From assembly GCA_040902005.1 (NCBI GenBank), contig JBBDYA010000088.1:1-50601 (forward strand): DNA of 50,601 bases, written 5' to 3'. Positions 1 to 50,601 of this stretch are shown here, piece after piece; within the stretch, counting starts at the first letter, position 1, and each line of letters starts with the position of its first letter. Both the position numbers and the translations under genes were made by a program. This DNA is from Gemmatimonadaceae bacterium (GTDB lineage: Bacteria > Gemmatimonadota > Gemmatimonadetes > Gemmatimonadales > Gemmatimonadaceae). Under the pieces are notes generated by a model, which saw only the letters and a list, made by a program, of their open reading frames with translations, did no database searches and was not told the origin of the DNA.

Positions 1-349
1 GCAGCGTGAGCAGCAGGTGCTGCACCATGTGCGCGCTGAACAGGTACCAGTCACTCAGGTCGTGCAGCCAGCCGTTCAGCGAGAGGAAGATCGTGGCGAG
101 GGCGCCGTAAAAACAACAACGGCGGAAACGGGATATGGGATATGGGATCTGGGTGGGCGATATGGATTCGGCTCCCATATCCCGTATCCCATAGCCCATA
201 TCTGCTTTTGCTGCGGCAGCCCGCCACTCATACAGTCCCGCCATCACGGCCAGCCCGATGACCGTGCTCCAGTGCACCGTAAAACTCGTAAGGCTGATGC
301 TCGCCCCTACGTGCAGCAGCGCGGGCGGCGCGAGCGGGAGCCACGGCAC
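1..349 (-). CDS. ctaG: caa3-type cytochrome c oxidase assembly factor CtaG, N-terminal part (runs off window start)
   Basis: Not in ORF track. Manual translation from GTG 349 (GAGG upstream) gives ...TVHWSTVIGLAVMAGLYEWR...LSLNGWLHDLSDWYLFSAHMVQHLLLTL; FSAHMVQHLLL is typical of the caa3 CtaG family. Follows ctaF. Confidence 0.85.
   Translation of the reverse strand, partial: MPWLPLAPPALLHVGASISLTSFTVHWSTVIGLAVMAGLYEWRAAAAKADMGYGIRDMGAESISPTQIPYPISRFRRCCFYGALATIFLSLNGWLHDLSDWYLFSAHMVQHLLLTL
129..202. repeat. Heptamer (GGATATG/CATATCC) tandem repeats arranged as an inverted pair inside ctaG
   Basis: GGGATATGGGATATGGGATCTGGG ... TCCCATATCCCGTATCCCATAGCCCATATC read directly. Confidence 0.75.
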
Positions 350-356
350 GGCTACC

Positions 357-713
357 TCATGGGAGCAGCGTGACCTGCCCGAAGAGAAGGAGCAGGACGA
401 GCAGCGTGATGATCGCGATGATCAGGGGTCCCGCAAACAGGGTGCGGAACAGCTTGTGGTCGTACTTGAGGTGCATGTAGAACATCACGACGATGACGAA
501 CTTCGCCGCGGACATGATGAGCAGCGACGGCACGAACAGCGACGTGGCCACGAATGCCGGGATGTAGTAAACCCAGACCTCGACGATCGTGATGAGCGTC
601 AGGATCAGCGCGACCCACTTGTACTGCTTCCAGGTGGGGTGCTCGTGCACCTCGCCCATGGAGGCATGGTCCGCGGGCGACGGCGGTGGGTGCGGATGCG
701 AATCGTGAACCAT
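357..713 (-). CDS. ctaF: Cytochrome c oxidase subunit IV
   Basis: Three TM segments, KFVIVVMFYMHLKYD motif, position after subunit III. Confidence 0.9.
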   Translation of the reverse strand: MVHDSHPHPPPSPADHASMGEVHEHPTWKQYKWVALILTLITIVEVWVYYIPAFVATSLFVPSLLIMSAAKFVIVVMFYMHLKYDHKLFRTLFAGPLIIAIITLLVLLLLFGQVTLLP

Positions 714-768
714 GAAGCGACAGGGAAGGGGGAACGGGGAAACGGAATTGGGTCGGTGTGTCTTTTTC

Positions 769-1437
769 TTATTGAATCAGGTAGACGACCGTGAAAATCA
801 CGATCCAGACGACGTCCACGAAATGCCAGTACAGTGCCGAAATATCCACCAGCAGGGCGTCTTTGGGGCCGAGTCCGCGACGCATGTCGATCGCGAGCAG
901 CGTCAACAACCAAAGCACTCCGACGGTGACGTGCGCGCCGTGGAACCCTGTCAGGGTGAAGAACGTGGATCCGAACAGGTTCGTCTTGATCGTGAGTCCT
1001 TCGTGCACGAACGACGTGAACTCATACGCCTGGAAGCCGAGGAATGTGGTGCCAAGGAGTGCGGTCATGAGGAGCCACAGCTTGGACGATCCCATTCCCA
1101 GCCAGCCGCCCGTGCCCCAGCCCGGCATCCCCTTGTTCTCGACTGCCGCGAGCGCCAGCACCATCGTCAGCGACGACATGAGCAGCACGAACGTGGACGC
1201 CGACGTGACCGGGATGTCCAGAATCGCCGGGAGTTCCGTCGCGCACTGCGGCGGGCTGCAGGCCTCGTGCGGGAACGGCCCGGTGACGCTGCGTCCCTTG
1301 TAGATGAGGTACGTGGAGATGAGCGAGGTGAACAGCATGCATTCCGAGCCGATGAAGGCCCAGATCGCGACTTTCCGGTGGTCGAGACCCGTGCTGGTGG
1401 GGGGATGCCCCTGGCTCACGACGGCGGTGGTGGCCAT
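769..1437 (-). CDS. ctaE: Cytochrome c oxidase subunit III
   Basis: C-terminal part of track ORF 769..2922; ATG 1437 overlaps the ctaD stop (TAATG); motifs WAFIGSE, TGFHGAHV, YWHFVDVVW. Confidence 0.93.
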   Translation of the reverse strand: MATTAVVSQGHPPTSTGLDHRKVAIWAFIGSECMLFTSLISTYLIYKGRSVTGPFPHEACSPPQCATELPAILDIPVTSASTFVLLMSSLTMVLALAAVENKGMPGWGTGGWLGMGSSKLWLLMTALLGTTFLGFQAYEFTSFVHEGLTIKTNLFGSTFFTLTGFHGAHVTVGVLWLLTLLAIDMRRGLGPKDALLVDISALYWHFVDVVWIVIFTVVYLIQ

Positions 1438-3314
1438 TAGTGCGCGTCCTCCAGCGGCGTGAGCAGCCAGCTGTACAGGGTGAGAGTCATCAGGATGGCG
1501 AACGTGATGATGCCGACGACGGCCAGCGTGGGCCGCGGCGTGCTGAAGTGCATCGGCAGCATGCTGGCGAACATGAGGGTCATGAAGCCCGAGGCGAGCA
1601 GCGGCTTGATCGAGGGATTCGGCATCGGAATGCCGAGTTCCTTCGCGGACTTCACCCGCTCGCCCTCCCCCGTGTGCGGCACGTCGGTCCTGAGTTCGGG
1701 TGACTTCGCGGCCCACATCGGGTAGCGCGACGTCACGTTGGGAATCGTCGCGAAGTTGTAGTCCGGCGGCGGAGAGGGAATGGACCACTCGAGCGTGGGG
1801 CCTCCCCAGGGATCGTTCCCGGCGATCGCGCCGGTGGTGCGGCTGCGCCACAGGTTCCAGGCGCCCAGCAGGACGGCCACGGCCTGCAGGTAGGCGCCGT
1901 AGGAGCTCATCATGTTGAAGACCTCGAGCCCCTGTCCCGCGTCGAACACCCAGGTGCGGCGCGGCATGCCCATCAGCCCCGCCCAGTGCATGGGCATGAA
2001 GGTCAGGTTCATGCCGATGAACATCAGCCAGAAATGCCAGTTGCCGAGCCGCTCGCTCATGAGCCGCCCGGTGAACTTCGGGTAATAGTAGTAAATGCCT
2101 GCCCACAGGCCCATCATCGAGCCGCCGAACAGCACGTAATGGAAGTGCGCGACGATGAAGTAGGTGTCGGTCTGCTGGAGGTCCGCCGGCGGCGATGCGT
2201 GCATGATGCCCGAGATGCCGCCGATGGTGAACAGCGCCACGAGCGCGATGGCGAACTTCATGGCCACCGTGAATCGCAGATCGCCGCCCCACATCGTGAA
2301 GATCCAGTTGAAGATCTTCACGCCGGTCGGGATGCCGATCAGCAGGGTGGTGACCGCGAACAGCGTGTCGGCGATGGGACCCATGCCGACGGCGAACATG
2401 TGGTGCGCCCACACGCCGAAGCCGAGGAAGGCGATGAGGATGCCGGAGTACACCATCACCGGATAGCCGAACAGCGGCTTGCGCGAGAAGGTCGGCAACA
2501 CCTCGGACACGAGTCCGAAGGCCGGCAGAATGAGGATGTAGACCTCGGGGTGTCCGAAGATCCAGAACAGGTGCTGCCAGAGCAGCGGGTCTCCGCCCGC
2601 GCTGGTCTGGTAGAAGTTCGTGCCGAAGAACCGGTCGAACTGGAGGAAGACGAGCGCAATCGTGATGACGGGGAAGGCCAGCACGAGCAGGAACTGCACG
2701 ACGAATGACATCCACGTGAAGATGGGCATCCGCATAAAATTCATGCCGGGCGCCCGCATGTTGATGATCGTCGTGATGAAGTTGAATGCCGCGGCCAGCG
2801 AGGACACGCCGAGGATCTGGAGTCCCAGCATCCAGAAGTCGATGTTCATCCCGGGCGAGTAGTCCGACGTCAGCGGCGTGTAGCCGAACCAGCCGCCGTC
2901 CGGCGCGGCGCCCACCAGCCACGACGCGTTCATGAACAGCGAACCGAACAGATACACCCAGTAGCTGAACGCGTTCAGTCGCGGGAAGGCGACGTCGCGC
3001 GCGCCGATCTGTAGCGGAATGAGCAGGTTGAAGAATGCCGCCGAGAGCGGCATGATGACGAGGAAGACCATCGTCGTGCCGTGCATCGTGAACAGCATGT
3101 TGTACATCTCGGCGGACACCACGCGCCCGTTGGGGCCGTGCAGCTGCATGCGGAGCAGCAGCGCCTCGAAACCGCCAACGAAAAACCAGAGCATGGCGGT
3201 GTAGAGGTACAGCGCGCCGATGCGTTTGTGATCAACCGTGGTGAGCCAGCTCCAGATGCCATTCTCCTCGTGATACGACGAGGGGTGAACGGGGGCGGCT
3301 GCGGCAGTTGCCAT
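1437..3314 (-). CDS. ctaD: Cytochrome c oxidase subunit I (A1-type heme-copper oxidase)
   Basis: DHKRIG, FTMHG, WIFGHPEVY, WAHHMF, VAHFHY metal-ligand motifs. Confidence 0.98.
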   Translation of the reverse strand: MATAAAAPVHPSSYHEENGIWSWLTTVDHKRIGALYLYTAMLWFFVGGFEALLLRMQLHGPNGRVVSAEMYNMLFTMHGTTMVFLVIMPLSAAFFNLLIPLQIGARDVAFPRLNAFSYWVYLFGSLFMNASWLVGAAPDGGWFGYTPLTSDYSPGMNIDFWMLGLQILGVSSLAAAFNFITTIINMRAPGMNFMRMPIFTWMSFVVQFLLVLAFPVITIALVFLQFDRFFGTNFYQTSAGGDPLLWQHLFWIFGHPEVYILILPAFGLVSEVLPTFSRKPLFGYPVMVYSGILIAFLGFGVWAHHMFAVGMGPIADTLFAVTTLLIGIPTGVKIFNWIFTMWGGDLRFTVAMKFAIALVALFTIGGISGIMHASPPADLQQTDTYFIVAHFHYVLFGGSMMGLWAGIYYYYPKFTGRLMSERLGNWHFWLMFIGMNLTFMPMHWAGLMGMPRRTWVFDAGQGLEVFNMMSSYGAYLQAVAVLLGAWNLWRSRTTGAIAGNDPWGGPTLEWSIPSPPPDYNFATIPNVTSRYPMWAAKSPELRTDVPHTGEGERVKSAKELGIPMPNPSIKPLLASGFMTLMFASMLPMHFSTPRPTLAVVGIITFAILMTLTLYSWLLTPLEDAH

Positions 3315-3339
3315 TGCTCGTGATCTCCGGTTCCGTCAG

Positions 3340-4587
3340 TTACTTCAACGCGTGCAGGTAGGCAACGACGTCAGCAATCTGCTGATCACTCAGTCCGATG
3401 CCGACCGCCTGCTTCAGGATGGGATCGTACTCGCCGATGCCGAGCGTCGGCATCAGCACCCCCGGCTTCATCGTGCGCGAGTTCTTGATCCACGCCATCA
3501 GGTGCTTCTTGTCGTTGGGAAAGAGCCCTCCTCCGATCGTGAGCCGGCTGCCGATGTGCGTGAGATCAGGCGCCGTCCTGCCGATCAGCGTCGGCGATCC
3601 CTTCACGGTATGACAGCCGATGCAGGTGCCGTAGGCCACCAGCTGCGCGCCGCGGGCAACGTCGCCGATCAGCGTCGTATCCACCCTCAGGGTGTGGGGG
3701 ATCGGCGTGTGCGGCATCGCGTGGTCGGGCAGCCGCGCGAAGGACATGAAGCCCGCCTGTGCCGGCGCCGCCGGCGCCGCCGGCGCTGCGGCCGGTGGCC
3801 GTGGTGCCGCCGGCTGTGGTGCGGCCGCGGGCGCGCCCGGCAGCTGCACGAGGACCGCGCCCGGACGCTGCTGGTTCGCCACCCAGGCATCGAACTGCTC
3901 GGGCGTCACGGCGAACGCGCGGAAGCGCATGTTCGCGTGCGACGTGCCGCAGTACTCGGCGCAGAAGCCGTTGAACGCGTCCTCGGTGGTGGAGTCGGGC
4001 GTGAACCAGAGGTAGTTCGTCCGGTTGTTCACCATGTCCCGCTTGCCACCCAGCGCCGGTACCCAGAAGGAATGGATGACGTCCACCGTCTTGAGGTGGA
4101 AGTTCATCGGGCGCCCGATCGGCATGTAGATCTCGTTCGCCGTCGTGAAGTCGTAGTCGAGGTAGCGGAACTCCCACCACCACTGGTGTCCGATGACCTC
4201 CACCTGGATCGCGTCGGCGGGCGCGGCGCCCTGCGTCTTGAACATCGTCTGCACGGTGGGCACGGCGATGATCGCGAGCACCACGGCGGGAATCACGGTC
4301 CACAGGATCTCGAGCCGCGTGCTCCCGTGCACCTGTTTGGGGGTACGCGGTGAGTCCGGCTTGTGGCGGTAGCGCCAGAGCGCGTAGATCAGCAGCGCTT
4401 CCGTGAAGACGAACACGATGGTGCCGAGCCAGATCAGCAGCGTGAAGAGCGAGTCGACGTCGCGATTGAACTCCGTGCGGGAATGGAAGACGGAATTCGG
4501 ATTCTGAGTGCACCCCGCGATCAGCGAGGTGAGTGCGACCGTCAGCGCGGCGTTGCACCGCCAGCGCGGGCGGGAATCAGCGGGCAT
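3340..4587 (-). CDS. ctaC: Cytochrome c oxidase subunit II with C-terminal cytochrome c (caa3 type), lipoprotein
   Basis: Lipobox LIAGC, GHQWWW, DVIHSFW, CuA motif CAEYCGTSHANM, Pro/Ala linker, heme c motif CIGCH; start set at ATG 4587. Confidence 0.95.
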   Translation of the reverse strand: MPADSRPRWRCNAALTVALTSLIAGCTQNPNSVFHSRTEFNRDVDSLFTLLIWLGTIVFVFTEALLIYALWRYRHKPDSPRTPKQVHGSTRLEILWTVIPAVVLAIIAVPTVQTMFKTQGAAPADAIQVEVIGHQWWWEFRYLDYDFTTANEIYMPIGRPMNFHLKTVDVIHSFWVPALGGKRDMVNNRTNYLWFTPDSTTEDAFNGFCAEYCGTSHANMRFRAFAVTPEQFDAWVANQQRPGAVLVQLPGAPAAAPQPAAPRPPAAAPAAPAAPAQAGFMSFARLPDHAMPHTPIPHTLRVDTTLIGDVARGAQLVAYGTCIGCHTVKGSPTLIGRTAPDLTHIGSRLTIGGGLFPNDKKHLMAWIKNSRTMKPGVLMPTLGIGEYDPILKQAVGIGLSDQQIADVVAYLHALK

Positions 4588-4750
4588 GCGGTTTCCTGTA
4601 ACCGGCGGTGAGAGCGTCTCGCCACGAGTGGCGCCGGCGCCCGGGATGGGGAAGCACCCGACGAGCACGGGGGAAGCTATATGAACCTCGCAGGGGCTGG
4701 AAGCGCCAGTCGGGAAAGCGATGACAGCGCGGAAAAACGACCCGCGTGGC

Positions 4751-5116
4751 TCAGTGTTTTTCCTTGGATTCGTGCTTCGCGATGGTCTGGGCCACGGCAA
4801 TCTCGAGTTGCACCTTGATGGCCGCGAGCCCCTCGCGCATGGTGCGCACGCGTATCTGGTCGCTCGAGCCCCGGGTCATCTGCATGTTGATGGATGTCAC
4901 CAGATCCGAAATCATGCCGAACTGTCCCTTCAGCTTGGCGGCCAGAATCGGCATCTGGCGCTTGAGGTTGCCCATGAGGGTGCCGTTCGGCTTTCCCTGC
5001 TTCACGGTGAGCGCGTACATTTCCACGAGTCCGTGCACGCGCTGCTGAAGCACCAGGGCGTCGTCGAGCGTCACCATCTTGGCCTGTCCGGCCCCGTCGA
5101 GTCTTACGCCTGCCAT
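4751..5116 (-). CDS. Hypothetical helical protein (121 aa)
   Basis: Protein-like composition, fills the gap between co-oriented genes. Confidence 0.75.
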   Translation of the reverse strand: MAGVRLDGAGQAKMVTLDDALVLQQRVHGLVEMYALTVKQGKPNGTLMGNLKRQMPILAAKLKGQFGMISDLVTSINMQMTRGSSDQIRVRTMREGLAAIKVQLEIAVAQTIAKHESKEKH

Positions 5117-5159
5117 GGCAATCGATTGGGATAGGGGACATGGAATATGTGCGGTACGG

Positions 5160-6224
5160 TCATTTCACCCGCTCCATCCTGTCGTTCTCGCTGAGCTTTC
5201 GCCCCGCGCGCGCCTCCGGCTTGCCATCCACGAGCACCACGTCGGCGGTGAAATCGAAGGTGCCCCGGTACGCCGCCGATCCAATCGCGTACGCGTCCAC
5301 CGGCACCCCCTCTTCCTCGAACTCCGCCACCCGGTGGGCGTCGAACCCGCCCGATACGACGATCTGCACGTCGCCGAACCCCTCACCGTCGAGGGCGTTG
5401 CGCACGTTCCACACGAGCTGCGGATTCACCCCTGTGGGGCGGAAGGCGCCGAGCAGCGGCAGGACGGATTTGTCCACCATCGTGTCGGACGTATCCAGCC
5501 GCACACCCCACAGGCGATCGCCGAGCGCGCGGGCGACATCCACGCTCGTCTTCGCGACGTCGTTGTCATAGTCCACCAGCGCGAGCAGGGGGAGGTTCTC
5601 GTCCAGGTGCTTCGCCACCTGGCGCGTGGCGGCGGCGGTGTCGCCACCGAACGAGGCGATGAGCGTGTGCGGGGTCGTGCCCATCACCTTGCCGGACCAG
5701 AGCGCGGCCTGCGCCTGCGTGGACACCTGCCTGGCGCCGCCGACCATCGCGGCGAACCCGTCGCCCTGCTGCAGCAGCCAGTGTTCATCGCGGGCGCCGA
5801 GGAAGAACACCGACTTGGGCCGGGCCGCCTCGACGATTGCACGGATGTTCGAGCACACCTTGGTGCGGTGGCCCAGGACGCCGAGGTACAACGTCTCGAG
5901 ATGCGCGAAGGCGGCATAGTCGCCCTCGATGGTCATGACGGTGTCCCACGCTTCCAGCACGTCGCCCTCATACAGCGCGTGAACCGTCAGGGCGCTCCAG
6001 TCGGCGACACCCTGCTTCAGGATGGCGATGGTCTCGTCGATCCCGGACAGCGCGCCATCCTGCTTGGCACTCACCTGAAGCAGCACGTGACGCCGGGCTC
6101 GAGTGCCGCGCATCACGTCCGCGGCGAGCGAGCCATAGCGGTCCGAGTACTCACCCGCGGTCAACTCCTCCGCGGGAAGCCGGAACACCGACGGATCCAG
6201 CCGTTTGCGACGGCGGGGAGTCAC
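5160..6224 (-). CDS. Nicotinate phosphoribosyltransferase-like protein (NAPRTase/QPRTase family)
   Basis: YSDRY, FLGAR, GTTPHTLI, GVRLDTS, IVVSGGF motifs; GTG start overlaps the aspA stop. Confidence 0.85.
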   Translation of the reverse strand: MTPRRRKRLDPSVFRLPAEELTAGEYSDRYGSLAADVMRGTRARRHVLLQVSAKQDGALSGIDETIAILKQGVADWSALTVHALYEGDVLEAWDTVMTIEGDYAAFAHLETLYLGVLGHRTKVCSNIRAIVEAARPKSVFFLGARDEHWLLQQGDGFAAMVGGARQVSTQAQAALWSGKVMGTTPHTLIASFGGDTAAATRQVAKHLDENLPLLALVDYDNDVAKTSVDVARALGDRLWGVRLDTSDTMVDKSVLPLLGAFRPTGVNPQLVWNVRNALDGEGFGDVQIVVSGGFDAHRVAEFEEEGVPVDAYAIGSAAYRGTFDFTADVVLVDGKPEARAGRKLSENDRMERVK

Positions 6225-8080
6225 GGGTTGCCCGTCATCGCGTCCGGATTGAGCAACCGGTCCAGCTCCTCACGCGACAGCAGCTTCTGCTCGAGCACGA
6301 GGTCGTACACTCCGCGACCGGATTCGAGCGCGACCTTGGCGATGGCCGTGGCCTTCTCATAGCCGATGGTCGGCACCAGCGCCGTGACGACGCCGATGGA
6401 CTGTTCGACGAACTGGCGCATGCGGGACGGGTTGGGCGTGATGCCGTCCACGCATTTCTGCTGCAGCACCACGCAGCCGTTACGCAGCGTATCGATGCTG
6501 CGCAGCAGCCGGTACGCGATCACCGGCTCGAACACGTTGAGCTGCAGCTGGCCGGCCTCCGCGGCGATCGTGACGGTGACGTCGCCGCCGATGACGTCGA
6601 AGCACACCTGGTTCATGACTTCCGGGATCACGGGATTGACCTTGCCCGGCATGATGGACGATCCCGGCTGCATGGGTGGCAGGTTGATCTCGCCCAGCCC
6701 GGCGCGGGGCCCCGAACTCAGCAGGCGCAGATCGTTGCAGATCTTCGAGATCTTCACCGCGCAGCGCTTGAGCACGCCGGAGACCTGGACGAAGGCCCCG
6801 GTGTCTGCCGTGGCCTCGATGAGATCGGGCGAGGTGATGAGGGGCAGGCCGGTGATGCGTGCCAGGTGCGCGCGCACATGCTCCGCATAGCCGGCCGGGG
6901 CGTTGATGCGGGTGCCGATCGCGGTGGCGCCCATGTTGATCTCGCGAATCAGTGCCTGTGCCTCGCTCAGGCGCTCCACATCCTCCAGGATGGTATGCCC
7001 GAATGCGGTGAATTCCTGGCCGAGCGTCATCGGCACCGCATCCTGGAGCTGCGTCCGTCCCATCTTCAGGTGCGGCGAGAACTCTTCCCCCTTGGCGAGA
7101 AAGGCGGCGGCGAGCGCGGACATCGCGCCGCGCAGCGATTCGATGCTGACGTGGAGCGCGAGTTTCACGGCCGTGGGGTACACGTCGTTGGTGGACTGGC
7201 TGAGGTTGACGTGGTTGTTGGGATGCACGGTGTCATAGTCACCACGTGGGCGCCCCAGCAGCTCGAGCGCGCGGTTCGCGATCACCTCGTTCGCGTTCAT
7301 GTTGGTGGATGTCCCGGCGCCTCCCTGGATCGCGTCCACCAGGAAATGCTCGTGATGCCGGCCAGCGCGGATCTCCTCGCTGGCGCGAACGACGGCGTCG
7401 GCGACCGTCTTGTCCAGCAGTCCGAGGTCCGCGTTGGTCTGCGCGGCCGCGGACTTGACCGCCCCGAGCGCCTCCACGAGCGTGGGGAGTTCCCGGATCG
7501 GCACGCCCGTGATCGGGAAGTTCTCGAGCGCGCGCATGGTCTGAATGCCGTACAGCGCGTCGTCCGGCACGTCGCGCTCGCCGAGCATGTCGCGCTCCCG
7601 CCGGGAGCGCGAGCCGGTGAATCCCAGTGAGCGGCCCCTGCCCACGAGCGTGGCATCGGTCGCCGCGAGGCGGCGCGAAATCGCGCGCGCGGCCCGGCTC
7701 ACGAGGGCGGCGTACACGGCGGGATGCTCCTTGATCATCACCCGGAGCTGCTCGAGCGGCAGCACGAACGCCGTGGTGGTCTGGAGCGCCCGCGCGGTGG
7801 TGCCGTGCGCGGAGTCGTCCATCAGGACGCCTTCCCCGACCGCCTCGCCGGCGCCAAGCGTCGCCAGCCGCTCCGACCGTCCGTTGAGACTCTTCTCGAT
7901 CGAGACGAGGCCCGAGGTGAGGATCGCCATGAACTGTCGCTGGGCGCCTTCGTGAAAGAGAATGGTCTCGGACTCGAAGGTCCTGGGGGTCACGATCTTT
8001 GCCAACTGGTGCAGCACCGACGGGTTCAGCGTCTGGAGAAACTCCGCCCTGCGCAGCTGGTCGCGAATGGTTGCTGACAT
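6221..8080 (-). CDS. aspA: Aspartate ammonia-lyase with N-terminal cyclic-nucleotide-binding domain
   Basis: Fumarase/aspartase signature GSSIMPGKVNP, QGGAGTSTNMNANEV, QSTND, KMGRTQLQDA; first ~145 aa resemble a Crp-type cNMP domain (LFHEG, GEAVGE, TARA). Confidence 0.92.
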   Translation of the reverse strand: MSATIRDQLRRAEFLQTLNPSVLHQLAKIVTPRTFESETILFHEGAQRQFMAILTSGLVSIEKSLNGRSERLATLGAGEAVGEGVLMDDSAHGTTARALQTTTAFVLPLEQLRVMIKEHPAVYAALVSRAARAISRRLAATDATLVGRGRSLGFTGSRSRRERDMLGERDVPDDALYGIQTMRALENFPITGVPIRELPTLVEALGAVKSAAAQTNADLGLLDKTVADAVVRASEEIRAGRHHEHFLVDAIQGGAGTSTNMNANEVIANRALELLGRPRGDYDTVHPNNHVNLSQSTNDVYPTAVKLALHVSIESLRGAMSALAAAFLAKGEEFSPHLKMGRTQLQDAVPMTLGQEFTAFGHTILEDVERLSEAQALIREINMGATAIGTRINAPAGYAEHVRAHLARITGLPLITSPDLIEATADTGAFVQVSGVLKRCAVKISKICNDLRLLSSGPRAGLGEINLPPMQPGSSIMPGKVNPVIPEVMNQVCFDVIGGDVTVTIAAEAGQLQLNVFEPVIAYRLLRSIDTLRNGCVVLQQKCVDGITPNPSRMRQFVEQSIGVVTALVPTIGYEKATAIAKVALESGRGVYDLVLEQKLLSREELDRLLNPDAMTGNP

Positions 8081-8214
8081 TCGGGGCAAGGTATCCCCCG
8101 CTGGCGGTTCGAGCGAGGGATGCGGGCGCGGCTGCCGGCCGCGCGGACCGCAGCTTGCTGGGCGCCCCGGGATAGCCTATCTCCCACCGACCCCCAGCAC
8201 ACAGGAGCTTGTCC

Positions 8215-9369
8215 GTGGCACCCTCTCGCCGGCAGTTTCTCGAGGCCAGCGCCGCGGCGGCGGCTGGGCTCGCCATTCCGCGGCTCACCAGCGCGATGCC
8301 CATGGTCGCGGTTCGCGACCGAGCCCCTGAGGCTCGTGGGGCCGGGCGGCCCGTCGTCGTCGCGTCCGCGAACGGCAACCGGAGTCGCAACGCCGACGGC
8401 AAGACGGGGGTGCAGCTCGCGCACGAGATGATGCTGCGCGGATCCGACCCGCTCGACGCGGCGATGGCCGGCGTCAACATCGTGGAACTGGACCCCACCG
8501 ATCAGTCGGTGGGGGTGGGCGGTCTGCCCAATGAAGCGGGCGTCGTGCAGCTCGACGCGTCGTGCATGCATGGGCCCACCAAACGGGCCGGCGCGGTAGC
8601 CTGCCTCGAGGACATCGCCACGCCCTCGCTGGTGGCGAAGGCGGTGATGGACCATACCGACCACATCATGCTGGTGGGGCACCACGCGAAGGATTTCGCG
8701 CTGCGCATGGGGTTCACCACGCAGAATCTGCTGACGGAGGAGAGCCGCCAGATGTGGCACCGGTGGCGGTCGCGTCTCAACCCCAATGACAACTGGCTCG
8801 ACATTCCGCGGGACGCCAGAAGTCCCGACGGCGGGGAGGGCGGTGAGGTCGACCAGACGCAGGTGTGGTACGACGCCGACGGCATCGCGCGCACGTACGG
8901 CACGATCAACATGTGCGCGGTGGACGCCAGGGGGGACATCGGCTCGGTGACCACCACGTCCGGGCTGTCATGGAAGGTGCCGGGGCGCACGGGCGACTCC
9001 CCGATCATCGGCGCGGGCCAGTACTGCGACAATGGCGTGGGTGCCGCGGGATCCACCGGGCGGGGCGAAGCGAACATCAAGGTGTGCGGCGCCTTCCTGG
9101 CGGTCGAGTTCATGCGGCAGGGGAAGTCGCCGGAGCAGGCGCTCATCGAAGTCATGCAGCGCGTGATCGCGATGACCGAGGCTCGGCTGCTGGACGACCG
9201 GGGGCGGCCGTACTTCGACCTGCAGTTCTACGCGGTGGCGAAGGACGGACGGTACGCCGGCGCGAGCGCGTTCGAAGGGTCGCGCTTTGCCGTGGCGGAC
9301 GAGCGCGGCGCGCGCACGGAGTCCACGGCGTTCCTCTTCAAGGCGTCGGAGCGTCCGCGCCGGGCGTGA
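8215..9369 (+). CDS. Asparaginase-2 / glycosylasparaginase family Ntn hydrolase with Tat signal
   Basis: SRRQFL twin-arginine signal; SVGVGGLPN, LDASCM, G-TINM nucleophile site, TTTSG, GRTGDSPIIGAG, TGRGE; AGGAG before GTG 8215. Confidence 0.9.
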   Translation: MAPSRRQFLEASAAAAAGLAIPRLTSAMPMVAVRDRAPEARGAGRPVVVASANGNRSRNADGKTGVQLAHEMMLRGSDPLDAAMAGVNIVELDPTDQSVGVGGLPNEAGVVQLDASCMHGPTKRAGAVACLEDIATPSLVAKAVMDHTDHIMLVGHHAKDFALRMGFTTQNLLTEESRQMWHRWRSRLNPNDNWLDIPRDARSPDGGEGGEVDQTQVWYDADGIARTYGTINMCAVDARGDIGSVTTTSGLSWKVPGRTGDSPIIGAGQYCDNGVGAAGSTGRGEANIKVCGAFLAVEFMRQGKSPEQALIEVMQRVIAMTEARLLDDRGRPYFDLQFYAVAKDGRYAGASAFEGSRFAVADERGARTESTAFLFKASERPRRA

Positions 9370-10451
9370 TCGACGCCGGACGCTTCTTCGTTCCCGGCCC
9401 CACGGAAGTGCGGCCGGAAGTGCTCGACGCCATGCGCCGGCCGATGATCTTCCATCGCACACACGCGATGGAAGAGCTGATGCAGCGGGTCACGCAGGGA
9501 CTCGGGACGGTGTTCGGCACCCGGCGTCCCGTACACGTGATCACTGGATCCGGCACTGCCGCGATGGACCTCGCGGTGCGGTCAGGCACCATCCTGAATG
9601 TGCTGTCCGTGGTGCACGGCGAGTTCGGCGAGCGATTCGCGCGCATCGCCGAGGCGTGCGGCCGGCGCGTGACACGACTGACCGCACCCCCGGGCGACGT
9701 CGTGCCCCTGGACCGGATCCGGGACGCACTGGCGGCGGCGGACTTCGATGCCGTGACCGCCACCCACAGCGAAACCGCCACGGGGGTGCTGGCCGACATC
9801 GCGGGGATCAGCGCGATCGTCCGGGAGCATCCTGGCTGTCTTTTGCTCGTGGACGCGGTCTCCAGCGCGGGGGCGATGCCGGTGACCGCGGACGCCTGGG
9901 GTGCCGCCGCCGTGGTGGCCGCTTCGCAGAAAGCGATGGCGCTGCCCCCCGGACTCGCCTTCGCTGCGGTCTCGGAGCCCTTCCTCGCGCGCGCGCGCAA
10001 CGTGCTCGATCGTGGCACCTACCTCGACGTGCTCCGGTTCGAGGAGTTCGCCGCGAAGCACCAGAGCCCGACGACGCCCGCGATCTCCCTGCTCTACGCC
10101 CTCGACCGACAGCTCGCCGACTTCCAGGTCGAGGGACTCGAGGCGCGGTTTGCCCGGCACGCGGCGATGGCCGAGGTGTGCGCGGCCTGGGTGTCCCGCG
10201 CGGAACAGGCGGCGCTCGGCCTGTCGATGGCCGCGCGTGAGGGCAGCCGGTCGCCCTCGGTCACGTGCATCCTGACCAGGACAAAGCCCGGCGTCGTTCT
10301 GACCCGGATGCGGGAGCAGGGCTACGAACTGGGCGGCGGGCAGGCCGAGCTGGCCGGGACGTCATTTCGCGTCGGCCACATGGGGGATCACACGGTGGCT
10401 GGTCTCGAGGCGCTGCTGGAGGTGCTGGAGCGGGTGCTGCGCGCGCGCTGA
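9366..10451 (+). CDS. Class V PLP aminotransferase (alanine-glyoxylate/serine-pyruvate type)
   Basis: [41 protein letters not shown] overlaps the upstream stop (GTGA). Confidence 0.9.
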
Positions 10452-11830
10452 TTGACGGTGAGCGCGGTGCCGGTGCCCGGTGTCGCGGTGCGGTGCCCGG
10501 GCCTCCGGTCGGCCATGCGCAGGTTCGCCACGATGCCGGAAAGTCGTTCGGCGGAGGCGGAGAGCGTCGCGGCCGCGGCGGCAATCTCCTGGGTGCTCCC
10601 ACTCTGCTGTTCGCTGGACGCCGCCACCTGCTCCATGGCGGCTGCGAAGGTCTCGGTGCCGCGCGCCAGCTGGTCCAGGCGTGACGTCATGTCGCCCACG
10701 AGCGAGTTGGCCGACGTCGCCGCCCGCTCGACGGCCGCGATCCAACTTCCCATGGCAAACACCTCGAGCTCGATGTCGTCGAAGGACGTGGAGCCCTGCC
10801 GCGTGGCGGCGCGCACCTCGTGCACGGTGCTCACGGTGCGGGCGCTGCTTTCGCGCGACGCCTCCACCGCCTGAAGGATGTCGGCGACCACGCGTGCGGT
10901 CTTTTCGGCGCCTTCCGACGACATGGCCGCCAGCCGGCGCACCTCGTCCGCGACGACGGCGAATCCCTGGCCGTGATCCCCGGCGCGCGCGGCCTCCATG
11001 GCGGCATTGAGCGCGAGCAACTTCGACTGCCGAGCGAGCCGCCCCACCAGTGAAACGAACGAGCGCACCTCCTCGGAGGCGCGCGCCAGTCCTTCGGTCG
11101 CGGCCGCGTTGCGCTCCACGTCCTTGGCCAGGGCATCGAGCGCGCCCGAGCTTTCGTCCAGTTTGGCGCGATTGATCCCCGCGAGTTCGCGCAGACGAAG
11201 GCTCCGCTCCACTCCCTCGTGCGCGCCGGTGTCCAGCGATCGCCCAAGCCCCACCAGTTCACCGGCGGACGTGGCCAGGGACTGGATGCCCTCCGCCATC
11301 GAAGCGGACTGGGTGCTCAATTGCCCCGCGGTAGTGGCGATCTGATTCGCGCTCGCGGACATCTGCGTGGAGCTGGCGGTGATCTCACCGGCCATCGCCG
11401 CCGTTTCCAGCGCCGCCTGCCGAAGCACGAACGCCATGTTCGCGAGGCTGTCCACCATTGCGTTGAGCGCGTGCGCGACCTGCGCGAATTTCGGGTGCCG
11501 CGTTTCCGCCTTCCCCACGGAGAGGTCGCCGGCGGCGACGGTATTGGCGAAGGCCGCGAGGCGCGCCGCATCCTCCCCGCTTCGCGTGGAGGCGCGCGCG
11601 TACGACACGATCGCGCCGGTGGCAATCGCCCAGCAGAGGAATGCCACGATGAAGGGTGCCGCGCGCTCACCCACCGGTGCGTCGGCCCCGGTGAGGGTGG
11701 CCGACACGACGGCGGCGCTCAGCAGGAACGCGATGCCGGCGCCGATGGCCGCGACCGCGAACAGTCGCCCCTGCAGGAGACGCCGGATGCCGTGCCGCTC
11801 TGATTCAGACTGGATGCCTGGACTGCTCAT
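10388..11830 (-). CDS. Methyl-accepting chemotaxis protein
   Basis: Two TM helices, HAMP-like segment, signalling motif [31 protein letters not shown]. Confidence 0.9.
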
Positions 11831-11862
11831 CGGATACATTCTCTCTGGAACTGCCCCAGCAC

Positions 11863-14400
11863 ATGACGGACATACCGCCTCGCACCGCGCCCTCTCCCCG
11901 AACCGTGCCCGACCCCTCCATTCCCGCGGATCCCTACGATCCGCGCGCGCTGGAAACCAAGTGGCAGGCGCGCTGGGAACGCGATGCAACGCATCACACC
12001 GACATCGCCGCCGGCGTGCGGCCGTACTACGCGCTGATGATGTTCCCGTATCCGTCCGCGGAGGGGCTGCACGTGGGCAACCTGTTCGCGTTCACCGGGA
12101 ACGACATCCACGGACGATTCCAGCGGCAGCAAGGGCACACCGTCTTCGAGCCCATGGGCTACGACGCCTTCGGGATTCACTCGGAGAACTACGCGCTGAA
12201 GATGGGTGTGAACCCCATGGTGCTCATCCCCAGAAACATCGACAACTTTCGCCGGCAGCTTAAGCGGGCGGGGCTGATGGTGGACTGGCGGCGCGAGCTC
12301 TCGACCACGGATCCGCGGTATTACCGGTGGACGCAGTGGCTGTTTCTCCAGTTGTACCACCGCGGGCTCGCCTACAAGAAGCGGGCGGCGGTCAACTGGT
12401 GCCCCAACGACAAGACCGTCCTGGCCAACGAGCAGGTGATCGCCGGGGAGTGCGAGCGATGTGGTGCCAGGGTAGAACAGCGCTTCCTCGAGCAGTGGTT
12501 CTTCCGCATCACGGAGTACGCGGAGCGCCTGCTGAACAATCTCGATGCGCTCGACTGGTCGGAGAGCACGAAAGCGGCGCAACGCAACTGGATCGGCCGC
12601 TCCGAGGGCGCCGAGATCGTCTTCCGCGTGCAGGACATCATGGCCATCGCGGGCGCGGCCGCCGTGCCGGCCAGCACCGCGGAAATGACGGTGAGCCAGA
12701 CGGACATTCGCGTGTTCACCACGCGTCCCGACACGGTGTTCGGGGCGACGTACCTGGTCCTGGCGCCGGAGCATCCCCTGGTCGAGCGCATCACGACCGA
12801 TGAGGAGCGCGCCAGCGTGCTCGCATACCGCGAGCGCTCGTCGCGCCAGGACCTGGTGACGCGCAGGGTGAGCAAGGAGAAGACGGGCGCGTTTACGGGC
12901 GCCTATGCACTCAACCCGGCGACGGGAGAGCCGATCCCGGTCTGGATCGCCGATTATGTGCTGATGGACTACGGCACGGGCGCGATCATGGCCGTGCCCG
13001 GCCACGATGAACGCGATTTCGAGTTCGCCACCGCCTTTGGATTGCCGATCGTGCGCGTGGTCGCCGCGCCGGGCGACGACGAGCGTTCGCCCCTGCCGAC
13101 GGCGTACACGGATTCACAGGATCCGGCCCGGCTGGTGAACTCCGGGCGGTTCAGCGGGCTCACCGTGTCCGCCGCGAAACACGCGGTGGTCGCGCGCCTG
13201 GAGGACCAGCAGCGTGGCCGCGCCGTGGTGACCTACCGCCTGCACGACTGGTGCATCTCGCGGCAGCGCTACTGGGGTCCGCCCATCCCGATCGTGTATT
13301 GCGACGTCTGCGGTCCCGTGCCCGTGCCGGAACAGGATCTGCCCGTGGAGCTACCCCGGGTGGACGACTTCACACCTGACGATTCGGGCATCTCGCCGCT
13401 GGCGCGAGTGGAGCGCTGGTTCAAGGTGAGCTGCCCGCGCTGCGGTGGGGCCGCGCGCCGCGAAACGGACGTGTCCGACACGTTCCTGGACAGCGCCTGG
13501 TACTTCTTGCGCTACCCCAGCGTGGACCGGGACGACGTGGCATTCGATCCGGTGCTCACGGACAAGTGGTTGCCGGTGGATTCGTACATCGGTGGCAACG
13601 AGCACGCGGTGCTGCACCTGTTGTACTCGCGATTCATCACGATGGTGCTGCACGACGCGCAGCTGCTGCCGTTCGAGGAGCCGTTCACGCGATTTCGCGC
13701 GCACGGCACGATCGTTCGCGAGGGCGCGAAGATGTCCAAGAGCCGCGGCAACGTGGTCAATCCGGACGAATACATCGAGCAATGGGGTGCGGATTCGTTC
13801 CGCGCCTATCTGATGTTCCTCGGGCCGTACGAGGAAGGCGGCGATTTCCAGGACCGCGGTATCTCGGGGGTGCGGCGATACCTGGACCGCCTGTGGTCGT
13901 CCGCGATCGACGCGGATCGCGCCGGCGACGCCGATCCTGCGATGCTGCGCAAGCTGCACAAGACGATCCGCAAGGTCACCCAGGACATTCCGGCACTGAG
14001 CTACAACACGGCGATCGCGGCCATGATGGAGTACATGAAGGCGATGCGCACTGGCGAACGTCGCGCCCATATCAATGAGGTGGAGCCCCTGGTGCAGCTC
14101 ACCGCGCCGTTCGCGCCACACATCGCCGAGGAACTGTGGGAGCGGTTCGGCCACACCCGCAGCGTGTTTGACTCCGGATGGCCGAGCTTCGATCCGGCGC
14201 TGGCCGCCGACGAACTCGTGACCATGGCCGTGCAGGTGAACGGCAAGACCCGCGGCACGATCCAGGTGGCGCCGGAGGTGGATCAGGCCGGGGCGCTCGC
14301 CGCGGCGATGGCGGACGCGGGGGTGGCGAAGTTCGTGACGACGGACCCCGCGCGCGTGATCTTCGTGCCGGGACGCCTGTTGAATATCGTGGTTCGATAG
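11863..14400 (+). CDS. leuS: Leucine--tRNA ligase
   Basis: MFPYPS, HVGN (HIGH), [22 protein letters not shown] editing domain, [21 protein letters not shown]. Confidence 0.98.
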
Positions 14401-14402
14401 CT

Positions 14403-14425
14403 CGGCCCCGCGCGAGCGGGGGCCG
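14403..14425. terminator. GC hairpin between convergent leuS and outer-membrane protein genes
   Basis: CGGCCCCGC-GCGA-GCGGGGGCCG; no U-tract. Confidence 0.45.
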
Positions 14426-14442
14426 GGCACGATCCAGGTTCC

Positions 14443-14982
14443 CTAGAATCGTGCGCCGAGGGTGATCGGAATCGTGAGCGCGGGCCGCTCTTCCGTGAGC
14501 ACGTAGTGAATGCGCACGTCCGCCATGCCGATGAAGAACGTCAACGGCACTTCCAGACCCGCGCCCACGTTGAAGCCCGGTTTGGTCCCCTCGTCGGTGA
14601 GCCGGTAAACGGCGATACCGCCGAGCAGAAAACCGCTCGAGGCGCCCGTGGGATTGCGGGAGAGCAGTGAAGCGCCCAGCGAGGTGATGTTCTTTCCGGG
14701 GACCGCCGCGGCAGACTTACCGTCGAAGCGCTGGTAGATGAGCTCCATCCGGAAGGAGAACGGTTGTTCCGCCGCCGAGAAATCCACGAGCCCGGACAGG
14801 GTGTACCCCGCGGCGTGGGTGCTGGACAGTCGGCCCACGGGAATCGCGATGCCGCCGCCAAAGCCGCCAGACGCGCCGATCGTCGGCGCCGCGGGGGGCA
14901 CGACCGTCTGGGCGTTCGCCACGACTGGCAGGGCAGCGAGCGCGAGGGCGCACGCAAGAACAAGACGGGCAGTGCGATGCAT
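14443..14982 (-). CDS. Small outer-membrane beta-barrel-like protein
   Basis: Signal peptide (ANA|Q), alternating hydrophobic strands, C-terminal Phe (LGARF). Confidence 0.7.
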   Translation of the reverse strand: MHRTARLVLACALALAALPVVANAQTVVPPAAPTIGASGGFGGGIAIPVGRLSSTHAAGYTLSGLVDFSAAEQPFSFRMELIYQRFDGKSAAAVPGKNITSLGASLLSRNPTGASSGFLLGGIAVYRLTDEGTKPGFNVGAGLEVPLTFFIGMADVRIHYVLTEERPALTIPITLGARF

Positions 14983-15004
14983 GATGATTGCCGGCAATGA
15001 AGGT

Positions 15005-16120
15005 TTACGTGATCAGGCCGCTGATCCAGTCGCCCACGAAATAGCCGACGATCGCGACACCGAGCCCCACCACGAACATATCGAGTCCGGAGCGGAAGAC
15101 GCTGCGTCCAGTGAACACGGATCGTGCCGCGCCCACCAGCCAGTGCGACAGCATCGAGCTTCCGAAGGACACCAGGATCGCCGTGGATCCCTCCCAGAGC
15201 AGAAACGGAAACACGGGGATGAGGGCGCCGACCGCGGTGGCCGAGCCCGTGACCCATCCCTCGCGCAGTGGCGACATGTGCGGCTCGCCGATCCCCAGCT
15301 CCTCCCGCACCTTCTCCGCGAGCATGCGCTCCGGGTCCGCCATGACCTTGGTGGCCAGCCGCTGCGCGGCCTCGGCGTCCATCCCCTTGGCCTCGTAGAT
15401 CAGCGCGAGCTCGTCGCGCTCCACCTCCGGCATCAGCGCGATCTCGTCGCGCTCCATCGCGATCTCGTTCGCGTACACCTCCTGCTCGCTCTTCGCCGCG
15501 AGATAGCCGCTGCTGCCCATCGAGAGCGCGTCCGCGATGAGTCCGGCGAAGCCAGCGACGATCACCGTCTGGTGCAGTTCGACGACGCTCGCGCCGATCA
15601 CGCCGGCGACGAGCCCGAAATTGGCCGTGAGCCCGTCGTTGAATCCATACACCACGTTCCTCAGAAAGCCGCCGGACTTCGTGCGGTGCCACGGCTCGCC
15701 GGTGCGTCCGGAAATCCTGTTGAGCGTTTGCGCATGCTCGGCGGATTCGCGCGCGAGCGTCAGCGATTCGCCCTTTCCGGGGACGCCCGCCGCGGTCAGG
15801 CGATGCATCTGGAGGTAGCCCTTGACCTCACGTCCCTCCTCGGCGAGCAGCATCGGCAGCAGGAAATTCGGACCGAGGCGCTTGCCGAGAAAGGCCAGCA
15901 TCCGGGTGCGCGCGCTGGGGCAATGCGCGCCAACCTGTCGGCCGTGCGACGCCAGGAGGCCGGCCCAGACCTGCACGTGCCTGTCCTCGACCTCCGCCAA
16001 CCGCTGATACAGCGACGACTTCTGCACGTCCGGCTCCGCCTCGGCCAGCAGGCGATAGAGGAACGCCGCATCGGCTTCGTCCTGCCAGTGATGCTCGAAG
16101 GCGTGGAGGTCGGGAGTCAC
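15005..16120 (-). CDS. VIT1/CCC1 family transporter with N-terminal ferritin/rubrerythrin-like domain
   Basis: VYGFNDGL, ALSMGSSGYLA, E-rich loop; N-terminal DE/EDRH/EE/ESAEH pattern. Confidence 0.88.
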   Translation of the reverse strand: MTPDLHAFEHHWQDEADAAFLYRLLAEAEPDVQKSSLYQRLAEVEDRHVQVWAGLLASHGRQVGAHCPSARTRMLAFLGKRLGPNFLLPMLLAEEGREVKGYLQMHRLTAAGVPGKGESLTLARESAEHAQTLNRISGRTGEPWHRTKSGGFLRNVVYGFNDGLTANFGLVAGVIGASVVELHQTVIVAGFAGLIADALSMGSSGYLAAKSEQEVYANEIAMERDEIALMPEVERDELALIYEAKGMDAEAAQRLATKVMADPERMLAEKVREELGIGEPHMSPLREGWVTGSATAVGALIPVFPFLLWEGSTAILVSFGSSMLSHWLVGAARSVFTGRSVFRSGLDMFVVGLGVAIVGYFVGDWISGLIT

Positions 16121-16212
16121 AGTGGAAAGCTACACGCGCCCACGCAGTAAACCCTTCGAGCGGGTCGCCGTGTCCCACCACGCAGAACCCCAACCGTTCC
16201 ACGAGGTACCGA

Positions 16213-17184
16213 ATGCACAACAGACTGTTACTGGCCCTGGGCGTCGCCGCGGCGGCGCTGCCCGCCGCGCTATTCGCTCAGGACGTTCGCGTCTACAGCG
16301 GTGAGGGTGGACGCGCGTTTTCGTTCGCGACGGAAGGCGAGGCCAATCGCGCCGTGATCGGCGTGACCACATCGACGGGCAGCGTGCGCGATACGCTAGG
16401 CGTGCTCGTGAGCTCCATCACCGCCGGCGGTCCCGCCGAAAAGGCTGGCCTGGAAGAGGGCAATCGTATTGCGACGATCAACGGCGTGAATCTGAAGCTC
16501 TCCGCCGTGGACGTCGGCGACTGGGAGATGTCGAGCGCGATGAGCCGTCGCCTCACCCGGGAGCTCGGCAAGCTGAAGCCGGGCGACGAAGCGGATCTCC
16601 GGGTGTACGGCGGCGGGCAGACGCGCGCGGTGAAGGTGAAGACCGTGTCCTCCGACAGTCTGTATCCGTCCCTGTATCGCATGGGCATGGCGTCGGACGA
16701 CCGCGCCGTCCTCGGGATCTCCCTGGGCAGCTCCGGAAGCGCGCGCGACACGCTGGGGGTGCTGATCAGCGGGCTGAATGACGAGGGGCCCGCGGCCAAG
16801 GCGGGCCTCGAGGAAGGCAACCGCGTCGCGGCGCTGAACGGCGTGAACCTGCGCGTGAACCGCGAGGATGCGGGCGATGAATTCATGTCGAGCGCCATGG
16901 TGCGCCGCCTGCAGCGTGAACTCGAGAAGGTCAAGGCGGGCGACGAGGTGACGCTGCGCGTCTACGTGGGGGCCGGCCGCACGCGCGACGTGAAACTCAG
17001 GACGGTCGAGGCATCCTCGATCCAGCGCCGCGGCTCCGTGATCATCGGCGGCTCGGTCACGCCGCGCGCGCCCATGTCCCCCCGGATCCAGATGGATTCC
17101 GAGCTTCTCCGGCGGCTGGAGACCGAGAGGAGCCGCGTGGCGCCGACGATCCGTCGGGCATTCACGACGCGCGTGACGATCTGA
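16213..17184 (+). CDS. Secreted protein with two tandem PDZ domains
   Basis: Signal peptide; two repeats of RAV(I/L)G...GVL(V/I)S...GPA.KAGLEEGNR...NGVNL. Confidence 0.85.
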   Translation: MHNRLLLALGVAAAALPAALFAQDVRVYSGEGGRAFSFATEGEANRAVIGVTTSTGSVRDTLGVLVSSITAGGPAEKAGLEEGNRIATINGVNLKLSAVDVGDWEMSSAMSRRLTRELGKLKPGDEADLRVYGGGQTRAVKVKTVSSDSLYPSLYRMGMASDDRAVLGISLGSSGSARDTLGVLISGLNDEGPAAKAGLEEGNRVAALNGVNLRVNREDAGDEFMSSAMVRRLQRELEKVKAGDEVTLRVYVGAGRTRDVKLRTVEASSIQRRGSVIIGGSVTPRAPMSPRIQMDSELLRRLETERSRVAPTIRRAFTTRVTI

Positions 17185-17193
17185 GAGCCAGTT

Positions 17194-17226
17194 GGTGGCC
17201 GGGCCGATGTTCCCGGCCCGGCCATC
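17194..17226. terminator. Hairpin between convergent PDZ and M14 genes
   Basis: GGTGGCCGGGCCG-N7-CGGCCCGGCCATC. Confidence 0.5.
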
Positions 17227-17228
17227 AT

Positions 17229-19979
17229 TCAGAAGGTGGGGCCGAGCACGATCGCGTTCAGCACCAGCCGGTCGAGCGCGTGCCACCAGGCGCGAAAGAG
17301 TGGCTCGTTGGCGAACAGCACCACGTGCCCGCCGCCGGTGGGTTCCACGATGACCGCCGCCGTATTCCGCATCAGGCGCTCGGTGTTCTCGGGCCAGACG
17401 AATCCCGCCCGGTGCATGGGGCCCGTCCTCGGAAACACCCCCACGTTCGCTCCCTCCCTGGAGAGACCGAGGAAGGTGGAGCCATCGAGCATGACCGTCA
17501 GGCGCGGATCGTCGAAGCCGCTCGTCAACCAGTGCGTCCGATCGAGGATGATGTCGAAATGCGCGCCCGGCAGGGGGGCCGGCCGGCCGGTGGTGGCGGA
17601 GGGACTGGTCGTTGCGAGCAGGTCGTCTGCCAGCTCGCGGCGGCGCGCCGCGGCGGTGTCACCGCGAGCCGCGCCCGAATCGGGTTTGGCGTCGGCCCCG
17701 ACCACGCGCGCGCTCGTGAGATTCACGTTCTCGCGGGCCGCCCAGGCCGAGGCACCGCCCATCGTGACGAGCGTGCCGCCGCGCCGCACCCATTCGCGGA
17801 TCGCGTTGGCGCCGTCGGTGCCCAGGACGCGGTTGAGCGCGCCGGCCGACCCATCTGGCAGGATGATGGCGTTGAAGCGCGACAGGTCACCGCTCGCGAG
17901 CCAGCGCGTGGAGACCGGGGTGAACGGAATGCCATAGCGCTGCTCCAGCACGTACCAGACGGCGCCGTAACTGGTTTGCCCGATCCCTTCGTCGCCCACC
18001 ACCGCGATCGATGGCACGCGCAGGTCGTACATCGATTCCGATCCGATACCGAACTGCGACGTCTCGGCAAACGCGGAGTTCACGCCAACGACGTCCACGC
18101 CGGCCTCGCGCGCCAGCTGATCGATTCGCGCGTGGACGGAGGTGTCGTTTCGCGCTACGCGCACCACGTACGTCCCTCGTGGAAAGGCGCGCCCGCCCGC
18201 TTCGATCGGACGTTCGGAGATGCTCACGCGATAGCCGCCCGCGAGCAGGTGGTAGGCGAGCCGCGGCGCGCCATTCCGTTCTGACGAGAAGACGTAGGCC
18301 GATCGCGCCGGGCGCGCGCCACTGACGCCGCCGAACACCGCCGGCTCATCGCGGCGCACGAGCGTGCCGCCGACGGCGCCCGCGTCTTCCGTCCAGTATG
18401 CGTCCACGCCGAAGGTCACCGGCAGCGACCAGGCCGTGACGTCGTAGAATTCGTAGCCCTCGCGCGACACGTTGGCGCCGCGCCGCTGGTTGCGCTGGAA
18501 GCGCTCGATCTGCGACGCGATGAACGCGGAGTCGAGCGTCGGCGAAGGTTCGAGCACCGCCCGCGCGGCGCGTCCCATCGGCTGCGCCAGATCGATGACG
18601 TACGCACCGGCGTCGAACCGGCGCGACGCGACCGCGCCGGTCGCGTATGCGTGCGCCCGGGCAGACGTGAACGGATTCGAGGCGCGCTGCACCTCGATGC
18701 CCGAACGCGTCAGCGTCGCGGCGAGCGCCGCCGTCCGCGCGGGATCCCGCGTGGGGTCGAGCACGACGCGTTTCATCGCGCGCGTGCGTCCCTCCTGGAT
18801 CGCTTCCCGCCGGAACGTCACCCAGTCCCGCACGCGTTCGGCGCGCCGTGCGCCCGTGGCCTCGATGGTGGCCAGGGCGGAGACGTAGTGCTTCGCGATC
18901 GCGGCGCGGAACGAGCACAGGGTGCCATCTTCGCGGCGCGTCACGATGCCGTAGCGGCAATCCGTCTCGTACGTCATGCCGATGGCGCCCGTGAAGGACG
19001 GCCAGCTGTCCCAGTAGAACGGGCCGTAGAAATCGAAGACGTCGCGGGAGTAATACATCCAGCCGTAGCGATCGAACGCGGCGGCATTCGCCCGCCCAAA
19101 AACCTCCATCCACTTCTGGAAGTCGCCACCCAGGTTTGCGTTCATGGGCCTGGCGGTGGGCGGGAAAAAGAAGCTGTAGGTGTAGCCATGCTGATCGATG
19201 GTCACCATCGGGTGCCATCGCATCGCGCCCGCCACGAGCTGGCGCACTTCCCGCTGCGTGGTGGTCATCACGTCGCGATTCATGTCGAATCGGTAGTGGT
19301 TGTACCGCCCCTGAATGCTCCACGGTTCCGCGTACTCGAGCGACACCGTTTCCGGGCTGCGCACGCTGATGGAGTTGTACCAGACGGCGAACCGCTCGTG
19401 GCCGTCGGGATTCGTGCTCGGGTTCAGGACCACGATCACGTTGCGCAGGGCGGCCAGGGTCGCCGGTTCGTCGCTGGCGGCCAGCTGGTAGAGCGTCTGC
19501 ATTGCCGTTTCGAATCCGGGGGCCTCGTTGCCGTGCACGCTCTCGTTGATCCACACCACGGCCGGCATGCGGGCCGCGAGCGCATCCGCGTCGGCCGCGC
19601 CGATGGTGCGCGGGTCGCCCAGGCGCGCCAGGTCGGCCCGGATCGCGTCCAGGCGCGCGATGTTCTCGGGAGCCGACACGATGAAGAGCCGCTGGGTCCG
19701 CCGCTCGGTCGTGGTGCCGATCTCCTCGACGCGAACCCGGTCCGGCGCGGCGCCGGCGATGGCGAGCAACACGCGCTCCTGTCCGGCGAACTGGGTGTGC
19801 GTCTCCCCGACGCCGTAGCCGAGGAGGGAGTCGGGGCGTGGAACCTGAGCCCGGTAGGGGCCCCGGTCGTAGAATGAGAAGTCCCGATCGTCGCGAATCG
19901 AGTCACGGGACGTCGGCATCTGGGCAGTGGCGGCCGTGGAGAGGGCGGCCAGGGCAAGCAGAACGGCGGTGCGGCGCAT
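17229..19979 (-). CDS. Secreted M14-family zinc carboxypeptidase-like protein
   Basis: Signal peptide MRRTAVLL..., SVHGNE (HxxE), NPDG, DMNRD, DQHG; long C-terminal region; start could be 20042. Confidence 0.85.
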   Translation of the reverse strand: MRRTAVLLALAALSTAATAQMPTSRDSIRDDRDFSFYDRGPYRAQVPRPDSLLGYGVGETHTQFAGQERVLLAIAGAAPDRVRVEEIGTTTERRTQRLFIVSAPENIARLDAIRADLARLGDPRTIGAADADALAARMPAVVWINESVHGNEAPGFETAMQTLYQLAASDEPATLAALRNVIVVLNPSTNPDGHERFAVWYNSISVRSPETVSLEYAEPWSIQGRYNHYRFDMNRDVMTTTQREVRQLVAGAMRWHPMVTIDQHGYTYSFFFPPTARPMNANLGGDFQKWMEVFGRANAAAFDRYGWMYYSRDVFDFYGPFYWDSWPSFTGAIGMTYETDCRYGIVTRREDGTLCSFRAAIAKHYVSALATIEATGARRAERVRDWVTFRREAIQEGRTRAMKRVVLDPTRDPARTAALAATLTRSGIEVQRASNPFTSARAHAYATGAVASRRFDAGAYVIDLAQPMGRAARAVLEPSPTLDSAFIASQIERFQRNQRRGANVSREGYEFYDVTAWSLPVTFGVDAYWTEDAGAVGGTLVRRDEPAVFGGVSGARPARSAYVFSSERNGAPRLAYHLLAGGYRVSISERPIEAGGRAFPRGTYVVRVARNDTSVHARIDQLAREAGVDVVGVNSAFAETSQFGIGSESMYDLRVPSIAVVGDEGIGQTSYGAVWYVLEQRYGIPFTPVSTRWLASGDLSRFNAIILPDGSAGALNRVLGTDGANAIREWVRRGGTLVTMGGASAWAARENVNLTSARVVGADAKPDSGAARGDTAAARRRELADDLLATTSPSATTGRPAPLPGAHFDIILDRTHWLTSGFDDPRLTVMLDGSTFLGLSREGANVGVFPRTGPMHRAGFVWPENTERLMRNTAAVIVEPTGGGHVVLFANEPLFRAWWHALDRLVLNAIVLGPTF

Positions 19980-20078
19980 GGGCGGGGGGAGGGAGGCAAC
20001 GGGTGGGGGGGGGCCGCCACGGAACCACCGGGGCAGCGACATTAAACTTGGTGCGGTCAGGGCCGATACTGAAGCATC

Positions 20079-22031
20079 ATGCCCCGTCAGGCAACCATCC
20101 GAGCGGCGAATCCCGGTTCAAAGTCCGTGTCCTCGCTGCCGCTGGACGACGTCTTTCGCGTCGCGTTCGAGCAGTCGGCGGCCGGGATCTCCGTTGCGGC
20201 GCCGTCCGGCGAGTATCTGCACGCCAATCCGGCGTTCTGCGAGCTGGTGGGCTACTCGCTGGATGAGCTGCGCACGCTGAGCATGGCCGACCTGATGCAC
20301 AAGGACGACCAGGCTCGCGCCGCGGATATCAGGAATCGGATGCTCGGCGGGGACGCTTCCGAGGCGCGCTGCGAACGCAGGTACATCCACAAGTCCGGCG
20401 TCGCGCTCTGGGCGCTCCTCACCACCACGGTGGTGCGGCACGAGTCGGGAGAGTCGTCGTACATCATCTCGCAGGTCATCGACATCAGTGACCGGAGGCT
20501 GGCGGAAGATGCGCTGCAGCGGGCCGAAGCCCGGTTCCGCGCACTCATCGGCGCCATGCAGGACGTGATCCTCGTCCTGGATCACGAGGGCACGTACGTG
20601 GACATCGCGCCCAGCGCGACCGACAAGCTGTATCGGAAGCCCGCTGATCTGCTCGGACGCCGTCTGCACGACATTTTTCCGCGCGACCGCGCCGACCATT
20701 TTCTCGGGATGATCCGGCGCGCGCTCGAAACCCGGGCGCCGGTCGAATGCTCGTACGACTTGCACGTCAATGGGGGAACGCTCTGTTTCGAGGCGACGAT
20801 CTCGCCGCTGCCCGACGACCGCGTGGTGTGGGTGGCTCGCGACGTGTCTGCCCGCAGCAGAGCCGAGCAGGCGCTGCGGGAGAGTGAGGTCCAGCTCCGC
20901 CAGTCGCAGAAGATGGAAGCGGTGGGCCAGCTTGCGGGTGGCATTGCCCACGATTTCAACAATCTGCTGATGGCGATCATGAGCAACGCGGAACTCGCGG
21001 CGCTCGACGTTCCCGCCGGTTCTCCCGCGATCGACAGCATCGACGAAATTCGAAGCGCCTCGCGCCGGGCGCGTGAGCTGACGCAACAGCTCCTGGCATT
21101 CAGTCGAAAGCAGGTGCTCCAGCCCCGCGTGCTGGACATGACCGCCGTCGTGCGCGACGCCGAGCAGATCCTGCGGCGCCTGATCGGCGAGGACATCGCC
21201 ATGACGGTCGCGCTCGACCCGGAGACCGGACACGTGCGCGCGGATCCCGGCCAGCTGGGCCAGGTGCTCGTGAATCTCTGCGTCAACGCGCGGGATGCGA
21301 TGCCACAGGGCGGCCAGATCGGCATTCAGTCATCGAATCGCGACGTGGACGCGGTGGAAGCGGAGGCGCATCCCGGTCTGCGCCCGGGGCGATATGTCGT
21401 CCTCCAGGTTCGGGACACCGGTCTTGGCATGGACGAAGAAACGCGGAAGCGGGTCTTCGAGCCGTTCTTCACGACGAAGCCCGCGGGTAGCGGGACCGGA
21501 CTTGGCCTGTCCACGGCGTACGGGATCGTCAAGCAGTCCGGCGGATATATCGCGGTGGAGTCCGCCGAGGGCAGGGGGGCGGTGTTTTCCGTGTATCTGC
21601 CGCGGGTATTCGAATCCGCCGATCCGGTGCCCTCGACGTCCCAGTTGGTGAAGCCGGGCTCCGCGAATGGAAGGACGATCCTGCTGGTGGAGGACGAAGC
21701 CGCCGTGCGCGAAGCGGCCAGGCGGATGCTGCGCAAGCACGGCTTCACCGTGATCGAGGCGAAGAACGGACAGGACGCTCTCGCGCTGTGGGAGGGCCAC
21801 GCCGACGAGGTCGATGTCGTGCTCACCGACGTGGTGATGCCGACGATGGGCGGGGCGCAGCTTGCCCGAACGCTACGCGAGCGCCGGCCGGACCTCCGCG
21901 TGGTGTTCATGTCGGGCTACACGCAGGGCACGCTCGAACTGTCGTCGATGGACGCAGCGGCCACGCGCTTTCTTCCCAAGCCCTTCACCGCCGACCAGCT
22001 GGTTGGCGCGCTGCGCGAACTGCTCGACTAG
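20079..22031 (+). CDS. Hybrid sensor histidine kinase (PAS-PAS-HisKA-HATPase-REC), cytoplasmic
   Basis: AGGIAHDFNNLL, NLCVNARDAM, FEPFFTTK, GTGLGL, receiver LLVEDE...TDVVMP...FLPKPF. Confidence 0.95.
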   Translation: MPRQATIRAANPGSKSVSSLPLDDVFRVAFEQSAAGISVAAPSGEYLHANPAFCELVGYSLDELRTLSMADLMHKDDQARAADIRNRMLGGDASEARCERRYIHKSGVALWALLTTTVVRHESGESSYIISQVIDISDRRLAEDALQRAEARFRALIGAMQDVILVLDHEGTYVDIAPSATDKLYRKPADLLGRRLHDIFPRDRADHFLGMIRRALETRAPVECSYDLHVNGGTLCFEATISPLPDDRVVWVARDVSARSRAEQALRESEVQLRQSQKMEAVGQLAGGIAHDFNNLLMAIMSNAELAALDVPAGSPAIDSIDEIRSASRRARELTQQLLAFSRKQVLQPRVLDMTAVVRDAEQILRRLIGEDIAMTVALDPETGHVRADPGQLGQVLVNLCVNARDAMPQGGQIGIQSSNRDVDAVEAEAHPGLRPGRYVVLQVRDTGLGMDEETRKRVFEPFFTTKPAGSGTGLGLSTAYGIVKQSGGYIAVESAEGRGAVFSVYLPRVFESADPVPSTSQLVKPGSANGRTILLVEDEAAVREAARRMLRKHGFTVIEAKNGQDALALWEGHADEVDVVLTDVVMPTMGGAQLARTLRERRPDLRVVFMSGYTQGTLELSSMDAAATRFLPKPFTADQLVGALRELLD

Positions 22032-22215
22032 GGAGGCTCTGAAACAGGGCGAGTAGGAAGCGCGATAGCTCCCCGGGGCGCGAGCCAGTATCAATACTGA
22101 GACGAGTATGCGGAACTCCTCACAAGCCCATCCGGGCCCCCGTCTCAGTATTGATACTACGCTCGCGCCCCGGGGAGCTATCGCGCTTCCTACTCGCCCT
22201 GTTTCAGAGCCTCCC
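22032..22215. mobile_element. MITE-like 184-bp palindromic element flanked by CTAG direct repeats
   Basis: Arms 22031-22104 and 22141-22215 are reverse complements except one C vs GT site; 36-bp spacer; CTAG at 22028-22031 and 22216-22219. Confidence 0.7.
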
Positions 22216-24273
22216 CTAGAACTCCACCTGCGCACCGAGTTCCACCACGCGGTTCGGTGGAATCCCGAAGAACTCCGTGGCCGAGCGCGCGTTCCGCTGG
22301 AGGAACACGAACAACTTCTTTCGCCAGCCAGCCATGTCGAGCGTCATCCCGTCTGGCGCCGTGCGCGTGCCGGTTCTTGGCCCGCGCCGGCGGTCCAGCA
22401 CGAGGATGCGTTCGCGGCCCAGATAGAAGGTCGTCTCGTTGGGCTTTGCCTTCAGCCCGGTTTGCCGCAGCCGGTACAGGATCTCGGGTACGTCCGGCGT
22501 CTCCATGAAGCCGTAGCGCGCGTTGACGCGGAAGAAGCCGAGCTCGAGTTCCTCCATGGTCAGCCGCTCTTCGGCGGGCACCTCGGGATACTCTTCCGTC
22601 TTGATCGACATCAGCACCACCTGCTCGTGGAGCACCTTGTTGTGCTTCAGGTGGTGCAGCAGCACCACCGGCACCCCGTCCGAGCTGGAGGTCATGAACA
22701 CGGCCGTGCCTGGCACGCGCGGTGGCTTCCGCCGTCGCACGTCGTCGAGAAAGAGATCCATGGGCAATGAGCCGGCTTGCAGGATGCGGTTGAGCATCGT
22801 GCGTCCCGTCTTCCATGTGCTCATGATCGTGAAGACGATCGTCGCGATCATGATGGTGACCCACCCCCCGCTCGGCAGTTTGGTGGCATTCGCCGAGAAG
22901 AACGAGAGATCGATCACGAGGAAAATCGCGAGAAAGGCCAGTACCGCGCGCGCGGACCAGTGCCAGGTCTGGCGCGCGACCACGGCGTAAAGCACGCTCG
23001 TGATCGCGAATGCGCCCGTGACCGCGATGCCGTACGCCGCGGTGAGATTCTCGGAACTGCGGAACGTCACCACCAGGAGCAGGCAGCCGATCGCCAGCGC
23101 CTTGTTCACCTCGGGGACGTAGATCTGGCCTGCCTGCTTGTAGGATGTGTGGATGATGCTCAGTCGCGGCGAGTACCCCAGCTGCATGGACTGCTGGGCG
23201 AGCGAATAGGCGCCGGAGATCATCGCCTGCGACGCGACGATCGTTGCGAGCGTCGCCAGCCCCACGAGGGGGTACAGGAACCACTCCGGGGCCAGGCGAT
23301 AGAACGGGTTTGTGGCCGCCGACGGGTCGCGAAGCACCAGCGCGCCCTGACCGTAATAGTTGAGTAGCAGGCACGGGAGCGCCATGGCGAACCAGGCCAT
23401 CCGGATCGGCCGCTTGCCGAAGTGGCCCATGTCCGCGTACAGCGCCTCGGCGCCAGTCACGGCGAGCACCACCGCGCCAAGGATGAAAAATCCCCCGGGC
23501 CCCATCCGGAGAAAGAATGCAAGGGCGTGGTGCGGGCTCAGTGCCATCAGGATGTGCGGATCGCGGGCGATCTCCCTGAGGCCGAGCACGGCAATCGTCA
23601 GGAACCAGACGAGCGTGATGGGACCGAACGCCCTTCCGACGCGCGCCGTGCCGAACCGCTGCACGGAAAAGAGTCCGACGAGAATGGCAAATGCGATGAC
23701 GACGACGAAGGGATCGAAGGCCGGCGTCGCGATCCTCAACCCCTCCACCGCGCTCAGCACGGACACGGCGGGGGTGATCATTCCGTCACCCAGCAGAAGC
23801 GCCGTTCCAAACAGGGCGAGCAGGACGAGCACGATGCGCTTGTGGCGATCCTCCTCGCGTCGCTCCTGCTGCAGCACGAGCGCGAGCAGGGCCATCATGC
23901 CGCCCTCACCCCGGTTATCCGCCTTCAGGACCATCACCAGGTACTTCACGCTCACGATCAGGATGAGCGCCCAGGTAATCATGGACAGCAGGCCGTACAC
24001 GTTGGCCGGAGACGCCGGATACGGGTGCCGTCCGGAGAACGCCTCGCGAATGGCATAGAGGGGACTCGTTCCGATATCACCGTACACCACGCCCAGCGCG
24101 GCCAGCGAGAGCGCCGCGAGCCGCTTTCCGCCGGGCGGCGCGCCGCCGTGGGACCGCTGTGGTGGCATCACCGGGATTGCCACGCTCGGGCGCGCCGCCC
24201 CCGGCGACCGGGGGGCATCCGGCGCCGGCGTCGAGGGTGGTGCAGGCGGTTCTGAAGGGGTCAGGTCTGCCAA
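22216..24273 (-). CDS. kup: KUP/HAK/KT potassium transporter
   Basis: GVVYGDIGTSPLY, DNRGEGG, GDGMITPAVSVLSAVEG, EALYADMGHF, GQIYVP; start uncertain (TTG 24273 with GAGG, or ATG 24168). Confidence 0.95.
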   Translation of the reverse strand: MADLTPSEPPAPPSTPAPDAPRSPGAARPSVAIPVMPPQRSHGGAPPGGKRLAALSLAALGVVYGDIGTSPLYAIREAFSGRHPYPASPANVYGLLSMITWALILIVSVKYLVMVLKADNRGEGGMMALLALVLQQERREEDRHKRIVLVLLALFGTALLLGDGMITPAVSVLSAVEGLRIATPAFDPFVVVIAFAILVGLFSVQRFGTARVGRAFGPITLVWFLTIAVLGLREIARDPHILMALSPHHALAFFLRMGPGGFFILGAVVLAVTGAEALYADMGHFGKRPIRMAWFAMALPCLLLNYYGQGALVLRDPSAATNPFYRLAPEWFLYPLVGLATLATIVASQAMISGAYSLAQQSMQLGYSPRLSIIHTSYKQAGQIYVPEVNKALAIGCLLLVVTFRSSENLTAAYGIAVTGAFAITSVLYAVVARQTWHWSARAVLAFLAIFLVIDLSFFSANATKLPSGGWVTIMIATIVFTIMSTWKTGRTMLNRILQAGSLPMDLFLDDVRRRKPPRVPGTAVFMTSSSDGVPVVLLHHLKHNKVLHEQVVLMSIKTEEYPEVPAEERLTMEELELGFFRVNARYGFMETPDVPEILYRLRQTGLKAKPNETTFYLGRERILVLDRRRGPRTGTRTAPDGMTLDMAGWRKKLFVFLQRNARSATEFFGIPPNRVVELGAQVEF

Positions 24274-24288
24274 ACGGCCTCGCAAACG

Positions 24289-24318
24289 AAAACGGGCCGC
24301 GGCAATCGCCGCGGCCCG
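24289..24318 (-). terminator. Intrinsic terminator after the PadR-family gene
   Basis: Perfect 11-bp stem CGGGCCGCGGC/GCCGCGGCCCG followed by TTTTCGTTT on the minus strand. Confidence 0.75.
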
Positions 24319-24350
24319 GAACACCAATCTAGGGAGGCGAGTGCTCCAGT

Positions 24351-24974
24351 CTAGCGGGTGCCGCCTTTTTCTGAACGTTCGAGCTCCTCGAGTTCCGCTG
24401 TGGCGCGGTCCAGGATCGCACGCACACGCTCCAGTTTGGCGGCATCATTCACGTTCCGCGATGCGTGGCCATAGGCCGCCCGCCCGACCCGACGAAAGGC
24501 GTGGTTCACGGCCATCATCGGCTCATCGAGGAAGCCCTCCACGAATCGCGCGATGCGGTCGAAGATCGAGTCCACCGTAGTGCTGTGCTCGGCGAGGTAC
24601 GCACTGCCCTCGGGCGTGATCGTGTACACCTTGCGTCCGCCATCGTCCTGAGAGACGCGGGCGTACCCCAGGTCCTCGAGCATCGTGAGCGTCGGGTACA
24701 CGGTGCCGGGGCTCGGCGAGTATGCGCCTTCAAAACGATCCTCCAGCTCCTTGATCACCTCGTAGCCGTGTCGAGGCTTCTCCTGGAGGAGTCGGAGGAT
24801 GACGTACTTGAGGTCACCCTGCTCGAAGACGCGTCCCATGCGGCCGCGGCGGTGCCGGCTTTTCGGTCCCCAGAACTCCGGACCAAATCCGTCGAAGCCC
24901 CCCCATCCCCAGCGCCCCCGGGAACTTGCGCACTGCTCATTGAACCAGGGCATGCCGAACGCAAATACTCTCAT
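24351..24974 (-). CDS. PadR-family transcriptional regulator
   Basis: GDLKYVILRLL, PRHGYEVIK, YSPSPGTVYPTL, RKVYTIT; GAGG RBS before ATG 24974. Confidence 0.93.
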   Translation of the reverse strand: MRVFAFGMPWFNEQCASSRGRWGWGGFDGFGPEFWGPKSRHRRGRMGRVFEQGDLKYVILRLLQEKPRHGYEVIKELEDRFEGAYSPSPGTVYPTLTMLEDLGYARVSQDDGGRKVYTITPEGSAYLAEHSTTVDSIFDRIARFVEGFLDEPMMAVNHAFRRVGRAAYGHASRNVNDAAKLERVRAILDRATAELEELERSEKGGTR

Positions 24975-24986
24975 GGCTCGTTCCTC

Positions 24987-25016
24987 ACGATATATCTTTG
25001 ATATGTTGACGATATA
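24987..25016. promoter_or_regulatory. Candidate PadR auto-operator (GATAT x3, 11-bp period)
   Basis: ACGATATA at 24987 and 25009, GATAT at 25000; AT-rich patch just upstream of the RBS. Confidence 0.55.
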
Positions 25017-25112
25017 GCGGCGAGAATCGCTTCGCAAGGTGCCCCCGCACATGGGACGGGTCATGTGGGTCGAAGCGAACCAGTGAGCGGACCAGCGCTT
25101 ACGAGTCGCGGT

Positions 25113-25128
25113 CGGAATGCGATTTGCC
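25113..25128 (+). promoter_or_regulatory. Candidate sigma-54 (-24/-12) promoter of the CsbD-family gene
   Basis: CGG-AATGCGATTT-GC: GG-N10-GC with TTGC, 35 bp before the ATG. Confidence 0.5.
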
Positions 25129-25162
25129 CGATCTGGTGTTCCACGCAACCGGAGTACTGACA

Positions 25163-25363
25163 ATGACTGACGATCTCGGCCGCGAAGGCAGAAAGGATCA
25201 GATCAAGGGAACCGTCAAGGAAGCCGAAGGCCGTGTGCGGGACGCCGTCGGCGGGCTGACCGGGGATTCTTCCGAGCAACTGAAGGGGAAGGGGCAGCAG
25301 CTGAAGGGCAAGGCGCAGCGCAAGATCGGCGAACTGAAATCGGACGCGGACCGGGACCGATAA
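25163..25363 (+). CDS. CsbD-family small stress protein
   Basis: DQIKGTVKEAEGRVRDAVGGLTGD...KGKAQRKIG; GGAG RBS. Confidence 0.9.
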   Translation: MTDDLGREGRKDQIKGTVKEAEGRVRDAVGGLTGDSSEQLKGKGQQLKGKAQRKIGELKSDADRDR

Positions 25364-25384
25364 GTCGATCGAATCCGCACAAGA

Positions 25385-25425
25385 GACGCGGGCGGCGCCT
25401 TCGGGGTCGCTCGCGTCCTCTTTTC
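25385..25425 (+). terminator. Intrinsic terminator between the CsbD and HD-GYP genes
   Basis: GACGCGGGCGGCGCC-TTCG-GGGTCGCTCGCGTC followed by CTCTTTT. Confidence 0.65.
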
Positions 25426-25427
25426 GC

Positions 25428-27134
25428 CTAGCTGGGCAATGCCGGCCGCGGCTGCGAGGGGCGAGGTGCGTGGGGGGGGGCGTCGGCGAGCGCGTCTGGC
25501 GTGGCCGCGGCTCGCATGACCGCCGGATCGGCCAGCTTGATGCGGAAGAACACGGCGAGAATGTCGGGATCGAACCCGCGGCCCATGTCGGCTTGCATCA
25601 GGCGCAATGCCTCCCGCGGCGCGAAGGCCCGGCGGTACGCGCGGTCGCTCGTCAAGGCATCATAGACGTCGGCGACACACAGTATTCTCGCGGCAAGCGG
25701 GATGTCCTCTCCCGCGAGGCCATCGGGGTATCCGTGGCCATCCCACCGCTCGTGGTGACCCCGTATCATGGGGAACACATCCCACGGGAAGTCGATGTCA
25801 CGCAGGAGCTCGACGCCGGCCACGGGGTGCTTCTCCATTTCGCGGCGCTCGTCCGGGGTGAGCGGTCCCGGCTTGTTCAGGATGTCCGAGTGCACGACGA
25901 TCTTGCCGACATCATGCAGCAGGGCTCCCACGCGAAACCAGAAAAGGTTCGACTCGTCGAACCCCATGTCGGTCGCGATGGCGGTGGCATCGTCGGCGAC
26001 ACGCTGGCAGTGGCCCGCCGTGTACTCGTCCTTGGATTCGATGTTCTGCGCCCATTCCTCCACCGCGTCATTGAACCGCTGCTCGAGCAGGCGCATCCGC
26101 CGCCGGATGTCAGCGAGGTCCTGCTGGGAGCGCAGATTGGAAAAATGCCGATGCGAAAGGCTGAGGGCCTGGAGCGTCGCGCGATTCCGGCCGAGGAGGA
26201 GAAAGAGTTCCGCTTGCTCGCGGGCGATTTCCGCGCCAAGCAGCAGATCCTCCCGCGCCATGGCTTCCTCGTACGCCATGCGCAGAAAACTGTCGGCGTC
26301 TGCAAGCCGGTTCGATTCTCGGGCAATGACTCCCGCGTGCTTGTAGGCCTCGGCGATGAGTCGCCTTTCGTGCAGTGACCCCGCCTCGAGCAGAATGCGA
26401 TCACACGCCGACTTGGCATTGGTGAAATCCCGCTTCGCTATCAGGAGCGCCACCGTGTTTACCTCGACCATGAGGCGCGTCCATCCGTCGCCGCAGGCCT
26501 TGGCGAGCGCGTGGGACTCGACGTAGGTGCGTGCCGCCTGGTCCCAGTTCTCCAGCCTGACATGGGCCAGGCCGATGTTGTTCAGCAGACGCGCGACATC
26601 CTCGAGCAGGCCCAGCGACCGATATCGGTCGAGGCTGTCGCGATAGTGCTCGAGTGCGCGCTCTGCCTCTCCGTGCATGCTCGCGATGACCCCGAGGTTC
26701 TGTTCCACCATGGCGATGAGCCGCTCGTCCCCGGCGAGACGCGCCATTCGGCTCGCCTCTTCGTACAGCTGCCGTCCCTCCTCGAGCAGTCCGCGCTGGA
26801 CGTAGCTGATGGCCATGACGTTGACCGTGTGCGCGACTTCGCTGGAGTTGCCGCAGGCCGTGGCAGCCGCGTGCGCCGCCGTCAGACAATCCACGCCCGC
26901 CTCCACGTCGCCATCGTCCAGGTAGGTGCGTCCCACCCGTCGCAGGATGGTTGACGCGGCCGTCGCTTCGGTCGCGTCCCTGAGCAGGTATAACGCCCCT
27001 TCGTACCGCTGGCGAGCAAGTTCGCGGCGGCCAGATGCGGCGGCTCGATGCGCCTCGTCCATCAACGCGGCCGCGAGCGCGCCGGACGCGGGGATCGCCG
27101 TGCTGGGTCGGGGTGGTGAACCGGAGTCTGTCAC
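25428..27134 (-). CDS. TPR-repeat + HD-GYP phosphodiesterase
   Basis: GTG 27134 overlaps the upstream stop (GTGA); TPRs (QNLG, NNIG); YTAGHCQRV, LLHDVGK, HHERWDGHGYP, ADVYDALTSDRAYR. Confidence 0.9.
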   Translation of the reverse strand: MTDSGSPPRPSTAIPASGALAAALMDEAHRAAASGRRELARQRYEGALYLLRDATEATAASTILRRVGRTYLDDGDVEAGVDCLTAAHAAATACGNSSEVAHTVNVMAISYVQRGLLEEGRQLYEEASRMARLAGDERLIAMVEQNLGVIASMHGEAERALEHYRDSLDRYRSLGLLEDVARLLNNIGLAHVRLENWDQAARTYVESHALAKACGDGWTRLMVEVNTVALLIAKRDFTNAKSACDRILLEAGSLHERRLIAEAYKHAGVIARESNRLADADSFLRMAYEEAMAREDLLLGAEIAREQAELFLLLGRNRATLQALSLSHRHFSNLRSQQDLADIRRRMRLLEQRFNDAVEEWAQNIESKDEYTAGHCQRVADDATAIATDMGFDESNLFWFRVGALLHDVGKIVVHSDILNKPGPLTPDERREMEKHPVAGVELLRDIDFPWDVFPMIRGHHERWDGHGYPDGLAGEDIPLAARILCVADVYDALTSDRAYRRAFAPREALRLMQADMGRGFDPDILAVFFRIKLADPAVMRAAATPDALADAPPHAPRPSQPRPALPS

Positions 27135-28159
27135 GCCGATGCGCGTGCGAAGTCCGGCAGTTGCTTCGCGTCCCGGAGCTTGCGCGCGAGACGCGGGCGC
27201 GAGATGCCGAGCATTCGGGCAGCCGCCGAGCGATTCCCTCCGGTGATGCGAAGCGCGATCTCGATGGCTTCGCGCTCCACGACGGCCAGCGATTTTCCAG
27301 TGCGTGGAATGCGGATCTCTCCACCGGAGTCCAGTTCCAGCGACGACGACCGCCGCTGGATGAGCAGGTGCTCTGGTCGAATGGTGCGCTCCTCGCCGCT
27401 GAGAATCGCGGCGCGCTCGATCACATTGCGCAGTTCGCGAACGTTGCCCGGCCAGCGGTGCGAATCCAGCGCCTCGATCGACGCGGGCGCCAGCACCTTG
27501 ATGCGGCCGTGTTCGTTGACGGACTCCGCCAGGCAATGCTTCGCGATGAGCGGGATGTCCTCGCGGCGCTCACGCAGCGAGGGAAGCGAGATACTGAAGA
27601 CGTTGAGGCGATAGTACAGATCTTCCCGGAACGTACCGGTCGTGACCGACTGTTCCAGCAAGGGGTTGGCGGCGGCGATCAGCCGGCACCCGATCTCGAT
27701 CTCCTCCGTGCCGCCCAGGAGACGCACCCGGCGCGACTCCAGGACGCGCAGCAACTTGGGCTGGAGTGGGTAGGGAAGCTGATGGATTTCGTCCAGAAAC
27801 AGCGTACCGGATCCGGCGAGCTCGAACAGGCCGCTCTTGCGCTTGCGCGCGTCGGTGAACGCGCCGCGCTCGTGCCCAAAAAGCTCGGATTCCAGCAGGG
27901 TTTCCGGGATCGCCGCGCAGTTCACCGCGACGAAGGGTTGCTCCGAATTGGGTGACGCGTAATGAATGCCGCGCGCAAACAGTTCCTTGCCCGTGCCCGT
28001 TTCCCCGAGCAGCAGCACAGTGGTGCGCGGCGCATCAGCCACGCGGCGCGCGAGTTCCAGGGCATCCGTGATTGCCGCGCTCTTGCCGAGAATGTTCTGA
28101 AAGCCGAAGTCGGGCGATCCCGCCCCGCGCGCTGACGTGATGGTGGCTGGCGCGCTCAT
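27131..28159 (-). CDS. Sigma-54-dependent activator (bEBP: AAA+ and Fis-type HTH) with no N-terminal regulatory domain
   Basis: [63 protein letters not shown] 28159 overlaps the upstream stop (ATGA). Confidence 0.93.
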
Positions 28160-29223
28160 GCCGTGGCCTCCGCCACCGCCTCGGTTTCCTCCGCACTCGG
28201 CCGTCGAAGCCGAGTCTGCAATCCGGCAATCACTCCGGCGAACCCTGCAAGCCGCGCGAGATCGAGCGCGCGCCGCCAACATTCCCGCGCGCGGGCCAGT
28301 TCCCCGCAGTCCCGGCATGCGTCGCCAAAGTCTGACAGCACCTCGACTCGGAGGAGCGCATCCTCGGTGAGGTCGGCCAGCGCCGCGGCCCGATTCAGAA
28401 GCGTGAGCGCCTGTGCCGATTCCGGATCGCGGGCCCGAGTCACCCGGGCAAGGGCCCGGAGTGCCGCGGCGCGGCGCGTATTGTCGCTTCGCTGCTCGGC
28501 GATTCCAAAGGCGTGGGCCGCCGCGAGTTCCGCGGCTTCCAGGCGCCCCATCTCCACAAACAGCGCCGAGCGATTCTCTTCCACCGTGCCCTCGGAGACC
28601 ACGTCCTTGAGTTCGCAGGCAAGGTCCCGGGCGCGGTCCAGTGTGTCCAGGGCCCGCGCTGTGGCGCCTTCTCGCGTGTACAGCACGCCAAGATTGTTGA
28701 GAACCCAGAGCGCGGCGTCCCGCTGCTCCTCCTGCTCGAATGCGACCAATGCCAGCCGGAAATGTGCAATGGCTTCATCGGTGCGCCCCTGAACGTCCGC
28801 GAGCACGCCAAGGTTTTGCTGCACCATCCCTGAAAGCCGGCGGTCCCCAAGACGGTGCGCCAGGCGCGCGGATTCGCCGTACCAGCGTTCCGCCGCGAGA
28901 AGATCGCCGCGGAAATGCGCCACCGTGCCCAGGCAGTTGAGGGCGTGCGCCCTGCCGGGCTGATAGCCCAGCGAATCGGCCACCGCGAGGCTCTGAGAGT
29001 ACAGCTCCGCTGCTGCCGAGTGACTGCCGCGGTCGCGAAGCACCGATCCTTTCCAGCGCAGGACGTCCGACAGGGCGTCACTGGGCCCGGCGGGAAGCAG
29101 CAGGCCGAGGGCGTGGTCGCATGCTTCGATCGCGTAGTCGGGATTGCTCCCACGCAGCCGACTCAGCGCCTCGCGGGCAAGGGCTCGTGCGTCTTCCAAC
29201 GGAGCCCCTCGTTCAAACTGCAT
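28156..29223 (-). CDS. Stand-alone TPR-repeat protein
   Basis: Repeated helical hairpins (ALNCLG, VQQNLG, VLNNLG, VEENRS); no signal peptide or enzyme domain. Confidence 0.88.
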   Translation of the reverse strand: MQFERGAPLEDARALAREALSRLRGSNPDYAIEACDHALGLLLPAGPSDALSDVLRWKGSVLRDRGSHSAAAELYSQSLAVADSLGYQPGRAHALNCLGTVAHFRGDLLAAERWYGESARLAHRLGDRRLSGMVQQNLGVLADVQGRTDEAIAHFRLALVAFEQEEQRDAALWVLNNLGVLYTREGATARALDTLDRARDLACELKDVVSEGTVEENRSALFVEMGRLEAAELAAAHAFGIAEQRSDNTRRAAALRALARVTRARDPESAQALTLLNRAAALADLTEDALLRVEVLSDFGDACRDCGELARARECWRRALDLARLAGFAGVIAGLQTRLRRPSAEETEAVAEATA

Positions 29224-29286
29224 ATTGCACCCGCCTTTCGTATGCACCGCGACGTTGAGTACTGCCCGAGTACGTCCTCGCGCAGA

Positions 29287-29916
29287 TTACTCGCTGCCGT
29301 CACTGCTGGAGCCGCGACCGGAGGCCAGGATGTAGCCTGAGAAGTGCCCGACCGGGAACGTGGCGGTCTTCGTCAGGAGGTTGACGCTGGCCGAGATGAC
29401 TTCCGTGACCGTGGCAAGCCCCGACTCCGTCAGCTCGAGGTCATCCGTGGCGAAGTACGCGCCGCTCAGCACGGGAAGCGACAACAGCCCGCCGGCCGTC
29501 GTGCCGCTCAGCTTCTGCGTCAGCGAAATATTCTTGCTGAACACGAGGCCATGCGGTTCGAACCGGTACGCGACTGGCGCACCGGCGAGCGCCGTCACCG
29601 TGATGGTCGTGGGCGCCGAAACCGCGCCGGCGGGAACGGAAATCGACAGCCCCACGGCGGAATTGCTTGACGACCCGCCGCCCGTGCCGACCGTGAAGGA
29701 CCAGGACACATCGCTCGCGAGCGGCGTCGTGCGATTGACGGGTGGTATCAGGATCGACGTCACCGTGCTGATCGTGTTGCCCAGCAATCCGCCAAGCAGC
29801 GATTGGCGCTCGGCAGGTGCCTGACGTGGCGGGCCAGTGACGGCCGCTTCAGTACACCCTGCCACCACCAGCGACGCTGCTGAAAGTGCCGTGAGTAACC
29901 TGCCGCGCGTTCCCAT
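29287..29916 (-). CDS. Lipoprotein with ZU5-like beta domain and C-terminal HFS motif
   Basis: GGAG RBS before ATG 29916; lipobox VVAGC; GGG...GLSISVPAGAVSAPTTITV...FEPHGLVFSK pattern typical of ZU5; ends GHFSGYILASGRGSSSDGSE. Confidence 0.8.
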   Translation of the reverse strand: MGTRGRLLTALSAASLVVAGCTEAAVTGPPRQAPAERQSLLGGLLGNTISTVTSILIPPVNRTTPLASDVSWSFTVGTGGGSSSNSAVGLSISVPAGAVSAPTTITVTALAGAPVAYRFEPHGLVFSKNISLTQKLSGTTAGGLLSLPVLSGAYFATDDLELTESGLATVTEVISASVNLLTKTATFPVGHFSGYILASGRGSSSDGSE

Positions 29917-29955
29917 TGTCGAACTCCGGTTGGACGTTTCTATGGCGTCCTCCAT

Positions 29956-29972
29956 AGCAACGTCCGGTCCAA
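29956..29972 (-). promoter_or_regulatory. Sigma-54 (-24/-12) promoter of the lipoprotein-TPR-bEBP-HD-GYP operon
   Basis: TTGG-ACCGGACGTT-GCT on the minus strand (GG-N10-GC, TTGCT), 40 bp upstream of ATG 29916. Confidence 0.7.
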
Positions 29973-30107
29973 ACAGTTAAGTGCTTTTGCTGCAAGTGGT
30001 TAAGCCAGCAAACACTCTGTGACGCTCAGCACAACTGTATCATATCGTGTCAACGTGCGTAGCTGGACTATAACACCACGATACAGAATCACTGTCCTGT
30101 CAGCAAC

Positions 30108-30132
30108 AAAACGGCCCCGCGTGGCGGGGCCG
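30108..30132 (-). terminator. Intrinsic terminator after the ABC permease gene
   Basis: CGGCCCCGC-N3-GCGGGGCCG then TTTTGTT on the minus strand. Confidence 0.75.
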
Positions 30133-30170
30133 CTGATGGTGCGAAGGGCACTCCCTGGAGCTCCTCGAAC

Positions 30171-31391
30171 CTATTCGTACCGCAACGCGGTGATCGGATC
30201 GAGGATGGCCGCGCGACGGGCTGGCCACACGCCAAAGATGACGCCCACGGCGGCCGAGAATGCGAAGGCGAGGGCGATGGCGGCCGGATCGACCTGCACG
30301 TTCCACTGGAATGCCCGGCTCATGGCCGCGGCGCCGCCACTGCCGGCGACGATGCCCACGATGCCGCCAAGACAGCACAGCACCACGGCCTCGATCAGGA
30401 ACTGCCAGAGGATGTTCGCGCGCGTCGCACCGAGCGCCTTGCGAATGCCGATCTCGCGGGTGCGTTCCGTGACGGACACCAGCATGATGTTCATGATGCC
30501 GATTCCGCCCACCAGCAGGCTCACCGCGGCGATGCCGGACAGCAGATACGTGAACACCTGCGTCGTCTCACCGAGCGTGTTCAGGAAATCCGCCTGGCTC
30601 CGCATCTGGAAATCGTCCGGACGATCCTGGCGGAGGCGGTGCTCGCGGCGAAGCACCTTCTGGATGCCCGCCATCGCCTCCGGGATTCTCTCCTCAGACA
30701 CGGCGAGCACGCTGATGGAGCGAAGCCGGTTCGTGCCGAAAACGCGAAATCGACCAGTGTTGATCGGAATCAGGATCTGTTCGTCTGGGTTGCCGAAGGG
30801 TGACGCCTGCCCCTTGGACTCGAGCACGCCGACCACGGCGAACTGGATGCCGCGAATGCGGATGTTCTCGCCAAGCAGCGCGTCGGGTGTCGACAGGCCC
30901 ATGTTCGTCGCGACTGCCGGACCGACGACCGCGACCCGCTGATTGCCCTCATCCTCCATTCGCGTGAACATCCGCCCCGCCATCAGCTTGTATTTGCGTA
31001 CTTCGAGGTAGTTGGAGGAGGTACCGACCACCGACGCGCTCGCGTTCCTGTTGGAGAACGTGATCTGGAGGTTGCGGCTGATCTCCGGCTGCACGGCGAG
31101 AATGCCTTCGCCGCGCTCCTCCAGCGCCTTCGCGTCCTCCATGATCAGCCGGGCGTTCTGATCCATGACCACGACGCCCATGCCGCGCTGCTGCCCCGGC
31201 GTGACCGTCAGCAGCGTGGTTCCCAGGGACGCGATGCGGTCCTTGACCGCGGTCTGCGCACCGGTGCCGAGCGCGACCATCGCGATGACGGCCGCGACGC
31301 CGATGACGATGCCGAGCATCGTGAGCATCGAGCGCAGCTTGTTGGCCCGCAGTGCCGCCAGCGCGACGGCGACGGTCTCTCCGAACAGCAT
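30171..31391 (-). CDS. MacB/FtsX-like ABC transporter permease
   Basis: RSMLTMLGIVIGV, SLLVGGIGIMNIMLVSVTERTREIGIRKALGA, PARRAA.LDPI.ALRYE. Confidence 0.95.
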   Translation of the reverse strand: MLFGETVAVALAALRANKLRSMLTMLGIVIGVAAVIAMVALGTGAQTAVKDRIASLGTTLLTVTPGQQRGMGVVVMDQNARLIMEDAKALEERGEGILAVQPEISRNLQITFSNRNASASVVGTSSNYLEVRKYKLMAGRMFTRMEDEGNQRVAVVGPAVATNMGLSTPDALLGENIRIRGIQFAVVGVLESKGQASPFGNPDEQILIPINTGRFRVFGTNRLRSISVLAVSEERIPEAMAGIQKVLRREHRLRQDRPDDFQMRSQADFLNTLGETTQVFTYLLSGIAAVSLLVGGIGIMNIMLVSVTERTREIGIRKALGATRANILWQFLIEAVVLCCLGGIVGIVAGSGGAAAMSRAFQWNVQVDPAAIALAFAFSAAVGVIFGVWPARRAAILDPITALRYE

Positions 31392-31410
31392 GGGATCTAT
31401 TCCTGCCGGA

Positions 31411-33114
31411 TCAACGGCGGCCGCCGCCAGGCGTCGCGCCCTGGCTCATGCCCGGCACGCCGCCGCCCATGTTCTGGCGTATCCGGTCGGCACTCTGCTC
31501 GCGCAGGGCCTGGAGCGAGAGCGCAGCGAGCAGCGCGACCTCCTCGCCTTCCTGCAGTCCGCTCACGACCTCGGTATAGTCGAAATTGCCGGCCCCGAGC
31601 ATCACCATCCGCGGCTCAAAGGTGGTGCCCTTCACGACGAAGACAAGCGCTGCCCGCACGCGCTCGCCGCCGCCGCCGCGTTCGGTGTTGCCCAGCTGCA
31701 ACTCCGGCTGGCCGACCGTGGCGGGCGCCGTCTGGCGCTGCGCGCCGCCGGCGTTCGCCGGGGTGGCTGCAGGCGAACCGCCGCTGGGCGCTGCGTTGCC
31801 GGCCGGGCGCATCTCGCGCATCCGGCAGGCGTTCGCGATCCGGGCATCCACGCCGAGCGCGGCGTAGATCGTCTGCGATTCTTCGCGCATGGCGTTCCGA
31901 TCGGCGTCGGCGGCGCGCATGCGATCGCGCAGTGCGTCGAGCTTCTTCGCTTCGGCGGGCTTCTTCTTCAGTGCGGTTTGGACCGCCGTGCACTCCGCAT
32001 CGGTGACCTGGGGCGACTGGAACTGGCGCTGCTGCGTGGGGTCCAGCGCGACTTCGCCAGGCGATGAGGTGACGCGGCCCTGTTGCCTGGCGCCGGTGGG
32101 CTGGCCGCCCCGCATGCCTCCGCGGCCGGCGCCGGACTGCGCGCGCATCTGCGCTTGCACGCTGTCGGGATTGAGGCCGAGCAGCGGCGCCGTCGCCATC
32201 GCCTCACGCGTGTTCCGGATGGCGTCGTTCGGCACGGCCAGCACATTGAGGCGCTGGTCGATCTGCACCTGCACTTCGCCATTCATCCCCGGCTTGAGCG
32301 CGCCGTCGGCATTGCTGAGCGTGACGAGCACCGGGAACATCGTGACACCCTGGTTGACGACGGCCTGCGGTTCGATCTTCTCGACCACGCCGTTGAAGCG
32401 CCGGTCGGGGTAGGCATCCACGATCACGATCGCGGGCTGGCCGGAGCGCACCTGGCCGATGTCCGTCTCGTTGAACTGCGCGCGCATCCGCACACGCGTG
32501 AGATCGGCCATCTTGAGCAGCGTGGTGCCGCCGCTCACCCCACCCGTCGCGGACGTGATGACCATGCCTTCGGACACGGTCCGCTCGATGATGGTCCCGG
32601 CGACCGGCGCAGAGACGGTGGCGTCTTCCAGACGCTGCTTGGCCAGGTCCAGGTTGGCCTTGGCACGAATGAGCGCGGCCTGCGAGTTCGCGAAGTCCAG
32701 CGCCGCGGTTTCGTGCTCCTGCGCGGTGATGACGCGGGCGCCGAACATCTCGTCCGAGCGGCGCTTCTGCGCGATCGAGACCTCGAGCCGGGCCTGCGCC
32801 GCCTGTTCATCGGCCTCGGCCTGGTCGTACTGATTCCGCACGTCGCGCGTATCGATCTGCGCCAGCAGCTCCCCGGGTCGCACGAGCGAACCGGTTTCGA
32901 CGTTCATCCTCGTGATCATGCCGGAAGCCTTGGACTTGACCTCCACGATGTTGATGGGCTCGACGACACCACTCGCCTGGGCGTCCACGACGATGTCGCG
33001 CCGGACGACCGGCGCCGTCTGCACGGTGGCTGGACGGCTGTTGTTGCGGTTGCAGGCGGGCGCGATGGCGATGGCCGCGAGCGCGACGAGCGGGAACAGG
33101 CGGGGGAGTGTCAT
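31411..33114 (-). CDS. MacA-like periplasmic adaptor (membrane fusion protein), lipoprotein
   Basis: VEVKSKASG, APVAGTI, NETDIGQV, LKPGMN, VVSGLQEGE; long insertion in the C-terminal half. Confidence 0.92.
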   Translation of the reverse strand: MTLPRLFPLVALAAIAIAPACNRNNSRPATVQTAPVVRRDIVVDAQASGVVEPINIVEVKSKASGMITRMNVETGSLVRPGELLAQIDTRDVRNQYDQAEADEQAAQARLEVSIAQKRRSDEMFGARVITAQEHETAALDFANSQAALIRAKANLDLAKQRLEDATVSAPVAGTIIERTVSEGMVITSATGGVSGGTTLLKMADLTRVRMRAQFNETDIGQVRSGQPAIVIVDAYPDRRFNGVVEKIEPQAVVNQGVTMFPVLVTLSNADGALKPGMNGEVQVQIDQRLNVLAVPNDAIRNTREAMATAPLLGLNPDSVQAQMRAQSGAGRGGMRGGQPTGARQQGRVTSSPGEVALDPTQQRQFQSPQVTDAECTAVQTALKKKPAEAKKLDALRDRMRAADADRNAMREESQTIYAALGVDARIANACRMREMRPAGNAAPSGGSPAATPANAGGAQRQTAPATVGQPELQLGNTERGGGGERVRAALVFVVKGTTFEPRMVMLGAGNFDYTEVVSGLQEGEEVALLAALSLQALREQSADRIRQNMGGGVPGMSQGATPGGGRR

Positions 33115-34440
33115 TTACAAGTCTCGTCCGATGGTCGCTTCGATCTGCGCGCGCGCGATGCGATAGTCCTGCCGGGCCTGAATCAGCGCGGCACGGGCCT
33201 GGTTGAGCTGCGATTGCGAGGTGAGAAGATCCAGGAGCGTGGACGCCCCCAGCGCGTACCGCTGTTGCTGCACGCGAAGATCCTCATCTGCGGCGAGCAC
33301 CGACGCCTGCTGGATGCGGATGCGCTCCTCGGCGGTGCGCAGCGCGCCGAACTGCTGCACCATGCTCTGCTGGGCGGCAAGCTGCGCGTCACGCATCCGC
33401 GCGGCCGCGTTGTCGTGCGCCACTCGCGCACGCAGGACCTGGTCTTCCCGGCCAAAATTGTTGAACAGGGGAAAATTCAGGCTGAAATTGAGACCGGAGC
33501 CGTAGAGGAACCGTTGCGCCGTGTCGCTGCTGAAGCCGTACGGGTTGGTTCCACTGCCGCTATAGCTGTACGACATGCGGATCACGGGCAGATAGGATGA
33601 TTTGGACGATTTCTCCGCGGCGCGGGCGGCCCGCAACTGCAATTCCGCCTCGCGGACGAGCGGGCCCTGCATGGCCATGGTCGCGAGCGAGGCGCTGTCG
33701 ACACTGGCCATGCGAAGGTCGAGCGTATCCACGGGATCGGCCGTGACGAGAAACGGCGTTCCCACGAGGCGCGTGAGCGATGCGCTGCCGACCCGGACGT
33801 TGTTCTGCGCCGTCAGCAGCGCGAGGCGGGCGTTGCCCACCTGGATCAGTGAGCGCAGCGAATCGGACATGGTCGCGGCGCCGGCCTGCACGCGCGCCAC
33901 CGCCGAGGCAAGCTGGGCCTCCGCCTGCTCCAACTGGGCGCGCGCCGCCGACTCCGACTCCCGGGCGGCAAGGATGTTGGCATACTCGCGCTTGACCTGC
34001 AGCGCGATGCCGTAGCGCTGCGTGATCTCGTTCGCTTCCGCCGCATCCACATCAGCGCGCCGCGCGTGCAGATCGGAGAATCGGCGGCCACCGTCAAACA
34101 GCTCGATGCTGCTGCTGAGGCCCGCGGAATAGCTGGACGGGTTTGTGACCGTCACCACCTGGTTGCGCAGCGCGTCGAACCGCTGGCCGCTCTGCGTGTT
34201 GCGGCCCATGCTGAAGCTGAGATTCGGCAGGAATGCGCCGTAGGCGGACCGGGCCGCGGAGGCCGAGGTGCGGAGCTGGCCCCGCGCCTGGACCGCCGCC
34301 GGGTTGTTCCGTTGGGCGAGCGAAACGGCCTCGTCCAGCGAGATGTGCCGCAGCGAATCGCCGGGAGACGCGGCGTCCTGCGCCTGCGCGCCCGCGAGCG
34401 GGGAGAGAAGGGCGGCGAACAGAAGAACCTGGTTCAACAT
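33115..34440 (-). CDS. TolC-family outer membrane efflux protein
   Basis: Signal peptide, ISLDEAVSLA..NNP, two OEP repeats, RYALGASTLLDLL. Confidence 0.92.
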   Translation of the reverse strand: MLNQVLLFAALLSPLAGAQAQDAASPGDSLRHISLDEAVSLAQRNNPAAVQARGQLRTSASAARSAYGAFLPNLSFSMGRNTQSGQRFDALRNQVVTVTNPSSYSAGLSSSIELFDGGRRFSDLHARRADVDAAEANEITQRYGIALQVKREYANILAARESESAARAQLEQAEAQLASAVARVQAGAATMSDSLRSLIQVGNARLALLTAQNNVRVGSASLTRLVGTPFLVTADPVDTLDLRMASVDSASLATMAMQGPLVREAELQLRAARAAEKSSKSSYLPVIRMSYSYSGSGTNPYGFSSDTAQRFLYGSGLNFSLNFPLFNNFGREDQVLRARVAHDNAAARMRDAQLAAQQSMVQQFGALRTAEERIRIQQASVLAADEDLRVQQQRYALGASTLLDLLTSQSQLNQARAALIQARQDYRIARAQIEATIGRDL

Positions 34441-34443
34441 CGG

Positions 34444-34824
34444 TTACTTGCACTCCCTGAGGGGTCTGGTGGCGGCGCGAACGCTGTCACGACGAGCCGA
34501 CTCCTGCACACGGAGTTCCAGCTTGAGGCGCTGCTCCGGGGTCAGCACCGCCAACACCTGCTCGTGCGCCGCTTTCTTGATGGAGTCGAGCTGCGGGCGG
34601 ACGGGCTTCATCGCGGCGCTGACCTGGCAATTCCGCTCGTCCAGCACGGAATCCATCGTGGAGCGCTGAGCCTGGCTGAGCGCGAGGTCGTCGTACATGC
34701 GCATGCGTGGTGCCCAGTTCTTCGGCTGATCGCTCAGGACGTGATCGGCCGAAAATCCGAGGAGTCCGCCGATGAGAACGGCTCCAACGAGGAACATCAA
34801 CGCCTGCTGTTTCGAACGCTGCAT
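34444..34824 (-). CDS. Membrane-anchored periplasmic helical protein (Spy/CpxP/heavy-metal-sensor-like)
   Basis: N-terminal TM, LALSQAQ and VLTPEQ (LTxxQ-like) motifs. Confidence 0.65.
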   Translation of the reverse strand: MQRSKQQALMFLVGAVLIGGLLGFSADHVLSDQPKNWAPRMRMYDDLALSQAQRSTMDSVLDERNCQVSAAMKPVRPQLDSIKKAAHEQVLAVLTPEQRLKLELRVQESARRDSVRAATRPLRECK

Positions 34825-34836
34825 GGTCTCGAATCC

Positions 34837-35214
34837 TTAACGGGAAGTCATCAGATAGCGGAACGTGGCCTCGCGCTGCCCCTGGAGCATCGGGCGCACG
34901 GCTGTTTCGATCGGAAGCGTGGTTGGTGTCAGCATGGCTTCGTACGCCACGTCGTGCTCCATCTGCCGCGCGCGGAAGAGCGCGATGCCGACGGCCATCA
35001 GGGCGACTGCCGCGGCGAGAAGGGCCGGCCGCATCCAGCGGTCCAGCTCGTCCCACCAGACGGTCGTGCCCGCGCTCTCCGTGAGTCGCGAAAGAATCCG
35101 CGCCTCGAGGCCGCGCCAATACGCACCGTCCGCGGGCGGGGCATACAGCTCCCGCAGTCCGCGGGCGGTCTCATCGTCGCCACCATCGCTGTGCAGCTTC
35201 AGGTAGTCATTCAT
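34837..35214 (-). CDS. Probable anti-sigma factor (single TM)
   Basis: ATGA-coupled to the ECF sigma; YWRGLEARI cytoplasmic part followed by a TM helix. Confidence 0.65.
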   Translation of the reverse strand: MNDYLKLHSDGGDDETARGLRELYAPPADGAYWRGLEARILSRLTESAGTTVWWDELDRWMRPALLAAAVALMAVGIALFRARQMEHDVAYEAMLTPTTLPIETAVRPMLQGQREATFRYLMTSR

Positions 35215-35807
35215 GAATCGCTCCGTACGTCCTTCAGCAGGCGCCGCAGCGCGGCGCGTGCATGGTGCAGGTCCGACCGGGCCGTTCCCTCGGGAATTCC
35301 GAGCGTGCCGCCGATCTCGCCGTGCGTGAATCCTTCAACGTCGTGCATCACGATCACCGCGCGCTGCCGCTCCGTCAGATGCGTCAGCGCGCCAGACAGC
35401 CTCCGGCGCAGCTCGTCGGCTTCGCCCGGGTCCCGAAAGGGCATGGCCACGTTGTCCGGCAGCTCATCCGCGTCGCGCACCTTGCGCCGCCGGACCAGGT
35501 CCAGCGCGGCGTTGGCCACGATGCGATTGAGCCAGGCGCCGAAGGGCTGGTCAGAATGGAACCGGTCCAACGCGCGGAACGCGTGGAGGAATCCGTCCTG
35601 AACGGCATCTTCGGCATCTTCATGGGAGAGCACGATCGCCCGCGCCACCGCGTAGGCCCGCCGCTGGTGCAGGCGCACCAGCTCGGCAAACGCGGAATGG
35701 CTCCCCTTCTGGGCAGCGATCACGTAGTCGCGTTCCGTCAGCGCCTTCGCCGGCTCACCCTGCATTGGCGGCGAAAGTAGCGGTCGAATCGCAACGGCTG
35801 CGGTCAT
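35211..35807 (-). CDS. ECF-type RNA polymerase sigma factor
   Basis: AFAELV, DAEDAVQDGF, FGAWLNRI, region 4 LTERQRAV...EIGGTLGIPEGTARSDLHHAR. Confidence 0.95.
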   Translation of the reverse strand: MTAAVAIRPLLSPPMQGEPAKALTERDYVIAAQKGSHSAFAELVRLHQRRAYAVARAIVLSHEDAEDAVQDGFLHAFRALDRFHSDQPFGAWLNRIVANAALDLVRRRKVRDADELPDNVAMPFRDPGEADELRRRLSGALTHLTERQRAVIVMHDVEGFTHGEIGGTLGIPEGTARSDLHHARAALRRLLKDVRSDS

Positions 35808-35836
35808 GCTCTCCCGTGAAGAATGTCCTGTGAGAG

Positions 35837-35864
35837 ATACGCGCCGACGGGGCCGGCCGTTGGA
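35837..35864 (-). promoter_or_regulatory. Candidate ECF auto-promoter (AAC-N17-CGT)
   Basis: TCCAAC-GGCCGGCCCCGTCGGCG-CGTAT on the minus strand, about 30 bp upstream of the ECF ATG. Confidence 0.55.
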
Positions 35865-35876
35865 CCCCGCGCGCTC

Positions 35877-36479
35877 TCATCCGGGCGCCGGCTGGCCCTG
35901 CAACCCCAGGGCGTCGGCGACGCCGCGCATGGCGAGCACCACGAAGTCGATGTGCGCGTCGAGCTCGACCCCCAGCTCGCGGGCGCCGAGCAGCACATCC
36001 TCCCGATTGACGCCGCGAGCGAATGCCTTGTCCTTCATCTTCTTTCGGACGGCTCGCGCGTCCACTTCGTTAACGCTGCGGGAAGGGCGAACCAGCGCCG
36101 TCGCGGTCACGAGTCCGCACAGCTCGTCCACGGCGAACAGGGCCTTCGCCATGGTGGTCTCGCGGGGCACACCGCTGTACGTGGCGTGGCCAAGGATCGT
36201 CTGGAGGATGTCCTCCGGCCAGCCACGCGCGCGGAGCACGCGAACCCCCTCGGCGGGGTGGCCCTCCTGTGGCGAATGATCGGCGTTCGGAAAGCGCTCG
36301 TAGTCGAAATCGTGCATGAGCCCTGCCAGTCCCCAGCGCTCGGGGTCCTCGCCGAACTTCGCGGCATAGGCGCGCATCGCGGCTTCCACCGCGAGCATGT
36401 GTTTCCGCAGCGAGTCGCTCGCGGTGAACTCGTGCTGGAGGGCGAGGGCCTCCTCGCGGAACGGCAGGGGGGTAGGCAT
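35877..36479 (-). CDS. HD-domain metal-dependent phosphohydrolase
   Basis: LRKHMLAVEAAM, GLMHDFDYE, H..EG, LFAVDEL, MKDKAFARGVNRE. Confidence 0.9.
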   Translation of the reverse strand: MPTPLPFREEALALQHEFTASDSLRKHMLAVEAAMRAYAAKFGEDPERWGLAGLMHDFDYERFPNADHSPQEGHPAEGVRVLRARGWPEDILQTILGHATYSGVPRETTMAKALFAVDELCGLVTATALVRPSRSVNEVDARAVRKKMKDKAFARGVNREDVLLGARELGVELDAHIDFVVLAMRGVADALGLQGQPAPG

Positions 36480-36511
36480 CCCTCGAATATCGCCGGGCTG
36501 CCGGCCCGTGC

Positions 36512-36664
36512 TCAGTGCTGCGCGGCCGATGCGGCGGCGGCGTGTCCCTCGAACTTCCTGTTGGTCAGCAGCACGATCGTGTAACAGACGACGAGCAGGA
36601 ACACGGCGCCGAAGATCAGTCCCATGAATGCGGCACGCGCATCGGCTTTATGGTCGGTGGCCAC
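36512..36664 (-). CDS. Small single-TM membrane protein (50 aa)
   Basis: GTG start; AAFMGLIFGAVFLLVVCYTIVLLTN hydrophobic helix; co-oriented within the gene run. Confidence 0.6.
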   Translation of the reverse strand: MATDHKADARAAFMGLIFGAVFLLVVCYTIVLLTNRKFEGHAAAASAAQH

Positions 36665-36712
36665 TGGAAGCGGGGAAAAGGGAAAGCGGCGAAGGGGGGG
36701 GGAACGGCGCAC

Positions 36713-37177
36713 CTATCCGGAGACCTTTACGGAATTCATCACATCACTCTGCTTGATCTGCTTCATGGCATCCAGGCCCTTCACGATCTTGCCGAACACG
36801 GTGTGGACGCCGTTGAGATGGCGCGTATTCGCCTCGCTCAACACCATGAAGAACTGGCTGCCGCCCGAATCCTTCCCCGCATGGGCCATCGACAGGGCGC
36901 CGACTTCATGCTTGCGCGGATTGCCCGCTGTCTCGCACTTGATCTGATACCCGGGTCCGCCCGTGCCCACCCGCCGATCGCCATCGGGGAGATCGCGTGA
37001 GAGGGGATCGCCCCCCTGCACGACGAAGTCCTCGATGACGCGGTGAAACTTCACGCCGTCGTAGAAGCCGGCATTGGCGAGCTTCTCGAAATTCGCGACC
37101 GTTCCCGGCGCATCCTTGTCGTACAGTTCCGCGACGATGGTGCCGCGATTCGTTTCAAACGTAGCGGTTTTTGGCAT
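36713..37177 (-). CDS. Cyclophilin-type peptidyl-prolyl isomerase
   Basis: [44 protein letters not shown]. Confidence 0.96.
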
Positions 37178-37186
37178 GGCGGGAAT

Positions 37187-37648
37187 CTAGCCCCTGGCCT
37201 GAGACGTGGCGGAGAACTTCCACACGCGGGGCACCTTGCATCCCGAAAGCCGCGCCGCCCGGAATCGCCAGCTCGGAATCGACGACTTGAGGTTCGCCGC
37301 GAGCCAGGGGTGCGAGCTCTCCACCACCGTGAACGTCTTCATGACCGGCCGGCCGAGCGTGTCCACCAGCACTTCGACCTTCACGGCGGAGCCCTCCGCG
37401 TCGATCTTCTGCTTCACCGCCCAGGGCATGCGGGCGAATGGGGGAGGCCGCTGCGTGACCGGCCGGGGCAGACTGTCCACGTCAAGGTCCGGTTCCGCCA
37501 CGGCGCGCCGCACCGCCTCCGCGCAATCCCCCTGCGCGACGGGAGATTGCGACTCCATGGGACGGACACCGACGACCTGCTCCGACCGCGGCGGCGAGCA
37601 CGCGACGGCGGTGACCAGCGCGATCGCGATCAGCAATACGGATTTCAC
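37187..37648 (-). CDS. Lipoprotein with TonB C-terminal-like domain
   Basis: Lipobox AVAC; VKVEVLVDTLGR...WRFRAARLSGCKV resembles TonB_C; GTG overlaps the nth stop. Confidence 0.6.
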   Translation of the reverse strand: MKSVLLIAIALVTAVACSPPRSEQVVGVRPMESQSPVAQGDCAEAVRRAVAEPDLDVDSLPRPVTQRPPPFARMPWAVKQKIDAEGSAVKVEVLVDTLGRPVMKTFTVVESSHPWLAANLKSSIPSWRFRAARLSGCKVPRVWKFSATSQARG

Positions 37649-38355
37649 GTCGATACTCGGGAGGAAGGGCAGATGTCGTTGACGACGCACTTCGCGCACA
37701 ATGGACGACGGGCATCGCAGATCGCCCGGCCGTGCGAAATGAGCAGATGCGCGAGCATTGTCCAGTGTGTCCGCGGAAAGAGCGCCATCAGGTCCTGCTC
37801 GATCTTGACGGGGTCGTCGTTCCGACTCAAGGCCAATCGCTGGCTGAGCCGCGACACATGGGTGTCCACCACGACGCCTTCGTCACGACCGAATGCATTC
37901 CCAAGGACGACGTTGGCCGTCTTCCGTCCCACGCCCGGCAGCGCAACCAGCGCATCCATGGAGTCGGGCACGGCGCCGCCATGGCGTTCCGTGACCGCGC
38001 GCGACATGCCCAGCAGATTCTTCGTTTTGGTGCGGAAGAATCCGGTGCTCCTGATCACCGCCTCCAGTTCGTCGGTGTCGGCGATGGACAGGGCCGCCGC
38101 GTCGGGATACTTCGCGAACAGCGCGGGCGTCACCATGTTGACGCGCTTGTCCGTGCATTGCGCGCTGAGAATTGTGGCGACCAGCAGCTCGTACGGATTC
38201 CGGTGGTCCAGAGCGCAGGTTGCGTCGGGGTATTCGCGCGCGAGTCGGCGGTAGATCTCGGGGGCGCGCTCGGCGGGAGGCGCCGCGCGGCGCCCGCGAC
38301 GCGCCGTTGCCGCCGGCCGGCGCGACCGCTTCGCGGCCTTGACCCGCTTTTTCAC
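37645..38355 (-). CDS. nth: Endonuclease III
   Basis: LLVATILSAQCTD, LPGVGRKTANVVL, VDTHV, [4Fe-4S] motif C-X6-C-X2-C-X5-C. Confidence 0.96.
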   Translation of the reverse strand: MKKRVKAAKRSRRPAATARRGRRAAPPAERAPEIYRRLAREYPDATCALDHRNPYELLVATILSAQCTDKRVNMVTPALFAKYPDAAALSIADTDELEAVIRSTGFFRTKTKNLLGMSRAVTERHGGAVPDSMDALVALPGVGRKTANVVLGNAFGRDEGVVVDTHVSRLSQRLALSRNDDPVKIEQDLMALFPRTHWTMLAHLLISHGRAICDARRPLCAKCVVNDICPSSRVST

Positions 38356-40076
38356 GCGCGCCGCCGCCGCGCGAACGCAGTCACACCCGACGCGTCTCGC
38401 GTATTGAGCACGTCGCCCGCCTCGAGCCATCCCTTGCGCGCCATGGACACGCCGAGGTCGGTCCATGCCAGGGCCGCGCGCGAGTGCGCGTCGGGACCGA
38501 TCGCCACCTGCACGCCGAGCGTTTTCGCGCGCTGGAGGTGCCGCCAGTCGAGGTCCAGGCGGTGTGGGTCGGCGTTGACCTCCACCGCCACGCCGACCGC
38601 CGCGGCCTTTTCAAGGACCGCGTCCACGTCCAGCGCGTAGGGTGCCCGCGAGAGCAGCAGCCGTCCGGTGGGGTGCGCGAGAATCGTCATGTGCGGGTCA
38701 TCCATGGCGTGGAGCACACGCTCGGTCATGGCGGCGCCCTCCATCTGGAAGCGTGAATGAATGGATGCGATCACGTAGTCGAAGCGGCCGAGAAGCTCTG
38801 CATCGTAATCCAGTCGCCCGTCGGCGAGAATGTCCGCCTCCACCCCCTTCAGCACGCGGAATCCCTTCAGGGTGGCATTGAGCGCGTCGATCTCGTCGTG
38901 CTGCGCCAGCATGTCCTCCCGCGAAACGCCCGACGCGTAGAAGGCGGCCTGCGAGTGATCCGAGATGCCGAGGTAACTCCACCCTCGCTCGCGCGCGCCC
39001 TCCGCCATCTCCGCGATGGTGGCTTTGCCGTCCGAGTAGAGGGAATGACAATGCAGTACGCCTCGCAGGTCCGACGGCTCGATCAGGCGCGGCAGCGTGC
39101 CCGCCGCTGCGGCCTCCACCTCGCCACGCGCCTCGCGCAGCTCCGGCGGCACCCACGCGAGCTCCGCCGCGGCGTACAGCGCGTGCTCCTCAGGAACGGG
39201 AATCGGGCGGTCCGACGCATCGACGAGTGCATCGTCCGAGAGGCGCACGCCACGCTGGCGCAGCCGATCGCTCACCGCGGCGACGTGTTCGGCGCTTCCC
39301 GTGGCGCGCCAGAGCGCCACGGGGAAGGCGTCCGGCGCGACGCAGTGCAAGTCGAGCTTCGCGCCATCCATGAACCGGAGCGCGACGGAGGCGCCGGAAC
39401 CGGTTGACGACCGCAGGCCTGGACCGTGCGCGAAGGACTGCGCCACGGCCACCGGGTCGCGGTCGCACTGGGCAACGATGTCCACGTCGGCCACGACCTC
39501 GCGCAGTCGCCGCAGCGATCCCGCGATCTCCGCGCGCGTGACCTGGGGGTGCGCGCGGACCGTGGCCAGCAGTCCGTTCGCCTGAGCGGCGGCGTTCGGG
39601 TGCAGGGTGAGCGTGCCGGCATCTCGCAGGAACGCGATGCCGGCGAGAATCTTCTGCGTGGACTTCGGGCCCAGTCCCTTGATGCGGGAGAGGCGCTTGT
39701 CGCGCGCGGCGAGCTCCAGTTCCTCGAGCGATGAAATGCCGAGTTCGCGGTGCAGTGTGAGGATCTTCTCAGTGCCGAGTCCCGGCACGCGCATGAGGTC
39801 GAGCAACCCTTCGGGCGTGGCCTGTCGCAGCGCGTCGAAGAGGCGGGATTCCCCGGTGTCCACGAGGTCCTGAACGACGGCGAGCGTGGCGGGGCCGAGC
39901 CCGCGAAGGTTCGCCAGGTCGCCGGAGCGCAACAGCGGCGCGAGATCATCCGCGGCAATCGTCGTCAGTGCGCGCGCGGCGGCCTGGTAGGCGCGGACCT
40001 TGAACGGATTCTCTCCGCGCAGCTCGAGCAACGCCGCGATTTGCGCCAGCACGTGCGCGGCCGTGCGGGAGTCCAT
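38352..40076 (-). CDS. polX: DNA polymerase X with C-terminal PHP domain
   Basis: ENPFKVRAY, HhH motifs, AGSLRR...DVD, PPELRE, PHP motifs HCHS..SDG, SDHS, AHPTGR, GPDAH. Confidence 0.93.
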   Translation of the reverse strand: MDSRTAAHVLAQIAALLELRGENPFKVRAYQAAARALTTIAADDLAPLLRSGDLANLRGLGPATLAVVQDLVDTGESRLFDALRQATPEGLLDLMRVPGLGTEKILTLHRELGISSLEELELAARDKRLSRIKGLGPKSTQKILAGIAFLRDAGTLTLHPNAAAQANGLLATVRAHPQVTRAEIAGSLRRLREVVADVDIVAQCDRDPVAVAQSFAHGPGLRSSTGSGASVALRFMDGAKLDLHCVAPDAFPVALWRATGSAEHVAAVSDRLRQRGVRLSDDALVDASDRPIPVPEEHALYAAAELAWVPPELREARGEVEAAAAGTLPRLIEPSDLRGVLHCHSLYSDGKATIAEMAEGARERGWSYLGISDHSQAAFYASGVSREDMLAQHDEIDALNATLKGFRVLKGVEADILADGRLDYDAELLGRFDYVIASIHSRFQMEGAAMTERVLHAMDDPHMTILAHPTGRLLLSRAPYALDVDAVLEKAAAVGVAVEVNADPHRLDLDWRHLQRAKTLGVQVAIGPDAHSRAALAWTDLGVSMARKGWLEAGDVLNTRDASGVTAFARRRRA

Positions 40077-40077
40077 C

Positions 40078-40548
40078 TCACGCCTCGTGCGTCGTGTCCC
40101 CTTCGAGTCCCGCGACGTGCCGCAGCAGGTCCACCAGCTCGTGCAGCTGTTTCTCCGTGATCTCCATTTCCTGCGCGGCGCCGTCGGCATCCAGAAGACC
40201 CGCCCGCATGGAAATCGAGACCTGGTTGAGGTAGCGGATCTTCGAGATGACGTCTTCCGTGGCGCGGCGCAATTCGAAGTACCGGCGCCGTTCGGACACC
40301 GCGCGGCGATAGCGGAGCGCCAGTTCCGGAGGCGTGAGCCGCCGCGCGAGCGCCAGCACCTCATCGCGGTTCCGGCCGGGCAGGCCACCGCGATCGGGAA
40401 TCTGCGAGTCCGCGACCGCGACGTCTGCGAACCAGAGGCGACCCACGTACTCGATACCATCGAACACGATCCGGCAGGACACGTCGAGCTGACGCGCGTC
40501 GTGCTCGATGGTCGCGATGTGCGGCTGAGTGGTGTCGTGAAGGGCCAT
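40078..40548 (-). CDS. Hypothetical protein (156 aa)
   Basis: Protein-like ORF ending 1 bp before the polX start. Confidence 0.75.
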   Translation of the reverse strand: MALHDTTQPHIATIEHDARQLDVSCRIVFDGIEYVGRLWFADVAVADSQIPDRGGLPGRNRDEVLALARRLTPPELALRYRRAVSERRRYFELRRATEDVISKIRYLNQVSISMRAGLLDADGAAQEMEITEKQLHELVDLLRHVAGLEGDTTHEA

Positions 40549-40595
40549 GCGGGGGGGGGGATCGCCGTTCGTTTGGACGCTGACTGCCGACCAGG

Positions 40596-41480
40596 TCAGG
40601 TGGAGAGAAACGCGTCGATTCGGGAAAAGAGCGCCGCCGGCTGCTCGACGTATGGAACGTGGCCGCAATCCTCAAGGATAGCCAGTTCCGCGTGCATCGC
40701 CCGGGCCGCCGCTTCCGAAGACGCGAGCGGGATCGGGTCCTGCCGCCCATGCAGAATCAGCGCCGGCAACTCGATCGCCGCCAGCGTACCGTCGCGCACC
40801 AGATCGAAGTCGCCCAGACTCTCCCACACAGACCGTTGTACGCGGGCCGCGACGCGAAACGGCGTGAGGTCCCTGGCGGAGCGGGGATCATGGAAGTATC
40901 CCGCGACGCTCAGCTCGAAGTTCCGATGCCGAAACGCCGCGGGATCGGATTCGCGCAGGCCGGAGTCCGCAAGCTCCTGGCGCAGTTGCACCACGTCGGC
41001 GCCGTGCTGACGCCGGGCAAAGTCCTCCTCGAACCGCGCGCGATGTGCCCGGGTGACTGGCGCCGGATCGATGAGCACGAGTGCGCCCGGGCGCGGGAGG
41101 GATGCATCCCTGGCCGCCTCGCCTGCATAGAGCATCGCCAGGAGGCCACCCCAGGAATAGCCCACGATGATCGGCCGCTCGAGACCGAATTCCGCGATGA
41201 CCGCGCCGGCGTCGGCAACCTGCGTGCGCCACGTGATCGGTTCGCGGCCGGCATCGCGGGAGCGACCGCCGCCGCGCTGATCGTAGAACAACAGCTCCCG
41301 GCCACCCGCGGTGCCCGCCAGCTCCAGCATCTGCGGCAGCAGGTAATCGTGATGCGCGCCCGGTCCGCCGTGCAGCACCAGGAGACGGGGCGCGCCAGGG
41401 CGGCCGTAGGCGCACCAGTACAACGGGCTGCCCGTGGTGGTGGTACTGCCGGACGAATCGGGGGGTGGAATCGGCGGCAT
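40596..41480 (-). CDS. Alpha/beta hydrolase, proline iminopeptidase-like
   Basis: LHGGPG, YDQRGGGRS, GYSWGG nucleophile elbow, HGRQD, CGHVP. Confidence 0.9.
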   Translation of the reverse strand: MPPIPPPDSSGSTTTTGSPLYWCAYGRPGAPRLLVLHGGPGAHHDYLLPQMLELAGTAGGRELLFYDQRGGGRSRDAGREPITWRTQVADAGAVIAEFGLERPIIVGYSWGGLLAMLYAGEAARDASLPRPGALVLIDPAPVTRAHRARFEEDFARRQHGADVVQLRQELADSGLRESDPAAFRHRNFELSVAGYFHDPRSARDLTPFRVAARVQRSVWESLGDFDLVRDGTLAAIELPALILHGRQDPIPLASSEAAARAMHAELAILEDCGHVPYVEQPAALFSRIDAFLST

Positions 41481-41483
41481 GTT

Positions 41484-41546
41484 TCAGCCGTGCCGGAACG
41501 CCACCAACCGGAGCGTGACGGCACCGCCCACGTATCGATTGCGCAT
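41484..41546 (-). CDS. Candidate 20-aa leaderless upstream ORF MRNRYVGGAVTLRLVAFRHG
   Basis: TAGACT -10 box 7 nt before the ATG; TGA ends 3 nt before the hydrolase ATG. Confidence 0.4.
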   Translation of the reverse strand: MRNRYVGGAVTLRLVAFRHG

Positions 41547-41664
41547 GGCCTGTAGTCTAACCGCGGCCGTGGCGAGCCCGGAGCCGCGCTCCTAGTTTCC
41601 GTCGAGACGCCGGATGCTCCCCGCCCACGGGCGTCTGCCGACGACGGGGTCCCCAGCGCCCTCC

Positions 41665-43173
41665 ATGGATCATTCAGCGACCTTCGCGCGCCACTTTGCC
41701 CGGCTCGTCTGGCTGCTCATCAACGAAGTCGGCAGCGTGGATGAGCAGAAGATGTCGCTGCGCGCCCTGGTGACGGTGAGCCGGGGTGGACCGGTCACGC
41801 TGCTGGTGCACGAGCTGCATCTGCTCGCCAACGACCAGCTCGTGCCGGGGGCGCTGACAGGCGTGCGGGATGTTGCGTCCCAGATGACGGCGCATTCTGT
41901 CGAGAGGATTCAGCTCGACGCGAACTCCAGGGCGGCGGACATCCTCGGCCTGGCGCGGATCCTCGCCGCCACAGCGGCCACGGGCGATGGCGGTGCGCAG
42001 GCAACGCAGAAGCTCGCGGCCCTGTCCGCGAAGACGATTACCGCCGTGATGGTCGCACCCGCCGCCCCACCCCCGGTCGCGCCGGCTCCTGCACCGGCGG
42101 AGGCCTCGCGCGAACGCGAACCCTCTCGCGCGGCCGCGGCGGAAGCGATCACGCTGGTGACGCCGATCGGCGCCGGCGATGTCACGAGGCTCAGTCCCGA
42201 GGAGCTGTTCGCGGCGCTCGCCAACGCCCGGGACGTGGACGGGGTCACCAGGGCACTGGACGATCTCGTCACGCTGGCGGAGCACTCCGTGCGGATCGCC
42301 AAGGCGCCGGTGGTGGGCACGATCTTTCACGAGATCGTGTCCCGCGACAAGACGCTGCCGGACGGGGAGATCAAGCGCGCGTACGTGATGGCCATCAGGC
42401 GACTGTCGAAGCCGACGCTCCTGCGCGCGGTGGCCTCGATGATTCCCAGGAAACCGGAGCGACGGCAGCAGTATTACGAGGTGCTCGCCCGCACCGGGGA
42501 GGAAGGCGCCGACGCCTTGATCGAGCAGATCACGCAGGCGCCGACCGCGGCCGACCGCGTCATGCTCATGGAGGTGCTGACGGTGCTGGACGACGCGGTG
42601 CCGGCGCTCGTGCGCATGCTCGGCGACTCGCGGTGGTTCGTCGTGCGCAACGCCACCGACCTCCTGGGAGAGATGGGCGCCGTGCAGGCGGAGGGTCCGC
42701 TCATCGCGCTGCTGCGCCATGCCGACGACCGCGTGCGCCGCTCAGTGACCGGCGCCCTCATGAAGCTCGGCACCCCGGACGCGCTGCGCGGCATCTACGA
42801 CGCCGTGCACGACGCGTCCCCCGAGGTGCGGATGCAGGTCGCGGCCGCGATCGCGAATCGCAAGGACAGCAAGACGTCGACGACGCTGATCCGCGCCGTG
42901 GACGAGGAGGCCGATGGCGACGTGCAGCTCGTGATGATCGCCGCGCTCGGCCGCGTCGCCACCAACGACGCCGTGCAGAAGCTCGTCAAGATCGCCGAAC
43001 CCGAGGGCCGGCTGTTCCGGAAGAAGGACACCAGCCTTCGGGTGGCCGCCATCCAGGCGCTCGGGGAGGCCAGAACGCCGGCGGCCATTGCCGCGCTGCG
43101 TGAGTTCGTGGGCGACAAGGAGCGCGAGGTGCGCGACACTGCCGGCCGGGCGCTGGCGCACGCAGGCCGATAG
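41665..43173 (+). CDS. HEAT-repeat (PBS-lyase-like) protein
   Basis: Repeats LGDSRWFVVRNA..LLG, DDRVRRS, SPEVRMQ, EREVRD; start 41665 or 41614. Confidence 0.85.
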   Translation: MDHSATFARHFARLVWLLINEVGSVDEQKMSLRALVTVSRGGPVTLLVHELHLLANDQLVPGALTGVRDVASQMTAHSVERIQLDANSRAADILGLARILAATAATGDGGAQATQKLAALSAKTITAVMVAPAAPPPVAPAPAPAEASREREPSRAAAAEAITLVTPIGAGDVTRLSPEELFAALANARDVDGVTRALDDLVTLAEHSVRIAKAPVVGTIFHEIVSRDKTLPDGEIKRAYVMAIRRLSKPTLLRAVASMIPRKPERRQQYYEVLARTGEEGADALIEQITQAPTAADRVMLMEVLTVLDDAVPALVRMLGDSRWFVVRNATDLLGEMGAVQAEGPLIALLRHADDRVRRSVTGALMKLGTPDALRGIYDAVHDASPEVRMQVAAAIANRKDSKTSTTLIRAVDEEADGDVQLVMIAALGRVATNDAVQKLVKIAEPEGRLFRKKDTSLRVAAIQALGEARTPAAIAALREFVGDKEREVRDTAGRALAHAGR

Positions 43174-43191
43174 GGAGGATCCCCAGGACGG

Positions 43192-44262
43192 CTACCGGGC
43201 CGTGAAGTCGGTCGAGTCGTCCACCATGCGGCACAACTCCGCGATCAATTCCGCGGTGTGATGTACGTCTTCCAGACTCACCATCTCGTTGGGCGAGTGC
43301 ATGTAGCGACTGGGGATGGACACCAGCGCGGTGGCGACCCCTTCCTGCGCGATGTGGATCGCGTCCGCGTTCGTGGACGTATCGCGACCCACCGCGTGCA
43401 CGCTGAACGGGATGTCCCGCGCGCGCGCGGCGGCTCGCAACAGCTCGAAGAGCACGGGCGAGAGCAGGGCGCCCCGTGCGAGCACCGGACCCCCGCCGAG
43501 GCGATGGTCGCCGATCTCCTTCTTCTCAATGTTCGGGTGATCGGTGGCATGGGTGACGTCCACCACGATCGCCATGCGTGGGCGGATTGAATTCGCGGCG
43601 ACGAGTGCGCCGCCGCCCGTCCAGGCGATTTCCTCCTGCGTGGTGGCCGCTGCCACGACGCGGGCGGTTCCAGGCCTGGCCGCGTATCGGCGAAGCGCCT
43701 CGAGCGCAGCGAACGCGCCGATGCGGTCGTCGATCGAGCGCGAGACGATCTTGTTGCCCGGAAAATCGTGCGCACGCGAGTCGATGACGCCTGGATCACC
43801 GACCGAGAGTCGCGCCTCGGCGTCCCCGCGACCGCTGGCCCCGATGTCCACCCACAGGTCCGTGAACTTCGCCGCCTGTTCGCGATCGGCCGTCTTGACG
43901 AGGTGGACCGGCTTGCGCCCGACCACGCCGATCACCTCGCCTGGCGAAGCGAGGAACCGGATCCGTTGCCCCACGAGGACCTGCGGGTCCCAGCCGCCGA
44001 TGGGGGCGATGTACAGATAGCCCTCGTCGTCGATGTATTGCACGATGACACCGATCTCGTCGATGTGTCCATCGATCAGGATCGTCGGACTGCCGCCCGG
44101 ATTAACCTCCGCCATGCTGTTTCCGGCCACATCAGTGGTCACCCGGTCCGCAAACGTCGCGGCCTCGGCACGCCAGCAGCGCGCGGCCAGCGTCTCGAAT
44201 CCGGACGGCGCCGGTGCGTCCAGGAGGCGCTTCAGAAAGGCGACGGCGTCGGTGCTCAACAT
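43192..44262 (-). CDS. M42-family metallo-aminopeptidase
   Basis: PSGFE, GHIDEIG, IGGWD, SIDDRIG, QEEI, VDVTHA, RYMHSPNE. Confidence 0.93.
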   Translation of the reverse strand: MLSTDAVAFLKRLLDAPAPSGFETLAARCWRAEAATFADRVTTDVAGNSMAEVNPGGSPTILIDGHIDEIGVIVQYIDDEGYLYIAPIGGWDPQVLVGQRIRFLASPGEVIGVVGRKPVHLVKTADREQAAKFTDLWVDIGASGRGDAEARLSVGDPGVIDSRAHDFPGNKIVSRSIDDRIGAFAALEALRRYAARPGTARVVAAATTQEEIAWTGGGALVAANSIRPRMAIVVDVTHATDHPNIEKKEIGDHRLGGGPVLARGALLSPVLFELLRAAARARDIPFSVHAVGRDTSTNADAIHIAQEGVATALVSIPSRYMHSPNEMVSLEDVHHTAELIAELCRMVDDSTDFTAR

Positions 44263-44266
44263 GCGG

Positions 44267-44683
44267 TCACCGTTCTTCGGGTATCGGGAACACGACAAAA
44301 CTGAACAGGAAGAGTATGACGCCCGCGACGTACCAGCGCGCGTCGTCGGTGAGCGCGTAATAGGCAATGCCGTACCACGCGAACATCTGGCCGAACAACC
44401 ACCCCTCCAGCACTTGAGGAAGGCGCGCCGTTTCCCGGCGTCGCCGCGACAACCGCCCGTGCCACACCTTGATGTCGATGATCTGTATCAGGGCGTACAA
44501 CCAGGTCATCGCGCCGAGCGCGCGGAGCTTGCCGACGAGATGTGTGCCCTGCGGCACCAATCCCAGGGAGAACGCCGCCCAGATTGTGAGACCCACGAAC
44601 AGCGTTAAGCCCAGCAGGATGGACCTAACCTGCGGAAGACGTCCTGGGGTCAACCATGATGTTCCGGAAAACGTTGTCGTCAA
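44267..44683 (-). CDS. Hypothetical membrane protein (about 4 TM)
   Basis: Four hydrophobic segments; start uncertain. Confidence 0.6.
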   Translation of the reverse strand: MTTTFSGTSWLTPGRLPQVRSILLGLTLFVGLTIWAAFSLGLVPQGTHLVGKLRALGAMTWLYALIQIIDIKVWHGRLSRRRRETARLPQVLEGWLFGQMFAWYGIAYYALTDDARWYVAGVILFLFSFVVFPIPEER

Positions 44684-44853
44684 ATGAGTTAGCTCGTTAT
44701 CAAAAGATGCCGACCCCTGTGTGATGCGGGTTACCGCTTGGGCGGCCCATCCCGCGCAAATTGTTGCCCGTAGCGATTGCCTCGCCTTCCCCCTAGCTTA
44801 ACGGACGACAAAAGATGTCTAAGAAGACAGTCAAGCCAACCGACGAAGGTCAA

Positions 44854-45141
44854 ATGACTATCAAGCGCGTACTATTCCTGGGTGGTGCACTGCTGGTGCT
44901 CGCCGCCTGCAGCGACAGCGTGGCCCCGAACGCCGGCGCCAGAGCCGGTGGCGAAGTGTCATTCGCGAAAGCCAAGAAAGATACGACGACGACGACCACC
45001 ACGACCACCACGACCACCACGACCAACACGACCACCACAACGACTGAAGACGAAGGCGAGACGACTTGCCGGTCGGGTTACGTCATCGTTTCCGGCCGCT
45101 CCGACAGCACCTGCGCGGATGGCGAGGGCGAGGGTCAGTAA
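44854..45141 (+). CDS. Small lipoprotein with poly-Thr stalk and Cys-flanked SGYVIVSGR motif
   Basis: GAAGG RBS before ATG 44854; lipobox VLAAC; own terminator downstream. Confidence 0.8.
   Translation: MTIKRVLFLGGALLVLAACSDSVAPNAGARAGGEVSFAKAKKDTTTTTTTTTTTTTTNTTTTTTEDEGETTCRSGYVIVSGRSDSTCADGEGEGQ
44983..45045 (+). repeat. ACG/ACC codon repeat (9-bp unit ACCACCACG) encoding T14-N-T6
   Basis: Read directly. Confidence 0.9.
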
Positions 45142-45159
45142 GCAGCAGCAACAGGTTCG

Positions 45160-45192
45160 AATGACCGCCGCGACGATCGCGGCGGTCATTTT
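45160..45192 (+). terminator. Intrinsic terminator, probably bidirectional
   Basis: AATGACCGCCGCGA-CGA-TCGCGGCGGTCATT-TT, 14-bp perfect stem. Confidence 0.8.
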
Positions 45193-45213
45193 CGTTGTCC
45201 GATGGCGAGCGCG

Positions 45214-45795
45214 TCAGGGGCGCGGCAGCAACTCGACCAGCTGGTAGGCCCCTGCCCATGCGCGCGGTTCGCTCGCGATCGTCGACTTGATTGCCTTGGC
45301 GACCGCGCTGAGCGCCTCGGATTCCACGAGCGGTATGGACACGCCGGCGGTGACTCCGAAGAGCCTCGGGTAGCTGAGTGCCTGCGGCGACGTGACCAGC
45401 AGGAGGAAGGTGGGTGTCTCCGGAGGGATCGCCGAGAGTCCCAGGCGCGTGCGGGCACGAATTCGTTCACTTCCCGGCTGGCGGTTGGTGGTGTCGCGAC
45501 GGATGAGCAGATCCGGAATCGCGAAGTCGAGACGGTGCGTGCCGGACGCCAACCGGTTCTCCGTCGTGGAGTCCGGGTAGAGCAACGTGGCACTGTGCCC
45601 GGGTGCCACGAGCACCAGCGCCACGAATGACTGCTCCTGGAGTTGCACGACTGCGTAGCGCGGAGGAGAGCCGGTATCGACCTCCAGAATGCGCGGCTCG
45701 TGGGCAGATCCCTCGCCAAGCGTACCGACCCGCGGCGTGCTGGCGCACGCGAGGCCCACGAGACCGATTACGATGGTGGCAACACGAATTCGCAC
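45214..45795 (-). CDS. Hypothetical lipoprotein
   Basis: GTG start, lipobox GLAC; beta-rich VALVLVAPG..ATLLYP segment loosely recalls DUF4384. Confidence 0.65.
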   Translation of the reverse strand: MRIRVATIVIGLVGLACASTPRVGTLGEGSAHEPRILEVDTGSPPRYAVVQLQEQSFVALVLVAPGHSATLLYPDSTTENRLASGTHRLDFAIPDLLIRRDTTNRQPGSERIRARTRLGLSAIPPETPTFLLLVTSPQALSYPRLFGVTAGVSIPLVESEALSAVAKAIKSTIASEPRAWAGAYQLVELLPRP

Positions 45796-45826
45796 GCATT
45801 CCCTCACAGTGCTACCGTACAAGACC

Positions 45827-48274
45827 ATGACACTTCCGACGACCACACGACTCGCCATGATCGCCGTCGCGGCCGCGCTCGCGCTGGCCACGACCTCCGC
45901 ATCGGCCCAGGGGACCCCGGCCTCGATTGCGTCGAAAACTACAGGATTCGAGCGCCGCGATGGTTTTGTGCCGGTTTTCGTGGACGCGAAGTCCGGAAAG
46001 CTCCTGCTCGAACTGCCCCGCGACTCGACACGCGCGCTCCTGCTGCTGTCGCAGGCGACTGGGTTCGGCTCCAACCCGATCGGCATCGATCGAGGCGCGA
46101 GCCAGGGCGCGGACCTGGTGTGGTTCGTTCGCGAGGGGGACCGCGTCCTCGTCGTGATCGAGAACACGCGATACCGGACGTCCGCCGCGGGGAATGCCGC
46201 GCATCAGCGGACGATCGAGGAAGGGTTTCCGTCCAGCACGATCGCGGCGCTTCCCTTGCTCGCTGAGGAACAGGGGCGGTTGCTGGTGGATGCCACGGAC
46301 TTCGCGATCCGGGACTGGACCGAGGTCGCGCAGACGATGTCCCGGGCGCAGCAGGGGAGCTACAGCGTGGCGCGCGACCGCTCCGGCATCAACCGCGCGC
46401 TGACGCGGGCCTTTCCCGACAACACGGAGATCGACGTGACGCTGACCTACGCGCTCTCGGGCGGCAGGCCCGGGGGGATCGTCAACCAGACGGTGCCCGA
46501 CGGACGCGCGTTCACACTGCGCCATCACATCACGCTGCACCGGTTGCCCGACGACAACTACCGGCCGCGCGAGTGGGATCCGCGCGTCGGCTATGGCGCC
46601 GTCGCCTTTCATGACTTCGCACGCCCCATCCAGGAGCCGCTGCAGGTGCGGTGGATCCGGCGGCAGCGGCTGGAACGCGTGAACCCGAACGATCCCAATT
46701 CAGCATTCAGGAAACCCATCGTCTTCCACGTGGATCGCGGCATTCCGGAGCCACTGCGGACCGCCACGCTGGAGGGGGCGAAGTTCTGGGAGCAGGCGTT
46801 CGACCGCGCCGGGCTGCGCGGCGGCTTCCGCGCCGAGCTCCTGCCGGAAGGCGCCGACCCGATGGACGCGCGCTACAACGTGGTGCAATGGATCAACCGC
46901 AACGAGCGCGGGTGGTCGGTGGGCGGTTCGCTGGGCGATCCGCGCACGGGAGAGATCCTGAAGGGCATGGCGCGGATGGATTCGCACCGCGCGCGCACGG
47001 ATTACAACCTGTACGCGGGACTCATGGGTGCGTCGCCGTCGGCCGCGGACACCGCGTTCGTGCTCGCGCGGGTGCGGCAGGTGACGGCGCACGAGATCGG
47101 GCACACGATCGGGCTGAGCCACAATTACATCGCGTCCACGTACGAGCGCGGTTCGACGATGGATTATCCGCCGCCACGCGTGCGACTCACGGCGAACGGC
47201 GAGATCGACATCTCGGCGGCGTACGATGTGGGGCCCGGCGCGTACGATGTGTGGGCGATCCGGTGGGGCTACGGCATCTTCCCGCCGGCCACGGAGCGGG
47301 ATTCGCTGCGCGCCATCGTCGCCGACGGAGTGCGCCGCGGCTACCTGTATCTCTCGGACGGCGATGCCCGCCCGGACTTCGCGTCCGACCCCCGGACCAA
47401 TCTCTGGGACGACGCCGCGACGCCGTCCGAGTTCCTGCGACATCAGATGGACGTGCGTCGCGTCGCCATGCGCCGGTTCGGGTTGCGCAACATCCGTCCC
47501 GAGCAGCCCATCGGGCTGCTCCAGGAGCGGTTTGCGCCTGTGTATTTCATGCATCGGTTCGCGCTCAACTCCCTGGCGAAGACCATCGGCGGCATGGAGT
47601 ACTCGAATCCCCTGAGCGGAGACGGCCAGCAGGCGACACGCCCCATCGGCGCCGCCCGACAGCTGGAGGCGCTCGGACAACTCATCGCGGCGCTCCAGCC
47701 TGCGGAACTCGCCATCCCGGACACGGTGCTCACCCTGATGGTGCCGGGCGCCAGCGCGGTGACGCCGCAGGTGGAGCTCTTCGGCACGCGTACGCGCCCT
47801 GCCTTCGACGAACTGGGCGCAGCGCGGACGTTGTCCCAGATGGTGGTTGACCTGATCCTGCAGCGTGAGCGGGCCGCGCGGCTGGTGCAGTTCGCGACGC
47901 GCGCCGGCACGCAGCTTACCCTGCCGATGGTGATCGACACGCTCGTGGCGGATACCTGGCGGCGGGCCGTTCCTTCGGCCCCCAAGCTCGCGGCGCTCCA
48001 GCGCGTGACCCAGCGCGCCGTGACGGATCGCCTGATTAACCTGGCCGCGGATTCTTCTGCGGCGCCGGAAGTGCGCGCGATCGTGAATCTGAAGCTCATG
48101 GACCTGCGGACGGAGGCGCGCACGCGCAGCGCGGCCGGCCCGTTCGAGCGGCGCGCCCACTTTACGGCGATCGCGCGGGACATCGATCGCTGGATCGAGC
48201 AGGGTGAGGTTCCGGCGCTGACGCCGGCACTGATTGCGCCGCCGGGAGATCCCTTCGGCGTTCCCGAGCAGTGA
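45827..48274 (+). CDS. Secreted zinc-dependent metalloprotease (metzincin, EcxA-like)
   Basis: Signal peptide; DPRVGY, DPRTGEI, HEIGHTIGLSHN, STMDY Met-turn. Confidence 0.9.
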   Translation: MTLPTTTRLAMIAVAAALALATTSASAQGTPASIASKTTGFERRDGFVPVFVDAKSGKLLLELPRDSTRALLLLSQATGFGSNPIGIDRGASQGADLVWFVREGDRVLVVIENTRYRTSAAGNAAHQRTIEEGFPSSTIAALPLLAEEQGRLLVDATDFAIRDWTEVAQTMSRAQQGSYSVARDRSGINRALTRAFPDNTEIDVTLTYALSGGRPGGIVNQTVPDGRAFTLRHHITLHRLPDDNYRPREWDPRVGYGAVAFHDFARPIQEPLQVRWIRRQRLERVNPNDPNSAFRKPIVFHVDRGIPEPLRTATLEGAKFWEQAFDRAGLRGGFRAELLPEGADPMDARYNVVQWINRNERGWSVGGSLGDPRTGEILKGMARMDSHRARTDYNLYAGLMGASPSAADTAFVLARVRQVTAHEIGHTIGLSHNYIASTYERGSTMDYPPPRVRLTANGEIDISAAYDVGPGAYDVWAIRWGYGIFPPATERDSLRAIVADGVRRGYLYLSDGDARPDFASDPRTNLWDDAATPSEFLRHQMDVRRVAMRRFGLRNIRPEQPIGLLQERFAPVYFMHRFALNSLAKTIGGMEYSNPLSGDGQQATRPIGAARQLEALGQLIAALQPAELAIPDTVLTLMVPGASAVTPQVELFGTRTRPAFDELGAARTLSQMVVDLILQRERAARLVQFATRAGTQLTLPMVIDTLVADTWRRAVPSAPKLAALQRVTQRAVTDRLINLAADSSAAPEVRAIVNLKLMDLRTEARTRSAAGPFERRAHFTAIARDIDRWIEQGEVPALTPALIAPPGDPFGVPEQ

Positions 48275-48275
48275 G

Positions 48276-50588
48276 ATGCGGATTCGTCGCATCGGGATAG
48301 TCGGGGCGGGCACGATGGGCGCCGGCATTGGCGCCCTCGCTGCCTCGGCGGGTGTGCCGGTGGTGTTGCTGGACGTTCCCGCGGCGGACGGAGGGGGGGC
48401 AGACGCGAGCGCGCCGGCCCGGAAGGGGCTGGAGCGCCAGCTGAAGGCGCGCCCGGCGGCATTCATGGACACGGCGCGCGCGGACCTCGTTCGCGTGGGC
48501 AACACCCGTGACGATCTCGCGCTCCTCGCCGACTGCGATCTGGTCATCGAGGCGATCATCGAGCAGGCCGAGCCGAAGAAGGCGTTGTACGAACGGCTGG
48601 AGCAGGTGATCCCACCGCGCACGATCGTCGCGTCCAACACGTCCGGCATTCCGATGCGACTGCTGGTGGACGGGCGGGGATCGGCATTTCGCGAGCGGTT
48701 TCTGGGGATGCATTTCTTCAATCCGCCGCGGTACCTGCACCTGCTGGAGATCATCGCGGCGCCGGAGACCAGCGAGGAGACGCTTACCGTGGCGCGCGCC
48801 TTCAGCGAGCGCGTGCTGGGCAAGGGAACGATCCGCGCGAAAGACGTCCCCGGGTTCGTGGCCAACCGCCTCGGCGTCTACGGCATGGTGCTGGCGCTCC
48901 GGATGCTGGACGAGTTCGACCTGAGCATCGATGAAGTGGACGCGCTCACGGGGCCGGCCCTGGGGCGCGCCAGGTCCGCGACGTTCCGCACCGCGGACCT
49001 CACCGGGCTGGACGTGCTGGACCACGTCGCGAAGGAGCTCACGCACGCCACCGGCGAAGACTTCGAGTTGCCCGACTGGGTGAAGCAGTTGATCGGCCAC
49101 GGACAGCTGGGGGAAAAGACGGGCGCCGGCTTCTACAAGAAGGTGGGGAAGGACATTCAGACGCTCGATCGAAAGACGCTGGAGTACGGTCCGCAGCGCA
49201 CGGTGGAATCGCAGGAACTCGCGGCGCTGGCGCGACTGCCGCTCGAGCAACGGTTTGCGGCGGTCCGGGACCTTTCCGGGACATACGGAGAGTTCGCGAG
49301 GGCCTACCTGCTGCGGCTGTCGCACTTCGTGCTGGAGCGCACGCCGGACATCGCCTACGATCTGCCCAGCGTGGACCGTGGGATGGAATGGGGCTACGCC
49401 TGGGAAGCGGGGCCGTACCGGCAGATGGACCTGCTCGGCCTCGATTTCGTGCGCGCGGGATTCAAGAAGCACAAGCTTGCGCCGCCGCCGCTGCTCGGAA
49501 TGGCGAAGAAGAGCTTTTACGCCGACGGGGGCACGACGGTGCTCCAGCTCGACGGCAGCTACGCCGCCGTGCCTCCCGTCGCGAATTCGGTGTCGCTGGC
49601 CGCCGCGCGGCGCGCGCGGGAGCCGTTCTTCGAATCCGCGGACGCCTCCCTGGTGGATCTCGGAGACGGCGTGGCCTGTTTCGAGTTCCACAGCAAGATG
49701 AACACGATTGGCGAAGGGGTGCTGACGGGGCTTCGCGACGCGCTGGAGCGGGTGGAGCGCGGCAACCTCGCCGGCCTCGTGATCGGCAACGACGACCCGC
49801 GCACGTTCACCGCGGGGGCGGACCTGGCGATGGTGGGCGCACTGGTGCGAAAGGGCGACTGGAAGACGCTGGAGACCGCCATCTCCGATTTCCAGCAGCG
49901 CGCCATGCAGCTGCGATACGCTCCCTTTCCGGTGGTGGCCGCCCCGTTCGGGCTCACCCTGGGTGGCGGCAGTGAGTTTTCACTGCACGCGGACGCGATC
50001 CAGGCGCACGCCGAGCTGTACATGGGGCTCGTGGAGGTCGGCGTCGGGCTGCTTCCGGGAGGGGGCGGCACGAAGGAACTGCTGTTCCGCTTCACCAGGG
50101 AACTCGCTGCGTACGAGGAGGCCGATCCTTTCGAGGGGGTGAAGCGCGCCTTCAGGCTCATCGCGATGGGGACGACGAGCACGAGCGCGCTCGACGCGCG
50201 ATCGCTCGGGTTCCTGCGCGCGAGCGACGGCATCTCGATGAATCGCGATTTCCTCATCGCGGACGCAAAGCGGCGCGTGCTCGCTCTCGCGCCGGGGTAC
50301 GTCCCACCGACGATGCAGCGCATCACCGCCATCGGCAAGGAGGGATTAGGAAACCTCAAGTACGCTGCGTGGGCGATGCGGCAGGCGTCGCAGATCACGG
50401 ACTACGAGGTGACACTCGCCCAGGAGATCGCGTACGTCCTCTGCGGCGGCGATGGTCCGCCCAGGACGGTGACCGAGCAGGACATCCTCGACCTGGAACG
50501 GGACGCGTTACTGCGACTGCTGGGAACGAAGGAAACGCAGGACCGCATGGAGCACATGCTCAAGACGGGGAAACCGTTGCGAAATTGA
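48276..50588 (+). CDS. 3-hydroxyacyl-CoA dehydrogenase / enoyl-CoA hydratase (FadN-type)
   Basis: GAGTMG, EAIIE, SNTSG, HFFNPPRY, C-terminal crotonase (GADL, LGGGSE, VEVGVGLLPGGGG), TGKPLRN end. Confidence 0.95.
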   Translation: MRIRRIGIVGAGTMGAGIGALAASAGVPVVLLDVPAADGGGADASAPARKGLERQLKARPAAFMDTARADLVRVGNTRDDLALLADCDLVIEAIIEQAEPKKALYERLEQVIPPRTIVASNTSGIPMRLLVDGRGSAFRERFLGMHFFNPPRYLHLLEIIAAPETSEETLTVARAFSERVLGKGTIRAKDVPGFVANRLGVYGMVLALRMLDEFDLSIDEVDALTGPALGRARSATFRTADLTGLDVLDHVAKELTHATGEDFELPDWVKQLIGHGQLGEKTGAGFYKKVGKDIQTLDRKTLEYGPQRTVESQELAALARLPLEQRFAAVRDLSGTYGEFARAYLLRLSHFVLERTPDIAYDLPSVDRGMEWGYAWEAGPYRQMDLLGLDFVRAGFKKHKLAPPPLLGMAKKSFYADGGTTVLQLDGSYAAVPPVANSVSLAAARRAREPFFESADASLVDLGDGVACFEFHSKMNTIGEGVLTGLRDALERVERGNLAGLVIGNDDPRTFTAGADLAMVGALVRKGDWKTLETAISDFQQRAMQLRYAPFPVVAAPFGLTLGGGSEFSLHADAIQAHAELYMGLVEVGVGLLPGGGGTKELLFRFTRELAAYEEADPFEGVKRAFRLIAMGTTSTSALDARSLGFLRASDGISMNRDFLIADAKRRVLALAPGYVPPTMQRITAIGKEGLGNLKYAAWAMRQASQITDYEVTLAQEIAYVLCGGDGPPRTVTEQDILDLERDALLRLLGTKETQDRMEHMLKTGKPLRN

Positions 50589-50601
50589 CGACGGACGTGA
50601 C

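Follow-up and report, generated by a model that had tools for sequence, protein, structure and literature searches.

Does a small bacterial lipoprotein cut its own backbone at a His-Phe-Ser (HFS) site, and what might the freed piece do? The question is raised by a gene within a 50,601-nucleotide stretch of DNA from a Gemmatimonadaceae bacterium, which was analyzed as a whole (the window). A sequence-only reading had proposed that a ZU5-like lipoprotein breaks between Phe and Ser, and that a 17-residue tail stays in place as the last β-strand until it is released, for example, on unfolding or envelope stress. Our main proposal, to which we assign a probability of about 0.6, is that a lipid-anchored, single-domain sandwich of the ZU5/GAIN type, encoded by the first gene of a σ54/c-di-GMP module, cuts itself at this Phe-Ser bond. 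Coordinates of the features discussed are collected in Table 1.

Table 1. Features of the lipoprotein locus, with positions in the window
Feature	Position	Strand	Remarks
ORF	29287..29955	-	222 residues from first ATG (translation)
Lipoprotein gene	29287..29916	-	209 codons from Met14, plus stop
Predicted signal peptide and lipobox VVAG-C	29854..29916	-	By reading; Cys codon 29856-29854
Tether, lipid anchor to domain	29755..29853	-	pLDDT 43-55; holds conserved LLGGLLG (homologue consensus)
ZU5-type β-sandwich	29317..29754	-	Residues 55-200 of the 209-aa form; AF2 pLDDT mostly 93-98
His-Phe-Ser, predicted self-cleavage site	29338..29346	-	Predicted cut at the codon boundary 29341/29340
SGYILASGR, last β-strand, conserved part of tail	29314..29340	-	Position matches post-cut strand of FIIND and GAIN
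GSSSDGSE, variable C-terminal filler, probably disordered	29290..29313	-	pLDDT 47
Shine-Dalgarno GGAG	29924..29927	-	7 nt before ATG at 29916; near-conserved in five closest loci
σ54-type −24/−12 promoter-like element	29956..29971	-	TGGACCGGACGTTGCT (GG-N10-GC); upstream of lipoprotein gene
Terminator-like hairpin	30110..30134	-	11-pair stem and T-run; ends upstream MacB-type permease gene
TPR protein gene	28156..29247 (likely start 29223)	-	Pfam TPR_12, TPR_MalT; without signal peptide
σ54 activator gene	27131..28159	-	Pfam Sigma54_activat, AAA_lid_14, HTH_8
TPR-HD-GYP gene, predicted c-di-GMP phosphodiesterase	25428..27059 (start approximate)	-	Pfam HD_5, HD, TPR_12; synteny

Gene start, promoter, and operon partners

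Translated from its first ATG on the minus strand (29287-29955), the ORF has 222 residues; its C-terminal end reads ...VGHFSGYILASGRGSSSDGSE, and the last residues before the stop are ...TATFPVGHFSGYILASGRGSSSDGSE. The true start is probably Met14 (ATG, 29916-29914) because homologues and the database copy of the protein (P0002, 209 aa) start there, because GGAG precedes this ATG by 7 nt, and because the first ATG falls between the promoter-like element, just 5′ of it, and the expected transcript start. The signal peptide was assigned by eye on the translation, from which the lipobox LVVAG-C was read; a lipobox-like motif is present in 240 of 264 homologues. The protein has 219 close homologues and 957 representatives at E ≤ 1e-3, and no NCBIfam family matches it.

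The lipoprotein gene heads an operon behind a putative σ54-type promoter. When the upstream regions of the five closest loci are aligned, the −24/−12 element is the sole long invariant block, and a comparable element, scoring at least 12 of 15, was found at 32 of 33 loci versus 14% of random 500-nt windows from the same loci. Together with rpoN, which we found in the same genome, and an adjacent gene for an AAA+ activator whose loop, GAFTDA, is of the GAFTGA type, the GG-N10-GC element has the marks of a σ54-dependent operon; no σ70-like promoter was seen in 29100-30300. A second σ54-like site, TGGCTTAACCACTTGCA, near 30000, was rejected: its spacer is 11 nt and it is not conserved. RNA-library contigs come only from a relative that is ~94% identical and cannot show start, strand, or level of transcription; they give no cover beyond 30012, and two of them end at 29920, which is at most a weak hint as to where the transcript starts. 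The hairpin at 30110..30134 separates the operon from the MacB-type permease gene, and the upstream MacB/HlyD/TolC-type genes, linked to the lipoprotein gene only in the four closest loci, were rejected as members of the system.

The neighborhood downstream is conserved. A TPR orthologue lies directly 3′ of the lipoprotein gene at 15 of 32 loci, the activator gene is adjacent at 28, and a TPR-bearing signaling gene (encoding a TPR protein, a TPR-HD-GYP protein, or a GGDEF-AAA_16-TPR protein) is found within about 2 kb at 30; in tandem arrays (L044, L045, and L038), lipoprotein and TPR genes have been duplicated together. The activator has AAA+ and Fis-type HTH domains only, with no sensory domain, and its ATG overlaps the stop codon of the TPR gene (ATGA), indicating translational coupling. 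On the evidence of sequence and synteny, the lipoprotein is the predicted envelope member of a σ54/c-di-GMP control module. All of its operon partners are predicted to be cytoplasmic, with no evident link to them from the predicted cut, which counts against our main proposal; that the conserved operon encodes cytoplasmic signaling proteins hints at a signaling role for the cut. The operon context (σ54 promoter, TPR proteins, activator, and HD-GYP enzyme) had no place in the sequence-only reading.

Fold of the lipoprotein

The AF2 model has a mean pLDDT of 82 (93-98 across most of residues 61-200) and is without any helix of four or more residues. In Foldseek, the first 11 matches listed (ranks 1-16) are ZU5 domains, as are most of the next few, and GAIN domains appear from rank 19; among the matches listed, 10 have E ≤ 0.001 (best, 7.6e-5), and the probability against the GAIN chain 4dlo_B is 0.99. 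VIA gave Z scores of 11.2 for the ankyrin-B ZU5 domain (4d8o; rmsd 3.0, 123 aligned), 10.5 for ankyrin-1 (3f59), and 8.2 for UNC5b (3g5b), all three matches spanning model residues 68-205. Matches to domains that cleave were weaker, with Z scores of 6.2 to 7.4, a range that the tool itself calls common: 7.4 for the GAIN domains of BAI2 and BAI3, 6.6 for the FIIND of rat NLRP1 (7crw_A), and 6.2 for latrophilin (4dlq), the GAIN query used in the preprint on MAIN (Microbial Autoproteolysis INducing) domains, which are GAIN-like and have Bacillus subtilis YfkN as their prototype (10.64898/2026.05.12.724683). Both VIA, in which ZU5 is the strongest match, and Foldseek place the model closer to ZU5 than to GAIN. 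The modeled fold is a true ZU5 β-sandwich, superposable on solved ZU5 domains, which bears out the ZU5-like fold that had been read from the sequence.

At the sequence level, the Pfam ZU5 profile (PF00791) scores 17.9 bits (E = 0.0038), below its gathering cutoff of 21 bits, and its match covers residues 86-121, the first strands only, with the HFS end outside. At E ≤ 0.01, this profile matches 18 of 35 family members (best, 8e-5), and ZU5 is assigned to 38 to 51% of the members of the family's Atlas clusters. A sequence-profile search of the PDB yielded only matches at E of about 1 (ZO-1 ZU5, ankyrin ZU5, and LppS).

That the best structural matches are to noncleaving ZU5 domains (ankyrin, UNC5b, and ZO-1) counts against our main proposal. 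These closest solved folds bind proteins, and they would suit an alternative that we judge unlikely, namely, that HFS is kept with the bond uncut because the buried Phe, along with a His and a Ser held by hydrogen bonds, anchors the structure of a binding module, the lipoprotein being simply the operon's envelope product. Mutation data also lend this alternative some weight: mutation of the Nup98 His affects cleavage only slightly, and FIIND requires a distal His and a Glu, so the HFS tripeptide alone is no guarantee of cleavage (PMC3210808). In the homologue alignment, we found no invariant His ~26 residues before the predicted cut, where FIIND has its distal catalytic His; the one further invariant His of the lipoprotein family (in EPHG) is not conserved in a second family, described below. 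Against an uncut bond, noncleaving ZU5 domains do without HFS, as in UNC5b, whose residue at the Phe position is Leu (PMC3210808), which shows that the sandwich has no need of the motif, and nearly all of the bacterial MAIN domains tested that carry an HFS-type motif were cleaved (10.64898/2026.05.12.724683). The pattern of conservation bears on the same choice.

Conservation of the HFS motif

The His (29346-29344), Phe (29343-29341), and Ser (29340-29338) codons encode the turn that, in the AF2 model, joins strands 184-192 and 194-199; the segment 29287..29346 singled out in the sequence-only reading is exactly HF, the 17-residue tail, and the stop codon (29289-29287). Near the C terminus, HF[ST] is present in 264 of 267 other family proteins (261 with Ser, 3 with Thr). 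The residue that follows is Gly in all 264, and the next is Tyr in 204 and Trp in 60; the motif picked out in a single protein is therefore no chance match, and the homologues share it along with its next residues. The three exceptions are a fragment that stops before the motif (P0134), a protein with an unrelated C terminus (P0253), and one with NFP (P0248). Ser-to-Thr is the sole substitution within HF[ST] among the 264, and that it brings in the other hydroxyl nucleophile argues against an uncut bond. Within the HFSG codons, every difference listed for the RNA-library contigs of the ~94% relative (29344, 29338, and 29335) is synonymous, and a tail codon is changed from Ser to Arg at 29302.

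The same genome encodes another HFS lipoprotein, only distantly related to the first, whose gene adjoins a GGDEF-STAND-TPR gene. The family of this second lipoprotein is related to the first family at the profile level only (hhalign 98.1%, E = 1.4e-13) and keeps HFS, as do subfamilies at E of about 1e-10; such invariance of H, F, and S/T across families with under 20% shared identity is a further point against the uncut alternative. Both families also have a conserved acidic residue some 19 positions before the His. For the second-family gene in C129, the upstream σ54 site is only a poor match (by eye). Longer relatives were not found among 8000 candidates, which is weak evidence; three long open frames close with the domain, again with only 7 residues after it, and in a 777-residue frame (L041), the match is limited to the first strands and HFS is lacking.

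Judged from the ends of the aligned ranges, and not from residue-by-residue superposition, the predicted cut falls where known cuts do. The VIA range against GPR56 (5kvm_A 230-382) stops at model Phe192 opposite L382, which is the P1 residue of the GPR56 cut, H381-L382/T383 (PMC13123842). Against rat NLRP1, the range stops at residue 978, 10 residues past model Phe192, and the cut in that protein is between F968 and S969 (PMC8081665); against UNC5b, it stops at 686, nine residues past model Phe192, and UNC5b L677 occupies the position of CARD8 F296 (PMC3210808). By analogy, self-cleavage of the lipoprotein is likely because of its ZU5 fold, the retention of HF[S/T] in 264 of 267 proteins, and the alignment of its Phe with P1 of GPR56.

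Proposed mechanism and fate of the last strand

The mechanism that we propose is inferred by homology with PIDD, Nup98, FIIND, GAIN, and bacterial MAIN domains. Once the domain had folded outside the cytoplasm, the buried Phe would put the backbone under strain, and the Ser hydroxyl, aided by His, would attack the carbonyl of Phe, giving an ester by an N-to-O acyl shift; water would then hydrolyze the ester and leave the chain cut between Phe and Ser. After the cut, SGYILASGR and its variable acidic end would remain docked in the sandwich as its last strand and could leave only on unfolding or degradation of the domain or on strand displacement.

In a variant of this scheme, a nucleophile other than water would resolve the ester, so that the new Phe carboxyl end becomes joined to peptidoglycan, a lipid, or a partner protein. 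Hedgehog passes its ester to cholesterol, and that a freed tiny peptide has no evident use speaks for such a route. To our knowledge, however, no ZU5, GAIN, or MAIN domain transfers its ester to an envelope component, and no acceptor-related gene is conserved near the lipoprotein loci; although the chemistry is common to N-O acyl-shift domains (PMC3210808), we consider transfer highly improbable and hydrolysis by water remains our preferred outcome.

The 17-residue tail, SGYILASGRGSSSDGSE (29340-29290), does not stand up as a unit: lengths in homologues run from 7 to 40 residues (7 to 8 after the predicted cut in distant subfamilies), and its last eight residues are variable. The filler after SGYILASGR is 59% G/S/E/D across homologues and varies in length. 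Conservation is confined to the first nine residues, SG[YW]xx[AS][ST]GR, a strand that is the most conserved block of the lipoprotein. A Stachel-like agonist role and release on unfolding or envelope stress, as suggested in the sequence-only reading, are speculation because the strand has no attached receptor. A cut freeing only 7 to 17 residues has no obvious use in the MAIN/GAIN logic of releasing an ectodomain. We rejected the idea that the chain ends in a sorting signal, or in the terminal aromatic residue typical of OMPs, because the motif sits inside the folded domain; E, Q, Y, and R predominate among the last residues.

A possible peptide signal

What the predicted cut could do for cytoplasmic partners is addressed by a reading that we hold to be doubtful: freed SGYILASGR..., released on unfolding or degradation, would enter the cytoplasm, where the neighboring TPR proteins would sense it. 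It seems no less doubtful that these proteins would then set c-di-GMP turnover and σ54 transcription, that of their own operon included, or that the whole forms an RRNPP-like circuit in a diderm, Gram-negative phylum, with the lipoproteins as self-processing signal precursors. Peptide receptors in RRNPP systems are TPR domains, and the TPR signaling genes within about 2 kb at 30 of 32 loci, with another near each of the five second-family copies examined (5/5; L035-L039), are consistent with such a circuit, as are the joint duplication of lipoprotein and TPR genes in tandem arrays, the strong conservation of the tail strand, and an activator that lacks a sensor and whose translation is coupled to that of the TPR gene. 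However, we know of no route by which the tail peptide would pass from periplasm to cytoplasm, and no gene for a peptide importer or oligopeptide permease was found in the 50-kb window. The tail is also near-uniform across the family, unlike strain-specific quorum peptides, and its conservation is explained well enough by catalysis and by its role as a core strand. Regulators that do no more than control the lipoprotein gene would be found in the same neighborhood just as readily, and TPR-TPR contact can regulate c-di-GMP enzymes without a peptide, as RcbA/RcbB do in Vibrio vulnificus, a system that needs no exported partner (PMC12282931).

Implications

If the cut occurs, the lipoprotein would be the smallest natural version of the cut-and-hold module of PIDD, NLRP1/CARD8, and adhesion GPCRs, a minimal module of one sandwich and its post-cut strand (about 150 residues, no other domain), and a convenient model for Phe-Ser bond breakage and for strand holding and release. 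It would also invert the logic of bacterial MAIN domains, the anchor being N-terminal and the freed part a peptide in place of an ectodomain. The fixed association of the lipoprotein with TPR, STAND, c-di-GMP, and σ54 regulators across Gemmatimonadota would make it possible to test whether the small fragment signals in microbes, a question that the MAIN preprint leaves open (10.64898/2026.05.12.724683); were a peptide signal real, it would give the "tethered peptide" of microbial GAIN-like domains its first role in signaling. If the bond stays intact, what remains is an uncharacterized, phylum-restricted lipoprotein of a conserved σ54 operon.

Comparison with known systems

Zhang et al. (2012) first proposed a ZU5/GPS/Nup98 superfamily with bacterial processing autopeptidases; the bacterial ZU5 domains that they describe lie at the N terminus of giant RHS toxins or adhesins, and section 8 of their paper makes no mention of small stand-alone lipoproteins (PMC3482391). 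Theirs was the only paper that a literature search on ZU5 and Gemmatimonad bacteria returned. Literature searches on prokaryotic ZU5 lipoproteins, and on cis-autoproteolysis or N-O acyl shift in periplasmic lipoproteins, returned nothing relevant.

UNC5CL is a self-cleaving protein. PIDD1, UNC5CL, and Nup98 share with the lipoprotein the HFS tripeptide, its place at the C-terminal end of the sandwich, and the buried Phe (PMC3210808), but they are cytoplasmic or nuclear and eukaryotic, and their cut parts are whole domains (ZU5 from UPA-DD; Nup98 from Nup96). FIIND (NLRP1 and CARD8) is likewise a ZU5-like sandwich, in which the first strand after the cut, clamped by the ZU5 sheets, keeps the fragments together (PMC8081665), and the VIA offsets around the cut match between the lipoprotein model and 7crw_A. 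FIIND differs in its motif (SFS, cut after Phe), its distal catalytic His (H942 in rat NLRP1), and the UPA-CARD effector after the strand; the lipoprotein has neither an invariant counterpart of that His nor a UPA or effector, and only filler follows its strand.

The GAIN domain of adhesion GPCRs resembles the lipoprotein in its HL-T/S motif, cut after Leu, which lies in the turn that leads into the last strand, and in the Stachel, a hydrophobic last strand whose third residue is aromatic. The lipoprotein has no helical GAIN_A subdomain and no 7TM receptor (the ORF stops at 29287), so a "tethered agonist" would have nothing to be tethered to.

RRNPP systems (Rap-Phr, NprR-NprX, and PlcR-PapR) also place a gene for an exported protein with a potential C-terminal peptide beside cytoplasmic TPR regulators, but their precursors are tiny, protease-cut, and known from monoderms. 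The corresponding adjacency of exported precursor and TPR gene, seen at 30 of 32 of our loci, is by itself no proof of a ligand-receptor pair.

The closest parallel in bacteria is with MAIN domains. YfkN and other bacterial MAIN domains are cut between Phe and Ser of HFS, a site established by Edman degradation; replacing Ser with Ala abolishes the cut, Thr in its place allows it again, and the two products remain bound to each other (Brogan & Rudner, 10.64898/2026.05.12.724683, 2026). These proteins average 158 kDa and run from a signal peptide through adhesion or enzyme ectodomains and the MAIN domain to a C-terminal wall anchor, and the cut frees the ectodomain (10.64898/2026.05.12.724683). 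The words lipoprotein, Gemmatimon-, and ZU5 are absent from the main text of that preprint, whose supplementary tables cover 15,000 proteins. Like MAIN domains, the lipoprotein is an exported, envelope-tethered β-sandwich with H-x-S/T (HFS) in a conserved turn; it differs in having an N-terminal lipid anchor, neither ectodomains nor a C-terminal surface anchor, and only 17 residues after the predicted cut. By analogy, then, the lipoprotein is likely a variant of the self-cleaving HFS kind already known from MAIN domains.

The lipoprotein has a ZU5-like fold

The AlphaFold2 model of the lipoprotein, built with a 35-sequence alignment, is an all-beta sandwich with no predicted helix (mean pLDDT 82; 93-98 across most of residues 61-200). 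In a Foldseek search against the PDB, the first 11 matches listed (ranks 1-16) were ankyrin and UNC5b ZU5 domains; ZO-1 ZU5 followed at rank 18, and adhesion GPCR GAIN domains appeared from rank 19 on. A second structural aligner gave Z scores of 11.2 for ankyrin-B ZU5 (rmsd 3.0, 123 aligned), 10.5 for ankyrin-1 ZU5, 8.2 for UNC5b, 7.4 for the BAI2 and BAI3 GAIN domains, 6.6 for the rat NLRP1 FIIND, and 6.2 for latrophilin GAIN. The Pfam ZU5 score falls slightly below the cut-off (17.9 versus 21 bits) and the match covers the first strands only; 18 of 35 family members match Pfam ZU5 at E≤0.01. Because of the structural matches, led by ZU5 domains with both aligners, and the Pfam matches within the family, the label "ZU5-like" from the sequence-only reading is right, even with a sub-threshold Pfam score.

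Homologues and the database copy, P0002 (209 residues), start at Met14 (ATG 29916-29914), which has a GGAG 7 nt on its 5' side; a promoter-like element sits just 5' of the first ATG of the ORF. The protein begins with a signal peptide and lipobox (VVAG-C), followed by ∼33 low-confidence residues that include a conserved LLGGLLG, and then a single folded domain. In the consensus of the homologue alignment, an N-terminal extension, PPVxRxTPL (P, R, and L invariant), precedes the part aligning to solved ZU5 domains.

The HFS motif and the strand that follows it

The sequence-only reading proposed that autoproteolysis at HFS, between Phe and Ser, releases a 17-residue tail; the interval it gave, 29287-29346, does span His-Phe, the next 17 residues, and the stop codon. 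HF[ST] is kept in 264 of 267 other first-family proteins (261 Ser, 3 Thr), the exceptions being a fragment, an unrelated C terminus, and an NFP variant. Conservation extends to the next residues: Gly follows in 264 of 264, with Tyr or Trp after it and [ILM][VLI][AS][ST]-G-R next. Two RNA libraries contain contigs of a ∼94% identical relative; the differences listed include three in its HFSG codons, all synonymous, and a Ser-to-Arg change in a far-tail codon.

In the model, HFS makes the turn that links strands 184-192 and 194-199. Aligner output consists of range ends without residue-level superposition, and on these range ends alone the position agrees with known cuts or their equivalent. For GPR56 (5kvm_A, a cleaved chain), residues 230-382 align to a model range ending at 192 (Phe), and the cut is at H381-L382/T383 (PMC13123842). 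For rat NLRP1, the ranges end at 978 in the chain and 202 in the model, and the cut, between F968 and S969, is 10 residues upstream of 978 (PMC8081665). For UNC5b, they end at 686 and 201, and L677 corresponds to CARD8 F296 (PMC3210808). Given homology, motif invariance, and motif position, we estimate a probability of roughly 0.6 to 0.7 that the lipoprotein cleaves itself and retains the strand.

The 17-residue tail as a unit was not borne out. Only its first nine residues, which make up the last strand, are conserved; the remainder is 59% Gly/Ser/Glu/Asp in first-family homologues and varies in length, giving tails of 7 to 40 residues (commonest, 16-19). Distant subfamilies stop directly after the strand (HFSRYMLASG, HFSDYVIAW, HFSEYAIAW). 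Judged from these sequences, the unit kept by selection is thus the HFS site plus one strand, not a 17-residue peptide.

Distribution and a second family

First-family genes occur in 36 of 121 Gemmatimonadota genomes sampled (21 of 76 genera), including the unpublished genome G057, with two to four copies in several. Of the 32 genome loci, 31 have named records, and each of these belongs to Gemmatimonadota, as found with a family-specific scan pattern that does not bound the range.

The same genome encodes a second HFS lipoprotein of 210 residues, ending ...RRIKHFSGYVITSGRECEEGETCEEGGGQ, that matched no Pfam family. Its family (254+ proteins, with clear members in 3 of the 121 genomes) has an invariant HFSGY, an almost invariant preceding R-R-I-K, and two invariant Cys in the protein body. 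It is kin to the first at the profile level only (98.1% probability, E 1.4e-13) and constitutes a separate family; the best PDB match of its model, a weak one at E 0.09, is again ankyrin-B ZU5. A 777-residue open frame at locus L041 may encode a larger protein that carries the fold in non-cleaving form.

Genomic features of the HFS lipoprotein loci
Feature	Location	Coordinates	Strand	Remarks
First-family lipoprotein ORF	window	29287..29955	-	C terminus ...TATFPVGHFSGYILASGRGSSSDGSE
LLGGLLG	window	29800-29830	-	conserved within disordered anchor-domain tether (alignment consensus)
TPR stop/σ54 activator ATG overlap	window	28156-28159	-	ATGA
σ54-type GG-N10-GC element	window	29971-29956	-	TGGACCGGACGTTGCT
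TAA-N4-TTG	window	29990-30002	-	second conserved block, ∼20-35 nt upstream of the −24 element in five closest loci
Terminator-like hairpin	window	30134-30110	-	ends MacB-type permease gene
ECF σ/TolC/HlyD/MacB set	window	30171-35807	-	
cNMP_binding + Lyase_1 + FumaraseC_C gene	window	6224-8089	-	
GGDEF-AAA_16-TPR gene	C129 (L035)	3384-6935	+	1183 residues; directly upstream of second-family gene
Second-family lipoprotein gene	C129 (L035)	7113-7745	+	210 aa, ...RRIKHFSGYVITSGR + Cys-rich acidic end
Open frame	G119:C33 (L041)	1912-4242	+	matches only first strands of ZU5-like profile; no HFS

Promoter region and operon partners

No σ70-like promoter was found after the terminator-like hairpin. 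At 32 of 33 loci, a σ54-type element comparable to that in the table and scoring ≥12 of 15 is found close to the start of the gene, versus 14% of random 500-nt windows from the same loci. The intergenic region is 65% identical among the five closest loci, with the element as its sole long invariant block, and rpoN is present in the genome. The TAA-N4-TTG block, surrounded by otherwise divergent sequence, may belong to a binding site for an activator or IHF. Upstream, an ECF σ factor, a 210-residue no-family protein, a TolC-like OEP, an HlyD-type adaptor whose long C-terminal half is of low complexity, and a MacB-type permease with no adjacent ATPase gene adjoin the operon in the four closest relatives only. 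Elsewhere in the window, a cyclic-nucleotide-binding domain is joined to the N terminus of a fumarase/aspartase-type lyase, an unusual combination.

Downstream on the same strand lie, in order, genes for a TPR protein, a σ54 activator with AAA+ and HTH domains only, and a TPR-HD-GYP protein; the ATGA overlap suggests translational coupling of the first two. The activator is adjacent at 28 of 32 loci (27 downstream, 1 upstream): a separate TPR gene intervenes at 15 loci and a 1195-residue GGDEF-AAA_16-TPR gene at 4, and at 8 it directly follows the lipoprotein gene. Two further loci have a convergent GGDEF-AAA_16-TPR gene; among the 32, L024 has no such partner and another locus stops 117 nt past the lipoprotein gene. 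The second-family gene of this genome, together with four copies in two others, likewise adjoins GGDEF-AAA_16-TPR or TPR-HD-GYP genes. Tandem arrays show joint duplication of lipoprotein and TPR genes. At L044 (G036:C5) and L045 (G047:C15), one strand carries lipoprotein, lipoprotein, TPR, TPR-HD-GYP, lipoprotein, TPR, and σ54 activator genes, the lipoproteins ending in HFSRYMLASG or HFSRYILISGVWVCVEGC....

Because no operon partner has a signal peptide, the partners are assigned to the cytoplasm; the lipoprotein is exported. On the conservative view, the operon would be a self-controlled σ54/c-di-GMP module with the lipoprotein as its envelope product, and its TPR proteins could act on one another, as do the Vibrio vulnificus pair RcbA and RcbB (PMC12282931). 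The strict pairing of lipoprotein and TPR genes also fits a bolder reading, in which the neighbouring TPR proteins would sense the freed strand as a peptide signal; no importer gene was found in the window, and we consider this reading unlikely.

Comparison with known autoproteolytic domains

ZU5, GPS, and Nup98 domains were placed in one superfamily by Zhang et al. (2012), who predicted that RHS toxins and large surface proteins of bacteria contain ZU5 autopeptidases (PMC3482391). D'Osualdo et al. (2011) described a buried Phe in HFS/SFS and helper His and Glu residues (PMC3210808). In bacteria, cleavage of the GAIN-like MAIN (Microbial Autoproteolysis INducing) domains is abolished by Ser-to-Ala and restored by Thr, and the products remain associated; the usual order is signal peptide, ectodomains, MAIN, and C-terminal anchor, and the small fragment is, per the authors, tied to no signalling so far (Brogan & Rudner 2026, bioRxiv 10.64898/2026.05.12.724683). 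The main text of that preprint lacks the terms lipoprotein, Gemmatimon-, and ZU5. The MAIN precedent makes a "bacterial analogue" as such less new, and activity of the HFS site described here more probable.
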